Shown: piece after piece, positions 1 through 64,000 of the stretch
Position numbering within the stretch: position 1 is the stretch's first letter
Layout of the letters: the number at the start of each line of letters is the position of its first letter
Assembly (NCBI GenBank): GCA_965197745.1
Contig: CBDANS010000007.1
Coordinates: 242,985 to 306,984 of the forward strand
Reading direction: 5' to 3'
DNA: 64,000 bases
Source: Opitutales bacterium
GTDB lineage: Bacteria > Verrucomicrobiota > Verrucomicrobiia > Opitutales > PNEW01
Notes under the pieces: generated by a model
Seen by the model: only the letters and a program-made list of their open reading frames with translations
Database searches by the model: none
What the model was told of the DNA's origin: nothing
Translations under genes and position numbers: made by a program

Positions 1-589
1 CTCCTGCCTCAGCCATGTCGGTATCGTAAAAATCGACATATATTTTCTCTTCCTGGTCACCCAGGGAGATTACTTGAGATACATTACCGAGACGAAGTAA
101 TTTATCGTGGACCTCTTCGGTGAGTTTTTTTAATTTTGCATAGGTGATATCTTTTCCTGAAACGGTAACAATTGTGCCGTAAACCTCACCATACTCGTCG
201 TTCAAAACAGGTTCCTGTACCCCTTCAGGCAAATCACTTTTTACCCGATCAATTTTGCGTTGTAACCGTGACCAGATAGGACGCATTTTCTGGTGGCGAT
301 CCGCTATTTTGACTAAAATTATCGAAGCATTTTTTCTTGAGATACTGTGCGCAAACTCCACTTCCGGCACTTCCCTTACCGCTTCTTCGATTTTCCGTGA
401 AACCAAGCTCTCGACTCTTTGAGCTGATGCACCGGGATATATAGTGACAATTAAGGTGTATCGAAAGACGATTGGTGGGTCTTCAGTACGCGGCAACTGC
501 ATAAAAGCAATAATTCCCCCTATAAATAAAAAAAATGAGGTCAAAAGAGTGAATCTTGCCTCTTTCAGCGCAATAACCGTAAGTTTCAT
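1..589 (-). CDS. RND (AcrB/ACR_tran family) efflux transporter permease, N-terminal fragment; gene runs off the left edge
   Basis: Absent from the ORF track because no stop lies in the window. The reverse-strand ATG at 589-587 translates to MKLTVIALKEARFTLLTSFFLFIGGIIAFMQLPRTEDPPIVFRYTLIVTIYPGASAQRVESLVSRKIEEAVREVPEVEF... This is the TM1 plus first periplasmic porter subdomain pattern typical of RND pumps. Confidence 0.7.
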   Translation of the reverse strand, partial: MKLTVIALKEARFTLLTSFFLFIGGIIAFMQLPRTEDPPIVFRYTLIVTIYPGASAQRVESLVSRKIEEAVREVPEVEFAHSISRKNASIILVKIADRHQKMRPIWSRLQRKIDRVKSDLPEGVQEPVLNDEYGEVYGTIVTVSGKDITYAKLKKLTEEVHDKLLRLGNVSQVISLGDQEEKIYVDFYDTDMAEAG

Positions 590-1350
590 ATAATTGAATC
601 CTGATGGAGAATAACCATAATTGATTTTATTTCTTTTGGTAGATTTCCGATCCTCGGTCAATCCAACTTATACACCTTATTATTGCTTTGTTTGTCAGAA
701 AGGCATCATTCTAACGGATTTTCTATCTTCTCCCTTTGCTTATTGACTGATAGCCTTATTTTTTCCAAAAATGGGCTTTAATTGTGTTTGGCAGTTATCT
801 TAAATGATAAATGGTCATAATATTCTTTAAAAATTAATAATGATTCTTATTGAATAATTATAAATTAGCTACATTAACGATGATCATCAGTAGAAATGTT
901 TACCGGATATGTATATCGATTTTGTTAACGGACAGAACCGATGGCGATTGTTGGTATCTAATTAACCTGCCAGAAATGGCATGAAATACCAGAGTGATTC
1001 TGCAGGTTCTTTTCGAGAGCTATAATAGTTTTCAGTATCCAATAAACGTCGAACTAAATTTTGAAAGATAAGTGAACAAACCCGGCCCGATGATCGTAAT
1101 TGATCACCTGCACAATCTTATTCCAAGAGACCTTCACTTGGATAGCTTTTTTATGATTAATAAAGCTGACACGAGAAGCATTTTGAGAACATCAATTCAC
1201 AGTTTCTAATCTGAATTTTTTATCATTTACCTAGACAAGAGAAGGGTCCAAAGCATTAAGATTAATTGAGAATTATAGTATGAAAATTGTGTATCGAATG
1301 CATGCTCTAGAGAAGAGCAGGCCTAGCTCTTTATTGTGGGAGGCAACCGA

Positions 1351-4300
1351 ATGATTAATCAAGGGAAGCGCCCCATAGCGATCATAGGAATAGGTTGCCG
1401 GTTTCCTGGTGGTGCAAAGAACTCAGCCTCTTTCTGGACCTCATTGCGCAATGGCCAGAATGCTATAGTCGAAGTTCCTGAGGATCGCTGGAATCTACAG
1501 CGATTTTATGATCCCAATCCTCAATTGCCGGGTAAAATGACAACCCGTTGGGGGGGGTTCCTCGATACCATTGATCAGTTTGATGCTCAATTCTTTGGAA
1601 TTTCGCCCCGCGAAGCATTGAGGATGGATCCTCAGCAGAGATGGCTGCTGGAAGTGGCATGGGAGGCACTCGAAGATGGAGGATTAGCTCCCGATCAAGT
1701 AGCAGGGTCACGCACCGGTGTTTTTGTCGGCATTTCAAGCAATGATTATGCGAATATCCAAATGAAAGGGCCCCAGGATGTTGATATGTATACCAACAGT
1801 GGGAGCACCCTGAGCATAGCTTCTGGCAGAATTTCTTATTTGTTTGATTTAAAGGGTCCAAGCCTGTCGGTTGATACCGCATGTTCATCGGCTCTTGTTG
1901 CCGTAAATCTTGCCTGCAATAGTATCTGGGATGGGCAGTGTGACACAGCTCTGGCAGGTGGAGTAAATGCACTGCTAACCCCTGATTCTTCTATAGGATT
2001 CAGCAAAGCGTCCATGCTGTCACCTGACGGCCGGTGTTACACCTTCGATGAACGGGCAAATGGTTATGTGCGTGGTGAAGGAGCGGGGTTAATCGTGCTC
2101 AAGCCGTTGGACGATGCACTGGAAGATGAAGATCCCATTTATGCCGTAATTCGCTCTAGCATTGTGAATCAAGATGGTCGCACGAGTTCAATGACGGTGC
2201 CGGGGCAATTTTCTCAGGAAGCTATGTTGAACGAAGCTTATGAACAAGCGGGAATCTCGCCGTCGAGAGTTTGTTACATAGAAGCGCATGGCACGGGAAC
2301 ACCGGTAGGGGACCCGATTGAAGTTCTTGCCTTAGGGAATATTTTGTCCAAGGGAAGAAAAGCTGAAGATAAATGTGTAATTGGGTCGGTTAAAACGAAT
2401 ATTGGTCATTTAGAATCTGCATCAGGTATAGCGGGTCTTATAAAAGCGGCACTGGTTCTAAAATATAAAGAGATTCCTCCTAATTTACATTTTGAAACCC
2501 CCAATCCCCATATTCCCTTTGAAAAACTTAAACTACGGGTTCCAACAAAGTTAGAGTCAATCCCGAAAGGATCAGACCCGGCGGTGGTCGCCGTTAACTC
2601 TTTTGGTTTTGGAGGCACTAATGCCCATGTGGTATTAGAAGAAGCGCCGGTCATCGCTAAAAGACGGAAAAAAATAAATAAAGATGATGCCCCCAGGCCC
2701 TACCTTGTCCCTCTATCGGGAAAAGGACAGCAGTCATTAAAAAAGAGTGCTGAGAATCTGGTTGATTTACTATCCGGACAATCGAATGGCACTGAAATAT
2801 TCCTGCCTGATCTTGCCCACACGGCAAGCTTGCGCAAGGGGCACCATGACCATCGATTAGCACTCGTTGCGTGTTCGGAAAATGAAGTTATAGTAAAGCT
2901 TAATGGGTATCTTTCCGAGAATAAGGTGAAAGGCCTTGTTGAAGGAAGAGCAAAAACTGAAAATCAAAAAGAAATTGTTTTTATATTCACCGGTCAGGGT
3001 CCGCAATGGTGGGCGATGGGGCGTGAACTTTTGGAAAAAGATCCGTTATTTCGTAAAAAGATAGAAAAGTGTGACAAACTGTTGAGCGAATACACCTCCT
3101 GGTCACTCGTTGAAGAATTATCCCGAGATGAAGCCAGTTCCAGGATAGACGATACATCCGTTGCACAACCGGCGATTTTCGCTTTACAAATAGCCTTAGC
3201 TGATTGGTGGAAGGCGAGGGGCGTGTCCCCCACCTGTGTTATCGGGCATAGTGTAGGCGAGGTTGCTGCCGCTTACTGTTCCGGAATCTATACCCTCAAC
3301 GATGCCATCAAGATAATATATCACCGCAGTCACTTACAAGCAACAACGCGCGGCTCGGGACGTATGGTAGTGGTGGCCATTTCACCGGATAAAGCTAAGG
3401 CCTTAATTCAGGGGTTTGAAGATCAAGTGACGATTTCCGCGATCAACAGTCCGGGCCTTGTGACTTTAGCCGGAGATACAAAAGTTTTGGAATCAATAAT
3501 CGAACCGCTTGAAAAAGATCAGGTATTTATCCGCTGGCTGGATGTCGATTATGCCTTCCATACAAATAAGATGGACCCTATTAAGGACGATTTACTTCAA
3601 GTCCTTTCAGAGATCAGACCACGCGCTTCAAAAATTCCCTATTACTCAACCGTCAGCGGAGAGGTTATGGACGGAAAGAAGTTAGACGCCAGCTATTGGT
3701 GGCGTAATATACGTGAAACCGTACTTTTTGGTCCGGCGATAGACGTTATTATTAGTAAGGATCACGACCTTTACCTGGAATTGGGCCCGCATCCTTCGCA
3801 TTCCAGTTCTGTCTTAGAATGTCTGGCCCACAAAGGGAAGAATGGATCGGTTTTGCCCTCGTTGCGACGAAAAGAGTCGGATCAGCAGACTTTGCTTGAA
3901 ACTCTAGCCACTTTATATACCCGGGGATATCCCATCCAATGGGATGCGCTCTATGGAAAGGAAGGACAATTTGTTCAATTGCCATCCTACCCCTGGAAGT
4001 CTGAACGACTATGGTTAGAATCACCCGTCTCTGAAGAGTACCGTTTTGGATCCATTGTGCATCCCCTCCTCGGGGAAAAAGTAAATGCTCCGAGCCCAAC
4101 ATGGGAATGCGAGCTTGATCCCCGCGCCTTACCCTACCTCGCCGATCACAGACTTCACGATTCCATGGTATTTCCAGGCGCCGCCTATGTTGAGATCGCG
4201 CTCGCGGCCCTTAATGAGCTATATCCCAATGAACCTTTTGTCATTGAAGATATCAAAATTCTTAAAGGGTTGTTCATGTCAGAAGACGGTGTCATTACCA

Positions 4301-7300
4301 TTCAAATGGTCTGTGATAAAACTGATGATTCCTTTAATATATTCAGTTCTACGGATACGACTGCTGGGGAATGGGAAATTCACGCCCAGGGACGCTATCA
4401 GAAATTAGCACCGCGTGATCCTGGCAATTTGGCTGTCGATCAAATTAAAGACGCGATGGAGGAGGAGATCGATCACGCCAAAATTTATTCAGATTTTGAT
4501 GATGTTGGATATCAGTTCGGTCCCTGCTTCAGAGAAGTACAAAAAATCTGGAGAAAAGATGGGGAATCGTTGGCTGAGATTCAGGTAACAGACGCGGTTT
4601 TAGAAGATATGGAGTCAAACTTCTTTCAACCTGCAGTTTTGGATGCCTGCTTTCAAAGTGGCAAGGAATCCAGAGTTAAGGATGAAAACAGAAAGGCACG
4701 CGACAATTTTTATATGCCTATCGCTCTGAAAAGAGTGAGGTTCTTTAAAAGTCCGACTCCCCGTCTTTGGTGTTATACGCAATTAGTGAGCGACGAAGGA
4801 GACCGCGTTGAATATGATCTTAAAGTCGCCAATGACGATGAATCTATCATCGCCGAGATCAAAGGCTTTTGCGTTCAGCGGGTAGATCAGTCTGAGACAA
4901 AAGCAGAAGAGGATCTCGAAAATTGCTATTATCAATTTCACTGGCATCCCTCATCGCTTCCCGGAGCGCGGCGTGACCCAATTGAACTCATAAGTCCCGA
5001 ACGGCTTATAGAAGTATTGGATCCTGAAATTATCCCTACCTACGATAAATATAATCTTGATGGTTACGTTAGTGATTTTATGCCTCAAATGGAAACTTTG
5101 AGCTTTAATTTCATTCTCACGGCTCTCCGAAAAATGGGATGGAAGCCGGCAATAGGTGATCGGGTATCGATTGACAGTTTAATCGAAGAATTGGGCATCA
5201 TGGAGCAACATCACCGCTTATTGCAGCATTCCATATTTGAGACATTGAAAAAAGAAGCGGTGATTCAAGCGACCGAGGATGGAGAATGGGAAGTAGCCCG
5301 TACCCCTGATTCATTAAATTTAGAAGATCTATGCAGTGCCCTAAGAAATAACTTTCCTCACTTATGGGCGGAAATGGATTTGCTCATAGATTGTGGGTAT
5401 GTTCTGGCAGAAGTGCTTACGGGTGAAAAAGATCCGCTCGATGTCATTTTTCCTGCCGGTGATCAGAAAAAAATTGAAAGTTTTTATAAGGATTCTTCTG
5501 ACTTTCAGGCCTACAACAGCTTGCTCCAAAAGGCCATCGACAAGCTTGCCAGTGAGCTGCCAGAAAAGGGCAAGCTGCGTATTCTGGAAATTGGAAGTGG
5601 CACCGGTTCTTTGACGGAAAGCTTGCTTGAAGTCTTATCCCCCGATCGTACCGAATATTACTTTACCGACATATCTCCCTTATTCATCGCATCGGCGAAA
5701 GAAAATTTTAAAAATTATGATTTTATAGAATATAGTATTCTCGATATTGAGAAACCACCGGGAGAGCAGAAATTTGATCTCCAATCATACGATTTGGTTT
5801 TAGCTACGAATGTCCTGCACGCCACTAAAGATTTAAAGCAAACACTCCGTCATATTAATCAGCTGATGACGGAAGAAGGCCTTTTGCTATTTCTCGAAGT
5901 TACGACTAAAAGGTTATTTTTGGATCTGGTTTTTGGTCTGCTTCCCGGCTGGTGGAGATATTCAGACGATGAATTGCGGACGACACATGCTTTGATTACT
6001 CGCCAGGAGTGGGAGGGGCTTCTTAATGAAAGTGGTTTTCGAAACGTAAATTCCTTTGTCAATACAATGGAGGAAAGCCACGCCAATCAATCCGTGTTCT
6101 TAGCCAACGCCTCCGAGCTTTTAACGGAGATGGATCGCAAAGAAGCCATCGATGAATCCTCAGATAAGAATAAAACCTGGTTGATTTTCGCTGATCAAAG
6201 CGGTTTTGCCGAGTCTCTAGTGAATCAAATGGAAGAGAGGGATAGCACATGTATCATGGTTACCCCGGGTGAATCCTTTGTCGAGGTGGGAGAACGCTGC
6301 TACCAGATTCATCCCGAACAATTGCAAGACATGGAGGATCTATTCACTCATCTCGAGCTTGATCCGAATGCCCTGCAAGGAATTATTCACATGTGGAGCC
6401 TTGACCATCCCACCGCTGATATAACAACACCTGAATCTCTCGAACTTGCTCAACAAACAGGATGCCTCAATGTTTTAAATCTCATTCAAACGCTTGTGAA
6501 ATCAGAGCCCGATCCCGCACCACGGGTTTGGATGATCACGCACGGCATGCAGTTGGTTTCCGATACGGATAGAAACGAACGCATTGCTTCAGCTCCTTTA
6601 ATCGGGCTCGCCCGGGTCGCCAATAATGAGCATTGGGATTATCACTGGACAGCTATTGATCTGGAATCTTCGAGCACTCCATTGGAATTAGAATTTTTAG
6701 TTAATGAGATCTGTTCTGCGGACGATGAATTGGAAATTGCTTACCGTGGAGGGGAGCGGTTTGTTAATCGAATAGAGAAAACGGTTAAGGATGAAATACC
6801 AGCAAGAACAAAAGATGCGGTAAGACGTGATGGGGTAATTCCTTACCGACTCGAGATACCGACTCCCGGAATTCTTAATAATTTACGATTAAATGAGACA
6901 GAGCGCAGCGCGCCAGGACCTCAGGAAATAGAAATAAAAGTTGCTGCGGTCGGCCTGAACTTCCGTGACGTGATGAAAGTTTTAGGCATGTACCCGGGTA
7001 ACAGCAGAGATTTGAAGTGGCTTGGGGACGAATGTTCGGGAACCGTTGTTTCTGTTGGTGAAGAAGTGAAAAATTTCCAGGTGGGTGATGAAGTTATAGG
7101 CATGATGGTTCCCTATTGTTGTCGATCTTACGCCATCGTGAATGAGGCACTTGTTTTTCACAAACCTTCCAAGCAGTCATTCGAAGAGGCCGCGACCCTG
7201 CCGATTGTTTTCCTCACCGCGCATTATACTTTGAACCATTTAGCCCACCTTCGTAAAGGTGAGAAAATATTAATACACGCGGGTGCAGGCGGTGTCGGCC

Positions 7301-10300
7301 AGGCTGCTATTCAAATGGCTAAGCACATCGGGGCCGAGATTTTTGCAACCGCAGGTTCACCTGAAAAACGTGAGTTTCTTAAAAGCCAGGGAATAGCCCA
7401 TGTCATGGACGACAGGACATTGGATTTTGCTGATGAAGTCATGGAAATTACTGAAGGGAAAGGTGTCGATGTCGTATTGAACCAATTGGCTGGTGACTTT
7501 ATCACGAAGAGTTTATCGGTGCTCGCTCCCTTTGGAAGGTTTCTGGAAATCGGGAAAGTAGATATCTATCAAAACACAAAAATTGGGCTCGAACCATTTA
7601 AGAAGAACCTGACCTATTTTGCCGTTGATCTTTCGAAACATATAGAAGAACGACCCGAGATAATTACCATGATGCTTCAAGAGTTATCGGTAATGTTTGA
7701 AAGAGAAGAGCTGAAGCCATTACCGTTTAAAGCATTTCCTATCACACAAGCAGTCGAGGCTTTCCGTTATTTTGCTCAATCGAAACACATCGGTAAAAAT
7801 GTACTCTCACTGCAAGAGGATTCTATCCTTGTTGGCTTGCCTTCCGAGCAAAAAACACTGTTCCGTGCTGATGGAACATACCTTATCACCGGTGGATTAG
7901 GGGGATTCGGTCTGGAAGTTGCCAAGTGGATGGTAAAATCAGGGGCGAAAAATTTAGTCCTCATGGGACGTTCGGGTGCATCGACCGATGATGCCATGGA
8001 AGCTTTACAGACGATGCGAAATAACGGCGCCCAGGTGGTAGTGGCCAAAGCCGATGTAGTCATCCATGACGATGTAGAACGCGTCTTAAACAAGATCGAT
8101 GAGGAAATGCCTCCTTTAAAGGGGGTCATTCATGCTGCTATGGTTTTGGATGATGGATTCCTTGTTCAGATAGACACTGAGAAATTCAAAAAGGTACTGC
8201 GTCCAAAAATGATAGGCGCCTGGCATTTACATCAGCTGACTCAGCAGATGCATATAGATTTCTTCGTGCTCTTTTCTTCTGCTTCGTCAATGCTTGGACC
8301 GAACGGACAGGGAAACTATGCTTCGGCCAATTTCTTCCTGGATGCGCTCGCCCATTATCGCAATGCCATGGGTCTTCATGCCCTCACGGTCAACTGGGGT
8401 GCATTATCCGAAGCCGGATACGTGGCCCGGAATGAAAACGTTGCCAAGTATCTGGATATTCTGGGCCTGGAAAGTTTCACTCCGCAGGAAGCACTCAGCA
8501 TTTTTGCTCAAATCCTGCCGAAAAATCCAGTTCAACTGGGAGCTTCCCATGTGAACTGGAAAACGATTTCAAAGATAAATCCACAGATGGGTAGTTCGAA
8601 GTTGTTCTCCCTGGTTATAAGCCAGGATGCACTTTCAGAAAAGACCGGAGCCCACGCCCATTCATTCAGGCCTCAACTTCTTGGCGCTGCGCCTGAAGAC
8701 CGGCATAAAATGGTAGAGAATTATATAAGTGAACAGGTAGCTCAAGTCTTTGGCACCTCAGCCGATAAAATTGATCGCGATACACCCCTGACCACGATTG
8801 GCCTCGATTCATTGATGGCCATAGAGTTGATGAACCGCCTGGAATCTAATTTAGGAATTAATTTGCCCATGGGTAAATTCCTGCAAGGGCCGAATATTTC
8901 TCAACTTGCCATTCCCGTTCTCGAATTACTGGTTAAGTCTGATTCCGGTTCGGATACAGCGAGTTCGCCTCGAAATGTAACGGCGGGAGAAGAATTGATG
9001 GAGTTTCCCTTATCCCAGGGACAACGAGCGCTCTGGTTTTTACACCGCCTCGCGCCAAGCAGCGCTGCCTACAACCTGGTCTTCAGTTCGCGCATTACTC
9101 CTTATGTCGACATTGACATTATGAAAAAGGCTTTTGCCCGTATCTTTCATTCCCATCCGATGCTCGACATTGTTATCTCCACGGTCGATGGAGAACCCAT
9201 GCAGACATTGCAAAAAGGACGCAGTGTCGATTTTCGAGAACACGATGCAACCCAACTTAGCGATGATGAACTTAAGGCATTGCTCGTAGAGCACGCGCAT
9301 AAACCCTTCAATCTTCAAACCGGCCCGGTTATCCGTTTGGAGCTGTTCCGTACTGCGACGGGGTCCCATGTGACGCAACTGGCTATGCACCACATTGTTT
9401 CCGATGCATGGTCTATCGTGATTGTTCTCAACGAGCTCATGGAAACTTACTTGGCCATCAAGGCCGGTCGTGAGCCTGACGTTCAACCCCCTGAATTCAG
9501 GTATTCAGACTATGTAAACTGGCAGAAAAACCTCTTGCAAAGTCCTGAAGCTGATCGTTTGGGCAGTTATTGGTATGAATATCTCGCAGACTCATCGATG
9601 GTCCTTGATTTACCCACGGACCACCCGCGTCCACCAGTCCAGTCTTTTAACGGCGCGACCTTTGGTTTCAAACTTGAAGAGGACCTTACGCAGAAGGTTT
9701 TGAAACTGGCTGAGGAGAAAAGAGTCACCCTTTATACTACCCTTCTGTCCGTATTTAATATTTTAATGCATCGTTATTGTAATCAAGAGGACATTATCAT
9801 CGGGAGTCCTTTATCCGGACGTATAAATAAAGAATTTCATCATATTACCGGTTATTTTATCAATCCCGTTGCGTTGCGTAGCAGAATGGGTGATGACCCC
9901 GCTTATTTTGATTACCTGGATCGTGTCTATCAATCGGTAATTGGCGCTTTAGAAAATCAGGATTATCCATTTCCACTTCTTGTCGATCGACTTAAAGTAA
10001 AGCGTGATCCCAGTCGATCGCCTATATTCCAGGCCAGCTTTTCTATGGAGAGAACACCTGGAGTTGATGATCAGGGCATAGCTGTATTTCTTATTGGTCA
10101 GGGCGGGCATAAATTTAATGCCGAAGACATGGTGATCGAGTCGATAGATCTTACTTTGCGCATGGCACAATTTGAGATTACACTCGTGGTGGAAGAAGCA
10201 GGGGGCAATATTTACGGCTGCTGGCAATATAACAGCGATCTGTTCGAGCCTGAAACGATTAGTCGTCTTAGCGGTTTTTATAAACAGTTGCTTAACGAAA

Positions 10301-13300
10301 TCGTATCTCATCCTGAGAAAAAGATTTCCGAGTTTAATTTGCTTTCAGCGGATGAAGAAAAACAGGAAATAGTAGACTGGAACGCAACTGCCTCTAAATA
10401 TCCTGAGCATTTATGCCTCCACCATATTATCTCTGACCAGTCAGCTAAAACACCCCATTCAACGGCGATCAGTTTCGATGGGGAATCCATGACTTATGAG
10501 GAATTGGAGAGAAAATCAAACGGCCTGGCCCTAGCATTACATCAGAAAGGTATCGGTCCGGACACCCCCGTTGGGCTCTATCATGAACGGTCCATGAACA
10601 TGGTTGTCGGGTTACTAGGTATACTTAAAGCTGGTGGTTGTTATGTGCCTCTGGATCCAGAATTCCCACCCCTCAGGCTGGAACAGATGCTCGACAATGC
10701 AAACCCATCTGTGGTGGTTACACAAAGCGAACTGGCGAGTGCCTTACCTCAAGGTCAATGGGAATCTATCTTTGTCGAAGAAGTGAGTGAGGCGGAGACA
10801 ACACCTCAAGTCGATGGCCTGAATCCCGATTCGCTTGCTTATATTATTTATACATCCGGGTCTACAGGCGTGCCAAAGGGTGTGGAAATTTCCCATCAGT
10901 CTCTGGTTAACTTTTTATATTCAATGCAGAGGGAGCCAGGTTTAAGTGATGAGGATAAACTTTTAGCAGTAACGACACTTTCTTTTGATATTTCAGGATT
11001 GGAACTCTACCTGCCACTGATTTCCGGTGCTCAGGTTATTCTGGCCTCTCGTAAAGTCGCAGCTGATGGCAGACAGCTGGCAGCTCTCATAAAAAGCACC
11101 AATCCCACCATTATACAGGCTACCCCGGCTACCTGGCAGATGTTACTGGATTCGGGCTGGTACGGAAAACAAAACCTTCGGATACTTTGTGGAGGTGAAC
11201 CCCTACCACCGGATTTGGCGGAGCATTTATGTGAAATGGGTGCGGAAGTTTGGAATCTTTATGGTCCGACCGAAACAACCATCTGGTCTACGGCGTCACA
11301 AATTGAAAAAGGTGATGATGTCGTCTCTATCGGCCGCCCCATCGCCAATACAAAAATATACATTTTAGATGAGGAAGAAAAACCCCTTCCCACGGGCTTT
11401 GCCGGCAATCTTTACATTGGCGGTGACGGTCTGGCCCGAGGCTATCACAAACAACCTGAGCTCACTAAGGAATCATTTGTTGAGTTGTCGTTAAATCAGC
11501 AGGAAACTGAGCGCGTATACAAAACCGGTGACTTAGCGCGCTATTTATCCGATGGCTCAATTGAATGCATTGGTCGCCGCGACTCTCAAATTAAACTGCG
11601 TGGTCACCGTATCGAGCTAAGTGAAATCGAAACGGTGCTTCGTGATCATCCCGCTGTAAAAAGTGCTTTGGTCCTGATGCGCAAAGATATGCCGGGAGGT
11701 CCGGGTATTGCCGCTTATATTATACCCATGGAAAATAACGACAGATTAGTTCCGGATCTGCGATCACACCTCACTGAGCGCTTGCCTCAATATATGCAGC
11801 CTTCTGCTTATATGGTCCTCGATGAATTCCCGCTCACCCCCAATAATAAAATTGACCGCAATCATCTCCCGCTTCCCTCTTTAAAGCGTTCCGATTTGCG
11901 AACAGATTATTTGGCACCCCAAACGCCGACTGAGAAGATTCTCTGTGATATATTAAATCAGGCTTTCAAGAGTGATAAGATTGGCATTCACGACAATTTC
12001 TTCGAGTTGGGTGGCGATTCACTAATGGCGGTGGAAATATTGTCGAGTATCACTTCCGCTTTTAACCGTGAATTACCGATTGAGGTCTTTTTGCGCAATC
12101 CTACGGTGGAAAGTCTGGGCTATTATTTTGAACTCACTCCCGAAAATATTGAGGTGAATTCCTCCCCCCATAAGAATGGAGATTCAAAGGTTAATAACAT
12201 TGATGACTTGTTTAAAAGCAGTTATCTGGATATCGAGCATGTAAATGGTAAAAATGGGGATCGCACTAAGTTCCCTGAGGTGGATGCCGTTGCTCTTGCT
12301 TACATCCCCGATGCTTTCCTCCCCCTCACGGGTCTTTCCAAAGATGAAATTTCACGTCAGTGGTTTCAACATCAGCCTTTTGTCAGCAATTACTACGAGA
12401 CTCCATTTGGAAAAATCGCTATCGTCATGTTACCGCGGTTAGGAGCTGAACTTTACAAAGATCAAGTGCCTCTCGGTGATAATATCTTAAGCTCCTTAAA
12501 ATTGGCTGCCGATATGGGGGCCAGTACCGTATCCCTGACCGGCCTCATCCCCTCGGCTACTGACTATGGAAGAAGTATCTCACACTGGATAAACGGCCAC
12601 GACAATTTACCCGCCATAACTACGGGGCACGCCACAACCACAGCAACGATCGTGAAAACGATTACCGGTATGCTTGAGCAGACAATGCGTGACTTCAGTG
12701 AGGAAAAAATTGCCATCGTCGGTTTGGGATCCATCGGCTATGCCACACTGCGACTTATGCTTGAAGTGATGCCGCATCCGGTTGAGCTTATCCTCTGTGA
12801 TCTTTACCGAAAAGCGGACATTCTTGAGAATATTAGAAGTGAACTGATTGAAAAGGTTGGCTTTAAAGGAGCTATCCGTGTGGTGACAACGCGAGGCCAA
12901 TTGCCCGACGCCATATACGATGCATCTTTTGTCCTTGGGGCCAGCAATGTTCCTGGTATCCTGGATATCAATCGCCTGCGTCCCGGCACCTTATTGGTAG
13001 ACGATTCATTTCCACCTTGTTTCCGTCTCACCGATGCGATCAGACGAATTGAAGAAGAGCAGGACATTCTCTTTACAACCGGTGGGTTGTTGCGCTGTTC
13101 GGAAGAAATTAAAGAGACTATATATCTGCCGGATGGAGCCGGTGAGTTATTCTCTAAATTAGGGGTTGATAAAGTGCAGAGACTGGCTGGACGCGACCCA
13201 CGCGAAATCACGGGATGTATCCTTTCCAGTCTCTTAACCGGACACGAACCGAATATTTCTACTACGATTGGACCAGTGGAAATCAAGGACTCACTCGCTC

Positions 13301-13434
13301 ACTATAAACTTCTCGAAAAGTTGGGACTGGAGTCAGCAAGACCGCAATGTGAAGGCTTCTTTATCGATGACGTAATTATCGAACGATTCAAGAAACGCAA
13401 CGGATCACATACCGTTCAGACTGAATCCGTTTGA
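1351..13434 (+). CDS. Hybrid type I polyketide synthase / nonribosomal peptide synthetase: KS-AT-DH-cMT-(psiKR)-ER-KR-ACP-C-A(Gly)-PCP-AAR-like reductase domain
   Basis: The 4032-aa track ORF starts at GTG 1336. I prefer ATG 1351, which is preceded by GGGAGG (1338-1343) with a 7-nt spacer. Motifs, in track numbering: KS DTACSS (C183), EAHGTGT (H318), NIGHLE (H358). AT GHSVGE (S639) and YAFH (739-742). DH HPLLG / [17 protein letters not shown] (H938) and DACFQ (D1103). cMT [8 protein letters not shown] (1417-1424). ER [11 protein letters not shown] (1981-). KR [8 protein letters not shown] (2185-), LDD (2271-2273), Y2328. ACP GLDSL (S2492). C MHHIVSD (2684-2690). A [12 protein letters not shown] (3172-) and NNKIDR (K3505). 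PCP GGDSL (S3562). Terminal Rossmann motif VGLGSIG (3795-3801). Confidence 0.95.
   Translation: [4027 protein letters not shown]
1366..2646 (+). other. Ketosynthase (KS) domain of the megasynthase
   Basis: The Cys-His-His triad is intact: DTACSS (C183, nt 1882-1884), [15 protein letters not shown]. It ends with [13 protein letters not shown]. Confidence 0.9.
2971..3921 (+). other. Acyltransferase (AT) domain, probably malonyl-specific
   Basis: [14 protein letters not shown] (S639), and YAFH at the specificity motif. The xAFH form leans malonyl (HAFH) rather than methylmalonyl (YASH). Confidence 0.85.
4048..4890 (+). other. Dehydratase (DH) domain
   Basis: HPLLG start, catalytic His in [17 protein letters not shown] (HxxxDxxxxP variant of HxxxGxxxxP), and a DxxxQ motif (LDACFQ). 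Confidence 0.8.
5353..6105 (+). other. C-methyltransferase (cMT) domain, SAM-dependent
   Basis: SAM motif I [14 protein letters not shown] (nt 5581-), followed by [12 protein letters not shown] and EEGLLLFLE motifs. It sits between DH and ER as in FAS and HR-PKS enzymes. Confidence 0.8.
6838..7815 (+). other. Enoylreductase (ER) domain, MDR family
   Basis: [15 protein letters not shown] start, NADPH motif [18 protein letters not shown], and C-terminal HIGKNVL. Confidence 0.85.
7861..8430 (+). other. Ketoreductase (KR) catalytic subdomain, B-type
   Basis: [19 protein letters not shown] Rossmann motif, LDD motif (HAAMVLDDG), catalytic Tyr in GQGNYASAN. Confidence 0.85.
8698..8925 (+). other. 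Acyl carrier protein (ACP) domain
   Basis: The phosphopantetheine attachment site [13 protein letters not shown] is verified at nt 8809-8811 (tca = S2492). Confidence 0.85.
8998..10320 (+). other. NRPS condensation (C) domain
   Basis: [12 protein letters not shown] start and active site [10 protein letters not shown] (HHxxxD). Confidence 0.85.
10393..11865 (+). other. NRPS adenylation (A) domain, predicted glycine-activating
   Basis: Core motifs [61 protein letters not shown]. Hand extraction of the 10-residue code against GrsA numbering gives D-I-L-Q-L-G-L-I-W-K. Confidence 0.8.
11923..12135 (+). other. Peptidyl carrier protein (PCP/T) domain
   Basis: [14 protein letters not shown], with Ser3562 verified at nt 12019-12021. 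Confidence 0.85.
12268..13431 (+). other. C-terminal Rossmann domain resembling long-chain acyl-ACP reductase (AAR); putative non-canonical reductive release domain
   Basis: [29 protein letters not shown] (GxGxxG, nt 12721-), [31 protein letters not shown], and [17 protein letters not shown] (Cys3961, nt 13216-13218). These follow, in order, the recalled AAR blocks [11 protein letters not shown] / [14 protein letters not shown] / [10 protein letters not shown]...VLIDGGYP / MFACFAEAMLLEFEG. There is no TE GxSxG motif and no SDR R-domain GxTGFLG motif. Confidence 0.55.
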
Positions 13435-13458
13435 TTCATCCCATCAAGGAATTTTAGC

Positions 13459-14580
13459 GTGGAGTCGACATTGCTGCATCCGTTGTGCGGAAGCAATCTG
13501 ATTACATTTCTACGTGCTTTTGCCCGCCCGCGTCCTCTTTGTTGGCAAAAGCTGCCTGTGGGGTTTATCGCGGCAGCATCAGTTTTGGGACGATTTCCCT
13601 TTTATCAGTTCGAACGCTTATCACAAGCACGTGCTATTATACAAACCCCATTACCAGCGGAACCCATTTTTATCATTGGACACTGGCGTAGCGGCACGAC
13701 ACACCTGCACAATCTCATCAGTCAGGATTCACAATTTGGATCGATCAGTTTCCTTCAAACTGCATTGCCCTGGGACTTTATCGGCCAGGTCAATTTATCT
13801 CAGAAAATTCTCCGTAAGAAACTCCCCGACGATCGGGGGATGGACAAGGTAAAACTGACAATCGATTCCCCACAAGAAGAAGAGATGGCTCTGGGAAATA
13901 TGGGTCCACTATGTTATTATTACTGTTATTATTTTCCCCGGGAAATTGAAGAACACTTTAATCGGGCGGTCCTATTCAACGGAGTCTCATCAAGCGAAAT
14001 AAAAAACTTTGAAAATAATTACTGCTATCTTTTAAAAAAACTGACCCTGTTTCATGGAGATAAGAAAAAGCTGCTTTTAAAAAATCCCGCAAACACCGGT
14101 CGCATACGTTGGCTGCGGAGTATTTTTCCAGGCGCTAAGTTCATTCATATTCATCGCAATCCTTACACGGTCTATGCCTCAACCCTAAAGCATTTTAATA
14201 GAACCATGACGACTTTCGCCTGGCAGCCCTATGAGGGAATTGACTTTAATAAAATTACCCTGCGTCACTATCGCCTTCTCATGCAGCGTTACTTGGATGA
14301 GCGATCAACTATCCCCCCGGAAAACTTAATTGAGGTATCTATGGATGAAGTAGAGAAAGATGCGCCCGGGGTGATCGATAACATATACCGAAAATTTTCT
14401 TTGTCCAATCGGGATAGGGCGCTTGAAGCAATTAATTCATACTGCGAAGGACAGCGAAATTACCGTAAGAACAGTTATGTATTAAGCGGGGATCAAGTTG
14501 CTAATATAAATAAACACTGGGACTTTACGTTGAAAGAATATGATTACGGAATGCCGGGTGAAATAAAGGTGGAAAACTGA
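13459..14580 (+). CDS. Sulfotransferase family protein (PAPS-dependent, Sulfotransfer_3-like)
   Basis: 373 aa. 5'-PSB loop IFIIGHWRSGTTHLHNL and 3'-PB region FIHIHRNPYTVYAS. GTG start with AAGGA 8 nt upstream, only 24 nt after the megasynthase stop. Confidence 0.8.
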   Translation: MESTLLHPLCGSNLITFLRAFARPRPLCWQKLPVGFIAAASVLGRFPFYQFERLSQARAIIQTPLPAEPIFIIGHWRSGTTHLHNLISQDSQFGSISFLQTALPWDFIGQVNLSQKILRKKLPDDRGMDKVKLTIDSPQEEEMALGNMGPLCYYYCYYFPREIEEHFNRAVLFNGVSSSEIKNFENNYCYLLKKLTLFHGDKKKLLLKNPANTGRIRWLRSIFPGAKFIHIHRNPYTVYASTLKHFNRTMTTFAWQPYEGIDFNKITLRHYRLLMQRYLDERSTIPPENLIEVSMDEVEKDAPGVIDNIYRKFSLSNRDRALEAINSYCEGQRNYRKNSYVLSGDQVANINKHWDFTLKEYDYGMPGEIKVEN

Positions 14581-14582
14581 AT

Positions 14583-16565
14583 TTAGAGGCGATTCTTAAC
14601 CAGCATTTCGACTACTTTCGGGTCCGCAAGAGTCGTCGTATCTCCTATCTCATCCGGTGCATTCTCCGCAATTTTTCTTAGAATGCGACGCATGATCTTT
14701 CCCGAGCGGGTTTTCGGCAGACCGGGTGAGAACTGCAGTTTATCAGGGGTGGCAATGGGTCCAATCTCGGAACGCACATGTTTTACCAGTTCCTGTTTTA
14801 AGTCATCGCTCCCTTCCACCCCTCCGATGAGCGTGACAAAAGCATAGAGAGATTGACCTTTTATGTCGTGGGGCATTGGGGCGACCGCTGCTTCTGCTAC
14901 CATGGGATGACTGACTAAGGCGCTTTCAACTTCGGCTGTTCCAATCCGATGACCGGAGACATTGACAACATCATCGACGCGGCCCATCAGCCAGTAATCC
15001 CCATCACTATCAATACGGCAACCATCGCCGGTAAAGTAGAGATCATTAAAGGTGTTAAAATATGTATCGATAAAGCGATCATGATCACCCCAGGTGGTAC
15101 GCATTATCCCGGGCCAAGGTTTTTTGATACAGAGTTTACCGCCTTCATTGGGATTACATTCACTACCATCATCCCGCAATATTACAGGTTCGACTCCAAA
15201 GAAAGGGTGTGAAGCACTTCCCGGTTTTAAAACGTGAGCGCCCGGATAGGGGGTAATCAAGTGACCCCCTGTTTCCGTTTGCCACCAGGTATCGACAATG
15301 GGACAAGAGCCATGACCAATTTCCCGAAAATACCACATCCAGGCCTCTGGGTTGATCGGTTCTCCCACCGTCCCCAACAGCCGAAGTGAACTTAAATCAT
15401 ACTTAGCCGGCCATTCATTGCCCTGGGCGATCAATGCGCGAATCACTGTAGGGGCGGTGTAGAACACCGTTGCCTTGTATTTTTCACATACCTGCCAAAA
15501 ACGGCCTGGATCAGGATAAGTAGGGACCCCTTCGAACATGAGACTCGTCGAACCGTTGGCCAGCGGCCCGTAGACAATGTAACTATGTCCTGTCACCCAT
15601 CCAATGTCAGCTGAACACCAATATATGTCATCCTCGTGAATATCAAAAATATATTTATGCGTGAGACTGGTGTGTAGGAGGTAACCTGCCGTGGAATGAA
15701 CCACCCCTTTCGGTTTACCCGTTGAACCCGAGGTGTAGAGAATAAAGAGAATCGTTTCGGCACTTAAAGCCTCAGGCGGGCAGTCTTCGTTTACCTTGCT
15801 CATTTCATCGTGATACCACAGATCGCGACCTTCAATGAAATCACACGGTTCATCATTACGCTTAACCAAAATGACCTTTTCGATAGAGGGTGTATTTTCG
15901 AGAGCCTTATCAGAGATATTTTTCAGGAGGATAAATTTTCCTGAACGCAAAGCTACATTGGAGGTGATTAGTATTTTACAATCAGAATCATTAATACGAT
16001 CTGCCAGTGAATCCGCGCTGAAACCCCCGAAAACCACAGAGTGGATAGCGCCGATACGGGCACAACCAAGCATTACGATAGGCAACTCGACTATCATTGG
16101 CAGATATATCGCAACCCGGTCACCTTTTTTTATGCCATGTGCTTTTAGCACGTTGGCAAATTTACAAACTTCTTTATGTAATTCCTCGTAGGTAAGTGTC
16201 CGCGTGTCTTCTTCAGGTTCTCCCTGCCAGATCAGTGCCGGTTTTGTCCGTCGATCGGTTTTCAAGTGTCGATCAAGACAGTTTATGGTAATATTTATTT
16301 CACCATCTTCAAACCATGTATGCTCTATTTTACGTGCCTTGGAATCCCAGGTATATTTGCATGCGGTGCCAGGCGCTTTAATCCAGTCCAATGTCTCAGC
16401 CTGCTCTAACCAGAAAGCATCGGGATCATTTACCGAACGTTCATACATTTCGCAGTATTTTTGATTATCAATATGCGCTTTCTCCACGAATTGCTCGGAG
16501 GGGGGAAAGGTGCGCTCCTCGGTCATTAATGAATCGGTCGATATAGTCTGTTTTTCTTCTGCCAT
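14583..16565 (-). CDS. acs: Acetyl-CoA synthetase (acetate--CoA ligase)
   Basis: 660 aa with the typical Acs layout: ...YCEMYERSVNDPDAFW..., YTSGSTGKPKGV, WWQTETGG, and C-terminal LPKTRSGKIMRRILRKIA. Confidence 0.95.
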   Translation of the reverse strand: MAEEKQTISTDSLMTEERTFPPSEQFVEKAHIDNQKYCEMYERSVNDPDAFWLEQAETLDWIKAPGTACKYTWDSKARKIEHTWFEDGEINITINCLDRHLKTDRRTKPALIWQGEPEEDTRTLTYEELHKEVCKFANVLKAHGIKKGDRVAIYLPMIVELPIVMLGCARIGAIHSVVFGGFSADSLADRINDSDCKILITSNVALRSGKFILLKNISDKALENTPSIEKVILVKRNDEPCDFIEGRDLWYHDEMSKVNEDCPPEALSAETILFILYTSGSTGKPKGVVHSTAGYLLHTSLTHKYIFDIHEDDIYWCSADIGWVTGHSYIVYGPLANGSTSLMFEGVPTYPDPGRFWQVCEKYKATVFYTAPTVIRALIAQGNEWPAKYDLSSLRLLGTVGEPINPEAWMWYFREIGHGSCPIVDTWWQTETGGHLITPYPGAHVLKPGSASHPFFGVEPVILRDDGSECNPNEGGKLCIKKPWPGIMRTTWGDHDRFIDTYFNTFNDLYFTGDGCRIDSDGDYWLMGRVDDVVNVSGHRIGTAEVESALVSHPMVAEAAVAPMPHDIKGQSLYAFVTLIGGVEGSDDLKQELVKHVRSEIGPIATPDKLQFSPGLPKTRSGKIMRRILRKIAENAPDEIGDTTTLADPKVVEMLVKNRL

Positions 16566-16655
16566 AATAAAATTTCCGAATTTATAGAGTTAGAGAAAAA
16601 ATACCGTCACAAATGCTATTTTCTGTCAACCGTTCGTAGCTATTTCAACGGCTTT

Positions 16656-18134
16656 CTAGCTTCTACCCTTGAAAAACCGTTTCGGTGAAAAATATTTTTC
16701 CGGGTAATAATCCGGACAATCGATGTCCAGGATCTTGAAAACAATAAACTGAGTGGCGAGAAAGGATACCCCTGAACCCGAACCTGCCATACCGCCTACG
16801 ATATAAAGGCGCTTATTGTCCTGGAGACCAATGAGCGGAAATTCATCAGGCGTCATCCCCACCGTGCCGCTCCACTCATTGGTAACGCGTATCCGGGTTA
16901 TTCCAAAAAGGGTTTTTAAAAAAGCAGACACGTAATTGGTAATAAATCGTGAGGGCTGATTCAGCCCCGCTTCATGATCGGGGACTTTAGACATATCCGA
17001 ACCAAATAGGATACCGTCCTTTGTCCTGCTGAAAAACATTTCCGGACTGCTGATTGCTACTCCCTGTTGCATCGTTCCGTTATCACTGAGTCCATAGGCT
17101 GCTTGTGTCTGACCCACATTTAAAATGTTATGAAATTCCTTAAAGAGGGTAGCAGTATGAGACTCCGTTGCGTTGAGGACATATTTTGCCTGAATTGTCC
17201 CGCGATCGGTATGAATTTCATAAAAGTCACCGATGTCTTTCACCGCATTGACTTTAGTCTGCGAGTAAAATTCTACGTTGGGTGATTGAATGGCTATTTG
17301 CAATAGGCCCCAAATCCACTTGGCGGGATTCCAATTTGCGGTGCCTTGTGAATGCCCGGCATCGTAAGCTGTTTTTATACCTGCTTTTTCCATCGCCTCC
17401 TCAGGGGAGATTCTTATCCAGTCAGAAAATCCCGTCTCTTCACCCATTCGCTGGGCGGCAAGGGGTTTCCCCTGATTTTTTTCATCGGTGGCCCAGACCC
17501 AACCTTTTTTGATATAGTCACACTCAATTCCCTCTGTTTTCACCGTGTCTTCAATCATCTGATTGCTTTTGATTCCGGCAGTTACATAGGGTTTGGCAAA
17601 TTCATGAGCGATACTTATTCGCTCCGCTTCATTTAATTCCGGCCGTGTTCTCTCTAGGTTTTTCAACACCGTGCTGTGGACATAATAGTAATAGCGACCC
17701 ATCGTTACAACGCCGGCATTGCGACCCCCCGAGCCGCTCGCCGCCTCGTTCATTTCAAGTATGACCATCCTGGAATCTCCGTGTTTCGACCAGTGATAGG
17801 CAGCGCCCGCGCCAGCAAAGCCGGCACCGATAACCACAACCTGAGCTTTATCCGGTAATTTAACATTTGGATTCCCTTCCCAAGGATGATTTTCCAACGG
17901 ATTTTTGTCACGTAACCAGACAGGTGTTCTCGATACCGGATTGTTAAACTGAACCCAGGTCAGAGCATCAGGAATGGTCCGCCACATGGATTTTATCGAC
18001 CAGCATAAAAAGAGCAGCAGCTTTTGAATCAGTAATCTACCCGGGTACATAGTGTTAATCCAGGTTCTGGCTGCACGGAATTCGTGTCGGCGCATACCAA
18101 AAATTAATTTAAAAAAAATAAATATTCTATTCAT
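16656..18134 (-). CDS. FAD-dependent oxidoreductase (DAO family) with a hydrophobic N-terminus
   Basis: Dinucleotide motif [17 protein letters not shown]. The track ORF extends to 18221, but ATG 18134 overlaps the upstream gene's stop by 8 nt (TATGAATAG) and is the more plausible start. The start remains uncertain. Confidence 0.7.
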
Positions 18135-19086
18135 ATGTGTTCGCCAAGTCCTTCCATAAACTTTTTTGACGTTCATTGGCGGTGGATGGCAATTGTATTC
18201 TAATGACCGCATAGAGGTCACCGCGTTTCCCTTTGGCCTTCAGTAAACCAAGACTTTTAAGTCGAAATTTACGACCGTTTTCACAACCGGGAGGGACTTT
18301 AATAGCAACGCGTTGCTTGAGAGCAGGTATTTTAACAGTCGTCCCGAGAACCGCATCCCAGGGTGGAATTTCCAGATCATAATACAAGTCTGCTTCTTTA
18401 ACCGTAAAGTCGGGATGTTTGGCAAAGAGAACACGGAGTAGAATATCACCTGCCTGCCCATCCGCAGATCCTGTCCGACCTTTGCCGGCCAGACGAATAA
18501 GTTTACCTTCATGGACACCTTCAGGAATCTTGACGCGATAAGTTTCAGCTTTTTTTCCAGGCTCCCGACGCATGCTAACTTCTCTCACCGATCCGCTATT
18601 TACCTCCTCGAGGGTTACCATGATATCCGCTTTGATAACACTACCCCGTGTCGCTTTTTTATTACGGGTGAAACCGCTCGGGTCCGTGAATCCACTTTTT
18701 CGATTTCTCCCGCCCATTTCGCCGGAAGAGGATCCACCCCCAAAGAAAGCCTCGAAGAAATCACTGAATCCAGTGCCCCCAAATCGATATTCAAAACCGC
18801 CCTTTGGCCCACCTGATCCACGATTCCAACCCGGGGGAGGGCGAAATTCAGCTCCATGCTCCCAATTTGGACCTAGAGCATCATACTTTTTACGTTTTTG
18901 AGGGTCGCTTAATACCTCATATGCTTCATTGATTTGCTTAAATTTTTCTTCGGACTTTGATTTATTCTTCGCATGGTCAGGGTGATACTGGCGGGCCAGT
19001 TTTCGAAAAGCCTTTTTTATGGCCTCCTGGCTGGCCTCCTTAGCTATTCCCAAGGTATCGTAGTAGTCTTTAAATTTAATGGCCAT
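18127..19086 (-). CDS. cbpA: DnaJ-domain co-chaperone, CbpA-like (J domain, G/F-rich region and C-terminal domains; no zinc finger)
   Basis: [35 protein letters not shown] (HPD motif), a G/F-rich linker, and no CxxCxGxG repeats. Confidence 0.85.
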
Positions 19087-19307
19087 ATTTTCTGATACTG
19101 CCTATTACGCGGTTTCTTTACCTGAAATTTGAACTATATCAGCTTATATTACTTAATATACGATCTTTTTTCAAATATCATTCCTGAGGTGATCGGTGAT
19201 AATATTTCGAGCGACCGATCTCATAAAGAGAAAACTGTTGAAAGGTATGCTCTATCCATGTAGACGGCAGTTAAATATAAATATATTTCACTCTATATAC
19301 CGAAGTC

Positions 19308-20315
19308 ATGAATGCTAATGAAAAACCTGTCATCCTGACCTGCATGCGCGCATCAGGTCAGCTGCACCTGGGTAATTACCTGGGGGCTTTAAAAAACTGG
19401 ATCGCATTGATGGATGGCTATGAGAATTATTTCGGTATAGTAGATATGCATGCAATTACTGATAGGTATCTTCCCGCAGAATTGCGCCAGGATACTACTA
19501 GTCTATTGGCGCAGTATATTGCCTGTGGGTTAGATCCAGAGAATTGTCATTTCTTTTTACAATCTCATGTTATCGGACACACCGAACTGGCCTGGGTGCT
19601 CGGTTGTCTAACACCCGTAGGACAACTGGAAAGAATGACTCAATATAAAGAATTAGCAAAAAAACAGCGGACCAACGTTAACGCCGGGCTCCTTTATTAC
19701 CCCGTCCTAATGGCCGCTGATATTTTACTTTATAATGCCGATCTCGTTCCTGTTGGGGAAGATCAGAAGCAACATGTTGAACTCTGCCGCGACATCGCGC
19801 AGAAATTCAACAGTACATACTCTGAGACATTTAAGGTCCCCGATGTCAATCTTCCAAAGATAGGAGCTAGAATCATGTCACTTCAATATCCAACTAATAA
19901 AATGTCTAAATCAGATGAAAATACCAATGGGACACTTTTTCTTCTTGATCCACCCAAAGTACTACGAAAAAAAATTATGAGTGCGGTGACCGATTCAGGT
20001 AGCGATGTTGTGGCCCATAAGGATAAACCTGGAATTACAAACCTTCTCATTATTCTCAGTGCCGTCACTAATACACCCCAGGCTGATCTTGAGAATCAAT
20101 TTTCAGGTAAAGGGTATGCTGAGTTAAAAGCCGCGGTAGCAGATGCGGTAGTCGAGCTTGTGGAACCGATTCAAGAAAAATATAAATTAATAATAAATGA
20201 TAAGGAGTTTCTCAGTGCCACATTGAGGGAGGGAGCTGAAAAAGCGCAGAGGCGCGCTAACAAAGTGCTGAGCAAAGTGTATCGCAAAGTCGGATTTGTT
20301 GAAAAAGTTCGCTGA
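19308..20315 (+). CDS. trpS: Tryptophan--tRNA ligase
   Basis: 335 aa. HIGH-like SGQLHLGNYLGA, KMSKS motif (NKMSKSDEN), and the length fit bacterial TrpRS. Confidence 0.93.
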   Translation: MNANEKPVILTCMRASGQLHLGNYLGALKNWIALMDGYENYFGIVDMHAITDRYLPAELRQDTTSLLAQYIACGLDPENCHFFLQSHVIGHTELAWVLGCLTPVGQLERMTQYKELAKKQRTNVNAGLLYYPVLMAADILLYNADLVPVGEDQKQHVELCRDIAQKFNSTYSETFKVPDVNLPKIGARIMSLQYPTNKMSKSDENTNGTLFLLDPPKVLRKKIMSAVTDSGSDVVAHKDKPGITNLLIILSAVTNTPQADLENQFSGKGYAELKAAVADAVVELVEPIQEKYKLIINDKEFLSATLREGAEKAQRRANKVLSKVYRKVGFVEKVR

Positions 20316-20436
20316 ATATAATCAACCTGTAATCGCCACTAAAAAGATTGGTGTATTTTATTATTGAGATTAATTTGAATAGTATTTTATAATTGAAGCT
20401 GGATGCATTTCTAAAGGAGGAATATTCAATACATCG

Positions 20437-21495
20437 GTGAACGAAAATACGCACCTCCGTTTAACGAAGTGGCCTTTTTATACAGGCGATGCGCTCTTAG
20501 TTTTTCTCGCGATTCTAATCGTAATTTTTTCCGATAAACCTCTGGGTTCAACGGCCATATCATGGTGCGTCATCAGTATTACTTTCGGAGCGCTGCTTTT
20601 TATCGCGCCTTTTGTTTTGGAATACTTAAACGCACTTCGCGTGGCCAAAAACCAGCTCCAGGAGACTGTAGAGGCGCAACACCAAAGCCTGACTGCGGTG
20701 CTGCATGAGCTGAATAATTACAGCAAAACACTATCTGATCTTGCTCAGAAATCGGCGAATTCATCTGAAAAGATTGATAATCTCGGGCCTGAATTGCAAA
20801 GTCTGCTGAACGAGACCGGTCTAAAGCTGAAGGAACTTATCGACGACGCCCAGTCAGCATCTTCCCGGATCAAGTCTCAGGGAGATGACTTTAATCAACG
20901 TATGGAATCACTCGAGAATTCGGTTAAAGAAGTATCGACATATTTAACAGCTCAGATCGTGAATGATGATGAGAATGAGAAGGCTGCTCGTGGACAGAAA
21001 AAGGGGCCAAAGACGAAGAACCCGACCAGCAAGCAGGATCCATCAATCACCAATCCGGAAGAAGAGACAGAGGTGATTACGGTGGACACGGCAGCCGCTG
21101 ATGAAGCAGACTCTATCTTTAGTGAGTCTGTTGAGCCCGAAAGTAATGGCGAAAGGCTGAATCAATCAAGTGATGCGGAAGATGAGAGCGCAAAAATAAA
21201 AGGAGTAACAATTTCGTCTGCGGAGGACGCTGAATCAATTGCACTTATAGCCCACCTTAATATCAGCATAGACAGCACCCCCTATGTTCGTGGTGAGGGA
21301 GCCGGGTTGAAATGGGATGAGGGGATACCGATGGATTTCATAGAAATCGGTAAATGGGAGTGGGTAGTGAATAATGCAAACGAAACAGCGTCCTGTCGGA
21401 TTTTTAAAGATGACACTATAGCCGCCCGGGGCGACGATATCATTATCAACATCGGTGAGCGGGCAGAAGTATATCCAGAATTTCCAGAGGAGTAG
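20437..21495 (+). CDS. Hypothetical membrane-anchored coiled-coil protein with an acidic linker and a C-terminal beta-rich domain
   Basis: 352 aa. Two N-terminal hydrophobic helices, a Q/E/L-rich coiled-coil region, and an acidic Ser/Glu/Asp stretch. GTG start. An AGGAGG at 20416-20421 lies 15 nt upstream, so the start is uncertain. Confidence 0.45.
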   Translation: [352 protein letters not shown]

Positions 21496-21558
21496 AATCT
21501 GAATGCCGTTTGCTTCTACACACCGATCGTGCTTGTGGTTATAGGACTTAATATAGCT

Positions 21559-22307
21559 CTATAATCCTGAACCCGATGTGTTATCGGGATCGTATATAAA
21601 GCCTACCCCGTGTATGGTACGGAATCCTTCCAGCGTATGGTCATTACGGGAATAACATTCGCGGATTTTGACAATATACTGATCAAGTGATCGACTGCGC
21701 ACATCGGCGTGAATACCCCAGACAGCGTGTATTAAACTTCGACGTGTTAGGACGGTACCTATATTTGAAGCTAAATAGGTAAGTATTCCTAATTCCTTGC
21801 GCCCTATCTTTTCGATCTTGCCATTGGGAAAAGCGATTTCAAGACGAACAGGATTAACATCGACATCACAAAACTGGAAAGTTTCCTGTGAGAGTGCCGC
21901 GTTTTTTGTAATATGGAAATCATGGGCTGTCTCAGCGCGACGCAGGACAGCATGGATGCGCGCGATAAGCTCGGGAAAACTGAATGGCTTGGTAATATAA
22001 TCATCGCCCCCCATGTCCAGCCCCTTTACCCGGTGGACCTCAGAATCATTGCCTGTTAAAAAATAACAGGGACTTGAATATTATTCTTCTTGAGCTCATC
22101 GAGGAGGGTAAATCCACTGGTGTCGGGTAAATTTACGTCCAGCAGGAGCAGATTCGCGAAATTCTGTTTGAGGAACCGCATGACATTTGAAGAGCGATGA
22201 TACACCTGAGTCATCATCCCAGCAGCTTCCAGCTGTTCGGAGATTAAAGCAGCCAGTTCCTTTTCGTCTTCGACAATTAGAATAAGTGGTTTTGGATTGG
22301 TGGCCAT
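21559..22307 (-). pseudogene. OmpR/PhoB-family response regulator split by a -1 frameshift in a homopolymer
   Basis: The receiver half (22056-22307) ends ...NIQVPVIF*. The remainder (21559-22014) contains [10 protein letters not shown] and a winged-helix domain. Reading through with one extra T in the T6 run (plus-strand A6 at 22058-22063) gives the continuous sequence [31 protein letters not shown]. Confidence 0.85.
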
Positions 22308-22473
22308 AACAGCAGCGTTATGTTTTTATGCTCTCTTGGATTTAAAATACCCTTACAATATCCCAAATTTATTATGATATCTTTCTAGATATATATAAAA
22401 ATACTCCTATATTTACAATTTTTTTATTTAATTTTCTGAATAATCCAACAATCAATGGAATAAGAATAAGCTT

Positions 22474-23394
22474 GTGTGCGACGAGACCAAGCGTCATCTA
22501 GACTGTATTGTGTCAGAAAATAAATCATTGCTAATGCTGGGGCTCCCGAAAGGTAGCTTAGAGGAAGCTACAATCAAGCTATTTGCCAAAGCAGGTTGGA
22601 AGATTCAACAGCACGCTCGATCCTATATACCTATTATCGACGATACCGAAGTCGAAGGCCGATTTATTCGTGCTCAGGAGGTCAGTCGCTACGTTGAACA
22701 TGGATTTTTTGATGCCGGGCTGACGGGACATGACTGGATATTGGAAAATGAGTCTGATGTGATTGAGGTCTGTAGCTTGGTCTACAGCCGGTCATCTAAT
22801 GTCAAGTCACGCTATGTCCTCGCTGTTCAGGAGTCATCGTCAATAAAGACAGTTAAGGATTTGCAGGGTAAACGGATCGCGGCAGAAGTGGTTAATCTTA
22901 CCCGGCAATATTTAGAGGATCAGGGAGTTGAAGCGGAGGTGGAGTTTTCCTGGGGGGCTACCGAAGTGAAAGTTCCCGATCTCGTGGACGCTATTGTTGA
23001 TATTACCGAAACGGGAAGCTCTCTTCGTGCCAATGATTTAAGGATTATCGATACGATTTTCTGGACGGATATAAAGTTTATTGCCAACAAGGAAAGTTGG
23101 AAAGACGCGGATAAACGTCAAAAGATAGAAAACATGGCCATGCTTTTGCAAAGTGCTCTCGATGCGGAAAACAAGGTAGGGCTGAAGCTTAACGCGCCTA
23201 AAGATAAGTCTGAAATAATAATAAAAGAACTCCCCTCCCTGCGAAATCCAACGATTTCTCAACTGAGCAAAACCGATTGGATTGCCATTGAAACGGTTCT
23301 TGATGAATCGATCGTGCGTGAAATTATACCCCTGCTTAAAGCGCACGGCGCTGAAGGTATAATCGAGTATCCACTTAATAAGGTCGTCTATTAA
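22474..23394 (+). CDS. hisG: ATP phosphoribosyltransferase (long form)
   Basis: [22 protein letters not shown] and [20 protein letters not shown] (HisG signature). The start is uncertain: GTG 22474 or ATG 22534. Confidence 0.85.
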
Positions 23395-23523
23395 TACGCT
23401 GGAATGAATAATTACAGCACTATACCGACAACTCCGGGACGGGCAATTCGGGATCACAATCCCTTCGCAGGTTAGCACTTTTTTGACTTGCGCAAGTGAA
23501 TAGATCTATGTCAACATGTTCGT

Positions 23524-23659
23524 TTCCCTCCAGTGTGGAGGGAAGCTTTACTATCCTTACAGACCATTAAGATTCTACTTTGAACTTTGACCTCAACGTT
23601 TAATTAAACCTCAACCTTTCAACTTTTACAGAAATCCAAATGGAGTCCTATTTGGATTT
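23524..23659 (+). promoter_or_regulatory. Structured rpsA leader: two perfect hairpins upstream of an SD-less start
   Basis: Hairpin 1 is ttccctcca-gtg-tggagggaa (23524-23544, 9-bp stem). Hairpin 2 is aaatccaaat-ggagtcct-atttggattt (23632-23659, 10-bp stem) followed by T-rich sequence. No clear SD precedes ATG 23677. Confidence 0.35.
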
Positions 23660-23676
23660 TCTGAGATCATTCGATT

Positions 23677-25341
23677 ATGAGTTCCTCCATCATGGAAGAT
23701 CTGCTGGCTGAGAGCCAGTTTGAGTTGCTTAAAGAAGGCGCCATTATTCCCGGGACGATTACAGAAATCCGTGAAAATGAGGTGGTCATTGATATTGGGG
23801 CTAAAGCCGAGGGGACGATATCCGCATCGGAGTTTGTCGATGTTGGAGAGCTCCAGATCGGTTCTCAGATTGAAGTTTATGTCGAAAAACTGGAAGATCG
23901 TGATGGCAATCCCATCCTTTCCTACGACAAAGCTGAACAAAAGAAAAACTGGGAGAATATCCTTTCTAAATGTGAAGAGGGGACGGTTGTATCCGGGCGC
24001 GTGAAGAGTAAGGTCAAAGGGGGTCTCATCGTTAATATCGGTGTCGATTCTTTTCTCCCCGCCTCTCAAATTGATATTCAACCGCCCAAAAATCTCGATC
24101 AATATGTAGGTCAGACCTATGACTTTAAAGTTCTTAAGATCAATCAGGAACGTCGCAATATCGTAGTTTCTCGCCGCGAGCTTATTGAAGAACAGCGCCT
24201 GATGAAACGTCGTCAGCTTCTCGACAATGTAAAGCCGGGTGATGTTCGCCAGGGAATTGTAAAAAATATCACCGATTACGGTGCCTTCATTGACCTTGAT
24301 GGTCTTGATGGTCTCCTGCACATCACCGATATGAGCTGGGGCCGTATATCGCACCCCAGCGAAATGCTTAAGATGGGCGAAGAGGTCAATGTGATGATTA
24401 TTGAGGTAGACCGCAATCGAGAGCGTGTTTCACTTGGATTAAAGCAAACCACTTCAAACCCATGGGAGGGCATTGATACCCGCTTTCCAATTGGCTCCAA
24501 AGTACACGGGAAAATTGTTAATCTCGTGCCTTATGGTGCCTTTATTGAACTGCAAAGGGGTGTCGAAGGCCTGGTTCATATAACCGAGCTGTCTTGGACG
24601 AAACGTATCAATAAGCCCAGTGAAGTTCTAAAAGTGGGGGATGAAATTGATTCTGTGGTTCTCGCTATTCAAAAAGATGAACAGAAAATATCTTTAAGTG
24701 TACGTCAGCTCGATCCTAATCCCTGGGATATGGTCAAGCATAACTATCCTGCCGGCGCGCGTGTGCGTGGTAATGTGCGCAATCTAACAAACTATGGCGC
24801 ATTTATTGAACTCGAGGAAGGAATTGACGGGATGATTCATGTCTCCGATATGTCCTGGACCCGTAAAGTGAATCATCCCAGTGAATTCGTAAAAAAAGGG
24901 GATGAAGTTGATGCTATTGTCCTGGATGTGGATTCTGATAACCAGCGTATTTCACTTGGGATGAAACAACTCTCGGCAGATCCCTGGAGTGAAATCGATC
25001 AACTCTTTAAAATTGGTGATGTCGTAAATGGTAATGTTACTAAGGTCACGACCTATGGCGCTTTTGTGGATCTGGGAAATGGCATTGATGGTCTGGTCCA
25101 TATAAGTCAAGTCAGCGAGGATCATATTGAGAAAATAAAAGATGTCCTTAAAAACGGCCAGGAGGTCACCTCACGTGTTATCAAGATCGATCTCGAAGAG
25201 CGACGCATCGGCTTAAGTATCAAAGCCGCAAATTACGATGCGGAACAACTCGCTGCCGAAACTGCTGCCTACGAAAATATCAAAAACGACGATTTGACAA
25301 GTCTGGGTGACATCCTTGATGAGGCCACCAAAATAGACTGA
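23677..25341 (+). CDS. rpsA: 30S ribosomal protein S1
   Basis: 554 aa with six S1 (OB-fold) repeats, showing recurrent G..V.G.V......GAF(I/V)(D/E)L..G(I/V)(D/E)GL(V/L)HI(S/T) patterns. Confidence 0.95.
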   Translation: MSSSIMEDLLAESQFELLKEGAIIPGTITEIRENEVVIDIGAKAEGTISASEFVDVGELQIGSQIEVYVEKLEDRDGNPILSYDKAEQKKNWENILSKCEEGTVVSGRVKSKVKGGLIVNIGVDSFLPASQIDIQPPKNLDQYVGQTYDFKVLKINQERRNIVVSRRELIEEQRLMKRRQLLDNVKPGDVRQGIVKNITDYGAFIDLDGLDGLLHITDMSWGRISHPSEMLKMGEEVNVMIIEVDRNRERVSLGLKQTTSNPWEGIDTRFPIGSKVHGKIVNLVPYGAFIELQRGVEGLVHITELSWTKRINKPSEVLKVGDEIDSVVLAIQKDEQKISLSVRQLDPNPWDMVKHNYPAGARVRGNVRNLTNYGAFIELEEGIDGMIHVSDMSWTRKVNHPSEFVKKGDEVDAIVLDVDSDNQRISLGMKQLSADPWSEIDQLFKIGDVVNGNVTKVTTYGAFVDLGNGIDGLVHISQVSEDHIEKIKDVLKNGQEVTSRVIKIDLEERRIGLSIKAANYDAEQLAAETAAYENIKNDDLTSLGDILDEATKID

Positions 25342-25435
25342 TTTATTCATTGATAAATCATTTGAGGCAGAAGTTATACGCATATCAGCGTGTAATGATA
25401 GGCACTTAAAATGATCGGCTATTTAATAGTAAATA

Positions 25436-26941
25436 ATGCATAAGAGTCGTTTGTTTATTGCCTGCATTATTTCTCTTGTAACGACATCGTTTGGATTTAT
25501 CGTTCGCGCATTTTTACTGACTGATTGGGGCGTTAAATTTAATCTCTCCGAATCACAATTGGGTTCTATCCAAGGAGCAGGACTGTATCCCTTTGCGCTG
25601 AGCATCATTTTATTCAGTTTGATTATCGATAATTTGGGCTATGGGAGAACCATGGCGATCGCTTGGATTTTCCATGTGGTATCAGCGGTCATCACGATCA
25701 CAGCGAACAGTTATGTCGCACTTTACCTGGGGACTTTTATGTTCGCGCTCGCCAATGGGGCAATTGAAGCGGTGATTAACCCTGTTACGGCTACTCTTTA
25801 TCCCCGAAATAAAACGCATTACCTGAATATTCTCCACGCAGGATGGCCAGGTGGATTAGTCCTGGGTGGCATCATCGCCATTGCCATGAGCGGTATTAAA
25901 GTAGAATGGGCCTGGCGTTTGCAAATTGGGCTCTTCCTTATCCCCACATTTATATATGGTATTCTTTTTTTCAGGCAAAAATTTCCTATTCAGGAGCGAG
26001 TTACGGCTGGGGTCAGTTATAAAGCCATGCTTTCCGAATTTGGATGGATAGGATGCTTCATCAGTTGCCTTTTAATGGTCTATGCCTTTGACGAAGTATT
26101 GCGGGTTTTTCACCTGAATATAAATCTTTTGTGGAAGGCACTGTTAACGATTATTCCCACGGCCATTTTCATCATTAAAATTAAAAGCCCGGGTCGGCCG
26201 GTATTTGTTTTTCTTATGTTTATCATGATTCTTGGTGCTACCACCGAAGTGGGAACTGATAGTTGGATAGCGTCCCTTCTGACCCCAATACTCTCCGACC
26301 TGAGCCAGAATGCGGGGAATTGGGTCCTTGTTTATACTTCTCTTATAATGTTCATCCTCAGATTTTTTGCCGGGCCCATTGTCCATCGAATATCCCCTCT
26401 GGGGCTTCTTGCCGTGTGTGCCGCTATTGCCTGTATCGGACTCTTTTGGTTGTCCGCGGCCACATCTGCCTTTATCATTTTTCTGGCTGCGTCATTTTAT
26501 GGTGTCGGAAAGACCTTTTTCTGGCCAACCATGTTAGGGGTTGTCTCAGAGCAATTTCCAAAGGGTGGGGCGCTTACCCTCAACGCCATCGCTGGAGTGG
26601 GCATGTTAGCCGTTGGGGTTATCGGTAACCCGATTCTTGGCACCATTCAGGACAAATATCTGGATGCGCATCTCTCTGAGCAAAATTCAGCGCTCCATTC
26701 TAAAATTACTAAAGACGAACAAACGAAATATGGAGTCACTTATCGGCCGCTGGATAAAGTTAAGATCGGCCAATTAACGGATGAAGATAAAATCGAAGTA
26801 GAGAGAATACGGAAAGATAATAATCTAAGCACTTTAGCTAAAGTTGCTTTCTTACCGCTTGTTATGTTTTTCTGCTATCTCAGTTTAGTTCTCTATTACC
26901 GGAAAGCAGGTGGATATCAGGTCGTAGCCTTGGGGAATTAA
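25436..26941 (+). CDS. MFS-type membrane transporter, substrate unknown
   Basis: 501 aa, about 12 hydrophobic helices, plus a C-terminal hydrophilic insert and a final TM helix. Confidence 0.65.
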   Translation: MHKSRLFIACIISLVTTSFGFIVRAFLLTDWGVKFNLSESQLGSIQGAGLYPFALSIILFSLIIDNLGYGRTMAIAWIFHVVSAVITITANSYVALYLGTFMFALANGAIEAVINPVTATLYPRNKTHYLNILHAGWPGGLVLGGIIAIAMSGIKVEWAWRLQIGLFLIPTFIYGILFFRQKFPIQERVTAGVSYKAMLSEFGWIGCFISCLLMVYAFDEVLRVFHLNINLLWKALLTIIPTAIFIIKIKSPGRPVFVFLMFIMILGATTEVGTDSWIASLLTPILSDLSQNAGNWVLVYTSLIMFILRFFAGPIVHRISPLGLLAVCAAIACIGLFWLSAATSAFIIFLAASFYGVGKTFFWPTMLGVVSEQFPKGGALTLNAIAGVGMLAVGVIGNPILGTIQDKYLDAHLSEQNSALHSKITKDEQTKYGVTYRPLDKVKIGQLTDEDKIEVERIRKDNNLSTLAKVAFLPLVMFFCYLSLVLYYRKAGGYQVVALGN

Positions 26942-26995
26942 CTTTTGGCATATTAGCGACGGTGAGAAAATATAGTAACAGATAGCTATTTATTT

Positions 26996-28021
26996 CTACT
27001 CATCCCCGTTTTTTTCTTCGATCTTTGACTGGAAAAACTCTTGAAGCACTTCCATGCGTTGTTGTTTTAACTGTTCTTCGCGAATTTCTTCAGCATTGCG
27101 TTGTCGCTCATTTTTGGTTAACGATTTTCTCATCTTAGACAGCGCCATATTTTGAAGCTGACGGACTCGCTCACGTGTAATATTGAATACCAGGCCCACT
27201 TCTTCCAAGGTCATTGGTTTTTCATTATCCAACCCGAAACGCATGCGTATAATATTTGCTTCACGTTCGTTCAGTTGAAGTAACATCTTGTTGATGTCAT
27301 TGATAAGCGACTTGTTGCGGAGGTTTTCGAAGGGATTAATGGCATTCTCATCGCCAACTAAATCCCCAAATTCAGTACTTTTATCATCACCTACCGGTGC
27401 ATCCAGTGATGTGGGTCTTACACTTACTGATTTTAAATGGGCAATCTTGTTGGCAGGCATTCCCATTTCCATTGCCAGTTCATCATCGGTTGGCTCCCGA
27501 CCAAACTCTTCAACAAGTTCAAGTGTTAGTTTCCTCATTTTCGCGATCTTGTCTACGAGGTGGACGGGTAAACGTATGGTCTTACTCTGATTAGCCAATG
27601 CACGTTTAATCGACTGTTTTATCCACCATGCAGCATAGGTGCTGAGTTTGCCCCCCTTGTCAGGGTCAAAACGTTCAACGGATTTGATCAAACCGATGTT
27701 GCCTTCGCTTATCAGATCCAAAAGGGGAAGACCAAAATTCGAATAATCGTGAGCGATCTTAACTACTAATCTCAGGTTTGCCTGGATCATCTTTTTACGT
27801 GCTTCAGCATCGCCTTTTTGAATACGACGCGCGAGGGCAACTTCTTCCTTGGGCTTTAAAAGGGGGACTTTGCCGATTTCCTGTAAATAAAGTTTAATCG
27901 CGCTATGGTCAGAAGCCTGAAGATCATTCTTCTCCTTCGGCTTATCTGAGCTCGCGTCCGGTTGCCTCAAGACTTCAATAGCTCTGTCTTCAGATTGTAA
28001 CTTATCGGCTTTTAAACCCAT
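26996..28021 (-). CDS. RNA polymerase sigma-70 family factor (RpoD/SigA-like, groups 1-2)
   Basis: Region 2: DLISEGNIGLIKSVERFDPDKGGKLSTYAAWWIKQSIKRA. Region 3: TIRLPVH. Region 4: LNEREANIIRMRFGL...TLEEVGLVFNITRERVRQL. Confidence 0.9.
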   Translation of the reverse strand: MGLKADKLQSEDRAIEVLRQPDASSDKPKEKNDLQASDHSAIKLYLQEIGKVPLLKPKEEVALARRIQKGDAEARKKMIQANLRLVVKIAHDYSNFGLPLLDLISEGNIGLIKSVERFDPDKGGKLSTYAAWWIKQSIKRALANQSKTIRLPVHLVDKIAKMRKLTLELVEEFGREPTDDELAMEMGMPANKIAHLKSVSVRPTSLDAPVGDDKSTEFGDLVGDENAINPFENLRNKSLINDINKMLLQLNEREANIIRMRFGLDNEKPMTLEEVGLVFNITRERVRQLQNMALSKMRKSLTKNERQRNAEEIREEQLKQQRMEVLQEFFQSKIEEKNGDE

Positions 28022-28245
28022 AATACAGTTAGGACACCTGCAATTATCTTTGGTTCTTCTTAAATTCCACCCAACTCATTATAAAGCGAATCCTCTTATT
28101 ATGGCAATGGGCATATCGCTAATCGCTCAAACGCTCTAAATATTGCCTAAAATATTGAATGGTATAAACTTAAATTGATAAATACTTCCCTCCTTAAAGG
28201 GTCAGAAGGAAAATTATCACTCTATGTCAGATATCTTTTCGCTAT

Positions 28246-29742
28246 TTATCCTCGAGTCATACGCTCTGCTTTAGCTACGGCACGAAGCATCCCCTTAGCT
28301 TTATTAAGGGTCTCTTCAAACTCACTTTTTGGATGTGAATCGGCAACCAATCCAGCTCCTGATTGGATGTAAAGAGTATCCTCCTTAAGGAGCGCAGTGC
28401 GTATGGCGATACAGGAATCAAGATTTCCATCATAGCTAAAATACCCGAGAGCACCAGCGTATGGCCCACGCTGTTCTCCTTCAAGTTCTTCGATGATCTG
28501 CATGGCACGGATCTTGGGCGCTCCGCTTACGGTACCTGCAGGAAAGGTCGCTCGCATGAGTTCAAAGGCATTATGCTCAGAAGAAAGAAGGCCTTCTACT
28601 TGCGAGACAATATGCATGACATCCGAATAGCGTTCAACGATCATGAACTCAGGGACCTTGACGCTACCGAATTGACAGACTCGCCCGATATCGTTTCGCG
28701 CAAGGTCAACGAGCATAAGATGCTCAGCCCTTTCTTTTTCGTCCGAGAGCATTTCGCGTTCGAAGGCAATATCTTCTTTGTCATTTTTTCCCCGGGGACG
28801 TGTTCCAGCAATGGGACGAACTTCGACCAGACTCCCTGTTAATTTGACATGCACTTCCGGAGAAGCTCCCACAAGGGCGAACTCACTCGTTTCGTAAAGA
28901 AACATATAGGGAGAGGGATTAATAGTGCGCAGGGCGCGATAGAGCACGAGCGGTGATTGAGAAAATTGTCGTTCGAATCGCTGTGAGCCAACGACTTGAA
29001 TGACATCACCTGCGCGAATATACTTTTTACTCCTGGTGACTAAAGCTTCAAATCCCTCTTGCGTGAAGTTTCCCGGCGGAACATCCATAGTACCATTTTC
29101 AATCATAGGTATCGGAGCCAACGTCCGACTCTCCTGTAGGGTATGATAAAGCTCCTCTAGTCCTTTAACCGCTTCTTCATAAGCATTTTCTGGATCATCC
29201 TCGATATGGGCGTTGACAAGTAATCGCAGGGTTTGGCGAGCGCGGTCAAAAATAACTACCTTATCACTTATCATAAAATGAATGACGGGCATTTTAAGTG
29301 GATCTCCGCCAGCGATGGAAACGGTAGGTTCGATACTATGAATATATTCGTAGCCTATGATGCCGACAGCGCCCCCGATAAATGGAGGCATGCCCTCTAA
29401 TTTTACGGGATGATAACGTGACATTTCTTTCTCGACGATAGCCAGCGGGTCCTTGCTCGGAGGGAGAGTCACTGTTTCACCGCCACGTTCGCTCACGACA
29501 ATTTTATGATGATAGGCTTTGATCGTTTTTCGCGGTTGGCATCCGATAAATGAGTAGCGAGCAAGTCGCTCACCACCCTCTATCGACTCTAATAGAAATG
29601 CTGGTCCCGATTGATTCAACTTGAAGTAAGCGGATACTGGTGTTTCAAAATCTACCATTAAATCAGCGTAAACCGGCACCAAATTACCTTCTTTGGCCAG
29701 CTTTTGAAATTCATCCAGGTTGGGAACTATATTTATATTCAT
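28246..29742 (-). CDS. trpE: Anthranilate synthase component I
   Basis: TrpE/chorismate-binding family: ...LVPVYADLMVDFETPVSAYFKL..., GAPKIRAMQIIEELEGEQRGPYAGALGY, IQSGAGLVADS. I prefer ATG 29742 (MNINIVPNLDEFQKLAKEGN) over the track start at 29787. Confidence 0.92.
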   Translation of the reverse strand: MNINIVPNLDEFQKLAKEGNLVPVYADLMVDFETPVSAYFKLNQSGPAFLLESIEGGERLARYSFIGCQPRKTIKAYHHKIVVSERGGETVTLPPSKDPLAIVEKEMSRYHPVKLEGMPPFIGGAVGIIGYEYIHSIEPTVSIAGGDPLKMPVIHFMISDKVVIFDRARQTLRLLVNAHIEDDPENAYEEAVKGLEELYHTLQESRTLAPIPMIENGTMDVPPGNFTQEGFEALVTRSKKYIRAGDVIQVVGSQRFERQFSQSPLVLYRALRTINPSPYMFLYETSEFALVGASPEVHVKLTGSLVEVRPIAGTRPRGKNDKEDIAFEREMLSDEKERAEHLMLVDLARNDIGRVCQFGSVKVPEFMIVERYSDVMHIVSQVEGLLSSEHNAFELMRATFPAGTVSGAPKIRAMQIIEELEGEQRGPYAGALGYFSYDGNLDSCIAIRTALLKEDTLYIQSGAGLVADSHPKSEFEETLNKAKGMLRAVAKAERMTRG

Positions 29743-30015
29743 CCGATTAAACTTATGAGAAGCTGTTGATTTTGCGTCAGGGAACAAGCATATTTCTGAC
29801 CTATAGCTTTACCCTTGACTTTTCAATAGCCTTTAAAATCAATCAGGTTAGCGTCTGCTTTTTTAACCTTTAAACATATCAATACCTTGTAGCAATATTA
29901 GGATTAAGCCTCACCTTTCAGTTTACCATTAAACAAAGGTGGATACGCCAGCTTTTGAATAACAGTGCTAATCAAATATATTTAACCCACTATCTAATCG
30001 AAAATAGAAATCAAC

Positions 30016-31332
30016 ATGAAAAGTTCTCTCCTCCCCATATCCACACGGTTTATGTTCAAGTTTTTTATAATTGTTGCCCTTTTTCCTGCAACACTGCTGG
30101 CCGGTGAACATGACGTTTTGAACAATGGTGACACTGCATGGATGCTCACAGCCACGGTACTCGTTCTCTTCATGACTATACCGGGACTCTCTCTCTTTTA
30201 CGGTGGTTTGGTACGCAATAAAAACGTCCTCTCCGTGCTGATGCAATGCTTTGCCACCGTTGGTTTAATAACGGTCCTCTGGATTCTATACGGGTACAGC
30301 CTGGCATTTACCGATGGTGGTGGCTTGCACAAGTTCGTCGGTGGATTTTCCAAGGCCTTTTTAAGCGGCCTTACCGTTGATACGGTTAGTGGCACCATCC
30401 CGGAAACTGTATTTCTTACATTCCAACTGACTTTTGCCATTATTACACCTGCCCTTATCGTTGGAGCATTCGCCGAGCGCATGAAATTCAGTGCGATGCT
30501 ATGGTTTAGCGCTATCTGGTTTACGCTGTCCTATTTACCGGTTTGCCATATGGCCTGGGGCGGGGGCATATTAGGTGATTGGGGGGTGCTGGATTTTGCC
30601 GGTGGTACCGTTGTTCATATAAACGCCGGAATTGCTGGATTGGTGGCCTGTGTCATGGTTGGCAAGCGTCAAGGGTTTCCCCAACAGCCCATGAAGCCCC
30701 ATAGTCTGCCCTTAACCGTGATTGGGGCCTCTATGCTTTGGGTTGGCTGGTTCGGGTTCAATGCCGGAAGCCAATTGGCGGCCGATGGCGTCGCGGGGAT
30801 GGCGATGCTTGTCACCCAGGTGGCTACTGCTACTGCAGCCCTGACCTGGATGTTCATCGAGTGGATTCGGCATGGTAAACCAAGCGTCCTCGGTATTGCT
30901 ACCGGTGCGGTTGGTGGTCTAGTAGCTATCACGCCGGCATCGGGATCTGCTGGTCCCATGGGAGCGCTGCTTATCGGGTTTGCCGCAGGATTATTTTGCT
31001 ATATCTTCTCAACTTCTGTGAAGAAAAAATTCGGCTACGACGATAGTCTGGATGTATTCGGCGTCCACGGAATAGGAGGGATTGTCGGTGCTCTCTTGAC
31101 GGGATTGTGCGCGGCGGAGTTTATGGGAGGATCAGGAATGGCACACGAGACGCTTGGCCTTCAGCTCTGGAATCAATTACGGGGAGTCATCTTAACCATA
31201 GTCTGGTGTGGGGTGGTCTCCATAGTATCCCTATTAGTGATCGATAAAATTATCGGATTGCGTGTCACGGATGAGGAGGAAGTCATTGGGTTGGATATCA
31301 GTCAACACGATGAACAAGGCTACGAGATTTAA
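30016..31332 (+). CDS. amt: Ammonium transporter (Amt family)
   Basis: 438 aa. Signal-like N-terminus, DFAGGTVVHINAGIAGLV, and the twin-His region LDVFGVHGIGGIVGAL. Confidence 0.95.
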   Translation: MKSSLLPISTRFMFKFFIIVALFPATLLAGEHDVLNNGDTAWMLTATVLVLFMTIPGLSLFYGGLVRNKNVLSVLMQCFATVGLITVLWILYGYSLAFTDGGGLHKFVGGFSKAFLSGLTVDTVSGTIPETVFLTFQLTFAIITPALIVGAFAERMKFSAMLWFSAIWFTLSYLPVCHMAWGGGILGDWGVLDFAGGTVVHINAGIAGLVACVMVGKRQGFPQQPMKPHSLPLTVIGASMLWVGWFGFNAGSQLAADGVAGMAMLVTQVATATAALTWMFIEWIRHGKPSVLGIATGAVGGLVAITPASGSAGPMGALLIGFAAGLFCYIFSTSVKKKFGYDDSLDVFGVHGIGGIVGALLTGLCAAEFMGGSGMAHETLGLQLWNQLRGVILTIVWCGVVSIVSLLVIDKIIGLRVTDEEEVIGLDISQHDEQGYEI

Positions 31333-31380
31333 TCAGTAGCAATTAATCGAACCAACGGCGCAGATTTACAATTCTGAGTA

Positions 31381-31416
31381 CGACACGCTCTATTACAGGT
31401 GTCGGGTGTTTATTAT
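31381..31416 (+). terminator. Candidate intrinsic terminator after amt
   Basis: cgacac (31381-31386) pairs with gtcgtg-type arm gtgtcg (31399-31404) across a 12-nt loop, followed by ggtgtttattatt. The stem is weak and the loop long. Confidence 0.3.
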
Positions 31417-31578
31417 TGAGATGGCGTAGTTCTATTTTAAATTCACAGAACATACCCGGTAGCTCCGCTTTAATCCGCACTGTTTCTCATCTCTATTGTG
31501 CTTAGGGAGTTAATCCCGCAAAAAAGGATAATTGGGTTGGAATTTAAGTCTTATTGAAGCATATTACTGAAGAGGGCG

Positions 31579-32862
31579 ATGAAATCGAAGGTTATATCCG
31601 TCATAATGGGTGGAGGTAGAGGCAAGCGACTACACCCGTTGACCAAAATGCGATGTAAACCCGCAGTCCCTCTGGGTGGGAAATACCGACTGGTAGATAT
31701 TCCTATCAGCAACTGCCTGAATTCCGGACTCAATCAGATTTATGTTCTCACTCAGTTTAATACCGCTTCACTTCACCGGCATATTCAGGAATCCTATAAC
31801 TTTGATCCCTTTGGCGGAGGATTTGTTGACATTCTATCAGCAGAGCAGACTGAAGCAGGAGAAAGCTGGTATCAGGGAACTGCCGATGCGGTACGTCAGA
31901 ATATGCACCATTTTAATGCGAAAAATAATGATCTTTTCCTGATTCTCTCGGGTGACCAACTCTATCGCATGGATTTCAACGCGATCATTGATCAACACCG
32001 AAAAACCCAAGCCGATGTCACCATTGCGGCAAAAGCAATCCCCCTATCTCATATCGAGGGGTTGGGGCTCATGCACGTGGAAGATGATCTGGAGATCAAG
32101 GAATTTGTAGAAAAACCTAACGATGCCAAAACGATTGAGGGACTTCAACTCAGTGATAAACTAATGAAAGGGATTAACCATGATGAAGGTGGAAAATACT
32201 GCCTGGCATCCATGGGCATTTATGTTTTTAACGATGAAACCCTTCGTGATTCGCTTAACCATATAACTTCTGCTGATTTTGGCCGTGAAATTATACCGCA
32301 ATTATTAGGTAAAGTCCGGCTTTATAGTTATATCTTTGATGACTACTGGGAAGATATTGGAAGTGTTCGCGCTTTCTTTGAAGCCAATCTTCGCCTCACT
32401 GACCCGCTACCGCCTTTCAACTTTTTCGATCAGGACCGCGTTATTTACACCCATCCCCGTTACCTGCCCGCAAGCAAAATCAATAATGCGTCAATTGAAA
32501 ATTCTATCATTGCCGATGGGTGTATTATTTCCGGAGCCACCCTAAAACGCAGTGTAATCGGTGTGCGTTCGGCCATCGAGAATGGCACCCGTTTGGAAAA
32601 TGTGGTGATGATGGGGCAAGATCATTTTGAAAATCTCGACGAACTTGATCACGATCTGGATTTTAATATTCCACAAATTGGAATTGGCAAAAATTGTTGC
32701 ATCAAAGATGCGATCATCGATAAAAATGCGCGCATTGGTGATAACGTGAAAATATCACCGGAAGATAAACCTGATAATTATGAGAATGGTGACATTGTGG
32801 TACGCGATGGTGTTCTTATTGTTACTAAAAATGCAATTGTCCCTGAAAACACCGAAATTTAA
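31579..32862 (+). CDS. glgC: Glucose-1-phosphate adenylyltransferase
   Basis: VIMGGGRGKRLHPLTKMRCKPAVPLGGKYRLVDIPISNCLNSG, plus a C-terminal left-handed beta-helix region. Confidence 0.93.
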   Translation: MKSKVISVIMGGGRGKRLHPLTKMRCKPAVPLGGKYRLVDIPISNCLNSGLNQIYVLTQFNTASLHRHIQESYNFDPFGGGFVDILSAEQTEAGESWYQGTADAVRQNMHHFNAKNNDLFLILSGDQLYRMDFNAIIDQHRKTQADVTIAAKAIPLSHIEGLGLMHVEDDLEIKEFVEKPNDAKTIEGLQLSDKLMKGINHDEGGKYCLASMGIYVFNDETLRDSLNHITSADFGREIIPQLLGKVRLYSYIFDDYWEDIGSVRAFFEANLRLTDPLPPFNFFDQDRVIYTHPRYLPASKINNASIENSIIADGCIISGATLKRSVIGVRSAIENGTRLENVVMMGQDHFENLDELDHDLDFNIPQIGIGKNCCIKDAIIDKNARIGDNVKISPEDKPDNYENGDIVVRDGVLIVTKNAIVPENTEI

Positions 32863-32912
32863 CCGTTACACCGGTCTGAAAAAGTGATCAAAACTCTCTA
32901 TGAGCAGACAGC

Positions 32913-33776
32913 ATGACTACAGAAAAAGCCATAAATAAACTCCTTGTATGCACCGACGGTTCTGACTATTCGCAAGTATGTTGCCAATACGCCGCATGGT
33001 TATCGGGCCGCACCGGGGCATCTATTGACTTGCTCTACCTCACAGATTTGCGGCAATTTGAAGTGCCTCTTGTTGCCGACCTTAGTGGAAGCCTCGGTAT
33101 CCAACCCTACCAGGATATGCTTACGCATCTTCAGGAATTAGAGAAACACAAGGCCGAAGTGATCGATAAAAATGCCCGTGATGTTTTCGCCAAGCATGAG
33201 TTAAAAAATTCAATTAAATTCAATCACCATACGGGTCTGCTCGTCGATTGCCTGGAAGATTACGAGAAGGACGTTGACCTCGTCCTGCTTGGAAAGCGTG
33301 GAGAAAATGCTGATTTTGCCACCGGGCACCTGGGTTCAAACATGGAACGTGTCATTCGCGCCAGTAAAAAACCTACGCTCACCACATCACGAAAATTCAG
33401 ACCTATTAATAAAATACTTCTCGCTTACGATGGGGGACCCAGCTGTCATGACGCACTTCAGTTTCTCTATGATAATGCAGCCTTTAATGACCTGGAACTA
33501 CATATTGTCACGGTATCTGAAAGCGAGGATGATAAAATAGCTTTTGAAAACCTTGAGCAGGCCAAGTCAGTTAATTATGAAGGTAAGGGTAAAACGGTTT
33601 TTCAATTACTTAATGGTAATGTGGAAGATCAAATTATCCGCTATGTTGATAATGAAGAGATCGACCTCCTGGTGATGGGAGTTTACGGGCACAGTCGCAT
33701 CCGCTACTTATTGATTGGCAGCACAACCACCACGATGATTCGCGCCTGTCGTATCCCCGTGCTTTGCTTCCGGTAA
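32913..33776 (+). CDS. Universal stress protein, tandem UspA domains
   Basis: 287 aa with two Usp halves. The second ends in the ATP-binding-type motif DLLVMGVYGHSRIRYLLIGSTTTTMIRACRIPVL. Confidence 0.8.
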   Translation: MTTEKAINKLLVCTDGSDYSQVCCQYAAWLSGRTGASIDLLYLTDLRQFEVPLVADLSGSLGIQPYQDMLTHLQELEKHKAEVIDKNARDVFAKHELKNSIKFNHHTGLLVDCLEDYEKDVDLVLLGKRGENADFATGHLGSNMERVIRASKKPTLTTSRKFRPINKILLAYDGGPSCHDALQFLYDNAAFNDLELHIVTVSESEDDKIAFENLEQAKSVNYEGKGKTVFQLLNGNVEDQIIRYVDNEEIDLLVMGVYGHSRIRYLLIGSTTTTMIRACRIPVLCFR

Positions 33777-33933
33777 ATTGGCTATCTATAAACACATGTT
33801 GCGCGCATACCGTTAATGTTTAGAACGCTATACATTGCATTGAGATAATCAGTAGGATAGCTTACCGGTTATCCGTTTATTCGGATTTAATTCATCAGTG
33901 TAAAATTGTGTTTTACTAGTGGTTTAAAAACCC

Positions 33934-34992
33934 ATGCGGAAGATCATCCATATCGACATGGATTGCTTTTATGCGGCAATTGAGATCCGCGATCAGCCCG
34001 ATCTTGCCAGGAAAGCAGTAGCAGTAGGCGGTACCTCGGGACGGGGCGTCCTTACTACCTGCAACTATGAAGCGAGGAAATTCGGGTGCCACTCTGCCAT
34101 GCCCACTTTTAAAGCTCTACAACTTTGTCCGGACCTGATAATTCTCCCTCCAAATTTCTCGCTTTATCAGAGTGAGTCTCGTCGTATTCGCAAAATTCTT
34201 TTAAGTTATACACCGAAGGTTGAACCGCTCTCGCTCGATGAGGCCTTTCTTGATGTATCAGCTCTGCGGCGTTCAGGAGGGGAAATTGCCTCGGATTTGA
34301 GGAGAGAGATATATGAAACGACAAATCTTACCGCATCTTCAGGAATTGCACCCAATAAGCTATTGGCTAAAATCGCCAGTGATTGGCATAAGCCAAACGG
34401 TCAATTCGAAATAAAGTCAGAAGCGATTCCTGATTTTATGAAGACCCTTTCTGTTAACAAAATCTGGGGAGTAGGTCCGAAAAGCGTCGAAAAATTGAAT
34501 GAGATTGGCGTAAAGAATTGCGGTCAATTGCAGGGCTTAACGGTACTTGAGCTGGAGCGATTATTCGGTAAATTCGGCGATGAGCTCTATCACCTCTGTC
34601 GCGGGAAAGATGATCGGATAGTAGAACCTCATCGTGTGCGGAAATCAATGAGCAACGAGCGTACTTTCAGGGTCGACCTGGACTCCCTCGCTGAATGCGA
34701 ACATGAACTCGCAAAATTGCACCTGGAATTACGGAAGGAATTAGAGATGAACGCTTCTCATCGAGAGATAAATAAACTGTTTGTTAAATTAAAATTTTCA
34801 GATTTCAAGCGAACTACGGTGGAATGTCCGGGGACCCATCCGGATTTAGAGGTCTTCAAAACATTACTTGAGGAAGCCTATGGGCGAAGCCTTTTAAACG
34901 TACGTCTGATTGGAGCGGGAGTAAGGTTTCGTGATATTGAGAAGAGCCGTTGGTCGCAACTGGATCTCGCCCTCATTGAGGGCGTGGACTAA
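33934..34992 (+). CDS. dinB: DNA polymerase IV (Y-family)
   Basis: KIIHIDMDCFYAAIEIRDQPDL, SLDEAFLDV, and an HhH region KIWGVGPKSVEKL. Confidence 0.95.
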   Translation: MRKIIHIDMDCFYAAIEIRDQPDLARKAVAVGGTSGRGVLTTCNYEARKFGCHSAMPTFKALQLCPDLIILPPNFSLYQSESRRIRKILLSYTPKVEPLSLDEAFLDVSALRRSGGEIASDLRREIYETTNLTASSGIAPNKLLAKIASDWHKPNGQFEIKSEAIPDFMKTLSVNKIWGVGPKSVEKLNEIGVKNCGQLQGLTVLELERLFGKFGDELYHLCRGKDDRIVEPHRVRKSMSNERTFRVDLDSLAECEHELAKLHLELRKELEMNASHREINKLFVKLKFSDFKRTTVECPGTHPDLEVFKTLLEEAYGRSLLNVRLIGAGVRFRDIEKSRWSQLDLALIEGVD

Positions 34993-35077
34993 TCCCTGTA
35001 AACCAGGCAATTTCTCAAAGTAACGAAAAGAATGATGCTTGACCCATTCAGGGAAAAAACCAACTTTTAGCGCTCTT

Positions 35078-36589
35078 ATGTCAGAGCAGGTTGTCTCTTC
35101 AGTAAACATGGATACCCTCGTCGGCCTGTGCAAGCGTCGCGGATTTATTTATCAATCTTCCGAAATCTTTGGGGGTATTAATGGGTTTTTTGACTATGCC
35201 CCGCTGGGGGTTGAAATGCGTCGAAATATCAAAGAAGCGTGGTGGCGTGATATGGTCCACCGTCGCGAGGATATCGTAGGTATTGACGCATCCATAATCA
35301 TGCACCCTGACGTCTGGAAAGCATCGGGCCATCTCGAAAATTTCACGGACCCGATGGTCGACTGTAAAGAGTCAAAAATGCGCTACCGTGCCGATCATTT
35401 ATATTATGCATCCGTTATCGTCGATGGTGAATTGATCGGTTATATCTCGGTTCTGGAATCACCGGATATAGAGGATAAGGCAAAAGAGCAAGCTGAGGCT
35501 TTGAAGCGAAAATTGGCGAAACAAGGTAAGCTACAGGCGATTGAGCTGAAAGAATACATGGAGGCGGGAGAGGATGAGTGTAGTCTCATTCCATCACCCG
35601 CTACGGGTCAACCGGGTTCATTAACTCCGCCACGCAATTTTAATCTCATGTTTCAGACCTATGTAGGAGCCTTGCGCGATGAGTCATCTCTTGCCTACCT
35701 GCGACCAGAGACTGCTCAAGGTATTTTCACAAATTTTAAAAATGTTGTTGATACGGGGCGGGTAAAAATACCCTTTGGGATCGCGCAGATCGGTAAGGCT
35801 TTCCGCAATGAAATCACGCCGCGTAATTTTATTTTTCGCTCCCGCGAATTTGAAGCTATGGAGATTGAATATTTCATTCCCCCTGATGATGATATCTGGC
35901 CGAAGTATCATCGTGATTGGATCGATACCCGGTTAGATTGGTTCGAGAGTATCGGAATAAGTCGTGATTTGCTTGGAGAAGATATTCACCCGAAAGAAAA
36001 ACTGTCTCATTACTCTAGAGCTACGACGGACATTACTTTTCATTATCCTTTTGGCGTGCAAGAGCTCGAGGGAATTTCTGCTCGCGGTGACTATGATCTG
36101 CGCCAGCATCAGGAACACTCCGGGAAATCGATGGAATACTTCGATGAGGCGCGTAAGGAACGCTACCTACCCCATGTTATAGAACCGGCCCTTGGTGTGG
36201 ATCGCACCTTTCTTGCCGTCTTATGCGCGGCTTATAAAGAAGACGAAATCGACGGTGACAAACGCGTTGTCCTGCGGTTTCATCCGCGGATAGCCCCGAT
36301 TAAGGCAGCGGTGTTTCCACTTGTTAAAAACAAACCCGATCTTGTTAAGAAGGCGCGTGAAATATTCAAGCGTCTCCAACTTCGCTGGAATGTATTTTAT
36401 GACGAATCAGGCGCAATTGGCCGCCGTTACCGTCGTATGGATGAGATCGGCACACCCTTTGGGATAACTATCGATTTTGATACCCTTGAAGACGGCACTA
36501 TTACCCTTCGCGATCGCGATACCACAAAACAGGCGCGTTTAAATGAGAATGAACTCATGGCCCACCTGAGTGAAAAAATAGAGGGTTGA
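35078..36589 (+). CDS. glyQS: Glycine--tRNA ligase (homodimeric GlyQS type)
   Basis: [23 protein letters not shown]...[10 protein letters not shown] and [25 protein letters not shown] (class II motif 2). I prefer ATG 35078 over the track's TTG at 35039. Confidence 0.93.
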
Positions 36590-36734
36590 AGTTTAGCTTG
36601 TTGTAAGCTTTGTCGAGTGCTTCAAATTAGTCTGAGATGGATTACTTTAATGGGGTATATTTTTTTCACGCCATCCAGAATTAGAGGTTCCTTGACTAAT
36701 ATACCGAGTCGGTTTTTAATTATGCGCTATACTG

Positions 36735-37532
36735 ATGCAGAAACTCACTACCAGGCGACATACGGATTATTTTGAATATCATACACTGTCTGATGAGCAA
36801 TTGCATTTCTATAATGAGAATGGTTATCTCCTGCTAGGGCGCACCCTTACCGATAAGGGCGTTGAACTGATGCTTGAACAGAGCATGCAGGCATGGGCCG
36901 CCGAAAAAGGTGAATATGATCCTGAAAAAAACTGGCTCCAGAATGCATTGCTTACGAATATCCATCACAAGTCACCACTCGTCAGGAACTATTATTTTGA
37001 AGGTCCTCTCGTAGATGTTGCTGAACAGATTATCGGCCCTAATATTAAAGGAGTTACTACTCAACTTACATTTAAAATGCGCGGTAATACGAAACCATTT
37101 AACTGGCATCAGGATAACGGATACGGCGAACTTGAACCTTACAACGCTATCTCCTGTTTAACAGCATTGGAAGACAATGACGAGAATAGCGGGTGCATCA
37201 GGATAATCCCTGGCAGTCATAAGGACGGACAGAGAAAAGTGGTGCATTCCAGCGAGGACAAAGATCAACGGAAAGATATCAAACTCGAAGTCGATGAGTC
37301 AAAAGCAGTTCCTTCCCCCTTGAAAGCAGGGGAGTGTCTTTTTTTCAATTGTTGGATGCTCCATCAGTCAAAGGGTAATTTTTCCAAGGATCGTGATCGT
37401 CGTATTCTCTTCATGCGGTATGCCGATGCCGACGCTATTGAAGTCTATAACGATGGTAAACCACGTCTCGGGCGTTTAGTAAGAGGCCAAACCCGCTTTC
37501 CCGAAGTCGCTTCATTTGAAACGGACCTTTAA
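36735..37532 (+). CDS. Phytanoyl-CoA dioxygenase (PhyH) family Fe(II)/2-oxoglutarate oxygenase
   Basis: 265 aa. N-terminal LSDEQLHFYNENGYLLL, an HxD facial-triad motif (WHQDNGY), and a distal His (MLHQS). Confidence 0.75.
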   Translation: MQKLTTRRHTDYFEYHTLSDEQLHFYNENGYLLLGRTLTDKGVELMLEQSMQAWAAEKGEYDPEKNWLQNALLTNIHHKSPLVRNYYFEGPLVDVAEQIIGPNIKGVTTQLTFKMRGNTKPFNWHQDNGYGELEPYNAISCLTALEDNDENSGCIRIIPGSHKDGQRKVVHSSEDKDQRKDIKLEVDESKAVPSPLKAGECLFFNCWMLHQSKGNFSKDRDRRILFMRYADADAIEVYNDGKPRLGRLVRGQTRFPEVASFETDL

Positions 37533-37596
37533 GTCAGAATTGCATTACCTTATGGTTAGCGGAGCTGCCATTATCGTAACACGGATAGCGCTCAAT

Positions 37597-38550
37597 TTAA
37601 TATTCTATATTACCGTGAATCTCATCATGGTACCAATTAACCATGCGCTCAAGACCCACTCTCGGAGATATCTTCGGGTTATAATCTAAAAGCTTGCGTG
37701 CTTTGCTGATATCAGCGCAGGTGGCAATCTGGTCGCCCGGACGTTGGGGTTGTTTTTTGATTATTACCTTTCTGCCCATTATAGCTTCAATCGTGCTTAT
37801 CCCTTCACCTGTGCTTATCGAGGCATCGTTCCCGAGATTAAATATTTCACCCACTGCTGAATCCCACTTTTCAAGCACCGCAACCATGCCATCAATAATA
37901 TCACTTATGTAGGTATAGCTGCGCTCGTGATCCATGCTTCCTTCAAAGAGTGGAAATTCAGTGTTAGTAGCAATGGCCTTGATAAGTTTCGGATAAAGTT
38001 TATCGGGGCGCTCTCTTTCACCGTATACAGAGTAGAGTCGTAGCGAACAGGCGGGTAATTTTGATATATGCTGGCGAGCGAAAACAAGCTGTTCAGCAGC
38101 CAGCTTGGTTACCCCATATAAGGAAGCAGGTTTGGGAGCAGTCTCTTCATTCTTCCTGGCATACACACCATAAACCGATGATGTCGAAATATTGATAAAA
38201 GCCTTTAACGCCGGTGCGTTGTTCAAGCCTTCAAGGAGCTGTTGTGTCGCGAGGATATTGTTACGGAAGTATGACTCAAATGAAGTACTCGCATTGTTAC
38301 CCGGTTGTGCTGCGAGATGAAAGACCCCTTCGATATCTTTCAGCTGTGAAGTTATATCATCTGAATAGAGATCCGTGACACTCATTTCAATTCCCCCATC
38401 AGAAAGTTTTTTAAAATTATTTTTTTTCAACTTCGGTGAATAATAATTGTCCAGTGAATCAATACCCGAGACATCATGCCCCTCATGTTTTAATCTTTCT
38501 GCGAGGTGTGAGCCGATAAATCCAGCTGCTCCGGTAACTAATAGCTTCAT
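37597..38550 (-). CDS. NAD-dependent epimerase/dehydratase (UDP-glucuronate 4-epimerase-like SDR)
   Basis: MKLLVTGAAGFIGSHLAERL, IDSLDNYYSPKLK, and YGVTKLAAE (YxxxK). Confidence 0.8.
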   Translation of the reverse strand: MKLLVTGAAGFIGSHLAERLKHEGHDVSGIDSLDNYYSPKLKKNNFKKLSDGGIEMSVTDLYSDDITSQLKDIEGVFHLAAQPGNNASTSFESYFRNNILATQQLLEGLNNAPALKAFINISTSSVYGVYARKNEETAPKPASLYGVTKLAAEQLVFARQHISKLPACSLRLYSVYGERERPDKLYPKLIKAIATNTEFPLFEGSMDHERSYTYISDIIDGMVAVLEKWDSAVGEIFNLGNDASISTGEGISTIEAIMGRKVIIKKQPQRPGDQIATCADISKARKLLDYNPKISPRVGLERMVNWYHDEIHGNIEY

Positions 38551-38577
38551 AATCAGGTTGGAAAAATGTATTTCTCT

Positions 38578-40296
38578 TTAGCTGTCTTCAGTAAATCTCC
38601 AATCAACCAGTTTGAGCTGAGGCGATTTTCGACCATTCCAGAAATTCCATGCCAGTTTGGCGGCTAAATCTATGGGTTTGTTTCGAGGAGGAATTTTATC
38701 ACCCTGGTTCCAGGCTACTCCAAATAGGCGCATGCCGCTATTGGGTTCAAGCTGGAAACGGAAGTGATTTTGACCAAACGGTTCTGGTTGTGACTTTAAT
38801 ATAATATTGTGCAAACCAAATATAGGCTCTGCGTTGCCTTGGCCAAATGGATGGAGGAGATTTAAATCATCGAGAAACTGCTCATTGATGGACTCGGGGG
38901 TTATCCATATGGCAATTTCTAATTCTGGCTCTTGCCGCAAACCTTTCAAATAATCATCTACGGCCTCATGAAATGCTTTTTGAAATTCCATTAAACGACT
39001 GGGGTCAAGAGAGACACCAACGGCCATGGGATGCCCTCCCCACTGCCCAAGCAATTCTTGACACTTTTTGAGGATCTCAACCAGGTTGACTCCCTTGATA
39101 CTTCGTCCCGAACCTTTAGCCAAATTTCCTTCAGCCCCTAAAACAATACAGGGCCGATAATATTTTTGGGTCATGCGACTGGCAACGATACCCACTACGC
39201 CGGGGTGCCACGCATCGTTATAAAGGACAATTCCCGCAACCTCAGGACAGGTATTTTCAAATAGCTCTATTGCTTCTGAAAAAATATTGCGTTCAATAGC
39301 CCGGCGTTCCTCATTAAAGTTATTGAGCGTGTGTGCTGCTTCCTGGCACAGCTTTTGATCATCGCTCAAGAGCATTTTAATGGGAAGAGTAGCGTCAGCT
39401 AATCGCCCGCTGGCATTTATACGGGGACTTAAACGATAGGATATATCCACCGTTGACACCTCTTCTCCGAGTGTCATGCCACTTATTTCGCAGAGGGCGT
39501 TTAGGCCCAGACGATTAGAATTTTTGAGGGAGTTTAATCCCGCCTTAGTTAGAATGCGGTTTTCCCCGCAAAGGGGAACGAGATCAGCGATAGTCCCCAT
39601 TGCCACGAGGTCTAGATAGTCTTTCAACTCGATATCACTGGCCAGGGGATGGCCGCGATTACGCAATTCTTTAAGAAAGCCGTGCACTAATTTAAAGACA
39701 AGCCCAACGCTGCATAAGTGTCGCCATGGCTCTGCTTCGTTGTCATAAACATGAGGATTAATAATAATACAATCATTGGGTATTGCTTCTTTCGAAGGGT
39801 GGTGATCAATAATAATGACATCAACCCCCTGTTCACGGAGGAAAGAAACTTCATCATTTGAATTGGTTCCACAATCGATGGCGATGAAAAGATTTACATG
39901 GCCTCCTTGTAGGGCCCGTTCTATAGCGGCATGGGAAAGGCCATATCCTTCCTCCATGCGTCTTGGTACGAGATAGCGTGGATAAAGACTAAAACGATTG
40001 AGGATACTGACGAGTAATACAGTACTCGTTATGCCGTCGACATCATAGTCGCCAAGGATCAGGATTTCTTCATTCGATGCCATCGCCTGGCACAACCGCT
40101 CCACCGCGCGCTTGAGATTGGTGACACGAAAGGGATCATCAAGCACCCCAAGCCGGGGGTTAATGAAGTCATTGACAGCTTGTGTTTCGGTTAATCCCCT
40201 GTGGACAAGAAGGCTTGCTATGATTTTACTGATACCGAGCTGATTGTTTATATTATAAACATGATCCTCGGCTATCGGCGTATTTATCCAGCGCAT
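38578..40296 (-). CDS. recJ: Single-stranded-DNA-specific exonuclease RecJ
   Basis: DHH family motifs: ILGDYDVDGITS, IAIDCG, VIIIDHH, GGHPMAVG. Confidence 0.93.
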   Translation of the reverse strand: MRWINTPIAEDHVYNINNQLGISKIIASLLVHRGLTETQAVNDFINPRLGVLDDPFRVTNLKRAVERLCQAMASNEEILILGDYDVDGITSTVLLVSILNRFSLYPRYLVPRRMEEGYGLSHAAIERALQGGHVNLFIAIDCGTNSNDEVSFLREQGVDVIIIDHHPSKEAIPNDCIIINPHVYDNEAEPWRHLCSVGLVFKLVHGFLKELRNRGHPLASDIELKDYLDLVAMGTIADLVPLCGENRILTKAGLNSLKNSNRLGLNALCEISGMTLGEEVSTVDISYRLSPRINASGRLADATLPIKMLLSDDQKLCQEAAHTLNNFNEERRAIERNIFSEAIELFENTCPEVAGIVLYNDAWHPGVVGIVASRMTQKYYRPCIVLGAEGNLAKGSGRSIKGVNLVEILKKCQELLGQWGGHPMAVGVSLDPSRLMEFQKAFHEAVDDYLKGLRQEPELEIAIWITPESINEQFLDDLNLLHPFGQGNAEPIFGLHNIILKSQPEPFGQNHFRFQLEPNSGMRLFGVAWNQGDKIPPRNKPIDLAAKLAWNFWNGRKSPQLKLVDWRFTEDS

Positions 40297-40304
40297 GATT
40301 TACT

Positions 40305-42875
40305 TTAAGTGGTCTTTCCCGTGCTCTCCCAGTCACGTTTGGGAACCACATCGTGCTGATCTTCGACGTGTCTGCGATCACCTTTATGCCACCAGTAAAA
40401 TACAGGACTGGCAATAAAGATAGAGGAAAAAGTACCCGTAAGTATACCGATTAGAAAGACAAGAGCGAAATCGATAATCACTCCAGCCGCAAAAATATAA
40501 AGGGCGAGCGTGGCTAGCATGGTTGTCAAACTGGTTAATATAGTGCGTGCCAACGTGCGGTTAATTGCGTTGTTAACTATTTTTTTAAGGTTCATGCCAG
40601 GATTAAGTTCTAACTCTTCACGTATGCGGTCAAAAACGACAATGCTATCGTTAATAGAGTAGCCTATGACCATAAGGATGGCAGCGACCATCGGCGCGGT
40701 GAATTGTCCACTTCCAATCCCCAGCATCCCTAGAAGAACAAATAGTCCGAGGGTCATTAATACATCATGGATGGTCGCAACGACAGCACCCACTCCATAC
40801 CCGAACTCGAATCGAAAAGCGACGTAAAGCAGTATTCCAATTAAGGCCACGGAGAATGAGAGAAGGGCACTGTACTGAACTTCCTTTCCCACCGATGCGC
40901 CAACATGAGTCTCACCCACCATCTTCAATCCGGCGTTTGGGTAGGCATTTTCTAAAGCGGTGAAAAAGCTTTGTCCCATTTCACTCTCGGTCTGAATTTT
41001 TAATATTTCTCCCCCCTCACCGATGATACTCTGGTAGATGGGATTAACTTCTCCGAAGTCTCCATTCTCGGCGATACGCTGAATTTCCTCGTAACTGAGT
41101 TCGCGTTCGTAAGTGAGGGTAATCTCATCACCTCCGAGGAAATCAATACCGAGGATTTTATTAAAACTGGAGAAAACAGAAATTAAACCAATGAGGACAA
41201 TGATCCATGATGTGATAAAAGCGGGTCTGCGGTAATCGAGAAAATTGATTATATTAGCCTGGTGAATACTTAAACGCATCATTCTTTTAATGAGGCCTGT
41301 ATTGATGAGGAATTCGAGAATAAATCGGCTGACGATAAGCGCGCAGAACATGGAAGCCAATATACCAATGGCGAGAGTGACGCCGAATCCCTTTACCGGG
41401 CCGGACCCCAGCCAGATGAGAATACCCGCGGTAATGAGTGTTGTGACATTGGCATCAATGATTGTCGAAAGCACTTTGTCATATCCGGAGATAAGTGAAG
41501 TGAGAAGTTTTTTCCCGGATTTTAACTCTTCGCGTATGCGTTCAAAGATGAGAATATTGGCATCTACGGCCATGCCTATGGTGAGAATAAGAGCAGCCAC
41601 ACCGGGAAGACTCACAGTGGCCCCGATGCTGGCCAGCGTTCCCACGACAATGACGATATTTATCGTTACAGAAATTACGGCAACCAGGCCAGCTGATTGG
41701 TAGTATATAATCATGAAAAAGATAACCAGTACCGCGCCGAAGAAAGCGGCTTCGATACTGGCCAGGCGGGCATCCTTGGCCAGGGTTGGACCCACTTCAT
41801 ACATTTCTACGACTTCAAGGCCAACTTCCAGCGGATTGTTTAAGACATTAGCTAATTCAACTGCTTCTCTTTGTGAAAAGCGTCCAGAGATTTCCGCCCC
41901 ACCCCGAATTTCATCTTTTACCGTTGGAGCCGAATAAAGTTTCCCGTCGAGTATAATCGCGAGCTGTCCTAAGATGTTCTGCCTGCTGCTTTTATTTTCT
42001 TCGCCTATGCGTCGGGTGATATCGGCAAATTTATTCTCCCCTTCATCAGTAAAGCTCAAGAGGACACGATACCCGCCAAACTCATTAGGCGAAGCATAGG
42101 CATTGCTGATGATTTCACCCGTTGTCTCAGGTACTTTTTTGATAAAGTAAGAGCGTTCAACGATTTCGCCACTACGGGGATCCTCGTCTTCTTCGACCAT
42201 GAGGACGTAACCGGGCGGTGTCAGTTCAGGTGGTGTCGTGCGGGGGTCTGCGGTGCGGTGGACAAGACTGAACTCAAGGAGAGCGGGCGCCTGGAGAGAA
42301 TCGATGGCATCGGGATTATCGCGGGTGGATAGCCCTGGCATCTGCACTTCGATAGCATTGTTACCCCGAATACGAATCACGGGCTCCGCGACACCCAGAC
42401 CATCAACGCGGCGGGCAATAATGCTTTTTGCTTGTGATAATTGTTCATTGCGTTCCCAGTCCTCCTCTGAGAGGTCTTCCTCTTTGACTTTAAAAGTGAA
42501 AGCTACACCACCCTTAAGATCTAACCCCAGCTTTACCTTGCCATGAGATTCATCTAAGAGGTAACGCAAAATAGTATCATTGCGTTTTTTGATATTCTTT
42601 ATGTCATGCGCGTTGATCTCGGGAAAATGTTCTTGAAGATCGATATTCTCCTCATCGACAATCCGCTTCAGCGCAATAAATAGAGTAGGATCCTCTCCGG
42701 CTTCAACTTGATCCTTGGCGCGTTGGAGGATACTATTGAACGTTTCCTCTTTGAATGTAACATTTGCCTTAACAAAGTCTTCAAAGGGGGTGTCCTCCCA
42801 TGGGACTATATTAAGGATAGCCCAGGCGAGAATTAAAGCGGAAACCACACTTTTCCAAAGAATGCTACCAGTCAT
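40305..42875 (-). CDS. secDF: Protein translocase subunit SecDF (fused)
   Basis: 856 aa. SecD periplasmic domain with 6 TM helices, followed by a SecF half (LDYRRPAFITSW..., GVGAVVATIHDVLMTLG). Confidence 0.93.
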   Translation of the reverse strand: MTGSILWKSVVSALILAWAILNIVPWEDTPFEDFVKANVTFKEETFNSILQRAKDQVEAGEDPTLFIALKRIVDEENIDLQEHFPEINAHDIKNIKKRNDTILRYLLDESHGKVKLGLDLKGGVAFTFKVKEEDLSEEDWERNEQLSQAKSIIARRVDGLGVAEPVIRIRGNNAIEVQMPGLSTRDNPDAIDSLQAPALLEFSLVHRTADPRTTPPELTPPGYVLMVEEDEDPRSGEIVERSYFIKKVPETTGEIISNAYASPNEFGGYRVLLSFTDEGENKFADITRRIGEENKSSRQNILGQLAIILDGKLYSAPTVKDEIRGGAEISGRFSQREAVELANVLNNPLEVGLEVVEMYEVGPTLAKDARLASIEAAFFGAVLVIFFMIIYYQSAGLVAVISVTINIVIVVGTLASIGATVSLPGVAALILTIGMAVDANILIFERIREELKSGKKLLTSLISGYDKVLSTIIDANVTTLITAGILIWLGSGPVKGFGVTLAIGILASMFCALIVSRFILEFLINTGLIKRMMRLSIHQANIINFLDYRRPAFITSWIIVLIGLISVFSSFNKILGIDFLGGDEITLTYERELSYEEIQRIAENGDFGEVNPIYQSIIGEGGEILKIQTESEMGQSFFTALENAYPNAGLKMVGETHVGASVGKEVQYSALLSFSVALIGILLYVAFRFEFGYGVGAVVATIHDVLMTLGLFVLLGMLGIGSGQFTAPMVAAILMVIGYSINDSIVVFDRIREELELNPGMNLKKIVNNAINRTLARTILTSLTTMLATLALYIFAAGVIIDFALVFLIGILTGTFSSIFIASPVFYWWHKGDRRHVEDQHDVVPKRDWESTGKTT

Positions 42876-42908
42876 AAAAGGATAAGCTAGGTCTTAGACA
42901 ACTGACAC

Positions 42909-43205
42909 TCAGGAATCTGATTTGTCCTTTTTCTCAAGTTTGCTCTGAACATAACTTTTGTTCAGTTCTATTTTCGTGTTATCGGACACTCTTACCACGA
43001 AACGATCACCTTTTACATTGGTGATGATGCCGTATATTCCTCCGTTTGTTACAATTTCATCTCCCGTCCCTAATGATCGAATCATCTTATCATGGTCTTT
43101 TTGTTTTTTGCGTTGAGGGGCAATAATAAGAAACCACATGCCCGCGAAAAGCAGACCAAATATCAGAATTTGAAAAGATGGGTTAGATCCTCCCTGTTGT
43201 GCCAT
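42909..43205 (-). CDS. yajC: Preprotein translocase subunit YajC
   Basis: One TM helix then PQRKKQKDHDKMIRSLGTGDEIVTNGGIYGIITNV. I prefer ATG 43205 (98 aa) over the track start at 43283. Confidence 0.85.
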   Translation of the reverse strand: MAQQGGSNPSFQILIFGLLFAGMWFLIIAPQRKKQKDHDKMIRSLGTGDEIVTNGGIYGIITNVKGDRFVVRVSDNTKIELNKSYVQSKLEKKDKSDS

Positions 43206-43363
43206 TACGATCGGATAATGTAAAAGAGAATCAATCATGATAATATATATTGCGGGATTGGAATAATGGAAAGGGTCAATCAAATTTACTGATATTTAAA
43301 AGGCAAGTCATTTCAAATTTGCTTTTTTAACAGTCAGACTTCACACAGCTGGAATTAAGAATT

Positions 43364-44614
43364 TTATTCGGGAGAAAACGCAGCGACTTTTATAAAGGCA
43401 TCATCAGCCATACAAATAGCCGCATCGATATCTGATTCCTGGTGAGCGGCGTTAACGAACCAATTGTGGTGGGGGTGAAAAAAAACACCGTTTTCCATAC
43501 AATATCCACTAAATTTTTGCATGCGCATTAAATAGGATTCTCCATAAAAACGCATGTATGGTAAAGCGGGCGGTCCAGAACATTTTACTTCAATTCCATG
43601 TTTTGCCGCAGCATTCTCCAGACCCTGCGTGAGACGTCTGCCCATATTCTCGAGGTGTTCAACAACCTTATCTCGCTTGAGAATATGAAGGCAGGTTAGA
43701 GCAGCCGCCATGGGCACTGCACTGAACCAATAGCTGCCTGTCATAAAAACCTTGCTTGCGGCCTGTTTAATATCTTCACGTCCGAGCGCGGCAGAAAGGG
43801 GGTAGCCGTTGGCAATCGCCTTACAGTAACAGGCAATGTCAGGAGTAAAATCAAATACCCGGTGTGAACCCCCGTGATGGAGGCGAAATCCAGCCCTTAT
43901 GTCGTCGAGAATTAATACGATGCTTTCACTTCTACAGGTATTCTCGATCTCCTTTAAATACCCCTCCGCCGGCAATAGGGAATCAGCAGCGCCAGGGTGA
44001 TGGTATGGAGTCGTAAATACAGCCGCAATTTGATCTTTGTGTTGTGTAATCAAATCGTGGAAGCTTTTTAAATCATTCCATTTATAGGTGTGGGTGTGAA
44101 CATGATCTTCCTCAATGGAACCGCTCGTTACCCGCTGGGAACACCAGGAGGCGGTGCCATGGTAAGCGCCCTCGACGGTCAGGACTTTTTTACGACCAGT
44201 ATATTCACGTGCGATTTTAGTAGCCCAGTGTATCATGTCAGATCCGTTTTTCCCAAAGACAGCCCAATCGGCAAAATCTATCGTATCTACAAGATATTCA
44301 GCTAATTCAACGAACCGTTCGCTGGGATGATTGAAACAATCCCCAGCTTTACTTTGTTCATCGGCTGCAGCGCATACTTCAGCGTTATTATGACCTAAAA
44401 TGATGGGGCCATAACTGCAGAGGAAATCAATGTATTCGCGTCCATCGATGTCCCAGTAACGACAGCCGTCAGCGCGAGCCGCAAAATAGGGCGCAATTCC
44501 TGGTACGGTGTTTGCGGGACTGTTATGACCGTAGATCCCGCCGGGAATGACTTGAACCGCGCGTTCAAATAGTTTTTGAGTGTTTTTTGCAAGCTTCGGC
44601 GCTTTAGTTTCCAT
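43364..44614 (-). CDS. Class III PLP-dependent aminotransferase (glutamate-1-semialdehyde aminomutase-like)
   Basis: 416 aa. N-terminal GGIYGHNS...YFAARADGCRYWDIDGREYIDFLCSYGPIILGH. Length and motif order fit the aminotransferase class III family. The substrate cannot be inferred. Confidence 0.75.
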   Translation of the reverse strand: METKAPKLAKNTQKLFERAVQVIPGGIYGHNSPANTVPGIAPYFAARADGCRYWDIDGREYIDFLCSYGPIILGHNNAEVCAAADEQSKAGDCFNHPSERFVELAEYLVDTIDFADWAVFGKNGSDMIHWATKIAREYTGRKKVLTVEGAYHGTASWCSQRVTSGSIEEDHVHTHTYKWNDLKSFHDLITQHKDQIAAVFTTPYHHPGAADSLLPAEGYLKEIENTCRSESIVLILDDIRAGFRLHHGGSHRVFDFTPDIACYCKAIANGYPLSAALGREDIKQAASKVFMTGSYWFSAVPMAAALTCLHILKRDKVVEHLENMGRRLTQGLENAAAKHGIEVKCSGPPALPYMRFYGESYLMRMQKFSGYCMENGVFFHPHHNWFVNAAHQESDIDAAICMADDAFIKVAAFSPE

Positions 44615-45389
44615 GATTGAGATATAATGAAATACGATCGCTGATCAGCCCCAGGCGTTCGGCTAAGGTGATATCTCCTTCAATGCGTAAAGATCCCAAT
44701 CCAATTTCCGCCATGTTGATTATTTTGTTACGAAATGCCGCTAATGCAATATTGGAATCTTCAAATATAATTTTTACGTCCGGGGAGTGGGGAGGTGCGC
44801 CCTTACCGTGATTGATTTTACCTCCCTTCCATTGAATCCAACCGGTAATATCACAGTCATTGATTGTTAAATATGCCAGTCCCTCCGGTGTCGCTTTTAT
44901 GAGTTGACGGGATGTCTCTTCGTTTTCACCTAACTCTTTTGTCGCCGCTAAAATGATCCCGAAGAGGATTTTTAAATGCTTAGCACGAAATGCCGAATCC
45001 TCCAGAGTGTTGGCGTCCGGTTGCACGTATTTTGTAAAAAGAGTGCTTAGGTGTTTAAATATAATCAGTTGCTTTATCCGCCAGCACCCCCGCGTTATTA
45101 AAGGAAAAGCAAAACCGCTTTGATTAAACATGTGGTTAAGTTGTCGCTCGGAGAGGAAAACCATTTTTATCGCTTTTGCATTATCGTTCGCTCCCATAAA
45201 CTCGCAGCAACCGTTCTCAAATTTAATCACAGCATTTAATTGAGAGCGTGTGCTGATAGAGATGGAAAAATTCGTTTTTCCGAGGATTTGCTTAGCCTCA
45301 GGAACCACCGTCATAAAATCCTCGAAAGCGTAAAGGACAGCGTTAAGATGCAATCGACAAAGAATATGATCTTCAGCAGCGGAATTCAT
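44604..45389 (-). CDS. Hypothetical protein, no family recognised
   Basis: 261-aa ORF. Its stop overlaps the downstream aminotransferase start by 11 nt, and it begins 8 nt after the upstream GT stop. Coding status is supported by this operon context only. Confidence 0.5.
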   Translation of the reverse strand: MNSAAEDHILCRLHLNAVLYAFEDFMTVVPEAKQILGKTNFSISISTRSQLNAVIKFENGCCEFMGANDNAKAIKMVFLSERQLNHMFNQSGFAFPLITRGCWRIKQLIIFKHLSTLFTKYVQPDANTLEDSAFRAKHLKILFGIILAATKELGENEETSRQLIKATPEGLAYLTINDCDITGWIQWKGGKINHGKGAPPHSPDVKIIFEDSNIALAAFRNKIINMAEIGLGSLRIEGDITLAERLGLISDRISLYLNHGN

Positions 45390-45397
45390 CGATCTAT

Positions 45398-46510
45398 TTA
45401 AGGGATTAAATGGTGGATCTTTTCCAGAATGTCGATGGGGTGTTGCCGGGGCCGGACCGCCTCCATCTTTGCTTTTTCATCCTCGCGGGTTCGAGGGTTG
45501 TTCATCCAATCTTTCAGCATGTCCGGAAGCTGGCGTGCTCTATTTATGGTCCTTGCGAATCCATGCTTTTGGCAGTATTTCAACGTGATGTATTCCTGGG
45601 GCATGACTCCCCCCATAGTATTATGTATTATTGGGCAACCGGTAACTATGGCTTCACTCGTGGTTCCAGTCCCGGGGCGAGCTAATATCGCTGAAGCGCC
45701 TTGTAGCAGTTGGTTCATATTCTCGTGATACCCCAGGGGTGTGATTTGCCAATCGGAAAATTGATTTGCCCAGGATATTATTTTGCGGTGAGATTTTTTA
45801 TTATAACCACAGAGAGCCGTTACTTCAGGTTTTAACGCTGCTCTTTTTAAAGCTTTTAAAAAAGATAAATGGTTGTGTGCGCTGTTCGCGCCTGTTGATA
45901 GAATGAGCTTAAAATTTTTATTATATTCTTCCTTTGTGGGGTGATTGTAAAATTCGGGTTTAAGGAGAAAACCCCCACACCAGTTTTTGTCTTTCGGCAT
46001 TCCCCATTGCGTTGCGGCTTCACAGGTTTCTGGTACCGCGCCGATAAAGAGATCGCATTCCGAATTTACCCAGTGTTTGCTGAAACCATATCCCCCGTAG
46101 AGTTCGCCACAGTAGGTAACACATGCCAGTGGTGATTTTATTCCTTCTTGAGCCATTTTAAAAAACCCATGATTGAGATGTCCGTGGGTGCTTATAATTA
46201 TCTGTGGCTGATAAGATTTAATAAGTTTTCGATATTTGTTTTTACCCAGCAATCTCCCCTTCGATCGATGCATGGAGGCAAGCTCAAGATAATTGAAATA
46301 AAGATGGTGCAGGCGGGGAGATCTTTTCTGAATAAAATTATAAAGACTTACACCGAAAGCGTAGAGAGGGTGGGTTAACTCTAAGGCTGAGTGTATGGAG
46401 ACTTCAAAATTAAACTTACGCGCATCATCCGTTTGTGCCCATGCTTTGAATGCCTGCGCGCGCATGTTATGGCCGCCGCCAGTGCTCGATGTCAAAATGA
46501 GAATTCGCAT
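45398..46510 (-). CDS. GT28 / MGDG-synthase-like glycosyltransferase (diacylglycerol or lipid glycosyltransferase family)
   Basis: The N-terminus MRILILTSSTGGGHNMRAQAF matches the MGDG_synth / UgtP-type signature (ILIL(T/S)xxxGxGH). The C-terminal half has a GT-B motif (ARPGTGTTSEAI). Confidence 0.7.
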   Translation of the reverse strand: MRILILTSSTGGGHNMRAQAFKAWAQTDDARKFNFEVSIHSALELTHPLYAFGVSLYNFIQKRSPRLHHLYFNYLELASMHRSKGRLLGKNKYRKLIKSYQPQIIISTHGHLNHGFFKMAQEGIKSPLACVTYCGELYGGYGFSKHWVNSECDLFIGAVPETCEAATQWGMPKDKNWCGGFLLKPEFYNHPTKEEYNKNFKLILSTGANSAHNHLSFLKALKRAALKPEVTALCGYNKKSHRKIISWANQFSDWQITPLGYHENMNQLLQGASAILARPGTGTTSEAIVTGCPIIHNTMGGVMPQEYITLKYCQKHGFARTINRARQLPDMLKDWMNNPRTREDEKAKMEAVRPRQHPIDILEKIHHLIP

Positions 46511-46676
46511 TATGGTGTAAAAGGTGGATCTGAAACCTGCCTATTCTAATTCCACTTGATTTTATGTTGGGTGCAAATCATTTAGTCCATGGGTATTCGA
46601 GTTATGGCGTAATTATTTGTTATCTATGGTCATGCCTGTTGACTTAGAGACTTAAACGAACGATAATTAAAACGCC

Positions 46677-47606
46677 ATGTTGATCGCATCGCGTAAGCAG
46701 GTCTACTCTTTAGCGTCTCCCAGCGCTGGTTACATTCCGGAGGCGATAGGGGATGAAAAAACTATCCTGTGTCTGCACGAGGGAAAAGATCTGTCCGTTA
46801 TTGTATATGAAGGAGGTGAACTCGCATTACGTTCAAATGGTCATACCCATAATGTTCATTCCGATGTAGTGGAATCGATTGAATGCGTCACCATCATAGG
46901 CGAAGTCCCCCCGCTGGTATTAATGGGAACGGAAGCGCCTCATCTCTATCAAATTTCAGATAATGGTAAACCAGCAAAACGTATGATTGCATTTGATCAA
47001 CTTAATGCTCGCGATCAGTGGTATACACCGTGGGGAGGTCCTGCCTCCGTGCGCAGCATCGCCCACACAGGCGATTGGGTCTATGCCGATATCCACGTTG
47101 GCAGCATCATGCGTTCCCCCGATCGTGGCACTACCTGGGAACCGGTGAAACCAACCTTACACGAAGATGTCCACCAGGTAATTACCTCTCATCTTGCCGA
47201 AACGCGTGTTTATGCCAATACGGCAGACGCTGTTTATGTCAGCGAGGACCATGGGAACTCATGGGAACATCGTGCCAGTGGTCTGAGCGCTCGCTATGGT
47301 CGTGCCATCGCAGTGCATCCCCATGAACCGGACTGCCTCCTCGCAACCGTGAGTCAAGGTCCCGGATCTGATGTTAATGGTCAGCTCTATCGCTCAGATA
47401 ATGTGGGGCGCACCTGGTCCCATGTTACTTCCGGGTTTCCTCCTTCAACCTATAATAATATCGACACATTCCAGGTCACTTTTTCATCAGATGGCACGGC
47501 ATGGGCGGTAGTAGAAAAGGTCCTTTATAAAAGTGATGACCGGGGTAATACCTGGGAGATCTCCTGGGAAGCTTCGGATGAAATAATAATGCTTTCATGC
47601 GCATGA
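46677..47606 (+). CDS. BNR/Asp-box repeat beta-propeller protein (sialidase / Ycf48-like fold)
   Basis: Four Asp-boxes (SxDxGxTW): SPDRGTTWE, SEDHGNSWE, SDNVGRTWS, SDDRGNTWE. Confidence 0.75.
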   Translation: MLIASRKQVYSLASPSAGYIPEAIGDEKTILCLHEGKDLSVIVYEGGELALRSNGHTHNVHSDVVESIECVTIIGEVPPLVLMGTEAPHLYQISDNGKPAKRMIAFDQLNARDQWYTPWGGPASVRSIAHTGDWVYADIHVGSIMRSPDRGTTWEPVKPTLHEDVHQVITSHLAETRVYANTADAVYVSEDHGNSWEHRASGLSARYGRAIAVHPHEPDCLLATVSQGPGSDVNGQLYRSDNVGRTWSHVTSGFPPSTYNNIDTFQVTFSSDGTAWAVVEKVLYKSDDRGNTWEISWEASDEIIMLSCA

Positions 47607-47637
47607 TCATCACTTGTCCACTCAGAGAATTTTAAAT

Positions 47638-48426
47638 TTAATTTTTTCTCAACCAGCAAAACGAGTCTAGGAGAAAGAGAGAAATGCGTTGCTGGAATTT
47701 GAGTTTCATATAGGCAGTACCATCTTTAGGGGTGTAGCCAAGAAGCTTACAAGTTTGCCTGATATCGTATTGGCATTGGTAGTGACGTGAGAATCCATGA
47801 GCTATCGCAAAATCTATCCCGTCAACTTCAATGCACTGTTCAATTAAATGAGCAGAATCTCCTAGCGTAATCCAATTTGCTCGCTTTATCGGATCATTTT
47901 CAGGCGCTTTTTCTACAATACCACCGAAGCGAATACAGAGAGAGGAAAGACGATGCATATGAAAGAAACTTTGTGCTAGAGCCTCGCCAAAAACCTTGCA
48001 TGAGCCATATACATACAACGGGTTTGGGGCAGATTTCGGGGTAACTCTCATTCCATCGGGATACCCATTTATCGCGTTCACGCTGCTCGCATAAATAACG
48101 CGGCGACATCCCTGATCCGCAGCTGCCCGGTATATGTTATATACCCCTATGACATTACATGCTAATAAGGTATCGTAAAAATCAGCTTTTTGCGATGGAT
48201 CCGCGGCCAAATGGACCACCGTGTCCATTCCCTTACATGCCATCTGCATATCCTCAAGTTTGCTGATATCCAGCTTTTGGAAATCCGTATTCTTCTTTAA
48301 TGGATAATCTAAATTGCGAATATCCGTTAATCGAAGATCGTAACGATCCTGCCATTGGCACCCCAAATAACCGCCTAGATTTCCCGCGGCGCCTGTTATT
48401 AAAACTTTTCTCTTGGATTCAGACAT
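47638..48426 (-). CDS. NAD-dependent epimerase/dehydratase family SDR
   Basis: KVLITGAAGNLGGYL and YGSCKVFGE (YxxxK). I prefer ATG 48426 (MSESKRK...) over 48453. Confidence 0.75.
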   Translation of the reverse strand: MSESKRKVLITGAAGNLGGYLGCQWQDRYDLRLTDIRNLDYPLKKNTDFQKLDISKLEDMQMACKGMDTVVHLAADPSQKADFYDTLLACNVIGVYNIYRAAADQGCRRVIYASSVNAINGYPDGMRVTPKSAPNPLYVYGSCKVFGEALAQSFFHMHRLSSLCIRFGGIVEKAPENDPIKRANWITLGDSAHLIEQCIEVDGIDFAIAHGFSRHYQCQYDIRQTCKLLGYTPKDGTAYMKLKFQQRISLFLLDSFCWLRKN

Positions 48427-48493
48427 TAAAGATCTCAAAAAGGGGATTATCACAGGTTGTGATGTAAAACCCCGCGATATTTACAATCTTAAT

Positions 48494-49675
48494 TTAATGT
48501 TCAGCACTTTGGCTACCAGTGTGCTGTGCATGACTGGTCGTAAAACGCATCTTTATTCGCTCCCATAATTTAGCAACCACAAAGAGCGGTATTTGCCATG
48601 GGTTTTTTAAACCCCAGATATCCTGAAGGTAACCGGGAAATCCAAAAATCTTTTGTCGTAAACTGCTATTTTTTACCAGTCTTAAATAATTAAAACAGTG
48701 CCCGGGAAATACACCTAAGATACCAATTGGTTTATCTTTAAGGCGATATTCCATGCGTTCGATTAAGGGATGGGGAACATCATCGAGGGTTTCCAGAACC
48801 CACGGGGGCACCGAGACGTTAAAGTTCATTTTTATATAATTTAAGGTGTCCCTTAGGGGTAGGGTAAGCCAACGATTAGTGGCTTGCCTCACGAGGCGAT
48901 CCCAGTCTACTTCAGCAGATGATGTTCTGAAAATAATCATGGCATCAGCTATCCAGCGAATGGGCGGAGTCAGATTCCACCTGGCCCCATGAACACAAAC
49001 ATGAAAAAGCAGATCGGTGGCATTTTCACATCGAGTGGGTACACCCACAAAATCTGTTTCGACGGATCCAGACCAGACAGGATCGTCAGCGTGAGGTTGT
49101 CGGCCCTGGGGAAAAAGATACCAGTGCACGTCGATTGCCTGTCCGCGTTCATTGACAAATGATCCCGCATTGCTGCGACTGAGTATCTTGTCGATGGTCA
49201 TCCATTCATCTTTTAAGTGCCACCTATTATCTAATAACAGATTGATAGCCTCTTTGGCTTTCGAGACTGGGATTAATATATCGATATCGTCCATGGGACG
49301 TAAGCCGTGATCACGATAGTGCATCAGGACCAACGCTCCTCCTTTTAAAATCATGGTCTCAATCCCTTTTTGCTGCAGGGCTTCTAGAAGCGGAGCGGTT
49401 TGATGAAAGAGTAACTGATTTTGGGCCCAATGATAGCGGTAGACTCCTTTCATCTTTTTCATCATAGGATCATCAATTCCTGCTTGGGTCAGGTTGTGAT
49501 GAAGAAGGGGCAACAACCGATGGGAACCGGGATCTAATTTTTCAATGTCAATTTTTGATCTCCACGAGTACCAGGCGCTTTCCACTTCATCCTTGCTCAG
49601 TAGGCAGGCCCGAAGCATTAACTCCTGTTCCTGGTTCGGCCAGAAACCCTTCGCCTTAATCTTTTTCCCCCTCAC
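48494..49675 (-). CDS. Nucleotidyltransferase family protein (NTP_transf_5 / PF14907-like)
   Basis: 393 aa. ILKGGALVLMHYRDHGLRPMDDIDILIP (Pol-beta-type NTase G..(D/E)xD core). The start overlaps the upstream GT2 stop by 4 nt. Confidence 0.7.
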   Translation of the reverse strand: MRGKKIKAKGFWPNQEQELMLRACLLSKDEVESAWYSWRSKIDIEKLDPGSHRLLPLLHHNLTQAGIDDPMMKKMKGVYRYHWAQNQLLFHQTAPLLEALQQKGIETMILKGGALVLMHYRDHGLRPMDDIDILIPVSKAKEAINLLLDNRWHLKDEWMTIDKILSRSNAGSFVNERGQAIDVHWYLFPQGRQPHADDPVWSGSVETDFVGVPTRCENATDLLFHVCVHGARWNLTPPIRWIADAMIIFRTSSAEVDWDRLVRQATNRWLTLPLRDTLNYIKMNFNVSVPPWVLETLDDVPHPLIERMEYRLKDKPIGILGVFPGHCFNYLRLVKNSSLRQKIFGFPGYLQDIWGLKNPWQIPLFVVAKLWERIKMRFTTSHAQHTGSQSAEH

Positions 49676-50373
49676 TCTGAAGCTCTACCTTGCTCTTTTC
49701 GCCTGCGATCGAGAGATGCTTTTATAATATTAGTAAACTCGGTAATTGAATCGCGTTTGTGCAGCATCGTATTAGACGTATGCAATCTTCGGCGCATGAC
49801 CAAATCGGGTATTACATTTATCTTGAGATCAAGTTCTTTGGCACGTAGGTACCAGCTCATAAATTCTCCAACCCCTAATTGCGTTTCAAATAATCCTACG
49901 CGAAAAAAAGCATCTCGTTTTACTAACATCGTGCCACAATGAATGCCCGCGATCACCTCATCAGGACAGTATAATTTTTTTTTCGCCTCACCATCTAAAT
50001 CCGGGCTTATAAACTGTTCCAGATGTCCAAATGCAATATCCAAAGTGAGATCAGCGTTGAAGGCCTCAATTTGCAAAGATAGCTTATCTTTTGTCCATAA
50101 ATCATCACCATCAAGAAATGCTAATAAATTTCCGTTTGCCTTTTCCACCCCAAGATTGCGAGCCGCGGCGATTCCTGCGTTAGGTTGAAAATAATAGTTT
50201 AGAGCATCCCCATAAGATTGGGCAATTTTTGCGCTATCGTCAGACGAACCGTCATCAATGACAATAGTTTCATACGGTTGAGAGGTTTGATTGAGTACGC
50301 TTTCTATTGATTCCGCGAAGTAATTTTCGCCGTTGTAGATGGGAATGATAACGCTAACCCGAGGCTTATCCAT
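49672..50373 (-). CDS. Family 2 glycosyltransferase
   Basis: VSVIIPIYNGENYFAESIESVLNQT and a DxD motif (FLDGDD). The preferred ATG 50373 overlaps the upstream stop (ATGGATAA, 8 nt). Confidence 0.85.
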   Translation of the reverse strand: MDKPRVSVIIPIYNGENYFAESIESVLNQTSQPYETIVIDDGSSDDSAKIAQSYGDALNYYFQPNAGIAAARNLGVEKANGNLLAFLDGDDLWTKDKLSLQIEAFNADLTLDIAFGHLEQFISPDLDGEAKKKLYCPDEVIAGIHCGTMLVKRDAFFRVGLFETQLGVGEFMSWYLRAKELDLKINVIPDLVMRRRLHTSNTMLHKRDSITEFTNIIKASLDRRRKEQGRASE

Positions 50374-51154
50374 TATGATGAGGGCCTTTTCCTGCCTCTT
50401 TTTGACGATCTTTGCTCGTGGCGACAAGAAAGTTGGATAGACTGGGTAGGGATGTCGCTTTACCCTTACTTTGTTTGCGGCGACGGTCTAATGATTTTTT
50501 TATCACTTCCATCAAATTTAATTCCTGCCAGTGGTTTATTTTTTGAGTGGTATTATTCTCGTGTCTTCGATAGAGCAGTGAAACCTGGGGCACGGTGATG
50601 ATCTTTACGCCACTTTCTCTGAAGCGAAAAAACCAATCTACATCTTCGCTCAAACGAAGGTCTGAATTAAATAAACCAATATTTTCAAAAACTGATTTTT
50701 TAACGATATAACTGCCCATGAGGGGAGCGAGAATGGGTTCACCCAGATTCTCAAACTCTATTTTTTCATCGTCGATCTGAACTTCGCGCACAAGCTGAGT
50801 TTGTCCCATTACTAAATCGACTTCGGAGTCGTCAAAATAGGGGAGTTGCCGTGATAAATTATTGGATGCCCACATGTCGTCCGCATCCAGAAATCCAATA
50901 ATTTTACTTCGTGAAATACTAAACCCGTGATTGCGTGCAGCCGCGGCCCCCTGGTTCTCCTGGTAAATATATTTAATGCCTTCACTAAATGACCTGGCAA
51001 TCTCTCCGGTTTTATCGGTCGAACCATCATCGACAATAATAATTTCCAGGGAAGAGTGTTTTTGTTGAAAGATACTATTCAGGGCGGTAGGGAGTACCCT
51101 TTCTCCATTATAAACGGGTATTATAACACTGATCGATGGCGGCTCAACGGACAT
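50366..51154 (-). CDS. Family 2 glycosyltransferase
   Basis: ISVIIPVYNGERVLPTALNSIFQQ and a DxD motif (FLDADD). The start overlaps the upstream kinase-like gene by 11 nt. Confidence 0.85.
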   Translation of the reverse strand: MSVEPPSISVIIPVYNGERVLPTALNSIFQQKHSSLEIIIVDDGSTDKTGEIARSFSEGIKYIYQENQGAAAARNHGFSISRSKIIGFLDADDMWASNNLSRQLPYFDDSEVDLVMGQTQLVREVQIDDEKIEFENLGEPILAPLMGSYIVKKSVFENIGLFNSDLRLSEDVDWFFRFRESGVKIITVPQVSLLYRRHENNTTQKINHWQELNLMEVIKKSLDRRRKQSKGKATSLPSLSNFLVATSKDRQKEAGKGPHHNG

Positions 51155-52253
51155 TAATATTTTCAGTAAGGAGTTGTGTAATCACTTCTGGTATGGTGGA
51201 TAGGTTTGTGCCCAGTTCCAGTTGATAAGATTGAACTTTTGTAACCAGATTTGCCATCGTGCGAAAAGCCTGTTCACCGGCGCCGGGTAATTGAAAAATC
51301 GTGCTCGGCGCCAGTTCTCTTAATGCCATGGCTGGAGTCGTCTTAGAAAATTTGGATGCGGATAACCCCGTGATTCGTGGTAAAAGTATCGCTTTTATCG
51401 GCAGATTGGAAGTGAATTGTCGTTCGTAGTTATCATATAAATACAATAGCGCTTTCTCATCCAATGCTCCATCGTCATTAATAATGTTCTGCTTAAGATG
51501 AGTGAATCTTTGTAAATTGTCTGGTTTTAGTTTTGCCACACAATAAAGACTAAATACCTCGGGAGTTTTTTCAGTGCTGATAAGAGAATAGTCATCACCA
51601 AGATATAATAATCCAGCATCGAGGCATGCCAAGGAAGAGGACGATTTACCCGAACCACCTTTACCTACCAACAAAACTGCACCTTCTCGTGTTCCTACCG
51701 CCGCAGCATGCATGATCTGTCGTTGATGGTTACTTAGCCATAAGTGAAGTATGGTACGAAGGGGATAAGCCATTTCATAATAGGCAATACGCGATGCATC
51801 CGCGGCCCAGAAAATTGCAACATTTTCCTTCATATCAATAATACTAAGGATGTTACTATCAATTTGAAATACCGTATGAATCCTGGCGTTGTTGTTATAT
51901 TTAATTTCTTCTCGAGGTGAGTAATCGTCGCTATGCCAGGGAGGGGTGGGCATGGAAATGCCTGATGATTTACTGTCCCACAAGTAAATAGTAAGCGATT
52001 TTTTCGGGGTGGGAGCTGTCCTCAAGTGGGAGAGCGCCAGGGTGGTTGGGGTAACCAAGGTTCGACCCGCAAACTGTAGTAAAATATTGTATCCTCCCAC
52101 CTCATAATATTGGTCAATAACCTCTCCTTCATTTTCTTTCGCACGATTAAAATTTGCGCGTGCGATTTTGAAATATTCTAACGGTCTAAAGTTGCTTTTG
52201 TCCTCAGCCCCGTTTTCAGTTTTCAATGGGGACATCTTCTCGGAATTCGGCAT
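51144..52253 (-). CDS. HprK-related P-loop kinase-like protein (HPr kinase C-terminal-domain homologue)
   Basis: 369 aa. AVLLVGKGGSGKSSSSLACLDAGLLYLGDDYSLI parallels the HprK motif GxSGxGKSE..L.L...GH.LVADD. Confidence 0.7.
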   Translation of the reverse strand: MPNSEKMSPLKTENGAEDKSNFRPLEYFKIARANFNRAKENEGEVIDQYYEVGGYNILLQFAGRTLVTPTTLALSHLRTAPTPKKSLTIYLWDSKSSGISMPTPPWHSDDYSPREEIKYNNNARIHTVFQIDSNILSIIDMKENVAIFWAADASRIAYYEMAYPLRTILHLWLSNHQRQIMHAAAVGTREGAVLLVGKGGSGKSSSSLACLDAGLLYLGDDYSLISTEKTPEVFSLYCVAKLKPDNLQRFTHLKQNIINDDGALDEKALLYLYDNYERQFTSNLPIKAILLPRITGLSASKFSKTTPAMALRELAPSTIFQLPGAGEQAFRTMANLVTKVQSYQLELGTNLSTIPEVITQLLTENINVR

Positions 52254-52283
52254 TTGCTTGGAATATAACCCGAATTTGTGGGG

Positions 52284-52739
52284 TCACTTTATTTCCTTAG
52301 GATTAGTTCGAGGCCATCCCATTTCGTCAACTTCGTGGATGGGGTCGATGAGCAGGAGCTCCTGCATGTCCGTAAATTTTTGTAATGTTGGTCTTTCAAA
52401 TGGAAGTTTATCAATATTTTTATCATCTGTTGAATTTTCATCGGGTGAAGATTGATCGTCATTATTAATCTCTGAAGATGTAACTAACGAATCATTTTTA
52501 AGTTCATCAACGAATCGGGTAACTTCATCATTAATATTAATCCCATTGCTTAAATATTCTTTATTCAAAGTATTGACGATGTAATCTACGGTGGTCGTAT
52601 TTTCCAGGAGGTTCCATATGCGAACGCCGACATTGAGCAAACTGTAATAATCTCCAGTATTAAGATTGATAATGACAACTTCACCTTCGATATTCTGGTG
52701 AACAATGTTGGGCTGATTAATTTGAAATTGTGGGGGCAT
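52284..52739 (-). CDS. PqqD-family peptide-binding (RRE) protein with a long acidic C-terminal extension
   Basis: The N-terminal ~90 aa, IEGEVVIINLNTGDYYSLLNVGVRIWNLLENTTTVDYIVNTLNKEY, is the PqqD / RiPP-recognition-element pattern. The C-terminal ~60 aa is Asp/Ser/Asn-rich and ends LLLIDPIHEVDEMGWPRTNPKEIK. Confidence 0.75.
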   Translation of the reverse strand: MPPQFQINQPNIVHQNIEGEVVIINLNTGDYYSLLNVGVRIWNLLENTTTVDYIVNTLNKEYLSNGININDEVTRFVDELKNDSLVTSSEINNDDQSSPDENSTDDKNIDKLPFERPTLQKFTDMQELLLIDPIHEVDEMGWPRTNPKEIK

Positions 52740-52923
52740 TGTTGAATTAATTTCTAGAACAGAAAATAAATAAATAATATATTGAATTATGAATTAGTTT
52801 GGTTGCCCATAATATATGATCTCCTTACTTAATCAATTTATAAATCTTATCCATTATATAAAAATGATAACCTGCTTTCCCTGTAGTCATGTCATCATAT
52901 AAAATACCTCTATCTTGATCAAG

Positions 52924-54123
52924 ATGGCAGAGATGAAGGTCATACGTAAAATCATGCGTGATCCGCTGATTTTACCTGTTTACCTTCCTTCATTAATGGG
53001 TGCATTCAGCAGCGGTCTGCTCGTTCCGATTATCCCGCTTTATATTGTAAGCTTTGATGTTTCATACGGCCTGGTCGGATTGGCTCTTGCCAGTCAAAGT
53101 ATTGGGACGATGTTGTGCGATGTTCCGAGCGGGTTGCTCTTGAGAAAATTTGGGGTAAAACGTTCAATGCTTGTGGGGATTGCCTTTATCACGCTTTCAA
53201 CCTTCGCTCTTTATTGGTCCACCAACATTATCGAGGTTATAGCCCTACGCCTTTCTTCCGGATTGGGAATGGCGCTATATGGTATCGCCAGACATAACTA
53301 TATAGCCGAAACTATTGTTATTAACTACCGCGGTCGGGCCAGTGCCCTCTTTGGTGGCGTTAATCGGGTGGGAAAGTTTACGGGGCCTGCGATAGGTGGA
53401 TTTGTGGCTGCTGCTTTCGGTTTGCAAACCGTCTTTATTCTTTTCAGTGCTGTTTTTATATTTATATTTATCATTGTCACAGTCGTCGTAGACGAAAAAT
53501 ACTCAGCTTCCATTAAATCCACCACGCTGCATGGCAATAGCATATACAAAACGCTGAAATCAGAGTACCGCATTCTCCTAACAGCCGGGCTTGGGCAGCT
53601 TTTTGCACAGATGATTCGGGCGGGAGTGATTGTGGTTATTCCTCTTTATGCTGCTGAAGTAATCGGTCTTAAAGTAGAGGTTATCGGGCTCATCGTCAGT
53701 ATTGCCGCAGCGGTAGACATGTCTTTATTTTATCCTGCCGGATTGCTTATGGACCGCCTCGGGAGAAAATATGCGATCATTCCTTGTTTTTTTATCCAGG
53801 CCGTTGGATTGGGACTATTGCCGTTCACCGATAGCTATAACACGCTTTTAATAGTCGCTGTCTTAATCAGTATTGGAAACGGTCTTGGCTCGGGAACAAT
53901 GCTCACATTGGGAACAGATTTCGCTCCAGAAAATTCACGCGCTGAGTTTCTCAGCCTCTGGCGATTTATTCATTCTGTGGGACAAACCGGTGCTCCTGTG
54001 CTTATCGGTACCGTCGCGGCCATTATTACGATGCAGGCCGCAGTGTGGTCAATATCCGCCACCGGTCTTCTCGCGGTATTTATATTTGCTTTTCATGTCC
54101 CGGAGACCCTTAAAAGAAAATAA
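52924..54123 (+). CDS. MFS transporter
   Basis: About 12 TM helices, with a loop 2-3 motif LLLRKFGVKRSM (MFS D/G-R-x-G-R-K/R-like). I prefer ATG 52924 over TTG 52915. Confidence 0.75.
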   Translation: MAEMKVIRKIMRDPLILPVYLPSLMGAFSSGLLVPIIPLYIVSFDVSYGLVGLALASQSIGTMLCDVPSGLLLRKFGVKRSMLVGIAFITLSTFALYWSTNIIEVIALRLSSGLGMALYGIARHNYIAETIVINYRGRASALFGGVNRVGKFTGPAIGGFVAAAFGLQTVFILFSAVFIFIFIIVTVVVDEKYSASIKSTTLHGNSIYKTLKSEYRILLTAGLGQLFAQMIRAGVIVVIPLYAAEVIGLKVEVIGLIVSIAAAVDMSLFYPAGLLMDRLGRKYAIIPCFFIQAVGLGLLPFTDSYNTLLIVAVLISIGNGLGSGTMLTLGTDFAPENSRAEFLSLWRFIHSVGQTGAPVLIGTVAAIITMQAAVWSISATGLLAVFIFAFHVPETLKRK

Positions 54124-54179
54124 GGAGCAGGGTCTTCTGCAATTTGCTAAATAATAATTCTGAATTCCCGATTAATATA

Positions 54180-54563
54180 TCATTCTTCTAAGAATTTTTC
54201 GTAATCGGGTGCAGAAAGAAGGGACTCGTTTTCGTCTTCATCAGAAATTTTAATTTTAATCAACCATCCCCCTTCATAAGGTTCATCATTTGCCAGCTCG
54301 GGTGCGCTTTCCAGTTCGCCGTTAACCTCTTGAATATCACCGCTGACCGGCATATAAAGGTCAGAAGCGGCTTTAACCGATTCAATTACGCCAAAAGTGT
54401 CCCCTTCTTTAAAAGAGCTTCCAGGTGAGGGTAATTCGATAAAAGTTATATCACCGAGACTTTCCTGAGCAAAATCGGTGATGCCAATAATACCTATACC
54501 ATTCACAATTTTTATCCATTCGTGTTCCTGGGTATACTTAAGTTCTGTGGGTATCTTACTCAT
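54180..54563 (-). CDS. gcvH: Glycine cleavage system protein H
   Basis: MSKIPTELKYTQEHEWIKI... and the lipoyl-lysine motif GVIESVKAASDLY. 127 aa from ATG 54563. The track ORF start at 54635 would overlap gcvT. Confidence 0.92.
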   Translation of the reverse strand: MSKIPTELKYTQEHEWIKIVNGIGIIGITDFAQESLGDITFIELPSPGSSFKEGDTFGVIESVKAASDLYMPVSGDIQEVNGELESAPELANDEPYEGGWLIKIKISDEDENESLLSAPDYEKFLEE

Positions 54564-54591
54564 AAATTTTAAAAAAAACTGGTGTGAAATA

Positions 54592-55692
54592 TCAGGTCTT
54601 ATCTCCTTTATGCAATGGAGGTATTGCGCGTTCAAGTTTTATCTGATTGCCGCGCAAGTCGACGTAGAGTTTATCCGCATTGATGTCACCGGTGTTGATC
54701 AGAGCGGAACCTATGGGTTGATTTATTATCGGTGACATTGTGCCAGAGACGACCTCACCAACTTGCTCACCCTCAAAGTAGACGGGCGATCCACGGCGCG
54801 CGATGCGCCGATCATTTAACTTAAAATAGATTAATTGTCTTCGAGAACCGTTAGCTTTTTCTTTTTCAAGAGCACTGCGGCCGATAAAATTATCGGCTTT
54901 TGAAAATTTAACGGTCCAACCGAGACCGGCCTCCAGGGGTGAAATAGTATCACTTATTTCATGACCATAAAGCGACAATCCCGCTTCCAGGCGCAGGCTG
55001 TCACGCGCGCCGAGTCCGCATAACTGGAGTCCGTAACTATTTCCCCTTTTATCTAAGGCGCGGGCAACCCTATCAGCATCCTCCGTTTGGCAATAAATTT
55101 CGTATCCGTTTTCTCCCGTGTACCCGGTACGGCTTATCATTACTTCGGCCCCATCAACTTTATCTTCGACTAAACGAAAACGCTTTAGTCTGCTAAGGTC
55201 AAAGGTGGTGAATGTATTTAATAATGATTCGGCCTTGGGCCCTTGTAAAGCGAGGAGCGCGTATTGAGATGAGACATCATTTACTTCGCATTGATAATTT
55301 TCGGCATGCTTAAGCATCCATCTTACATCTTTTTCCGTGTTGTCCGCATTAACACAGAGAAAAAAAACATCATATTTGAAACGGTAGATGATGACATCAT
55401 CGACGACGCTACCGTTTTCATTGCATAACATGCTGTAAAGGGCTTTACCGTCTATGAGTGATGTAAGATCATTGGTGGCAATATAATTTAAATATTTTTC
55501 GGCGTCGACGCCTGAGACCTTTACTTCACCCATATGGCTTACATCGAAAAGACCAAGGGATTGGCGAACGGCTCGGTGTTCTTCGAGAATACTTGTGTAC
55601 TGCACCGGCATTTCCCAGCCCGCGAAGGGAACAAAACGTGCCCCATTTTCCTCGTGAAATAAGTGCAGTGGCGATTTTTTCAGTTCAGACAT
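54592..55692 (-). CDS. gcvT: Glycine cleavage system aminomethyltransferase T
   Basis: 366 aa. [52 protein letters not shown] is canonical GcvT. Confidence 0.95.
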
Positions 55693-56131
55693 CTCTTACT
55701 CTGTAAGTTCGGTAAATTATTGGAAGGGGTGGCACTTTTAAATGTTTCGGATATTCTGAGGTCAAGGATTAAGACAGTATTGCTGTATGATAAATGACAT
55801 TAGCCGATGTACTGAAAGTAATTCTTGAAATGTACAGTTATTAATACATATTAAAAGGATTGAAGATAGCCGAATTGATGAAAGTTAACGGATACCGACA
55901 TCGTTCTTATGACAGGATCGGGTTACGGCAAAATAACTCCGGGAGTCGTGATTGCTCATTAATTTCGCAACTAAGAGGAATTGCTGCTATCGTTTAGTCC
56001 CGTTAATACCCCTGGGGTGATTATAAGCGGCATTTGCCCACTGCTATAATCACTATACCCGATTAATGAATACCGTATGGCCAATTTCACCTTAACATAG
56101 CATTACAGGAGATTCTGAATCGCCGACAACG

Positions 56132-57277
56132 ATGTGGGCGCATTTATGGCGATCACACAGTGCGGCGCAAAAATATATGACCCCATTGATAGTAGCCATA
56201 ACCTTTACTCTCGGAGTTTCCGCGTTCTGTTCTTTAATGGAAGCTTTTATTCTCAGTACTACCACCGCGGAAATTGAAAGCCTCAAGCAAAGTTATCCCA
56301 AGCGAGGGCACCTTCTCGATAAATACAAGAATGACATTGAGGAGACAACATCGGCCATTCTTACCCTCAATACCATTGCCAATACCCTGGGTGCCACCCT
56401 CGTCGGCGTCCTCGCTGGTAAACTATTTGATAAGTTCTGGGTAGGTGTTATTTCCGGGGGACTGGTCCTGGGAATACTCATTTTTTCTGAAGTTATTCCG
56501 AAAAATCTGGGGGTAATTTACCGGAAGCAATTGCAAAAGAATCTTGTTTACCCCTTGCGTATGGTGAGATGGGTAATGATACCGTTCTCTTTCTTATGTA
56601 AGTTTTCGGTGCGTCTTATTATTCGAAAAAAGCCTACCATGAGTACTACGGAGCAAGAGCGTGAAATTTTACTGCTAGCTGAAAAAAGCGCTAAGGAGGG
56701 TTCCCTCTCTCACAATGAGAGTAATATGATCCATAATGCCCTTAGCCTTGATGACATCCTGATCAGCGACATTATGACGCCGCGTACCGTGGTAACCGCA
56801 ATGGATCAGAATCTTACAATCGAGAATGTCTTTCGAAACCATAAAAATATACCCTTTGCGCGCATCCCCGTTTACGATGAGACGATCGATAATATTGTAG
56901 GCGTTGTTCGCCGCCGTGATCTTCTTCAGGCGCGTGCGGATGACCGTGATAACGTGACCGTTGCCGAACTGAAAGGGGAGGGCATCTTTGTCCCTGAAAC
57001 CGCAAACGCGGCTGACGCGCTGCAGCTGTTTCTCAAAAATCACCAGCAGCTGGGGGTGGTCGTCGATGAGTTTGGATCAACCGCGGGTGTTGTTGCGATG
57101 GAAGACATCGTGGAGCATATTCTCGGGCGTGAAATTTATGAAGAATCGGATATCGCGGTTGATATGCGGGCATTGGCACGCAGTAAAGCGCGAAATAATG
57201 AGCAAAATACACCCGAAGACAAAGCACGTCTTCCTCGTAGAACTAATCCGGCGACTATTCGTCGTCCGGCATCTTAA
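56132..57277 (+). CDS. CNNM/CorC-HlyC family transporter (DUF21 membrane domain plus CBS pair)
   Basis: N-terminal 4-TM DUF21 domain (SEVIPKNLG) and a CBS pair (DIMTPRTVVTAM..., VVDEFGSTAGVVAMEDIVEHILG). The start may instead be the internal Met at 56177. Confidence 0.8.
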   Translation: MWAHLWRSHSAAQKYMTPLIVAITFTLGVSAFCSLMEAFILSTTTAEIESLKQSYPKRGHLLDKYKNDIEETTSAILTLNTIANTLGATLVGVLAGKLFDKFWVGVISGGLVLGILIFSEVIPKNLGVIYRKQLQKNLVYPLRMVRWVMIPFSFLCKFSVRLIIRKKPTMSTTEQEREILLLAEKSAKEGSLSHNESNMIHNALSLDDILISDIMTPRTVVTAMDQNLTIENVFRNHKNIPFARIPVYDETIDNIVGVVRRRDLLQARADDRDNVTVAELKGEGIFVPETANAADALQLFLKNHQQLGVVVDEFGSTAGVVAMEDIVEHILGREIYEESDIAVDMRALARSKARNNEQNTPEDKARLPRRTNPATIRRPAS

Positions 57278-57301
57278 AAATCATTTTATTTAAAGTATAG
57301 G

Positions 57302-58144
57302 GTGCCAGCGACAAATCCAGGTGGAGCGCCGGATTACTGGGTGCATGATTTGGACCCTTTCCTATTGCGGTTCAGTGAAAATTTTGGACTGCGCTGGTAT
57401 GGATTCTCCTACATTCTGGGATTTGTCGCCGCCTATTTTCTACTGCGGCTATACTATCGTAACAACCGGTCGCCCTGGAATGCCGACCAGTCTCTCAATG
57501 CGATATACGCTATAGCTATCGGTATCATTATCGGAGGTCGGGTCGGCTACGTCTTACTCTATGATTTTCAGAATTTCGTTCATAATCCTTTATCATTATT
57601 CAAAGTCTGGGAAGGGGGTATGGCCAGTCATGGAGGATTTATCGGCCTGGCGCTTGCTCTTATATGGTTGGCGCGTAATACTGAGATCTCATTTCTCAAA
57701 GCAAGTGATATAATCGTTACCCTGGCCCCTCCAGGTCTGTTCTTCGGAAGGATAGCTAATTTTATTAACGGTGAACTCTGGGGTAAAATAACCGATGTAT
57801 CCTGGGCCGTCAAATTTCCCGCGAGTGCGCCACCTGGAACGCCGATTGAACTCATCTCCCCACGGCATCCTTCCCAATTATACGAAGCCGCACTCGAAGG
57901 TTTGTTCCTTTTAATCTACACGCAAGTTCGTTTCTGGTGGGGCAAGTCCGACAAAACGCATGACGGTCAAATCTGTGGTGAATTTTTACTTCTTTACGCC
58001 ATCGTTCGGATCATCGGTGAACAGTTCCGCGAACCCGATGCCGGCCTCATCCTCGGTCTCAGCCGTGGTGTGTTTTATTCTCTCTTTCTCGCCCTGGCGG
58101 GAATTGGATTTATCCTTGTCGCCCGCAGAAGAACAAGAAGTTAA
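57302..58144 (+). CDS. lgt: Prolipoprotein diacylglyceryl transferase
   Basis: WYGFSYILGF, VWEGGMASHGGFIGLALA, GRIANFINGELWGK. GTG start. Confidence 0.9.
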   Translation: MPATNPGGAPDYWVHDLDPFLLRFSENFGLRWYGFSYILGFVAAYFLLRLYYRNNRSPWNADQSLNAIYAIAIGIIIGGRVGYVLLYDFQNFVHNPLSLFKVWEGGMASHGGFIGLALALIWLARNTEISFLKASDIIVTLAPPGLFFGRIANFINGELWGKITDVSWAVKFPASAPPGTPIELISPRHPSQLYEAALEGLFLLIYTQVRFWWGKSDKTHDGQICGEFLLLYAIVRIIGEQFREPDAGLILGLSRGVFYSLFLALAGIGFILVARRRTRS

Positions 58145-58166
58145 CCGCAGAAGAACAAGAAGTTAA
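58123..58166. repeat. Perfect 22-bp tandem duplication (2 copies plus a partial third) spanning the lgt stop codon
   Basis: cgcagaagaacaagaagttaac occurs at 58123-58144 and again at 58145-58166, followed by cgcagagg... Confidence 0.95.
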
Positions 58167-58479
58167 CCGCAGAGGCACAGAGAGTGAAAAGACAGAATAG
58201 CCACAAAAGGCACAAGAAAGAGATTTTTAAAAAGTAAGAATTACACCCGTTGTCATTGAGAGGATCCCGCAAGTGCGGGGACGCGGCAATCCAGGAAGAC
58301 GGATGACAATTACCGATTCAGCTTAAAGATTATTAACCGCGGAAAACACGGATTAATACGGATGTTTAAATATTTACTATAAAATTCGCACAAAACGAAT
58401 GTGACTCTATACACTATGGACCCCGTTTCCATTTTTGAGAAACTTATCCGCGTGATCTGTGTAATCCGCGGTAATCTCT

Positions 58480-59930
58480 TCAGCATCTGCGGCGGAAACG
58501 CCAGAAGATTAAGAGACAACCCATTCCCATCAGGGCCCAGGTGGAGGGTTCGGGGACAACCGTAAGGGAGAGTGTCCCAAATTCATCGTCATAGAAAGGC
58601 TGGAAAAAATTGCCGGGATTTAATGAGGATCCACCCACATCCACTGTGATGTTGTCGAATGCACCCGACCTCGTTCCGTCCCAGGATATGGCAAGAATAT
58701 TGTCACCAATCAGGGGCACGTAATCTTCGAGAAAAACATTAAGCGTGCCGCTTGAAAATGTCAGGTCACCGGATCCGGTATCATCGAGAATGCGTAAAAA
58801 ATTAGCGCCCGGGCCCTCACCTGAATCGAAAACAGTGATATCTAAAAAACTACCGGCATTGAAGGTAACACTTCCATCCACTCTTAAATTAAAGCTTTGA
58901 TCGACAGTGATTTGTCCTGAGTTCATGATATCGCTTATGATGAGACCTCCTCCTTCTAATTCCCCCAGTGATCCGACCGTGATACTGTCGGCAATTAAAG
59001 TGCTTTGATCATATACTCCCAAAAATCCCTCTCCAAGGTTACCCACATAAATATCATTTATCATTAAAGTTGATCCACCACTGGCTGAGGCATCATCTAC
59101 TACAAGCTCGGAAGCGACACTACTCGCCTGGTTGCCTATAATTACAGACGCATCGATAGTAGGAGTAGCGGTATTATGGACGTGGAAGGTTCCCTGCCCG
59201 GCATCTCCGACAATGATCGAACCCTCTCTGATGGCTGGCTTACCTGGGTCCCCATATGAAGCTGGGAACCTGCTCCATCAATGGCAAACTTGCCGTCTGA
59301 CCCCGAGTTTACGCCCAGGGTTAAAGTACTCGTATTGATCACTTCAACCAAGCCTCCATCGATTATATCGACAAGCCCGAATTCGTTAATACCGATGTTC
59401 AAATCGTTGGCGGTAAAAATGGAACCGGTATTGTAAACATTAACAATACTCGGACCATCTACGCCGATATCAGCAGTATTTGTGATATTTAAAATGCCCG
59501 TTGATGACACACCGTCTCCAATATCGAGTTGGCTGTAAGTCGAATTGAAGTTACTTGAGGTGTCCAGGCTGCTTGCGTTTACCGTTCCATTCTTAATTAG
59601 CAGGGTAGCAGTATCCTCGTCATTGTGAGCGAGGGACAGGGAATTATTTAAGGTCAATGTATTAGTCGATAAATCAAAAGTGACAAAATCATTTTCAACT
59701 TCGAGACTGTGGACCGTGGGACTGGAACTGAAGGAAACGGTATAGGATGAACCAAGATCAAATTCTCCGACAACACTGGTATTGGGAACACCAAAATTCC
59801 AATTGGATCCGTTGCTGAAATCGCCACCTGAGGTGTTAGTCCAATTAGTATTTGAAACGGATGCTTGCGTTGAAAACCAACCCAAGCATAGAAAAACAGG
59901 TAGGAACGCAATTACTTTCAGCTTCAACAT
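58480..59930 (-). pseudogene. PEP-CTERM beta-helix surface protein, paralog 1, frameshifted
   Basis: The N-terminal part (59142-59930) carries signal peptide MLKLKVIAFLPVFLCLGWFSTQASVS. The C-terminal part (58480-59064 and upstream in the same frame) ends VVPEPSTWALMGMGCLLIFWRFRRRC. The frames switch at tcagagagggt (plus-strand ctctct, 59224-59229), which has +2 nt relative to paralog 2. Confidence 0.8.
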
Positions 59931-60194
59931 GAGATCAACAGGTAGGTGTAAATTTCAATTAACACCCTATAAAAGATATGGTTTGAAGACAAGCTTAATC
60001 GGGGCTGTCCATTGCTGATTTTCGATTGTCGATTTAACACAACGGATTTAACAGTGTGTAAACTCAGTTTGGTCAATCTTTTGATCAATGTAATCCGTAA
60101 AATCCGTGGTAAATGGATAGATAGCCACGGAGACCTGAATAGAGCTTATAACAACAATTACCCTGAAAAGTAATCGTTTCCAGTTTTTTAAATC

Positions 60195-61477
60195 TCAGCT
60201 TCTGCGGCGGAAACGCCAGAAGATTAAGAGACAACCCATTCCCATCAGGGCCCAGGTGGAGGGTTCGGGGACAACCGTAAGGGAGAGTGCCCCAAATTCA
60301 TCGTCATAGAAAGGTGAAAAAAAATGTCCGGGTGACAATGAAAGCCCTTCAAAATCTACTGTGATGTCCCCGAAGGTTCCCGTTCTTAATCCTTCCCAGA
60401 AGAGGACATCGAAACTATCGCCAATTTCAGGTACCACATCGGAGATAAATAGATTGAGCGTTCCACTCGAAAAAGTTAAGTCACCGCTGCCATTAGAATC
60501 TATAATATCTAAGTTGTTAGAGCTGAGTCCCTCATCTTGAAAGATAACAATATTCAAAACACTGCCAGCTTTAAAGTCGACGCTTCCATCAATGGTCAGT
60601 CCAAAAAACATACTCATTGGGGTGATTTCGCCAAATATGTCAACGTCGCTTCTGATCGTGCTATCACCTTCAATACTACCTAGAGATCCAACCGTGATAC
60701 TATCAGCGATTAGCAGGCTACTATCAAATACCCCCAGGAGACCCTCACCCAGGTTACCAACCGTAATATCATTTACCGTTAATGTGGATCCACCGCTGAA
60801 TGTTTGATCATCCACAACAAGCTCGGAAGCGACGCTGCTCGCCTGGTTGCCGATGCATCGATGGTAGGGGTTGCGGTATTGTGCACATGAAAAGTTCCCC
60901 GCCCGGCATCTCCGACAATGATTGATCCCTCTGAACCTCCACCAACCTGGGTGCCCATCAGCAGTTGAGAGCCTGTGCCGTCAATAGCCAACTTGCCATC
61001 TGACCCGGTATTCAAGCCGAGAGTTACGGTGAGAGGACTGGAAATTTCCACCGTTGCGCCGTTAAAAATATCAACTAAAGCCGTCCCTGAAACCCCGGAA
61101 TTCAAGTTGCTGGTTTGGAGGGTGCCATTTATAAGCGTAAGATTCGCAATATCCGAAGCGGTTAAGCCGAGATCTGTGTCATTGGTTACGGTCAGGGTGT
61201 TGTCATCGAAAAGATCAAAAATAACAGAGGTGTCAATGATATCTAAATTGTTCACGGTGTGATCCGACATGATTGACACCACCGGGGTAGAGGTCGGTTC
61301 AACATTAAAAACGACATTAACGGAACTGGTAGGAACGACAGCATTAGACCAATTACTGCCCGTATCAAAATCACCTCCAGATGCGCTGATCCAAGTCCCA
61401 TTCGGTAAGGATGCCAAACCGTTATTCAAGGACAAGCTGAGAAGAACAGAGAGTGCTACTAAGAATTTCAGCTTCAT
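60195..61477 (-). pseudogene. PEP-CTERM beta-helix surface protein, paralog 2, frameshifted
   Basis: The N-terminal part (60779-61477) carries signal peptide MKLKFLVALSVLLSLSLNNGLA. The C-terminal part (60195-60815) ends VVPEPSTWALMGMGCLLIFWRFRRRS. The two ORFs overlap by 37 nt in different frames. Relative to paralog 1, 10 nt (tataattaca) are missing at 60851/60852. Confidence 0.8.
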
Positions 61478-61740
61478 GTATGATCAATTAATATGCCGGA
61501 AAATAATTTGCTGTAGCGATAGTAGCTACAGCAATTACTGTAAAACAATAATAATAACTCTATATTATCTATTGTATAATGACAAGATTAAACGCCATTC
61601 AGATACGCTATTAACCGCTGAATTACTGGACTCAGACAGCATTAAGAGGAGGGGTAAGTGACAGGGGCACGCCCTCTCTTATTTGTCTTTCTTGTGCCTC
61701 TTGTAGCTATACTAATCTCTCAGTTTCTCCTTCGAAGTCG

Positions 61741-63249
61741 TCAGAGGACGAGGAGGCAGCCCATCCCCATCAGCGCCCAGGTCGAGGGCTCGGGGACAAC
61801 TACGAGGTCGAGAGAGTTGGCATTGTAAACAGGGGTAAAAAACAGATTACCATCATCAAAACCAAACTCGTCATCGACGGAACCGAATTGACCGGTCAGC
61901 GTCCCGGTCCAGGTGAGCACCGTAAATATATCACCAAATTGGGGCAATGTTCCACCGAGGAGATCTATTTCCAATGAACCGCTCGAGAAAGACAAGTTAC
62001 CGGTGACATTTAATACACTCCAGTCAATGGCATCTAAGATGGAAACCTCGTAAGTACTTCCGGATTCAAACACAAGATTGTTCACGACATCGAGTGGCCA
62101 TGTTGTATCAGGCGCAATGGTGCCGAAATTGTGAAAGGTATCAAAATCGGTGTTTATTTTACCTGCTCCTTTAATTTCACCGTAATTTATTAAATCACCA
62201 ACTACTTGTAATTCCGATTGATTACCACCTGCTGTAAACATTTCTATGACTCCATTCGTCCCGACTGTTACCTCATTGCCATAAAGAGTTCCATCGTAAT
62301 GTATATTAACCTGGTTAATGGGACCAGAGGGACCGACTGTGCCCACGAAAATATTATCAGCTTCCATATAACCTCCGGCAGAACCGCCACCATAGATATC
62401 TACGGTTCCCTCTCCACCCAGACCTACTTGCAGATCGCCGGTAACCCATATACTTGAATTGTCATACAACTCAACGATTCCTGTGCTGCCTGTATCAAAG
62501 CCGATAACCATGTCACCACCGACATCGACATGTGCAGTATCCGGATAGCCGGTTACTACAAGCGACCCATTTCCGTTGCCTCCGATGATGAAACGGCCCT
62601 TAATATCAAGATTCGCATTACCTGATTCATTGGTGGCATCAAGGCGAATTTCACCGGTGCTGCTGGCGTTAACACCGACAATCGCATCGTTTCCACTTAT
62701 ATCATTGTTAACAGTGAATACCGCACCTTCTAATACTTCGAGCAAGCCATCACCTGTAGCGTTACGACCGACATTCAAATCTAAGGTGTCGAAAGTAATC
62801 GCATCGATGACATTAAGATGTGCCATTCCGGAAGTTCCGATTTCTGTAAGAAAATCGACGTCCACTATGCCATTCTTTATGGTCAAATTAGCGTCATCAC
62901 CAATGTCAGGCGCGAGGACAAAACTTGCCGATGGACCGGTACTGTCAACGGTCAGGGTTTTCGTGTTCAGATTCATGATTAAAAAATCACTGGGCGCATC
63001 AGAATCATGAATTTCCAGTCGGTCCACGGTGTGGTTCGCAGAAAAAGTTGCCGTGGGTGATGTTGACGGGTTACCATCGAAAATAGCATTTCCGGTAGCA
63101 TCGGGAACGGTTGAAAAATCCCAATTGGTACCCGTGTTAAAATCACCGCCGGAAGTGTTAGTCCATATACCGATTGGAATAGATGCCGACGCTGATATCC
63201 CGCCCAGGCAGAGAAGAAGAGGGAGTAAATATAAAGTTCTAACATTCAT
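61741..63249 (-). CDS. PEP-CTERM beta-helix surface protein, paralog 3; uninterrupted ORF, but the sorting tail is truncated by TGA
   Basis: Signal peptide MNVRTLYLLPLLLCLGGISASA (preferred ATG 63249), G/N/T-rich beta-strand repeats, and a C-terminus VVPEPSTWALMGMGCLLVL*. The stop aligns with the Trp of paralogs 1 and 2, and RLRRRN* is encoded in frame just after it. Confidence 0.8.
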   Translation of the reverse strand: MNVRTLYLLPLLLCLGGISASASIPIGIWTNTSGGDFNTGTNWDFSTVPDATGNAIFDGNPSTSPTATFSANHTVDRLEIHDSDAPSDFLIMNLNTKTLTVDSTGPSASFVLAPDIGDDANLTIKNGIVDVDFLTEIGTSGMAHLNVIDAITFDTLDLNVGRNATGDGLLEVLEGAVFTVNNDISGNDAIVGVNASSTGEIRLDATNESGNANLDIKGRFIIGGNGNGSLVVTGYPDTAHVDVGGDMVIGFDTGSTGIVELYDNSSIWVTGDLQVGLGGEGTVDIYGGGSAGGYMEADNIFVGTVGPSGPINQVNIHYDGTLYGNEVTVGTNGVIEMFTAGGNQSELQVVGDLINYGEIKGAGKINTDFDTFHNFGTIAPDTTWPLDVVNNLVFESGSTYEVSILDAIDWSVLNVTGNLSFSSGSLEIDLLGGTLPQFGDIFTVLTWTGTLTGQFGSVDDEFGFDDGNLFFTPVYNANSLDLVVVPEPSTWALMGMGCLLVL

Positions 63250-63524
63250 AGTGATAAAACAGGAGTTGGAAATAAAACAGGTGTAGTTCCCCATTTGGGG
63301 AATAAAATAACCATATATTAACTATCGCGCTATGACAAGATTTTACGTGTTCTCGGGTGTATTTTTTTGGCAACTTTTCACCACGTTCTCCCGGTAAAAA
63401 AAATTCTATTACATTGGAATAATTTTTTGACACCTTCCCCATTTTTGTATTACACCTTGCGGAAATCACACCAAAAAATCGCGTCAACAGTTGACAAAGA
63501 GGAATTTAAGTAGATTTATTAGTT

Positions 63525-63860
63525 ATGAATATTGTCGCATATTTAAAACCGCAATGTGGATGGAGCAGGGGAGTCCGCGCTATTTTTGAAAAGTACAGCC
63601 TCGAATACGAGGACAAGGATATTATTAATAATCCGGATATTTACGCCGAGATGGTGGAAAAAACCAGCCAGCCGTTGGCCCCTTGTGTGGAAGTCGACGG
63701 TGTCATGCTTGCTGATGTCAGTGGGGAAGAAGTGGAAAATTATCTTCTCAGCAATCAGTTGGTAAAACCATCGGACCATAAAACTGGGGTGCCAACCAAT
63801 TCAGCCTGCTCAGACGAAGAGCACGCGAGAATGGGCTCCCAGACAATCCGGTTTTTTTAA
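63525..63860 (+). CDS. Glutaredoxin-family protein with a monothiol-like CGWS motif
   Basis: 111 aa. MNIVAYLKPQCGWSRGVRAIFEKY... follows the thioredoxin-fold beta-alpha start. CGWS resembles the CGFS active site of monothiol glutaredoxins. Confidence 0.6.
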   Translation: MNIVAYLKPQCGWSRGVRAIFEKYSLEYEDKDIINNPDIYAEMVEKTSQPLAPCVEVDGVMLADVSGEEVENYLLSNQLVKPSDHKTGVPTNSACSDEEHARMGSQTIRFF

Positions 63861-63871
63861 CAGGCGCTATA

Positions 63872-63894
63872 CGGGGTAACTCCCCACCTTTTTA
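63872..63894 (+). terminator. Candidate intrinsic terminator after the glutaredoxin-like gene
   Basis: gggg (63873-63876) pairs with cccc (63882-63885) across loop taact, followed by accttttt. A second hairpin, gaccggg-aagacaag-cccggtc (63901-63922), is followed by gctgttta. Confidence 0.35.
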
Positions 63895-64000
63895 TAAGCC
63901 GACCGGGAAGACAAGCCCGGTCGCTGTTTATACGGAGATAGTAGTAAAGAGGAGTGATTTAATTGAATAGACAGTGGTAAAATGAAAAAACAAGCTTCCC

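Follow-up and report, generated by a model that had tools for sequence, protein, structure and literature searches.

A PKS-NRPS synthase with a terminal TAD-family domain and a sulfotransferase partner in a marine Opitutales bacterium

We report that a marine Opitutales bacterium encodes, in a single ORF, a complete PKS module, C-methylating and fully reducing, that continues into one NRPS module, and that this polypeptide is closed by a member of the TAD (putative terminal amidation domain) family. The window, that is, the whole 64 kb stretch of DNA analyzed (64,000 nucleotides), also carries a PAPS-dependent sulfotransferase gene directly downstream from the synthase gene and an RND transporter gene upstream. 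We suggest, with slightly less than even confidence, that this small operon (synthase and sulfotransferase, with the candidate RND exporter upstream) produces a sulfated, methyl-branched N-acyl-glycine-derived lipid.

Domain organization of the synthase

A preliminary description made from the DNA letters had already recognized the fusion of the two modules. Pfam profiles bear this out: the domain order is the one given there, with the addition of a structural psiKR subdomain between cMT and ER, and every profile match, those to cMT and ER included, lies far above its gathering score. The possible starts found by ORF search, GTG 1336 and ATG 1351, share the stop at 13434 on the plus strand; GGAGG at 1339-1343 lies 7 nt 5' of ATG 1351. 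An identical synthase protein is present on long metagenome contigs in a public collection. The features are as follows (residue numbers are those of the synthase; E-values follow the profile names):

2..667, minus strand: RND transporter (AcrB/AcrD/AcrF family), N-terminal 222 codons (ACR_tran, E 1.5e-21, six-frame translation)
1351..13434, plus strand: synthase ORF, ATG start to stop, 4,027 aa, KS-AT-DH-cMT-psiKR-ER-KR-ACP-C-A(Gly)-T-TAD
1369..2496, plus strand: KS, residues 7-382 (ketoacyl-synt 2.8e-100, Ketoacyl-synt_C 1.4e-39)
2977..3924, plus strand: AT, residues 543-858 (Acyl_transf_1 1.3e-72)
4060..4896, plus strand: DH, residues 904-1182 (PKS_DH_N, PS-DH)
5044..6048, plus strand: cMT, residues 1232-1566 (HTH_51 at 1232-1310; Methyltransf_12 and Methyltransf_23, MT 1391-1566)
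6178..6510, plus strand: structural psiKR subdomain, residues 1610-1720 (Beta-ketacyl_N 5.1e-13)
6853..7809, plus strand: ER, residues 1835-2153 (ADH_N, ADH_zinc_N, ADH_zinc_N_2)
7873..8409, plus strand: KR, residues 2175-2353 (KR 1.5e-68)
8722..8910, plus strand: ACP, residues 2458-2520 (PP-binding, ACP_SdgA_C)
9001..10365, plus strand: C domain, residues 2551-3005 (Condensation 2.1e-102)
10435..11850, plus strand: A domain, residues 3029-3500 (AMP-binding, AMP-binding_C, TIGR01733)
11932..12126, plus strand: T domain, second PP-binding stretch, GGDSL at 3554 (Ser3557)
12268..13410, plus strand: TAD, residues 3640-4020 (phmmer, AF2 and Foldseek)
13459..14580, plus strand: PAPS-dependent sulfotransferase, 373 aa (Sulfotransfer_3 1.4e-29, 104.4 bits versus a cut-off of 27)

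All PKS domains are apparently active, as had been claimed, the motif scan finding the catalytic motifs intact here and also in 15 homologs. The KS carries DTACSS (Cys178), HGTGT (His313) and NIGH (His353); the AT carries GHSVG (Ser634) and YAFH at 734-737; the DH carries HRLHDSMVFP (His933), YQFGP and DACFQ (Asp1098); and the cMT has the SAM motif LEIGSGTG, NVLHAT and a conserved Glu. The NADPH motif of the ER, HAGAGGVG, is intact and kept in homologs. In the KR we find GGLGGFG, YASAN (Tyr2323) and LDD at 2266-2268, the last in agreement with the earlier B-type call, and in the ACP GLDSL (Ser2487). The YAFH motif likewise agrees with the malonyl type previously assigned to the AT, and YAFH or FAFH is found family-wide. 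Retention of these motifs across more than 15 species-level homologs, at 36-88% domain identity, argues that all domains are probably functional.

The KS begins about 7 residues from the N-terminus (about 10 had been estimated). Among homologs with a readable N-terminus it begins about 5 to 32 residues in, with one called start lying inside the KS. The window holds no loading module or FAAL, as had been stated, and our search of its 64 kb found no further PKS or NRPS gene and no FAAL or PPTase gene. An acetyl-CoA-synthetase-like gene at 14583-16565 (minus strand) was considered as a loader and rejected: it carries ACAS_N as in housekeeping Acs, it is convergent, and its synteny is seen only in the closest relatives.

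The NRPS part is one elongation module, with a C domain (HHIVSD, of the form HHxxxD), an A domain and a T domain of the GGxS form. The specificity code extracted by script from the A domain, DILQLGLIWK, indicates glycine by the published Stachelhaus code, and it is kept as DILQ[LF]GL[IV]WK in every family member. The top match of the A domain, the glycine module of LgrA (1228-1795), was dropped as support for glycine because both LgrA A domains score alike (279.0 and 283.6 bits) and the code residues differ.

The terminal domain and relationships to known synthases

A Rossmann-type NAD-binding domain makes up the final ~390 residues (3640-4020), and given this fold the "reductive terminus" of the preliminary description was an understandable reading. 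An SDR-type R domain it is not: NAD_binding_4 matched neither the whole protein nor its C-terminal 424 aa, and no other Pfam reductase model matched these last residues. The domain is instead CarI-like. It aligns with the TAD of CarI (9E4S) at 40% identity (phmmer E 7.6e-89), and its AF2 model (pLDDT 92.5) superposes on that structure with a TM of 0.92 and an rmsd of 1.6 Å in Foldseek, compared with a TM of 0.64 to AAR (6JZU). Key residues are TTG at 3757-3759, GLGSIG at 3791-3796, Asp3817, VDDSFPP at 3883-3889 and the invariant Cys3956. Both the invariant Cys (C2238 in CarI) and the NAD-selecting Asp (D2102) are kept, and Gly2172 of CarI is replaced by Phe. By similarity, fold, residues and C-terminal place after a T domain, the terminal domain is a member of the TAD family.

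TADs are AAR-like, NAD(H)-binding domains regarded as putative terminal amidation domains (Rankin et al., bioRxiv 10.1101/2024.10.28.620694; PDB 9E4S/9E4X). They terminate the NRPSs of three primary-amide products, carmabin, vatiamide and hectoramide, and the link to the amide is a correlation drawn from three nearly identical cyanobacterial TADs (bioRxiv 10.1101/2024.10.28.620694). To these the synthase TAD has no more than 40% identity. No release activity was reconstituted in vitro with the CarI TAD, which binds NADH slightly better than NAD+ (bioRxiv 10.1101/2024.10.28.620694). The synthase shares with CarI, VatR and HcaD a C-A-T followed by a ~400-aa AAR-like NAD(H) domain with identical invariant residues. 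In those systems, however, the TAD closes a long assembly line, whereas here it closes one PKS module and one NRPS module on one polypeptide. Moreover, the final residue here is predicted to be glycine and the sulfotransferase is a conserved partner, whereas no consistent TAD partner was reported by Rankin et al. Although the host belongs to Verrucomicrobiota, its TAD has Asp where the mostly verrucomicrobial SSN cluster 3 of Rankin et al. has Tyr; among our loci the Tyr form occurs in L018 and L019. TADs are rare: at 50% identity they form 478 clusters among 1.84 billion representative proteins.

With AAR, PigE and TamH the TAD shares the two-lobed fold and a catalytic Cys beside the nicotinamide. 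AAR nevertheless has only 16% identity to the synthase TAD and is NADP(H)-selective, whereas the TAD is NAD(H)-selective and fused to its carrier. The AAR equivalog TIGR04058 scores 20.1 bits, its cut-off being 449.7. Where an Asp bars NADP from the CarI TAD, the synthase also has Asp, which argues against NADPH dependence of the AAR kind.

The likeness to fungal PKS-NRPS enzymes that had been pointed out stands for the domain order apart from the terminus; it does not extend to sequence, each compared domain (KS, cMT, ER-KR and C) being closer to bacterial enzymes. As in TenS, fusarin synthase and PsoA (9X29), one polypeptide with an N-terminal KS has the order KS-AT-DH-cMT-(ER)-KR-ACP-C-A-T-X. 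The terminus that defines the tenellin/fusarin type is an SDR-type R domain or a Dieckmann cyclase; both are absent here, the TAD standing in their place. KS-AT-DH-cMT-ER-KR-ACP is moreover the general order of a type I PKS/FAS module. A literature search under the notation "DH-cMT-ER-KR" gave almost only fungal papers, with no bacterial precedent so written. The KS ranks CurL first (524.6 bits; the best single-KS match), then PikA1 (495.3), MAS (442.4), LovB (360.1) and PsoA (343.0), in a ranking of bit scores against PDB chains rather than a tree. For the cMT the values are 259.3 bits with CurJ (5THY, E 4.9e-76), 140.9 with PksCT and 104.5 with LovB. The ER-KR region is closest to MAS (374.0 bits), with further PDB matches to 3SLK (polyketide synthase extender module 2) and the CurK ER; LovB and PsoA align to the KR part of this query only, leaving the ER stretch unaligned. 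The C domain has Txo2 and Txo1 as its best PDB matches (Txo2 223.3 bits versus 56.1 for PsoA). The fungal resemblance is thus limited to domain order, and the sequence affinities are bacterial. In fungal PKS-NRPSs the ER is usually degenerate and a partner ER acts in trans. The ER of the synthase is intact, which argues against a copy of that design, and no trans-ER gene was found near the synthase in the window.

Two bacterial groups invite comparison. MAS-like PKSs (Mas, and Pks2 of sulfolipid-1) are likewise single fully reducing modules that begin with the KS and have no loading domain; they make methyl-branched lipid chains, and the combination of PKS, RND/MmpL exporter and Stf-type sulfotransferase is a functional parallel. 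Their branches come from methylmalonyl-CoA, whereas those of the synthase are predicted to come from SAM through the cMT acting on malonyl units; their chain passes to a PapA acyltransferase, here to an NRPS module in cis. The top NCBIfam match, NF041183 (Pks2), reaches 1376.2 bits against an equivalog cut-off of 2400, and the AT has YAFH, not the YASH of methylmalonyl specificity. PTM enzymes (HSAF and ikarugamycin type) are also bacterial fusions of a single-module PKS with a single-module NRPS and have an N-terminal KS. Their architecture is KS-AT-DH-KR-ACP-C-A(Orn)-T-TE: cMT and ER are missing, the amino acid activated is ornithine, and the terminal domain is a TE. The synthase differs from this type in having cMT, ER, a glycine code and a TAD, with no Thioesterase domain. 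The earlier remark that no characterized bacterial product of this architecture was known to its author agrees with our limited literature search, which found none.

Sulfotransferase, transporter and distribution of the locus

The sulfotransferase starts 24 nt past the synthase stop codon. Its 5'-PSB loop, RSGTT, is present and invariant among homologs, and the nearest folds to its AF2 model (pLDDT 90.3) are STF1 (2ZQ5) and STF9 (2Z6V), followed by the CurM/OLS ST domains. By HMM, loop and fold, the gene product is a Stf1/Stf9-like Sulfotransfer_3 PAPS sulfotransferase. The preliminary description had missed the glycine code of the A domain, the sulfotransferase conserved beside the synthase and the RND gene.

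Homologs were sought with three queries: TAD, KS and sulfotransferase. Co-linear homologs in other PVC genomes, a check that had been proposed, were found in at least 16 cases, in Opitutales and Verrucomicrobiales, with conserved motifs; all homologous loci found are metagenome-derived or uncultured-organism records. The sulfotransferase adjoins the synthase in 16 of the 18 loci with a readable neighborhood: it is directly downstream in L004-L012, L014-L017, L085 and L093; in the rearranged L092 it is a divergent neighbor. Two sulfotransferase homologs with 47-48% identity were checked for a place beside a TE-ended or NRPS-less relative, which would tell whether the acyl chain or the C-terminus is sulfated; one adjoins another C-A-T-TAD synthase (L093), the other (L092) a synthase of ~4,000 aa with its end outside the locus. 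The TE-ended L086 stops before the downstream gene. Remoter sulfotransferase homologs adjoin lipid enzymes (a fatty-acid desaturase, a CMAS-type methyltransferase and LpxB). Synteny with Opitutales MAGs, at 74% nucleotide identity across ~22 kb, served together with the closest GTDB genomes to place the window taxonomically. The GC content of the synthase gene, 0.44-0.47, is near that of its surroundings; by synteny and GC content the gene appears native.

The RND gene is divergent from the synthase and continues past the left end of the window. An equivalent divergent position is occupied by a full ACR_tran gene in L085, and an MMPL-like gene lies upstream in L086; no RND gene is conserved in L087-L089. 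Of the ~6 loci whose upstream DNA could be read, only 2-3 show the link. The transporter is a candidate exporter. In the 5' region of the synthase an Rfam scan gave no match, and promoter-like sites showed no excess over shuffled sequence.

Predicted product and alternative explanations

In the scheme that we prefer, the KS would be primed directly by an acyl-CoA or acyl-ACP of fatty-acid metabolism, or the module would iterate. The N-terminal position of the KS, the missing loader and the lack of a further PKS gene are circumstantial signs of a single module used iteratively on a fatty acyl primer, as in MAS-like PKSs. One or more malonyl units would be added, each alpha-methylated from SAM and fully reduced, and the chain would pass from the ACP to the C domain, which would N-acylate the T-bound glycine. 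The acyl-glycyl thioester would then move onto Cys3956 of the TAD, which would release it, by analogy with the carmabin, vatiamide and hectoramide pathways most likely as a primary amide, an N-acylglycinamide. The Stf1/Stf9-like sulfotransferase would sulfate a hydroxyl of the product, and the RND pump would export it to the envelope or the medium. Since a saturated N-acylglycinamide has no hydroxyl, release as an amide demands an extra, unexplained OH, which the primer might bring or a programmed skipping of the DH might leave.

This demand disappears if the TAD is an NADH reductase that converts the acyl-glycyl thioester to N-acyl-aminoacetaldehyde and on to an N-acylethanolamine, which the sulfotransferase would turn into its O-sulfate, a possibility that we take seriously while considering it rather doubtful. 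The second reduction would fall to the TAD itself or to a cellular dehydrogenase. Linear gramicidin offers a precedent, its terminal glycine being reduced to ethanolamine (LgrD R domain and LgrE). Such a release gives the conserved sulfotransferase an obvious acceptor, and in the loci examined the sulfotransferase stands beside the C-A(Gly)-T-TAD form only, not beside the PKS-TAD form of L089. The fold and catalytic Cys of the TAD superpose on AAR, there are weak NCBIfam matches to the PigE N-terminus (4.1e-12) and AcACP_reductase, and PigE and TamH are thioester reductases (PMC8341465, PMC9594044). The slight preference of the CarI TAD for NADH points the same way, but NADH brought about no reductive release in vitro, and the TAD-ending pathways with known products yield amides, not aldehydes or alcohols (bioRxiv 10.1101/2024.10.28.620694). 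The Asp beside nicotinamide N1, from which the TAD authors argue that NAD+ is favored (bioRxiv 10.1101/2024.10.28.620694), is also kept, and no enzyme of the operon can be assigned to the step that reduces the aldehyde. An extra OH would be equally dispensable for the amide if the sulfotransferase activated a group for elimination, in the style of the CurM/OLS ST or retinol dehydratase, for example with the primary amide dehydrated to a nitrile, or with an alkene or enamide formed from a hydroxyl. The CurM/OLS ST domains are indeed the next-nearest folds behind Stf1/Stf9, and retinol dehydratase is among the fold matches; yet similarity to the CurM ST is low (TM 0.39), there is no TE or other elimination partner, and PAPS-driven amide dehydration lacks precedent, so we hold this to be improbable. 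Least credible of all, and very improbable, is that the synthase works iteratively in the fungal style, assembling the whole methylated polyketide from malonyl units and freeing an aminoacyl-polyketide reductively or by Dieckmann cyclization, with tetramate- or pyridone-type chemistry. The domain order before the terminus, the single module with its N-terminal KS and the lack of a loader all fit, and iteration is compatible with all results here. Against it stand the lack of an SDR-type R or DKC domain, the bacterial affinities that leave LovB and PsoA far behind, and an ER that is intact, unlike theirs; nor does such a pathway have a place for the sulfotransferase.

These results correct a tempting misreading, in that a fungal-looking domain order does not imply a fungal relationship or fungal-type chemistry. 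In Opitutales such genes have so far been tied to no natural product or special lipid, and a literature search for Opitutales with PKS and sulfotransferase found nothing. A two-gene biosynthetic cassette (three with the exporter) is conserved in these abundant, largely uncultured marine bacteria. The authors of the TAD study found reconstitution held back by want of authentic substrates (bioRxiv 10.1101/2024.10.28.620694). Here the TAD occurs in the simplest context found so far, and its substrate would be an N-acyl-glycyl thioester, which is easily synthesized; if so, the system could reveal the chemistry of TADs, amidation versus reduction. It is conceivable, although we rate it as unlikely, that the synthase and sulfotransferase pair makes an undescribed class of sulfated, SAM-methyl-branched N-acyl-glycine-derived lipids, with an N-acylethanolamine O-sulfate or a sulfated acyl-glycinamide as candidates; such lipids would belong to the envelope or surface of marine Opitutales throughout the lineage.

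Domain composition and affinities of the synthase

The synthase is encoded by a single ORF on the + strand, starting at 1336 or 1351 and ending at 13434; the ATG at 1351 is preceded at normal spacing by GGAGG (1339-1343) and gives a product of 4,027 aa. Translation of the ORF and Pfam searches agreed with the coordinates and domain order of the preliminary description, with scores far exceeding the cut-offs for these domains:

Domains of the synthase assigned with Pfam (residues of the product; gene on the + strand)
7-382, KS
543-858, AT, motif YAFH
904-1182, DH
1391-1566, methyltransferase (cMT), with an HTH_51 lid ahead of it at 1232-1310
1610-1720, structural KR subdomain
1835-2153, ER
2175-2353, KR, B-type, motif LDD
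2458-2520, ACP
2551-3005, C
3029-3500, A
after A, second carrier domain

The preliminary description had also read all domains as active, and a motif scan bore this out: each motif quoted there sits where stated, YAFH (AT) and LDD (KR) among them. The sequence reads as a KS without a loader and a malonyl-type AT, with DH, cMT, ER and B-type KR intact. By its sequence, the synthase is genuinely a hybrid of type I PKS and NRPS.

The enzyme had been likened to fungal PKS-NRPS. We compared its KS, cMT, ER-KR and C regions each with all PDB chains, which yields a ranking by score and not a phylogeny. For the KS, the bit scores were 524.6 for CurL, 495.3 for PikA1, 442.4 for MAS, 360.1 for LovB, 343.0 for PsoA (a fungal PKS-NRPS) and ~298 for animal FAS; 7ZMA tops this list merely by summing two KS domains. 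The cMT scored 259.3 against the CurJ C-MT versus 140.9 and 104.5 against the fungal PksCT and LovB, and the C domain 223.3 and 219.0 against Txo2 and Txo1 versus 56.1 against PsoA. The ER-KR stretch best matched MAS (374.0), extender module 2 of the polyketide synthase 3SLK (357.4) and the CurK ER (307.3), and LovB and PsoA aligned to its KR half only. KS homologues with 60-63% identity are common across many bacterial phyla, and several carry an ACP ahead of the KS, placing them inside multimodular lines. Since bacterial enzymes score best for every domain compared and KS homologues are widespread in bacteria, the likeness to fungal PKS-NRPS is limited to domain order, and that order is the general one of type I PKS/FAS modules.

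With the A4, A5 and A10 motifs as anchors, the ten specificity-conferring residues of the A domain were extracted as DILQLGLIWK, which we take to be the published code for glycine; that code reportedly stems from Stachelhaus et al. 1999. Every family member carries DILQ[LF]GL[IV]WK, and the NRPS module is predicted from this code to activate glycine. Resemblance to LgrA's glycine module adds no support, since the two A domains of LgrA have similar scores.

A terminal domain of the TAD family

The final ~390 residues of the synthase matched no Pfam family, including NAD_binding_4, the family of fungal PKS-NRPS R and Dieckmann domains, and NCBIfam gave weak matches only, to the PigE N-terminus and acyl-ACP reductase. 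Among solved structures, 9E4S/9E4X were matched at E 7.6e-89; their PDB titles read "TAD from the carmabin biosynthetic pathway", TAD being a putative terminal amidation domain. An AlphaFold model of the domain (pLDDT 92.5) aligned to them with a TM of 0.92 and 40% identity, the second-best fold being cyanobacterial acyl-ACP reductase (TM 0.64, 16% identity). A TAD is the last domain of each of CarI, VatR and HcaD, NRPSs that make products with a C-terminal primary amide; the TAD of the CarI pathway binds NAD(H) and not NADP(H), the invariant Cys is the counterpart of the AAR catalytic Cys, and reconstitution of the release activity was without success (Rankin et al., bioRxiv 10.1101/2024.10.28.620694). 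In the same study, verrucomicrobial TADs appear merely as an SSN cluster. The window protein has every TAD-defining residue (TTG 3757-3759, GLGSIG 3791, Asp3817, VDDSFPP 3883 and Cys3956), so that what had been described as a reductive terminus is a TAD-family member with putative chemistry and not a fungal-type R domain. In terminal domain, ER state and affinities the synthase differs from fungal PKS-NRPS, and it also falls outside the PTM synthases, the MAS-like equivalogs and AAR.

The family is rare, with only 478 clusters (50% clustering, E <= 1e-30) among 1.84 billion representatives. The window and all Opitutales copies have VDDSFP, whereas the Verrucomicrobiales TADs at L018:10001-11137 and L019:1720-2832 have VDYSFP, so one and the same architecture can carry either form. 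Tyr in place of Asp2170 is the variant described for the mostly verrucomicrobial cluster 3 (Rankin et al., bioRxiv 10.1101/2024.10.28.620694).

Conservation and genomic neighbours

The window sequence was found on metagenome contigs assembled from long reads and measuring up to 3.1 Mb. In a TAD-alignment scan of GTDB species representatives, its closest relatives were Opitutales MAGs, "Candidatus Moanabacter" and Verrucomicrobiales. Two Opitutales MAGs are syntenic with the window (74% nucleotide identity over ~22 kb, reaching into housekeeping genes) and the GC of the synthase gene, 0.44-0.47, is near that of its surroundings, so the gene appears native to its host. Using tblastn with each window domain, we observed the same co-linear architecture in the relative loci L004-L009, L011-L018, L085 and L093; the shorter L010 and L092 are co-linear as far as they extend. 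Domain identities to the window range from 36 to 88%, and the catalytic motifs of AT, DH, cMT, ER, KR, ACP, C, T and TAD are kept throughout, which argues that every domain is in use. In L013 and L016 the C domain is just 41-42% identical to that of the window, versus 57-82% elsewhere among co-linear loci, and the A-domain code of these two still points to glycine.

Of the 80 best TAD loci, only ones from Verrucomicrobiota have the form with cMT and C-A(Gly)-T-TAD. After the same N-terminal KS, single-module relatives show other endings: C-A-T-TE in L086, C-A-T and then an Asp/Arg hydroxylase gene in L088, and ACP-TAD in L089. L087 (10001-17038; contig coverage 3x) has a 70%-identical KS and, after it, DH, MT and ER in fragments, owing either to decay of the copy or to errors in assembly; a sulfatase gene lies directly upstream. 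A TAD straight after the PKS ACP, in the order KS-AT-DH-(MT)-ER-KR-ACP-TAD without an NRPS module, was seen in Gemmataceae, Casimicrobiaceae and one verrucomicrobial contig (L054, L058, L062, L066, L067, L071, L075 and L082, with the TAD at ~10001-11100 in most, and L089:10049-18811, where a Rieske oxygenase gene comes after the synthase). Such synthases would release a plain fatty chain, nearer to the AAR situation. Same-strand A-T or C-A-T modules lie downstream of the TAD-coding stretch (~10001-11140) in L021, L022, L033, L068 and L076, so some assembly lines may continue beyond the TAD; the downstream modules are possibly separate ORFs.

The gene adjoining the synthase encodes a sulfotransferase:

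13459-14580 (+), Sulfotransfer_3 protein of 373 aa with an RSGTT PAPS loop, starting 24 nt past the synthase stop codon

Its model (pLDDT 90.3) is nearest to mycobacterial STF1 and STF9, then to the CurM and OLS ST domains. A homologue lies directly 3' of the synthase in L004-L012, L014-L017, L085 and L093, and in L092 adjacent in divergent orientation. The L013 and L018 loci have none; at L013:11240-14501, a MiaB-like radical SAM gene and an SNF transporter gene directly follow the synthase. More distant homologues with 41-43% identity in other Verrucomicrobiota (Verrucomicrobiales; L090:8001-12257 and L091:8001-10321) adjoin either LpxB or a fatty-acid desaturase together with a WelO5-like Fe/2OG enzyme and a CMAS-type methyltransferase, which hints at lipid acceptors and suggests other sulfated-lipid pathways.

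The synthase has upstream of it a divergent gene for an RND (AcrB-family) transporter, of which the window contains the N-terminus before the gene runs off its edge. The same divergent arrangement is found in L085, and L086 has an MMPL-like gene; neither was seen in L087-L089. The remainder of the 64-kb window holds housekeeping genes, and no FAAL, PPTase, trans-ER, aminotransferase partner or other PKS/NRPS gene was found in it. A response-regulator gene (21559-22014 (-) and the stretch just upstream) is split on the window's contig into a 151-aa Trans_reg_C and an 83-aa Response_reg ORF, and is called as one 237-residue product with both domains on two 99.5%-identical contigs; the split is a frameshift, real or a long-read assembly error. 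A class-III aminotransferase, a 261-aa ORF without assignment and an MGDG-synthase-like glycosyltransferase stand in a row at 43364-46510 (-), and may form a small operon for glycolipids or aminolipids that has no relation to the synthase.

Proposed pathway and product release

We propose that the KS would take a fatty acyl thioester as its primer, or that the module iterates, adding at least one alpha-methylated, saturated C2 unit. The C domain would then N-acylate glycine, and the acyl-glycyl chain would be transferred to Cys3956 of the TAD and released; a hydroxyl would be sulfated by the sulfotransferase, with the RND pump as a possible exporter of the product. Release as a primary amide is favoured by precedent in the TAD family, and we hold it tentatively, at somewhat short of an even chance. 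It needs an extra hydroxyl on the chain, of unexplained source. Reductive release to the aldehyde or alcohol, leading to an N-acylethanolamine O-sulfate, would itself supply the acceptor for the sulfotransferase and agrees with the AAR-like fold of the TAD; we consider this outcome rather unlikely, if a serious contender.

The nearest functional analogy to the cassette is mycobacterial methyl-branched lipid synthesis, with its MAS-like PKS, MmpL exporter and Stf sulfotransferase, from which the synthase differs in that its cMT depends on SAM and its glycine module lies in cis. Literature searches of limited reach returned no description of the synthase-sulfotransferase cassette or its product. 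The genes predict a lineage-wide lipid pathway in marine Opitutales, which would also offer a simple system for solving TAD chemistry.

Follow-up and report, generated by a model that had tools for sequence, protein, structure and literature searches.

A predicted terminal amidation domain closes a PKS-NRPS megasynthase encoded next to a sulfotransferase gene in an Opitutales bacterium

The DNA under study, hereafter the window, is a 64-kb contig segment (64,000 nucleotides) from an Opitutales bacterium. Its ORF list contains a plus-strand megasynthase gene at nt 1336–13434 (4032 aa, TGA stop at 13432–13434). Using Pfam, we assigned to this single polypeptide the order KS-AT-DH-cMT-ER-KR-ACP-C-A-PCP, followed by the terminal domain discussed below (TAD), and the active-site strings DTACSS, GHSVGE and YAFH were found in it. 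Pfam left the last ~430 aa blank except for a sub-threshold 2-Hacid_dh_C match (E 0.17), so the megasynthase ends in neither a thioesterase (TE) nor an SDR/NAD_binding_4 reductase, just as a preliminary description of the locus had reported. Even at E values up to 10, the C-terminal 434 aa gave no NAD_binding_4/SDR match with a Tyr-Lys pair, the terminal domain had no Pfam match to an alpha/beta-hydrolase TE (PF00975, GxSxG), and R-domain structures were absent from its PDB sequence matches. A Foldseek search with a model of the domain returned only TADs, acyl-ACP reductases (AARs) and Rossmann dehydrogenases. A minus-strand ORF within the domain (12804–13286) was taken as spurious because of the strong homology in the plus frame. 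Rfam gave no match anywhere in the window, and the 1.3 kb upstream of the megasynthase showed promoter and terminator patterns at the frequency expected by chance.

The last module loads its substrate through an adenylation (A) domain at residues ~3034–3505 (nt 10435–11850, plus strand; Pfam AMP-binding and AMP-binding_C). Anchoring the Stachelhaus positions on FDISGLE, IIQATPA, ILCGGE, NLYGPTETTIWS and QIKLRG yielded the code D-I-L-Q-L-G-L-I-W-K. As this is an established Stachelhaus code for glycine, the A domain is, by its specificity code, glycine-specific, and the substrate held by the PCP would consequently be an acyl-glycyl thioester, in agreement with the preliminary description. The code DILQLGLIWK or DILQFGLVWK recurs in the window and in the relatives L001, L002, L003 and L004 (TAD identities 48–88%), and glycine is the terminal residue in every one of these PKS-NRPS-TAD clade members examined. 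The PCP, the second PP-binding domain of the protein, occupies nt 11923–12135 on the plus strand, with approximate edges; it was recognized by Pfam PP-binding in two stretches and by carrier-protein profile matches. Its phosphopantetheine-attachment site was located as Ser3562 (nt 12019–12021) in the motif GGDSL (GGDSLMAV). In the translation, a low-complexity linker of ~27 residues, TPENIEVNSSPHKNGDSKVNNIDDLFK (nt 12136–12216, plus strand), joins the PCP to the terminal domain; CarI has a 26-residue linker at the equivalent PCP-TAD position (Rankin et al., bioRxiv 10.1101/2024.10.28.620694).

The terminal domain spans residues ~3628–4032 (nt 12217–13431, plus strand), as delimited by phmmer, profile searches, an AlphaFold (AF2) model and Foldseek. 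Its start at about nt 12217 (SSYLDIEH...) was set by the alignment to the CarI structure together with the first strand of the model. The preliminary description had correctly placed the domain in the ~390 aa after the PCP; its starting residue, Lys3645 (nt 12268), probably lies ~17 residues inside the domain. A phmmer search against the PDB retrieved the CarI TAD (9E4S) with E 8.3e-89 and ~48% identity (query 47–427, chain 39–416). With the PCP excluded, since carrier proteins otherwise dominate the PDB matches, a TAD-only profile matched the CarI TAD at E 2.4e-163. The AF2 model is of high confidence (pLDDT 92.6, pTM 0.92) and superposes on 9E4S_A with TMq 0.93 and rmsd 1.9 A. It shows the two-lobed TAD layout, in which a macrodomain-like N-terminal lobe extends to a TTG motif and is followed by an NAD-binding Rossmann lobe, and the domain is in the terminal position typical of TADs (...C-A-PCP-TAD-stop). 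We therefore assign the ~400 C-terminal residues to the terminal amidation domain (TAD) family with near certainty. The low pN (0.08) against a saturated pS (0.77) in comparison with Opitutales orthologues reveals purifying selection and indicates, at the sequence level, that the domain is functional.

The first structures of TADs, a family described in 2024–25, came from CarI, a carmabin-pathway protein (PDB 9E4S, 9E4U, 9E4X, 9E50 and 9E56), and their resemblance to AAR, including the equivalent cysteine, was reported in the same work (Rankin et al., bioRxiv 10.1101/2024.10.28.620694). The AAR-like domain behind the PCP is thus of a known off-loading kind, linked to amide-ended rather than aldehyde-ended products, and the preliminary proposal of an undescribed off-loading solution falls with the match to this published family (E 8e-89, ~48% identity, TM 0.93). 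The relationship to AAR itself was borne out. A profile of 17 relatives aligned by hhalign to AAR residues 75–341 gave a probability of 94.5% (E 7.4e-8, 217 aligned columns) and paired REITGC(3961)ILSSLLT of the window with RQMFAC(294)FAEAMLL of AAR; Foldseek matched the model to AAR structures at E 4e-16 and TM 0.61/0.71. The AAR blocks given in the preliminary description are those of the real enzyme: 6JZU residues 75–248 were recovered in the HMMER alignment, and residues 249–341 were exact, including ...RQMFAC294FAEAMLLEFEG.... These comparisons of sequence and model indicate homology to cyanobacterial AAR, with a similarity far beyond chance. The TIGR04058 AAR equivalog, which had been suggested as a check, matched weakly and partially (20 bits, E 3.6e-4, model positions 126–275), far below its cutoff of 449.7. 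Identity as a shikimate, amino-acid or malic-enzyme dehydrogenase was rejected, the matches being limited to TM < 0.45 or E > 1e-3. Generic amino-acid dehydrogenases likewise reached only TM < 0.45 against the model.

We then compared the active site with that of CarI, using the 9E4S alignment and 44 relatives. The lobe-junction motif Thr3762-Thr3763-Gly3764 (nt 12619–12627, plus strand), within ITTGH (3761–3765), has T and G columns that are invariant or near-invariant among the relatives, and hhalign gave FTTGN as its AAR counterpart. Residues 3796–3801, GLGSIG (nt 12721–12738, plus strand), form the GxGxxG dinucleotide-binding loop and correspond to CarI 2076–2081, with invariant G, S and G columns. 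Asp3822 in LILCD, at the end of beta-2 (nt 12799–12801, plus strand), is CarI Asp2102 and occupies an invariant column (D194/D178). The loop Asp3889-Asp3890-Ser-Phe-Pro3893 (DDSFP; nt 13000–13014, plus strand) aligns with CarI Asp2169-Asp2170-Ser-Gly-cisPro2173. Across the family, the D, S and P of this DDSxP loop are invariant and its fourth position varies (F, Y, A, G or S), so the Phe of the window is within the family range; the second Asp is replaced by Tyr in the group P0003–P0007 and retained in the window. Cys3961 (nt 13216–13218, plus strand), the predicted acyl-accepting nucleophile, falls in the AAR catalytic-Cys column as the preliminary description had it, equivalent to CarI Cys2238 (chain residue 352) and AAR Cys294, and the column is Cys in 44/44 relatives.

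The structural work on CarI gives these positions their likely roles. There, Thr2042-Thr-Gly2044 touches the catalytic Cys; Asp2102 favours NAD(H) and discriminates against NADP(H) and CoA by excluding the 2'-phosphate; the loop Asp equivalent to Asp3890 stacks on the nicotinamide by N1 and was suggested to favour NAD+; and the invariant Cys2238, placed where a helix begins in the cleft between the lobes, was cross-linked to the phosphopantetheine of the PCP and, in the crystal, joined to dephospho-CoA by a disulfide. The Cys thiol is 4 A away from nicotinamide C4, and the affinity for NADH is slightly above that for NAD+ (Rankin et al., bioRxiv 10.1101/2024.10.28.620694). AAR, an NADPH enzyme, has Thr/Arg (LILT-AR) at the Asp3822 position and Gly (D-G-G-Y-P) at the Asp3890 position, and PigE has His/Arg at the former and Val (D-V-A-L-P) at the latter. 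The window domain does not have the AAR-type NADPH site, in which no acidic residue follows beta-2 and a Gly lies by the nicotinamide. Because CarI Asp2102 is kept as Asp3822 where AAR has Thr/Arg, NAD(H) is more likely than NADPH as the cofactor. With both Asp3822 and Asp3890 matching CarI, unlike AAR and PigE, the active site appears to be of TAD type and not of reductase type.

To place the domain among its relatives, we surveyed TAD-type domains at E <= 1e-30 in a representative search and obtained 478 clusters at 50% identity. Among the best 150 of these 478 cluster representatives, 97 are at least 1000 aa long, and nearly all end with the domain. The layout of PF00550 plus a C-terminal TAD was present in 50/120 homologues; the fusion to a PCP, whose frequency the preliminary description had wished to see surveyed, recurs in most of the 150 representatives and is a known arrangement. 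A broad spread of TADs at NRPS C-termini, Verrucomicrobiota included, was also described by Rankin et al. (bioRxiv 10.1101/2024.10.28.620694). Several odd fusions were seen, one to a thioesterase domain (P0010) and others with ~300–430 extra residues (P0177, P0221 and P0209). A genome scan with the single window protein found only two Opitutales orthologues.

Immediately downstream is a sulfotransferase gene (nt 13459–14580, plus strand; 373 aa; Sulfotransfer_3, Pfam E 1.4e-29). It starts with GTG 24 nt past the megasynthase stop, with AAGGA 8 nt before the start, and is probably co-transcribed with the megasynthase. In L001, a 50%-identical sulfotransferase orthologue comes after a 62%-identical TAD, and the pair is syntenic in L002 and L003; by gene order, megasynthase and sulfotransferase are a conserved two-gene cassette, and the sulfotransferase probably tailors the product. 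In P0006, the gene after the TAD was examined and is not a sulfotransferase. NCBIfam had no name for the window enzyme, and its PDB matches, 2ZQ5 and 2Z6V, are both deposited as 'Putative uncharacterized protein'; we take them to be mycobacterial Stf-type sulfotransferases. The annotated flanks to ~28 kb contain, besides the sulfotransferase, Acs, a DAO-type oxidoreductase, DnaJ, TrpRS and other housekeeping genes, and no ADO was among them.

We consider acyl transfer to Cys3961 followed by NAD-assisted release of a primary amide to be the most likely mechanism (probability about 0.6). The acyl-glycyl polyketide on Ser3562 of the PCP would enter the inter-lobe cleft through the dinucleotide tunnel and be transthioesterified onto Cys3961, a step that is well supported by analogy with AAR and by the CarI cross-linking and disulfide data. 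NAD(H), rather than NADPH, would then fill the same tunnel and bring its nicotinamide to the acyl-Cys, as GLGSIG, Asp3822 and Asp3890 suggest. The chain would finally leave as a primary amide, the predicted product being polyketide-acyl-Gly-NH2. This release is the weakest link of the proposal: it is modelled only on the three products known from TAD pathways, the primary amides (CONH2) carmabin, vatiamide E/F and hectoramide B, and the three cyanobacterial TADs concerned are 85–95% identical to one another (Rankin et al., bioRxiv 10.1101/2024.10.28.620694). The window domain shares no more than ~48% identity with these three. In the same study, no release by the CarI and VatR TADs was seen in vitro when NADH was supplied, and isolated TADs were inactive under many conditions (Rankin et al., bioRxiv 10.1101/2024.10.28.620694); we found no later report of TAD activity in the literature searched.

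The main competitor is reductive release of the AAR/PigE kind, in which a hydride from NAD(P)H would reduce the acyl-Cys3961 thioester to an N-acyl-aminoacetaldehyde, perhaps further to an alcohol that the neighbouring enzyme sulfates. The only relatives with proven chemistry, AAR and PigE's N-terminal domain, are aldehyde-making thioester reductases with a Cys acyl-enzyme, which weighs against the amide reading, and the short distance from nicotinamide C4 to the thiol and the slightly tighter binding of NADH in CarI would suit hydride transfer; a route of reduction, amination and re-oxidation was in fact considered by Rankin et al. (bioRxiv 10.1101/2024.10.28.620694). The conserved sulfotransferase points the same way, for it requires a hydroxyl and an acyl-glycinamide from a fully reducing PKS has no obvious one, but the sulfation site could come from iterative PKS programming or from a hydroxylated starter. 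The domain, moreover, sits deep among the TADs (E 8e-89) and is remote from AAR (20 bits, cutoff ~450), the TAD pathways of known product give amides and not aldehydes, the Asp by nicotinamide N1 suggested to favour NAD+ is missing in both true reductases, and the CarI and VatR TADs showed no release with NADH. We therefore judge reduction rather unlikely. The aldehyde release put forward in the preliminary description is disfavoured on these grounds and not refuted, since neither amidation nor reduction has been seen in vitro for any TAD. The more specific idea that the TAD of the Verrucomicrobial cassette is a true AAR-like reductase, releasing an N-acyl-glycinal or -glycinol and leaving the partner to sulfate the hydroxyl so formed, seems doubtful to us. 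If it held, the 'TAD' family would span more than one release chemistry, and the cassette, whose substrate is a simple acyl-glycyl thioester, would for that reason offer the first member open to catalytic study.

Two further mechanisms appear less compatible with the data than NAD-assisted amidation. Glycine itself could supply the amide nitrogen if NAD+ oxidized the glycyl C-alpha-N bond and the N-acyl-imine were hydrolysed to R-CONH2, with glyoxylate remaining, a dehydrogenase version of the MtaG logic. Terminal glycine is kept throughout the PKS-NRPS-TAD clade members examined (window, L001–L004), the TAD binds NAD+ with an Asp that may favour the oxidized form, and deriving a terminal amide from glycine is a strategy already established; this route is nevertheless inference alone, and carmabin, vatiamide and hectoramide carry their amide nitrogen on top of a last incorporated residue that is not glycine, so it cannot be the general TAD mechanism. 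We hold it to be highly improbable. Alternatively, Cys3961 might do no more than capture the chain, which would be hydrolysed to the free acid or require an unlinked partner enzyme, the dinucleotide being structural or regulatory. The inactivity of isolated TADs and the odd fusions to a thioesterase (P0010) or to ~300–430 more residues (P0177, P0221 and P0209) would fit such a role, but the Cys and the nicotinamide-contacting loop are invariant under strongly purifying selection, the published neighbourhood analysis revealed no consistently co-occurring partner (Rankin et al., bioRxiv 10.1101/2024.10.28.620694), and the amide products would then lack an explanation. Capture alone is accordingly very unlikely.

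These results indicate that TAD, and not a new kind, is the annotation to give to an AAR-like domain behind a PCP; TADs occur widely as off-loading devices and have come to notice only recently. The window TAD leaves knowledge of the family unchanged and offers a compact system for asking where the nitrogen comes from and what NAD does, with one megasynthase, one tailoring gene and orthologues at 48–88% identity. Its glycine terminus is easily mimicked synthetically, and authentic substrates were lacking to Rankin et al. (bioRxiv 10.1101/2024.10.28.620694).

Compared with known systems, the closest are the TADs of CarI, VatR and HcaD (carmabin, vatiamide and hectoramide), which share with the window domain the fold, the post-PCP position, a linker of ~26–27 residues, the TTG and GxGxxG motifs, the NAD-selective Asp, the DDSxP loop and the Cys. 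They belong to marine cyanobacteria, whereas the host of the window domain is an Opitutales (Verrucomicrobiota) relative; it follows a fully reducing PKS and a Gly module on one polypeptide instead of a CarI-type multi-module NRPS with an N-methylated last residue, its nicotinamide loop reads DDSFP in place of the DDSGP of CarI, and it conserves a sulfotransferase partner, unlike the CarI-type system. The closest non-TAD sequence relative is PigE's N-terminal domain, from the prodigiosin MAP pathway (PDB 4PPM, NF053554; E 4e-12 with the NCBIfam model and 3e-9 with the TAD profile), which is also AAR-like, is embedded in a natural-product enzyme and has a conserved Cys (Cys296); its fusion partner is a PLP aminotransferase rather than a carrier protein, and the aldehyde that the PigE domain makes from a thioester subsequently undergoes transamination. 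AAR of Synechococcus elongatus (PDB 6JZQ, 6JZU, 6JZY and 6JZZ) shares the fold, TTG(N/H), the Rossmann lobe and the Cys column and, like a TAD, draws its substrate from a carrier-protein thioester, but its N-terminal lobe is highly divergent from that of the window domain, and it is a stand-alone enzyme whose aldehyde passes to ADO, whereas the window domain is fused to a PCP. SDR-type R/TR domains (AusA R, PDB 4F6L; PF07993) occupy the same post-carrier place and also perform nicotinamide-dependent, non-hydrolytic off-loading, the type of chemistry put forward in the preliminary description; they have a short-chain dehydrogenase fold with a Thr/Tyr/Lys triad and work without a covalent Cys intermediate, and their fold is unrelated to that of the window domain. 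Finally, the myxothiazol system also forms a terminal primary amide after a last module loading glycine, yet it relies on the monooxygenase MtaG, embedded in the line, with a TE after it, and Pfam found no such domain in the window megasynthase.

The megasynthase is encoded by an ORF of 4032 codons (1336-13434, plus strand). Pfam identified in it, in order, KS, AT, DH, C-methyltransferase, ER, KR, ACP, condensation, adenylation and PCP domains, and matched no family in the last ~430 residues, where the sole signal was a sub-threshold 2-hydroxyacid-dehydrogenase NAD-binding hit (E 0.17). The C-terminus therefore carries neither a thioesterase nor an SDR-type reductase, as the preliminary description had stated. 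The reductive PKS domains all look intact by the motifs read from the sequence (KR LDD and YASAN, ER HAGAGGVG, and those of DH and MT). The KS-AT-DH-cMT-ER-KR-ACP-C-A-PCP-X order in a single polypeptide (window 1-13434) is the fungal-type, highly reducing PKS-NRPS order. Because this one-polypeptide order comes without a loading module or an upstream partner gene, it points to a PKS module that works iteratively in this Opitutales bacterium. Nucleotides 1-1335 contained no ORF longer than 55 aa and no Rfam match, and promoter-like sites were no more frequent there than expected by chance.

The terminal domain had been likened, block by block, to the cyanobacterial acyl-ACP reductase (AAR), and the positions given for K3645 (nt 12268) and Cys3961 (nt 13216-13218, plus strand) were correct. 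The resemblance is real. NCBIfam models gave weak but ordered matches to the N-terminal reductase part of the prodigiosin-pathway thioester reductase PigE (E 4e-12) and to the AAR equivalog TIGR04058, which matched at E 3.6e-4 with only 20 bits where the cutoff is 449.7. A profile restricted to the TAD and built from 17 relatives found AAR chains 6JZU, 6JZQ and 6JZZ (E 0.004, AAR residues 75-248), and in that alignment four of the compared blocks proved to be genuine AAR sequence; the fifth was confirmed by an AAR C-terminal sequence that matched 6JZU residues 249-341 exactly, which fixed the position of Cys294. Aligning the TAD profile with AAR 75-341 by hhalign gave a probability of 94.5% (E 7.4e-8, 217 aligned columns) and paired REITGC(3961)ILSSLLT with RQMFAC(294)FAEAMLL, so that the catalytic Cys is in place. 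In a Foldseek search with an AlphaFold model built from 44 sequences (pLDDT 92.6, pTM 0.92), AAR structures ranked directly after TAD structures (E 4e-16, TM 0.61/0.71); below them, at TM < 0.45, came leucine, tryptophan, formate, malate and shikimate dehydrogenases. The domain was not assigned to a different Rossmann family lacking the Cys.

The best PDB matches were not AAR but 9E4S, 9E4U, 9E4X, 9E50 and 9E56 (E 8e-89, ~48% identity, whole domain covered), named 'Amino acid adenylation domain protein' in the PDB and labeled 'TAD from Carmabin Biosynthetic Pathway' in Foldseek (entries released 2025-02-26; TM 0.93 to the AlphaFold model). The domain is thus a member of the already described TAD family, and the off-loading solution proposed as undescribed is a known one. 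A ~400-residue 'terminal amidation domain' ends CarI, VatR and HcaD of the carmabin, vatiamide and hectoramide pathways; it combines a macrodomain-like N-lobe with a Rossmann C-lobe, and AAR is its closest structural relative (Rankin, Khare, Gerwick, Sherman, Gerwick, Smith; bioRxiv 10.1101/2024.10.28.620694). In CarI, the invariant Cys2238, the spatial equivalent of AAR Cys294, is contacted by a Thr-Thr-Gly motif and cross-links to the PCP phosphopantetheine in competition with NADH; there are also a GxGxxG loop, Asp2102, to which NAD(H) specificity is due, and an Asp-Asp-Ser-Gly-cisPro loop whose Asp2170 stacks on the nicotinamide (bioRxiv 10.1101/2024.10.28.620694). All of these sequence features were located in the translation of the window domain: ITTGH (residues 3761-3765), GLGSIG (3796-3801), LILCD with Asp3822 (equivalent to CarI Asp2102), DDSFP (3889-3893) and Cys3961. 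In a 44-sequence alignment, the invariant positions included the Cys, the loop G/S/G, Asp3822 and, within the DDSxP loop, D, S and P; the Gly position of that loop varies among relatives, so the Phe of DDSFP is unremarkable. At the position following the invariant nicotinamide-loop Asp, in the alignments with the PCP (A1) and of the TAD alone (A2), Asp3890 of the window (nt 13003-13005) corresponds to Asp in CarI, and the closest group at ~48% (P0003-P0007, a Verrucomicrobiota protein among them) has Tyr. AAR carries Gly there, PigE carries Val, and the position could mark sub-functional classes.

BLAST and a sequence-similarity network had yielded 757 TAD homologues, spread over bacterial phyla; most sit at NRPS C-termini, and one cluster is mostly of Verrucomicrobiota (bioRxiv 10.1101/2024.10.28.620694). 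When we searched 1.84 billion representatives exhaustively with HMMER, 900 clusters passed E <= 1e-3 and 478 passed E <= 1e-30. Proteins of 1000 residues or more made up 97 of the 150 best representatives, nearly all of them with the domain at the extreme C-terminus, and a PP-binding domain preceded it in 50 of the 120 best matches of a word-indexed search. Unusual architectures among relatives (P0010, P0019, P0038/P0043, P0058, P0077) comprised TAD with a PF00975 thioesterase, a TubC_N docking domain with a stand-alone TAD, PilZ-PCP-TAD and, at a PKS terminus, KR-ACP-TAD; one of these matches comes from a eukaryotic transcriptome set. P0177, P0221 and P0209 extend 300-430 residues beyond the TAD. 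The closest genomes were two Opitutales (Verrucomicrobiota) MAGs with full synteny and a domain 87-88% identical; between the window and these orthologues, pN of 0.08 against pS of 0.77 (synonymous sites saturated) indicates strong purifying selection on the TAD. A 160-aa antisense ORF with a TTG start inside the TAD coding region (12804-13286, minus strand) was judged spurious in view of this selection and of the strong homology on the plus strand.

The A-domain specificity residues, anchored on core motifs, read DILQLGLIWK at the established Stachelhaus positions (code region 10984-11289), which is the canonical glycine code. The code was identical or near-identical in the related loci L001 (~8913-9220; TAD 62% identical) and L004 (~8793-9100; TAD 48% identical), whose megasynthases share the order KS-AT-DH-MT-ER-KR-ACP-C-A-PCP-TAD. 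With DILQLGLIWK or DILQFGLVWK in all five PKS-NRPS-TAD loci examined (TAD identity 48-88%), the terminal glycine appears to be constant throughout this clade. A Sulfotransfer_3-family gene (13459-14580, plus strand) directly follows the megasynthase, its start 24 nt beyond the stop and preceded by an AAGGA RBS. Its counterparts adjoin the TAD in L001 (gene at 11528-12553) and in the Opitutales orthologues L002 and L003 (gene at 11190-12311; TADs 87-88% identical). Since the L001 orthologue (50% identical) is kept in the equivalent place though every other neighbor differs, megasynthase and sulfotransferase appear to form the functional unit. The remaining annotated neighbors are housekeeping-like (Acs, a DAO-type oxidoreductase, DnaJ, TrpRS, HisG, RpsA). 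The DAO-family FAD oxidoreductase, two genes downstream (16656-18221, minus strand; the ORF as listed overlaps DnaJ at its start, which is probably set too far upstream), is most similar in NCBIfam to aminophosphonate, pipecolate, sarcosine and glycine oxidases. An ammonia-releasing amine oxidase is conceivable as nitrogen source for a TAD; the gene is syntenic in the Opitutales MAGs, but none lies near the L001 cassette, and this want of conservation argues for coincidence.

AAR chemistry is an established ping-pong, and this, with the alignment of Cys3961 to the AAR Cys, supports a first step in which the acyl-glycyl chain would be transferred from PCP Ser3562 to Cys3961. The CarI cross-link and disulfide data support the same step (bioRxiv 10.1101/2024.10.28.620694). 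NAD(H), rather than NADPH, is the most likely cofactor, because Asp3822 is the counterpart of the CarI residue by which the 2'-phosphate is excluded; this column, after beta-2, is Thr/Arg in AAR and His/Arg in PigE. By analogy with the family, the chain would then be released as the primary amide acyl-Gly-NH2, with a probability of about 0.6. The amide assignment of TADs comes from three natural products of closely related cyanobacterial domains, and the CarI and VatR TADs gave no release with NAD(H), metals, ammonia or any amino acid (bioRxiv 10.1101/2024.10.28.620694). AAR-like reduction to the aldehyde of the preliminary description is unlikely in a family associated with amides: Asp3890, beside the nicotinamide, and Asp3822 differ from both AAR and PigE, and as the terminal domain sides with TADs at these two positions separating them from proven reductases, amidation ranks higher. 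What keeps reduction alive is that the intact reductive PKS domains predict a product with no evident hydroxyl, and the conserved sulfotransferase is the sole local observation that the amide model leaves unexplained. The remaining probability falls to a speculative glycine-consuming amidation, or to hydrolytic or partner-dependent release.

The earlier interpretation is thus supported in part: the domain is AAR-like and has its Cys, but it belongs to a known family associated with amides rather than aldehydes, and the cofactor is probably NAD, not NADPH. The Gly-terminated two-gene cassette would be a convenient test system for TAD chemistry. Rather than a new off-loading type, the terminal domain of the megasynthase is an addition to the known TAD family.

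Follow-up and report, generated by a model that had tools for sequence, protein, structure and literature searches.

What does the adenylation (A) domain encoded at nucleotides 10393-11865 activate, and in what form is the product that it helps to build released? The preliminary description of this stretch of 64,000 nucleotides from an Opitutales bacterium (hereafter the window) had derived a glycine specificity code by hand and, together with an upstream reducing PKS and a downstream reductase-like domain, predicted an N-acyl-glycinal that might be reduced further to an N-acyl-ethanolamine. Our analysis indicates that this Opitutales-type Verrucomicrobiota genome probably encodes a glycine-loading A domain as part of an assembly line for acyl-glycine, with a terminal amidation domain (TAD) at its end.

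ORF translation and Pfam searches placed nucleotides 10393-11865 within the coding sequence of a single protein, and the Pfam-defined A domain falls inside them (Table 1). The mechanical ORF 1336..13434 opens at a GTG codon (4032 aa), and all residue numbers given here count from this GTG. The orthologues begin at an ATG (MINQGK...) equivalent to that at 1351, which is preceded by a GGAGG 7 nt upstream. On this one polypeptide the domains are arranged in the order KS-AT-DH-cMT-ER-KR-ACP-C-A-PCP-TAD, so that the general picture drawn before holds, in which a reducing PKS module equipped with a C-methyltransferase underlies an N-acylated glycine unit. The xAFH motif of the AT domain points to malonyl-type specificity, and the DH motif carries an Asp at the canonical Gly place. 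Only about 10 residues precede the KS, which leaves no N-terminal docking or loading domain. Moreover, neither a loading or docking domain nor a FAAL was found in the window or at the three orthologous loci L001-L003 (a fourth, L004, begins within the gene). Therefore, the PKS part probably acts iteratively or receives its primer from fatty-acid metabolism. KS-AT resembles modular PKSs and also the iterative Mas, with scores of 739 bits for CurL, 714 for PikAI and 653 for Mas versus 522 for LovB and 494 for PsoA. The same order from KS to PCP followed by a release domain, likewise on one polypeptide and without a loading module, is known from fungal HR-PKS-NRPS proteins (e.g. PsoA, 9X29) and from bacterial polycyclic tetramate macrolactam PKS-NRPS hybrids. 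In contrast to the fungal proteins, KS-AT is closest here to bacterial modular PKSs and Mas, and in contrast to both groups the release domain is a TAD instead of an R/DKC or TE domain. No record identical to the synthase, read from its ATG, was found by exact-sequence look-up.

Table 1. Features of the synthase locus, in window coordinates
Feature	Position (nt)	Strand	Evidence
RND/AcrB-family transporter gene, N-terminal part	2..589	-	continues beyond the left edge of the window; divergent
AT-rich divergent intergenic region, many conserved blocks	590..1350	.	three-way DNA alignment
Hybrid PKS-NRPS gene, 4027 aa from ATG	1351..13434	+	ORF list, translation, Pfam
Ketosynthase (KS)	1369..2496	+	Pfam ketoacyl-synt, Ketoacyl-synt_C; Cys motif DTACSS and both His motifs
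Acyltransferase (AT)	2977..3924	+	Pfam Acyl_transf_1; motifs GHSVGE, YAFH
Dehydratase (DH)	4060..4896	+	Pfam PKS_DH_N, PS-DH; motif HxxxDxxxxP
C-methyltransferase (cMT) with HTH_51 fore-domain	5044..6048	+	Pfam HTH_51, Methyltransf_12, Methyltransf_23; SAM motif ILEIGSGTG
Enoylreductase (ER)	6916..7806	+	Pfam ADH_N, ADH_zinc_N, ADH_zinc_N_2; NADPH motif HAGAGGVG
Ketoreductase (KR)	7873..8409	+	Pfam KR; motifs GGLGGFG, LDD, catalytic Tyr
Acyl carrier protein (ACP)	8722..8910	+	Pfam PP-binding; phosphopantetheine Ser = residue 2492 (GLDSL)
Condensation (C) domain	9001..10365	+	Pfam Condensation E = 2e-102; motif HHIVSDA
Adenylation (A) domain	10435..11850	+	Pfam AMP-binding residues 3034-3371, AMP-binding_C 3430-3505
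Code codon D3218	10987-10989	+	read directly
Code codon I3219	10990-10992	+	read directly
Code codon L3222	10999-11001	+	read directly
Code codon Q3261	11116-11118	+	read directly
Code codon L3284	11185-11187	+	read directly
Code codon G3286	11191-11193	+	read directly
Code codon L3308	11257-11259	+	read directly
Code codon I3316	11281-11283	+	read directly
Code codon W3317	11284-11286	+	read directly
Code codon K3505	11848-11850	+	read directly
Peptidyl carrier protein (PCP)	11938..12135, approximate	+	attachment Ser3562 (GGDSL); Pfam PP-binding matches two stretches
Terminal amidation domain (TAD), acyl-ACP-reductase-like, NAD-binding	12268..13410	+	PDB 9e4s/9e4x, AlphaFold/Foldseek, motifs
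TAD motif ITTGH	12616-12630	+	alignment
TAD motif GLGSIG	12721-12738	+	alignment
TAD motif LCD	12793-12801	+	alignment
TAD motif VDDSFPP	12997-13017	+	alignment
TAD catalytic Cys3961 (ITGC)	13216-13218	+	alignment
Sulfotransferase gene	13459..14580	+	Pfam Sulfotransfer_3 E = 1.4e-29; 24 nt downstream of synthase

A linker of about 80 residues separates Ser3562 of the PCP from the terminal domain, which extends up to the stop codon. No Pfam family matched the last 444 residues of the synthase at E<=0.01. A PDB sequence search aligned the terminal domain with the crystal structures of the CarI TAD (9E4S/9E4X) at E = 1e-88 and 40% identity. Its AlphaFold model (pLDDT 90, pTM 0.90) was matched by Foldseek to 9e4s/9e4x/9e50/9e56 with TM values of 0.89-0.93, the value of 0.93 belonging to the entry 'TAD from Carmabin Biosynthetic Pathway', and shows the two-lobed fold of about 400 aa known from CarI, with a macrodomain-like N-lobe and a Rossmann C-lobe. 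The next-best fold was a cyanobacterial acyl-ACP reductase (TM 0.63), and no SDR-type R domain appeared among the 50 Foldseek matches listed. In alignments of 12 and 25 sequences the TAD motifs occupied invariant or near-invariant columns. The terminal domain shares with the TADs of CarI, VatR and HcaD (PDB 9E4S-9E56) the fold and the place right after the last PCP, as well as the catalytic Cys, TTG, GxGxxG, the NAD-selective Asp and the DDS loop. This loop deviates by a Phe for Gly (DDSFP instead of DDSGP). We are nearly certain that the terminal domain belongs to the TAD family rather than to the SDR reductases. Its earlier designation as reductase-like, understood as an SDR/NAD_binding_4 thioester reductase, had to be given up, and can be explained by the fold and Rossmann lobe that the domain has in common with acyl-ACP reductase and PigE. 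The cyanobacterial TADs also differ from it in several respects: they come from a marine cyanobacterium and not from Verrucomicrobiota, the residue preceding them is an N-methylated Tyr or Val instead of glycine, and here one PKS and one NRPS module are joined in a single protein. Furthermore, a sulfotransferase is co-conserved here, whereas no consistent partner gene was found for the known TADs (bioRxiv 10.1101/2024.10.28.620694).

The TAD family comprises 757 known homologues, and the three TAD pathways with known products, those of carmabin, vatiamide and hectoramide, all yield a C-terminal primary amide and not an aldehyde (bioRxiv 10.1101/2024.10.28.620694). According to the same study, TAD turnover was not seen with ammonia, the 20 amino acids, NAD(H) or metals, and the chemistry has never been reconstituted, which was put down in part to the lack of authentic substrates for the cyanobacterial TADs. 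The assignment as an amidation domain thus rests on a correlation in three closely related pathways, whose TADs are 85-95% identical to one another, while the domain described here is 40% identical to them. Our literature search found no later paper establishing TAD function. Since TADs go with primary amides in these pathways, the default product shifts from a glycinal to a glycinamide. The acyl-glycine part of the original prediction stands, and the aldehyde terminus is weakened but not refuted, because the chemistry is unreconstituted and an aldehyde-forming reductase has the same fold. By analogy with the three pathways we give an amide, as opposed to an aldehyde or alcohol, about an even chance at the terminus, and a sulfated, possibly methyl-branched N-acyl-glycinamide is the most likely product.

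Would a true thioester reductase explain the terminal domain equally well? Such an enzyme would release an N-acyl-glycinal that is turned into an N-acyl-ethanolamine and then O-sulfated by the adjacent sulfotransferase. The terminal domain shares its overall fold and Rossmann lobe with cyanobacterial acyl-ACP reductase (6JZU) and the N-terminal thioester reductase of PigE, acyl-ACP reductase has a cysteine at the site equivalent to the catalytic Cys, and the sequence gave weak but significant matches to NF053554, which covers the N-terminal region of PigE (E = 4.6e-12), and to the acyl-ACP reductase family TIGR04058. PigE reduces a thioester (PMC8341465), and a route that passes through an aldehyde, by reduction, amination and re-oxidation, has been considered for the TADs themselves (bioRxiv 10.1101/2024.10.28.620694). 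In addition, the strictly co-conserved sulfotransferase needs an acceptor, which a C-terminal alcohol would provide. But acyl-ACP reductase and PigE are only 16-17% identical to the terminal domain, far more distant than the CarI TAD, have a different N-lobe, and are free-standing or N-terminal and not C-terminal to a PCP. They also lack the second Asp of the DDS loop, a TAD-specific residue that is kept here as Asp3890 and replaced by Val in the PigE alignment and by Gly in acyl-ACP reductase (bioRxiv 10.1101/2024.10.28.620694). Moreover, acyl-ACP reductase uses NADPH, while the Asp by which TADs select NAD(H) rather than NADPH (bioRxiv 10.1101/2024.10.28.620694) is likewise kept. Finally, enzymes of the acyl-ACP reductase type stop at the aldehyde, the cluster has no conserved second reductase, and the known TAD pathways uniformly give amides. 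We consider release by thioester reduction possible, but rather unlikely, and retain the TAD reading.

We then turn to the residue that would be presented to the TAD. The five motif strings on which the code had been based (FDISGLE, IIQATPATW, RILCGGE, WNLYGPTETTIWS and NNKIDR) are all present in the plus-strand ORF 1336..13434. Code columns were taken from a MAFFT L-INS-i alignment of 73 A domains anchored on GrsA/1AMU, with GrsA (sequence identical to PDB 1amu_A, residues 1-556) as the numbering reference. This alignment returned DILQLGLIWK, the very code read by hand, and DAWTIAAICK for GrsA. In other A domains the same columns yielded the canonical codes DFWNIGMVHK, DVWHFSLIDK, DLTKIGHVGK and DVGEVGSIDK, and the mapping thus follows the usual convention. 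Positions 299 and 301, about which doubt had been voiced, fall on L and G of RILCGGE and not on I and C, so that the glycine match survives. IIQATPATW pairs ungapped with VITLPPTYV of GrsA. A pairwise local alignment had instead given DIL-A-LGLIWK, with Ala at 278, because it placed a one-residue gap before this position; the variant was dropped after the MAFFT alignment and the ungapped matches to glycine A domains described below. Core motifs A3, A4, A5, A7, A8 and A10 are all intact (YTSGSTGVPKG, FDIS, NLYGPTE, YKTGD, GRRDSQIKLRG, NNKIDR), including the A10 Lys and Asp235, which contacts the alpha-amino group.

A PDB search with the 115-aa pocket region (HMMER, ungapped) retrieved AB3403 (4ZXH) with 110.8 bits and DhbF (5U89) with 104 bits, followed by the uncharacterised domain 8WWW with 84.9 bits; every other A domain scored <=43 bits. 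Given this distance from the A domains outside the group, the glycine-pocket match is not due to chance. Module 1 of the bacillibactin synthetase DhbF (pocket DILQLGLIW) agrees in 9/9 visible code residues and AB3403 (4ZXH/4ZXI; DILQLGVVW) in 7/9. Both share the core motifs and are each 52% identical over the pocket region without gaps. DhbF module 1 is a glycine module, and 4ZXI contains AMP and glycine (PMC10510592). Both of these A domains belong to pure NRPS modules, which either carry a terminal TE or precede another module; unlike them, the A domain studied here receives its acyl group from a PKS ACP and its module ends in a TAD. With the whole A domain as query, LgrA ranked as the closest PDB relative, an artefact of adding up the scores of its two A domains (308 + 336 bits), and the pocket-only query was used instead. 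Our literature search for code strings matched only DILQLGMIWK, which is on record for Gly-activating domains (PMC12283262); the supplement of that paper gave no match.

The code is kept in the orthologues (DILQLGLIWK in L001 and L002, DILQLGLVWK in L003, DILQFGLVWK in L004), although their A domains are just 56-72% identical overall. Near-full-length relatives with 43-51% identity, drawn from 46 metagenomic loci that were scanned with the A domain, almost all read DILQ[LI]G[LMV][IV]WK. The pocket variants at 299 (L/I/F), 322 (L/M/V) and 330 (I/V) are all aliphatic or aromatic, and thus none obviously enlarges the pocket. Judged by these comparisons, the A domain very probably activates glycine. 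Specificity codes are predictors and not proofs, and another small substrate such as alanine, serine, beta-alanine or a non-proteinogenic acid could in principle be used despite the Gly-like code. In the case of AB3403, glycine is termed a 'representative substrate' and the pathway is uncharacterised (PMC10510592). But the identity of all visible code residues with a bona fide glycine module, the same code family throughout the clade of near relatives, its conservation in the orthologues and pocket variants without obvious enlargement make a substrate other than glycine very unlikely.

Terminal amides can also arise from glycine in a different way. The myxothiazol MtaG-type module resembles the one described here in its Gly A domain with a near-identical code, its place as the last module of a PKS-NRPS line and its terminal-amide product; it differs in its inserted monooxygenase (MOX), and its amide remains after cleavage of the glycine, whereas an amide made here would be on the glycine itself. 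That glycine serves as a sacrificial nitrogen donor, with an NAD+-binding TAD cleaving the N-C-alpha bond oxidatively to a primary fatty amide and glyoxylate, would fit the pairing of DILQLGMIWK Gly A domains with a MOX for terminal amides (PMC12283262; bioRxiv 10.1101/2024.10.28.620694), the seemingly NAD+-favouring TAD pocket (bioRxiv 10.1101/2024.10.28.620694) and the recurrence of a Verrucomicrobiota C-A(Gly)-PCP-TAD cassette in two different contexts (L004, L051), but is most improbable, since the A domain has a normal length and runs uninterrupted (residues 3034-3505, without an inserted domain or monooxygenase according to Pfam), the last amino acid is kept and amidated in carmabin, vatiamide and hectoramide (bioRxiv 10.1101/2024.10.28.620694), TAD modules of other phyla have non-Gly codes (L052-L055), so that TADs do not depend on glycine for their chemistry, and the reaction has no known precedent.

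Which genes work together with the synthase? The sulfotransferase is the only partner gene kept in 5/5 loci (the window and L001-L004), and its orthologues lie directly downstream of the synthase with 68-71% identity in L001-L003 and about 50% in L004. No kinship to the CurM/OLS sulfotransferases was indicated when PDB sequences were searched at E<=1 (only 2zq5 and 2z6v matched); activating sulfotransferases of that type are fused before a TE, whereas this one is a separate gene. In a fully reduced N-acyl-glycinamide there would be no obvious hydroxyl for it, and a C-terminal alcohol or a residual hydroxyl of the chain fits better. The divergent RND gene encodes a protein that is 74% identical to residues 1-195 of the AcrB-family protein (Pfam ACR_tran) of L001 (tblastn with window 1-1400; nt 589..2). 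It has the same position and orientation in L001-L003, and is a possible exporter of the product. Between it and the synthase, mean column identity in a DNA alignment with L001 and L003 was 82% and no Rfam family matched at E<=1; this is presumably the promoter/regulatory region. The order RND gene-synthase-sulfotransferase is kept in three Opitutales genomes, and the synthase-sulfotransferase pair also occurs in the more distant metagenomic locus L004. The metagenome scan with the A domain revealed paralogous glycine A domains but no further PKS-TAD-sulfotransferase cassette.

Based on these data, we propose the following pathway. In the PKS part, malonyl units would be assembled on the ACP into a reduced acyl chain, possibly methylated with SAM, either by iteration or by extension of an acyl starter from fatty-acid metabolism. 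The A domain, for which the sequence evidence is strong, would adenylate glycine and load it onto Ser3562 of the PCP, and the C domain, judged by the domain order, would N-acylate the glycyl thioester. The acyl-glycyl chain may then pass to Cys3961 of the TAD and be released, as an N-acyl-glycinamide if the analogy with carmabin, vatiamide and hectoramide holds. Finally, the sulfotransferase would sulfate the product somewhere, and the RND pump may export it. The glycine call by itself is a routine output of genome mining and gains its value from this context. The predicted substrate of the TAD, a fatty-acyl-glycyl thioester supplied by the same polypeptide, is close to the simplest conceivable, and the whole pathway consists of two genes. 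It thus offers a practical test bed for the function of TADs and the source of their nitrogen, and would for the first time give chemical access to an orphan lipid pathway that Opitutales have conserved. One might go further and regard the gene pair, a single-protein iterative PKS-NRPS(Gly)-TAD together with its sulfotransferase, as a self-contained machine for undescribed sulfated, methyl-branched N-acyl-glycine-derived lipids of marine or host-associated Verrucomicrobiota, in which the sulfotransferase acts on the TAD-made terminus. We regard this as decidedly unlikely; if true, the strict pairing of TAD and sulfotransferase would place the target of the latter at the terminus, e.g. as an O-sulfated alcohol or an amide that is thereby activated, and the chemistry of TADs as a family would be laid open by so simple an acyl-glycyl substrate.

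Both the co-conserved sulfotransferase and the missing loading module had been overlooked in the preliminary description. Our literature search returned no paper on the Verrucomicrobial cluster described here, only the unrelated palmerolide trans-AT PKS. The genes for an acetyl-CoA synthetase (14583-16565) and an FAD/DAO-family oxidoreductase (16656-18221) were excluded from the cluster because L004 contains neither of them. No PPTase or PAPS-synthesis genes were found in the window, which has nothing else biosynthetic-looking beyond the synthase cluster and one other block. Its remainder is largely housekeeping, and this block, of an unrelated glycosyltransferase/PqqD-like type, is located at 43.4-52.7 kb.

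The adenylation (A) domain of the PKS-NRPS synthase had been placed at window positions 10393-11865, corresponding to residues 3020-3510 when counted, as throughout, from the GTG at 1336; Pfam puts it inside that interval. Its ten-residue specificity code had been extracted by hand as DILQLGLIWK. We used a GrsA reference sequence identical to PDB 1amu_A (residues 1-556), which allows direct numbering. A pairwise local alignment to GrsA recovered nine of the ten code residues; at position 278 it returned Ala, owing to a one-residue gap opened before TLPPTY. This Ala was rejected, since a MAFFT L-INS-i alignment of 73 A domains (GrsA, the window and all near-full-length A domains of the fetched loci) joined IIQATPATW to VITLPPTYV gap-free. 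The code columns read DAWTIAAICK for GrsA and, with the codons read directly, DILQLGLIWK for the window. Because the same columns yielded textbook codes elsewhere in the set (DFWNIGMVHK, DVWHFSLIDK, DLTKIGHVGK, DVGEVGSIDK), this mapping represents the standard convention. Positions 299 and 301, for which a shift to I and C had been feared, were L and G, and the match to the glycine code was kept. Core motifs A3-A10 are intact.

For the whole A domain, LgrA was discarded as nearest PDB relative, since it ranked first only by the summed scores of its two A domains. The search was therefore repeated with the 118-aa pocket-bearing stretch alone. AB3403 (4ZXH/4ZXI) scored 110.8 bits and a DhbF cross-module fragment (5U89) 104 bits, followed by the uncharacterised stand-alone domain 8WWW (84.9 bits) and all remaining A domains (at most 43 bits). 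The pocket stretches of AB3403 and DhbF are each 52% identical to that of the window without gaps, with the code residues DILQLGVVW and DILQLGLIW, respectively. Module 1 of DhbF is that enzyme's glycine module, and in 4ZXI, AMP and glycine occupy the A-domain site (PMC10510592). A survey of 2051 A domains recorded DILQLGMIWK for Gly-activating domains and found that most glycine codes vary only at positions 299, 322 and 330 (PMC12283262). In our metagenome scan with the window A domain (46 loci), almost all near-full-length relatives (43-51% identity) carried DILQ[LI]G[LMV][IV]WK. Although few stretches of the synthase are less conserved than the A domain, the orthologues kept the code: DILQLGLIWK in loci L001 and L002 (A domains 72% identical to the window), DILQLGLVWK in L003 and DILQFGLVWK in the more distant metagenomic locus L004 (56%). 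Together, pocket similarity, relatives' codes and orthologue conservation support the substrate first proposed, and the A domain very probably selects glycine. No firmer reading could be had from sequence analysis, and the result is an ordinary one, which would add a further member to the well-known glycine A-domain clade.

The synthase is encoded by a single long ORF with Pfam matches to KS, AT, DH, C-methyltransferase, ER, KR, ACP, condensation, AMP-binding plus AMP-binding_C and a second PP-binding domain. Orthologue comparison and a GGAGG lying 7 nt ahead establish the ATG at 1351 as its true start (MINQGK...; protein of 4027 aa). The KS has an intact active site and the AT an xAFH motif, which is the malonyl type; in the DH motif HRLHDSMVFP, Asp stands in place of the Gly of canonical HxxxGxxxxP. 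The nearest relatives of the KS-AT are bacterial modular PKSs and Mas, not fungal HR-PKSs. Neither the window nor L001-L003, whose flank upstream of the synthase is readable (L004 starts within the synthase gene), contains a FAAL or loading module, and the N-terminus of the window synthase has no docking region. Given this and the intact KS, the PKS part presumably either iterates or extends a starter from primary metabolism. The synthase genes of L003 and L004 are split into three or four ORFs, which may reflect assembly frameshifts or pseudogenisation.

Positions of the features discussed (window coordinates unless a locus is named)
Feature	Position	Strand	Source
RND/AcrB transporter, first 195 codons	589..2	-	homology to L001 transporter
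Conserved intergenic region	590-1350; L001 about 5554-6325
Synthase ORF	1336..13434	+	ORF listing
DH active-site motif	4147-4176
A domain	10435-11850		Pfam
Sulfotransfer_3 gene	13459-14580; L001 18432-19553; L004 11528-12553	+ in window	Pfam
DAO-family oxidoreductase	16656-18221	-
Glycosyltransferase/PqqD-like block	43364-52739	mostly -	Pfam
Interrupted synthase gene, L003	6326-18405
Interrupted synthase gene, L004	1-11383
C-A-PCP-TAD, L051	691-4540

Pfam gave no match in the last 444 residues of the synthase, and NCBIfam only weak ones (PigE N-terminal region, E = 4.6e-12; acyl-ACP reductase TIGR04058, E = 4e-4). In the PDB, this region matched 9E4S/9E4X at E = 1e-88, with 40% identity across 378 aligned residues. 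The region was modelled with AlphaFold from 25 homologues (pLDDT 90, pTM 0.90), and the model superimposed on the "TAD from Carmabin Biosynthetic Pathway" entries at TM 0.89-0.93. Ranked next was cyanobacterial acyl-ACP reductase (TM 0.60-0.64, 16-17% identity), followed by amino-acid and 2-hydroxyacid dehydrogenases; SDR-type R domains were absent from the 50 structure matches listed. The domain that the preliminary description saw as reductase-like shares its overall fold with acyl-ACP reductase but belongs to the terminal amidation domain (TAD) family and is not an R domain. This ~400-aa domain was described by Rankin et al. as terminating CarI, VatR and HcaD, and the corresponding products (carmabins, vatiamides E-F and hectoramide B) carry terminal primary amides. 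It binds NAD(H), not NADP(H), beside an invariant Cys within reach of the PCP arm; the authors detected no substrate release on supplying ammonia, amino acids of any kind, NAD(H) or metals (bioRxiv 10.1101/2024.10.28.620694). All residues stressed there were found in the window domain (ITTGH, GLGSIG, the NAD-selective Asp in LCD, VDDSFPP and Cys3961 in ITGC), in columns invariant or nearly so in the homologue alignments. The second Asp of the DDS loop distinguishes TADs from the true reductases: PigE aligns with Val there, and acyl-ACP reductase has Gly (bioRxiv 10.1101/2024.10.28.620694). Having Asp, the window TAD is set apart from the mostly Verrucomicrobial "cluster 3" variant with Tyr (same preprint), which we saw as DYSFPP in P0004/L051, a TAD homologue on a separate metagenomic contig.

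A genome scan with the methyltransferase region yielded three orthologous loci, from assemblies of Opitutales and Verrucomicrobia (whole-synthase identity 77% for L001 and L002). L001-L003 share a divergent RND/AcrB transporter, a ~750-nt AT-rich intergenic region, the synthase, a Sulfotransfer_3 gene ~25 nt downstream and a convergent acetyl-CoA synthetase. L004 (TAD 63% identical) has the same PKS, C-A-PCP, TAD and sulfotransferase with other genes beyond, so that synthase and sulfotransferase form the conserved unit. The sulfotransferase, the sole conserved partner, directly follows the synthase in all five loci (50-71% identity). It has PAPS-binding-like motifs (RSGTT, RNPxxxxxS), and its N-terminus is hydrophobic; by sequence, its sole relatives in the PDB are the mycobacterial sulfotransferases 2zq5 and 2z6v. 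The intergenic region is unusually conserved, with 82% mean column identity over three genomes and long invariant blocks, and matches no Rfam family; regulatory sites may lie within it. A FAD-dependent oxidoreductase of 521 aa, encoded two genes downstream of the synthase, belongs to the DAO family, which includes glycine and sarcosine oxidases. Being absent from L004, it is probably unrelated to the pathway.

Domain order, intact active sites, a glycine-type pocket and a TAD-type terminus, as read from the sequence, outline a possible route. The acyl chain would be assembled on the ACP, the PCP loaded with glycine and N-acyl-glycyl-S-PCP made by the C domain; the chain would then move to Cys3961, be released as an amide and be sulfated, with the RND pump possibly exporting the product. 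An amide is the best-supported terminus, being the sole outcome associated with the TAD family, although we hold it with only about even confidence. The glycinal proposed initially, which assumed a reductase-like terminal domain, is thus corrected to a likely amide plus sulfate. An aldehyde or ethanolamine-type terminus is doubtful but draws on two points: the TAD shares its fold with an aldehyde-forming enzyme, and the sulfotransferase requires an acceptor, for which a saturated N-acyl-glycinamide has no obvious group. Amide and sulfation would be compatible if incomplete reduction left a hydroxyl on the chain. A route that sacrifices the glycine, as for myxothiazol, is very improbable, as no monooxygenase is present and TAD pathways retain the last residue. 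The cluster appears to be an uncharacterised two-gene lipid pathway conserved in Opitutales, and its chief appeal is as a simple system for learning what TADs do.

TADs are not tied to glycine in general, since unrelated codes occur in the TAD-terminated modules of four further metagenomic loci (DVQEIAQVTK, DGSRVAGIGK, DVEDLGAIGK, DVENIGAIAK). In L051 (Verrucomicrobiota), an isolated C-A-PCP-TAD occurs without PKS or sulfotransferase; its C-A-PCP is 57% identical to that of the window, with the glycine-type code DILQFGLVWK. Within Verrucomicrobiota, the glycine-TAD cassette thus has the look of a mobile unit. One TAD homologue (P0014) is fused behind a thioesterase domain (PF00975), not a PCP, and several others have an N-terminal PF18563 domain, a TubC-type docking domain. 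Hence, some TADs appear to act in trans.

The remaining window is mostly housekeeping, apart from an unrelated block at 43.4-52.7 kb. Its predicted products are two GT2 glycosyltransferases and one that is MGDG-synthase-like, a class-III aminotransferase, an NTP_transf_5 nucleotidyltransferase, an SDR epimerase, a PqqD-like protein and two proteins without Pfam match. The pairing of NTP_transf_5 and PqqD is reminiscent of RiPP-type tailoring clusters.

Follow-up and report, generated by a model that had tools for sequence, protein, structure and literature searches.

A conserved gene pair of a PKS-NRPS megasynthase and a stand-alone sulfotransferase in Opitutales-like Verrucomicrobia may produce a sulfated lipid

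Tailoring sulfotransferases encoded beside assembly lines are already known. In the sulfazecin, cylindrospermopsin (CyrJ) and glycopeptide (StaL) pathways, stand-alone PAPS enzymes encoded next to the NRPS/PKS genes act in trans and decorate the product; these clusters are multi-gene, and several of them have their own PAPS supply. A different arrangement is known from CurM and the olefin synthases (OLS), in which sulfotransferase domains lie between ACP and TE and sulfonate a beta-hydroxyacyl-ACP, which is followed by decarboxylative elimination by the TE. As to release domains, the TADs (putative terminal amidation domains) of CarI, VatR and HcaD follow a PCP and have an invariant Cys and an AAR-like NAD(H)-binding fold, and the systems that carry them are cyanobacterial and multi-module, have no sulfotransferase and make terminal amides. 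TADs have been associated with terminal primary amides, reductase activity has not been demonstrated for them, and their activity, that of CarI included, has never been reconstituted; Rankin et al. (bioRxiv 10.1101/2024.10.28.620694), who give a figure of 757 TAD homologues in RefSeq, did not find a consistent TAD partner gene. Among Sulfotransfer_3 enzymes, ErSULT from the gut Firmicute Eubacterium ramulus has a Stf1-like predicted fold, depends on PAPS and acts in vitro on 3- and 16-hydroxyhexadecanoic acid, that is on lipid hydroxyls; the available text of that source reports no assembly-line partner (PMC13449962).

Here we describe a locus that combines elements of these systems in a smaller format. 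It lies in a 64,000-nucleotide stretch of DNA from an Opitutales bacterium, which was analysed as a whole and is called the window below, and its features are collected in Table 1. The megasynthase and the sulfotransferase form a conserved two-gene cassette, as opposed to the larger clusters of the sulfazecin, CyrJ and StaL type.

Table 1. Features of the megasynthase-sulfotransferase locus, in coordinates of the window
Feature	Position	Strand	Remarks
AcrB-type RND transporter, N-terminal fragment	2..589	-	PF00873, E 9.6e-22; divergent from megasynthase; cassette membership uncertain
Hybrid megasynthase, 4032 aa	1336..13434	+	KS-AT-DH-cMT-ER-KR-ACP-C-A-PCP-TAD (Pfam and TAD homology); stop TGA
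Adenylation domain, residues 3034-3505	10435..11850	+	Specificity code D-I-L-Q-L-G-L-I-W-K
TAD/AAR-like NAD(H) domain, ~410 aa, putative terminal amidation domain homologue	12193..13431	+	Conserved Cys3961, codon at nt 13216
Intergenic spacer TTCATCCCATCAAGGAATTTTAGC	13435..13458	+	24 nt, from megasynthase TGA to sulfotransferase GTG
Shine-Dalgarno-like AAGGA	13446-13450	+	8 nt upstream of sulfotransferase GTG
Sulfotransferase ORF	13459..14580	+	GTG start, 373 aa; PAPS-type, stand-alone; Sulfotransfer_3 family, Stf1/Stf9-like fold
5'-Phosphosulfate-binding (5'-PSB) loop WRSGTTH	13684..13704	+	Residues 76-82
PQEEEMA segment, candidate catalytic-base region	13870..13890	+	Residues 138-144; putative catalytic role
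3'-Phosphate-binding (3'-PB) motif RNPYTVYAS	14155..14181	+	Residues 233-241

The original prediction had a sulfotransferase gene starting 24 nt past the megasynthase stop with its own AAGGA, and these coordinates are borne out in the sequence. The long GTG start is supported by an N-terminal LHPLxGS (residues 6-12), which is family-wide in the homologue alignment, and by five related loci (L001-L005), in which the same GTG is preceded by AGGA and stands immediately after an in-frame stop. With 43% GC the gene matches the window (44.7%), so that there is no sign of a recent acquisition. No transmembrane anchor is predicted at the N-terminus of the sulfotransferase, where the Kyte-Doolittle maximum over 19 residues is 1.15. 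A promoter and terminator scan of positions 400-1500 stayed at chance level and an Rfam scan of the whole window gave zero matches. Almost certainly, megasynthase and sulfotransferase are carried on one transcript.

In all 15 loci in which the sulfotransferase is at least 44% identical (L001-L012, L089, L091 and L095), it adjoins an orthologous PKS-NRPS of ~4030 aa; at 76 genome loci with identities of 43% or less, such a synthase is absent within 10 kb. Where gene calls or frames were readable (L001-L008 and L089), the spacing from stop to start does not exceed ~70 nt and in the tightest case is a 4-nt overlap. Downstream flanks are Acs/DAO/TrpS in the window and in L001-L005, LMF1/Hpt/radical-SAM in L006 and L008, and reverse transcriptase/transposase/STAS in L007, and in L012 and L095 the two genes are in divergent orientation. 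For the original prediction, with which a non-syntenic pair would have been at odds, this check came out in favour: the pair is kept while flanks and orientation vary. The downstream genes for Acs, a DAO-type oxidoreductase and DnaJ were considered as cluster members and rejected, since they are found only in the closest relatives and are replaced in L006-L008. A TAD followed by a sulfotransferase after 3-68 nt recurs in three divergent loci (L099, L100 and L141; sulfotransferase identity 36-39%, TAD identity 35-41%), and two TAD-terminated genes, in L090 and L092, stand without a sulfotransferase. Loci L095, L099, L100 and L141 come from a metagenome scan, which did not enlarge the close clade and in which the best match was 43% identical among the matches listed; a KS-based protein search, all hits of which were below ~900 aa, provided the context of L089, L090, L093 and L094. 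Some of the close relatives derive from metagenome samples of marine-looking origin. Synteny by itself is uninformative as to whether a sulfate is retained in the product.

The sulfotransferase matches Pfam PF13469 (Sulfotransfer_3) over residues 69-316 (E 1.4e-29; 104.4 bits against a cutoff of 27), has more than 5600 homologues and gives a confident AF2 model (pLDDT 89.8, pTM 0.90), which together place the ORF far beyond chance. When the model was compared to the PDB with Foldseek, the best 50 matches were all sulfotransferases or proteins of the sulfotransferase fold (retinol dehydratase), with probabilities of 0.99-1.00. The PAPS motifs stand in the order that is correct for the superfamily, 5'-PSB before 3'-PB. 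Invariance was judged on an alignment of 29 sulfotransferase homologues: in all of them G74, H75, W76, R77, S78, G79 and T81 are conserved at the 5'-PSB loop, R233 and S241 at the 3'-PB motif, and Q139, E140, E141, E142 and A144 in between. Candidates for the catalytic base are Q139-E140-E141-E142, H75 and H84. Hence the call of a stand-alone PAPS-type sulfotransferase is confirmed by the Pfam family, by both motifs and by the AF2 model, and both PAPS-binding motifs that had been named are present with their key residues invariant. Judged from sequence and model, the enzyme is of the Sulfotransfer_3 / Stf1-Stf9 structural class and is predicted to be PAPS-dependent.

Its best sequence matches in the PDB are Stf9 of M. 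avium (2z6v) and Stf1 of M. tuberculosis (2zq5), with profile E-values of 9e-13 and 2e-16, and the same two proteins are the best structural matches (Foldseek TM 0.70 and 0.63, full-length over 368-374 aligned columns). They are likewise stand-alone enzymes of about 370-390 aa; however, they are only 16-17% identical to the window sulfotransferase and have no PKS-NRPS link. According to the available text of one source, Stf1 has no known substrate (PMC13449962). As the substrates of Stf9 and Stf1 are not known, the likeness is silent on the acceptor. ErSULT belongs to the same Pfam family and structural class, a likeness that is drawn by family and fold.

A link to CurM and the olefin synthases, as it had been proposed for this gene, holds at the level of the superfamily only. 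The two have the PAPS-binding core and a polyketide context in common with the window enzyme, but they are domains in a PKS module, whereas the latter is a separate ORF past the megasynthase stop; according to Pfam, the megasynthase itself has no sulfotransferase domain. The profile matches are weak (4gbm E 2e-4, 4gox E 2e-6) and cover the C-terminal half (profile positions ~201-322), and the Foldseek TM scores are 0.36-0.38. No thioesterase was found by Pfam at the megasynthase C-terminus or among the conserved neighbours of related loci. To judge from its intact DH (HPLLG, DxxxQ), ER and KR motifs, the synthase is not expected to retain a beta-hydroxyl. Membership in the CurM/OLS type was rejected on the grounds of the stand-alone enzyme, the absent TE and the weak similarity.

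The catalytic motifs of the megasynthase are intact, including all of those in DH, ER and KR. Its adenylation domain carries what we take to be the Stachelhaus code for glycine. This code is kept in the orthologues in L002, L006-L011, L089, L091 and L092, position 299 being L or F and position 330 I or V, and in L001 and L003 positions 299/301 are L and G, as read from the sequence VLCGGE; the A domain presumably selects glycine. The PCP (residues 3535-3594) stands directly before the C-terminal release domain. For the latter Pfam gave no match, NAD_binding_4 included, and a canonical SDR thioester-reductase at this position was rejected on that ground. NCBIfam returned the PigE N-terminal region (7e-12) and AAR (5.7e-4), but with 19.3 bits against a cutoff of 449.7 for the AAR model (TIGR04058) the domain falls far short of AAR equivalog identity and is a distant homologue only. 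Much closer is the TAD of CarI (PDB 9e4s/9e4x; E 7.5e-89, 40% identity over 381 residues), with whose invariant cysteine Cys3961 aligns. The tie of 9E4S to the TAD preprint was made by matching descriptions, namely a ~400-aa terminal domain and an AAR-like fold. At 40% identity the release domain stays below the ~65% linking threshold of the CarI sequence cluster (bioRxiv 10.1101/2024.10.28.620694). Of the AAR-like reductase in the original prediction, the fold and the distant homology stand, but its close characterised relative is the putative TAD of CarI. Since it is a CarI TAD homologue, an alcohol formed by aldehyde reduction becomes one of several options for the acceptor.

We consider it probable, at roughly 0.6, that the cassette makes a sulfated, methyl-branched lipid derived from an N-acyl-glycine, in which the sulfate is retained. 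In the pathway we propose, the single highly reducing PKS module (KS-AT-DH-cMT-ER-KR-ACP) would make or extend a saturated, alpha-methyl-branched acyl chain, which the C domain would couple to glycine loaded on the PCP by the A domain. The TAD/AAR-like domain would then take the N-acyl-glycyl thioester onto its conserved Cys and release the product, either as a primary amide, which is what has been proposed for TADs of the carmabin type, or in a reduced state, as the aldehyde or alcohol known from AAR and PigE. Finally, the sulfotransferase would move sulfate from PAPS to the released lipid, where it would stay. The end product would be an anionic, sulfated amphiphile of the lipoamino-acid type, and the RND pump encoded nearby may export it. 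We infer the order of these events, the retention of the sulfate and the export. Candidate acceptors are a terminal alcohol, a hydroxyl on the chain and a nitrogen. A lipid acceptor is plausible because relatives of the sulfotransferase are found in hopanoid clusters and beside lpxB and because ErSULT sulfates hydroxy-C16 fatty acids. On the other hand, a primary amide together with a complete reductive loop predicts a product without an obvious hydroxyl. If the TAD is amide-forming, simple O-sulfation would then depend for its substrate on a hydroxyl brought in by the starter unit or left by programmed skipping.

Two further observations concern the surroundings of the cassette. For the divergent RND pump fragment, the AcrB-type identity stands, as does adjacency to the synthase in the two loci read, the window and one relative (L089, KS 67% identical). 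As counterpoints to retained sulfation of a released lipid, we note the TAD-terminated genes without a sulfotransferase and the matter of PAPS supply: PAPS-synthesis genes were found neither among the window ORFs of at least 150 aa nor among the called neighbours of related loci.

It might also be that the sulfate is a transient leaving group on the product terminus and that the final product is free of sulfur. Elimination might then give an alkene as in CurM; an N-acylethanolamine sulfate might end up as a 2-oxazoline or enamide, and an O-sulfonated primary amide as a nitrile. CurM and OLS, both of them weak sequence and structure matches here, are assembly-line sulfotransferases that activate. 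In several lineages the sulfotransferase is tied to a synthase ending in a TAD, which suggests action on the TAD-made terminus, and an amide terminus would be ill suited to carrying a stable sulfate. However, neither a thioesterase nor any other eliminating enzyme is part of the conserved cassette, and CurM and OLS are far off in fold and sequence. Moreover, stand-alone bacterial sulfotransferases mostly yield stable sulfate esters, and we know of no precedent for a sulfotransferase through which an amide is dehydrated to give a nitrile. We regard a leaving-group role as unlikely.

Another idea is that the sulfotransferase serves the TAD as its dedicated partner and acts on the terminus made by it. 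This would mean PAPS-dependent sulfonation of a carboxamide if the terminus is an amide, and a TAD clade of reductases if it is an alcohol or amine. In the amide case this would give an N-acyl sulfamate or else, if an O-sulfonated imidate then loses its sulfate, a nitrile (N-acyl-aminoacetonitrile). To our knowledge there is no enzymatic precedent for the formation of either from a carboxamide by sulfonation, and we hold such a partnership to be improbable. If true, the two-gene system would reveal TAD chemistry either way.

Sulfonation could instead occur on the assembly line, with the sulfotransferase acting in trans on a carrier-bound intermediate and its action being required before release by the TAD. 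There is an analogy in sulfazecin, where, in work by Oliver, Li and Townsend from 2018, the PCP-bound peptide is reportedly N-sulfonated before TE-catalysed ring closure, and the adjacency of TAD and sulfotransferase is tight and recurrent, the two overlapping by 4 nt at the closest and lying 68 nt apart at the widest. Yet the carmabin, vatiamide and hectoramide pathways, like L090 and L092, do without the enzyme, which is therefore not a general cofactor of TADs, and no nucleophile that could be sulfonated is evident in N-acyl-glycyl-S-PCP. On balance, a required on-line step seems very doubtful.

The PKS-linked sulfotransferases form one Opitutales clade, and those of L012 and L095 group with a sister Verrucomicrobial clade which adjoins lpxB; more distant clades lie within hopanoid clusters. 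These neighbourhoods, and the placement of L012 and L095 outside the Opitutales PKS clade, would agree with an enzyme that has nothing to do with the megasynthase, acts on a membrane or envelope lipid (e.g. lipid A or another glycolipid precursor) and merely co-travels, but this is a long shot given adjacency at every close locus despite changed flanks and orientation, its return in three more divergent TAD loci, the operon-like spacing, and a tblastn screen with lpxB and hpn query proteins that gave zero matches at PKS/TAD-linked loci.

A literature search on this pairing, on PKS-linked sulfotransferases in Verrucomicrobia and on sulfated hopanoids found nothing relevant, and the minimal cassette of one highly reducing PKS-NRPS(Gly)-TAD and a Stf1/Stf9-like sulfotransferase is absent from the literature searched. 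For a subset of TADs, this sulfotransferase is the first neighbour to have been seen repeatedly, and with its two genes the system is of a size suited to heterologous expression. The enzyme belongs to a large lipid-associated family, other branches of which are found in hopanoid and lipid A neighbourhoods. As such, the cassette predicts a family of sulfated metabolites of the lipoamino-acid type in uncultured Opitutales-like Verrucomicrobia.

The sulfotransferase gene is real and its coupling to the PKS-NRPS megasynthase is well supported. We confirmed a stand-alone frame 24 nt past the megasynthase stop, preceded by AAGGA, and a protein with both PAPS-binding motifs, all as the original prediction had placed them. 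In an alignment of 29 homologues, G74-G79 and T81 of the 5'-PSB loop and R233 and S241 of the 3'-PB are invariant, as is a QEEE segment (residues 139-142), and an N-terminal LHPLxGS (residues 6-12) is kept family-wide. Close relatives (L001-L005) carry an in-frame stop followed directly by the equivalent GTG with AGGA before it, which together with the kept LHPLxGS indicates that the long N-terminus is genuine. The protein matches Pfam Sulfotransfer_3 (E 1.4e-29), has more than 5600 homologues, no predicted transmembrane segment and a confident AF2 model (pLDDT 89.8, pTM 0.90); the GC content of its gene (43%) matches that of the window (44.7%). The 3' ends of this gene and of a convergent acetate-CoA ligase gene (14583-16565, minus strand) lie 2 nt apart (14578-14585), so there is no space for an intergenic terminator.

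Features of the sulfotransferase locus, the window and a related hopanoid cluster
Feature	Position	Strand	Details
Sulfotransferase ORF	13459-14580	+	GTG start, 373 aa
Megasynthase ORF	1336-13434	+	TGA stop
Spacer, 24 nt	between megasynthase stop and sulfotransferase GTG		AAGGA at 13446-13450, 8 nt 5' of GTG
WRSGTTH	sulfotransferase residues 76-82		5'-PSB loop
RNPYTVYAS	sulfotransferase residues 233-241		3'-PB
Minus-strand gene group and PEP-CTERM genes	43364-52739 and 58480-60815	-	class-III aminotransferase, two no-Pfam ORFs, epimerase, NTP_transf_5, two family-2 glycosyltransferases, no-match ORF, PqqD-like
Two PEP-CTERM proteins	beyond the minus-strand group	-	
Hopanoid-type cluster, Myxococcales MAG	L073:3399-13052		squalene-hopene cyclase, HpnC-like, class-III aminotransferase, sulfotransferase, sulfotransferase, HpnH, HpnG

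The original prediction was to fall if the two genes were not syntenic in related genomes, and it survived that test. In L001-L005 the sulfotransferase is 68-73% identical and follows a ~4030-aa PKS-NRPS, with flanks as in the window; in L006-L011 and L091 (48-54%) it is still downstream of an orthologous synthase, several of these loci having other 3' genes (LMF1/Hpt/radical-SAM in L006 and L008, reverse transcriptase/transposase/STAS in L007). The two genes overlap by 4 nt in L089; an Akkermansiaceae MAG (L012, 44%) and L095 (43%) have the sulfotransferase at the KS end of the synthase, transcribed away from it. At 76 genome loci the sulfotransferase is 33-43% identical and no such synthase was found within 10 kb, and the Opitutales PKS-linked enzymes formed a single clade in neighbour-joining trees. 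Opitutales MAGs are the nearest genome matches to the window, which suggests an Opitutales-like source within the Verrucomicrobiota. A 66%-identical KS in L093 (8208-17038), with a sulfatase gene directly upstream, is followed only by AT, DH, MT and ER fragments and lacks KR-ACP-NRPS-TAD-sulfotransferase; either the cassette has decayed here or the assembly, at 3x coverage, has introduced an artefact.

The megasynthase is ordered KS-AT-DH-cMT-ER-KR-ACP-C-A-PCP with a ~410-aa C-terminal domain. Its motifs are intact in KS (DTACSS/HGTGT/NIGH), AT (GHSVG), DH (HPLLG and DxxxQ), cMT (LEIGSGTG), ER (GAGGVG), KR (GGLGGFG/LDD/YASAN) and C (HHIVSD), as are both carrier serines. The domain order contains no loading module, so that either the KS would receive its starter in trans or the module would be iterative. 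The A-domain specificity residues read D-I-L-Q-L-G-L-I-W-K, which we take to be the canonical glycine code of Stachelhaus et al. 1999, and orthologues keep them, varying between L and F at position 299 and between I and V at 330. The C-terminal domain has no Pfam match, and its resemblance to the N-terminal thioester reductase of PigE (7e-12) and to AAR (5.7e-4; 19 bits, where the cutoff is 450) is weak. Its match to PDB 9e4s/9e4x reaches E 7.5e-89 (40% identity, 381 residues), and Cys3961 aligns with their active-site cysteine. The descriptions of these structures agree with that of the CarI 'putative terminal amidation domain' (TAD) of Rankin et al. The CarI TAD has an AAR-like fold, bound NAD(H) and an invariant cysteine within reach of the PCP arm, and the TAD pathway products carmabin, vatiamide E-F and hectoramide B bear a terminal primary amide; in vitro activity was not obtained and a conserved partner gene was not found (bioRxiv 10.1101/2024.10.28.620694). 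Given this homology and the weak AAR score, the 'AAR-like reductase' first proposed is defensible solely as a distant-homology label, which is the main correction to the original prediction. Release may leave an amide, an aldehyde or another group at the terminus, and the alcohol acceptor suggested earlier is thus not established.

Most likely, with a probability of about 0.6, the megasynthase would build a methyl-branched N-acyl-glycyl thioester, the TAD would release the chain, and the sulfotransferase would add a retained sulfate from PAPS, giving an anionic amphiphile. Reductive release would offer a terminal alcohol as acceptor (yielding an N-acylethanolamine O-sulfate); a chain hydroxyl and a nitrogen are the other candidates. 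PAPS-synthesis genes are absent among window ORFs of 150 aa or more, so donor supply would be encoded elsewhere. An RND pump gene is divergent from the megasynthase in the window and in L089; the 746 nt between them in the window (590-1335) gave no Rfam match, and promoter-like sites there occur at chance level only. The minus-strand genes further along the window look like an exopolysaccharide or PEP-CTERM-associated locus.

If the sulfate were instead a leaving group, an alkene, oxazoline or nitrile would result. We regard this as unlikely. The CurM analogy of the original prediction could not be established: OLS and CurM match the family profile at 2e-6 and 2e-4, in the C-terminal half only, and the best matches are the mycobacterial Stf1 (2zq5, 2e-16) and Stf9 (2z6v, 9e-13). 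Whole-chain Foldseek comparison gave TM 0.70 for Stf9 and 0.63 for Stf1 against 0.36-0.38 for CurM and OLS, and by both rankings this is a stand-alone enzyme of the Stf1/Stf9 class, not of CurM type. ErSULT, likewise a Stf1-like Sulfotransfer_3 enzyme, sulfates 3- and 16-hydroxyhexadecanoic acid with PAPS (PMC13449962), which makes a lipid acceptor plausible.

The link between TAD and sulfotransferase extends beyond close relatives. The metagenome matches listed include loci whose sulfotransferase is more distant: in L100, A-end/PCP/TAD (59-1672) is separated by 3 nt from the sulfotransferase that follows (1676-2791; sulfotransferase 37%, TAD 41% identical), L099 is laid out likewise, and in L141 a TAD ends 68 nt 5' of a sulfotransferase placed elsewhere in the tree. 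The sulfotransferase is a recurrent TAD partner in PVC-type lineages, but not a universal one, since TADs stand without it in L092 (691-4540, C-A(Gly)-PCP-TAD alone, without PKS) and L090 (10001-18811, a related PKS ending ACP-TAD, without NRPS). A related PKS-NRPS in L094 (10001-21823), preceded by an MMPL-like transporter, has a terminal TE in place of the TAD. On-line sulfonation needed for release, by analogy with sulfazecin, seems unlikely. After the sulfotransferase, L099 (1598-5067) and L100 (2921-6407) encode proteins of the DUF1501 and PSCyt2/PSD1 (DUF1549/DUF1553) families, a gene pair that Planctomycetes and Verrucomicrobia commonly carry; L092 too has a DUF1501 gene close to its TAD gene.

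Distant branches of the family, which share 33-40% identity with the enzyme of the window, lie within hopanoid clusters at many loci (L023-L088, L103-L136; neighbour clustering, NCBIfam naming), with HpnA-like SDR, HpnN, HpnC, HpnH, HpnG, squalene-hopene cyclase and class-III aminotransferase as neighbours. HpnA-like SDR was near the sulfotransferase in 32 of the 88 clustered genome and contig loci, HpnN in 12 and HpnC in 8; the aminotransferase was directly upstream in 8/88. A ~380-aa ORF directly 3' of hopanoid-type sulfotransferases in 25 loci (e.g. L032:1728-2867), without NCBIfam match, is putatively SGL/strictosidine-synthase-like, a label given by appearance only. In L014, L020, L021, L022, L037, L038 and L098, lpxB (lipid-A-disaccharide synthase; TIGR00215, E 2.9e-60 for L021) lies ~10-460 nt 3' of the sulfotransferase, which hints that lipid A, or an envelope lipid related to it, is sulfated, and this Verrucomicrobiales clade is sister to the PKS-linked one. 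That the window enzyme is an unrelated envelope-lipid sulfotransferase merely travelling with the synthase is nonetheless improbable.

Hopanoid and lpxB neighbourhoods support lipid acceptors family-wide. The hopanoid clusters predict sulfated bacteriohopanepolyols; our literature search found no paper on sulfated hopanoids. Tailoring sulfotransferases beside assembly lines are already known and this pair is a variant of that kind; its added value is a small, tractable system for TAD chemistry.
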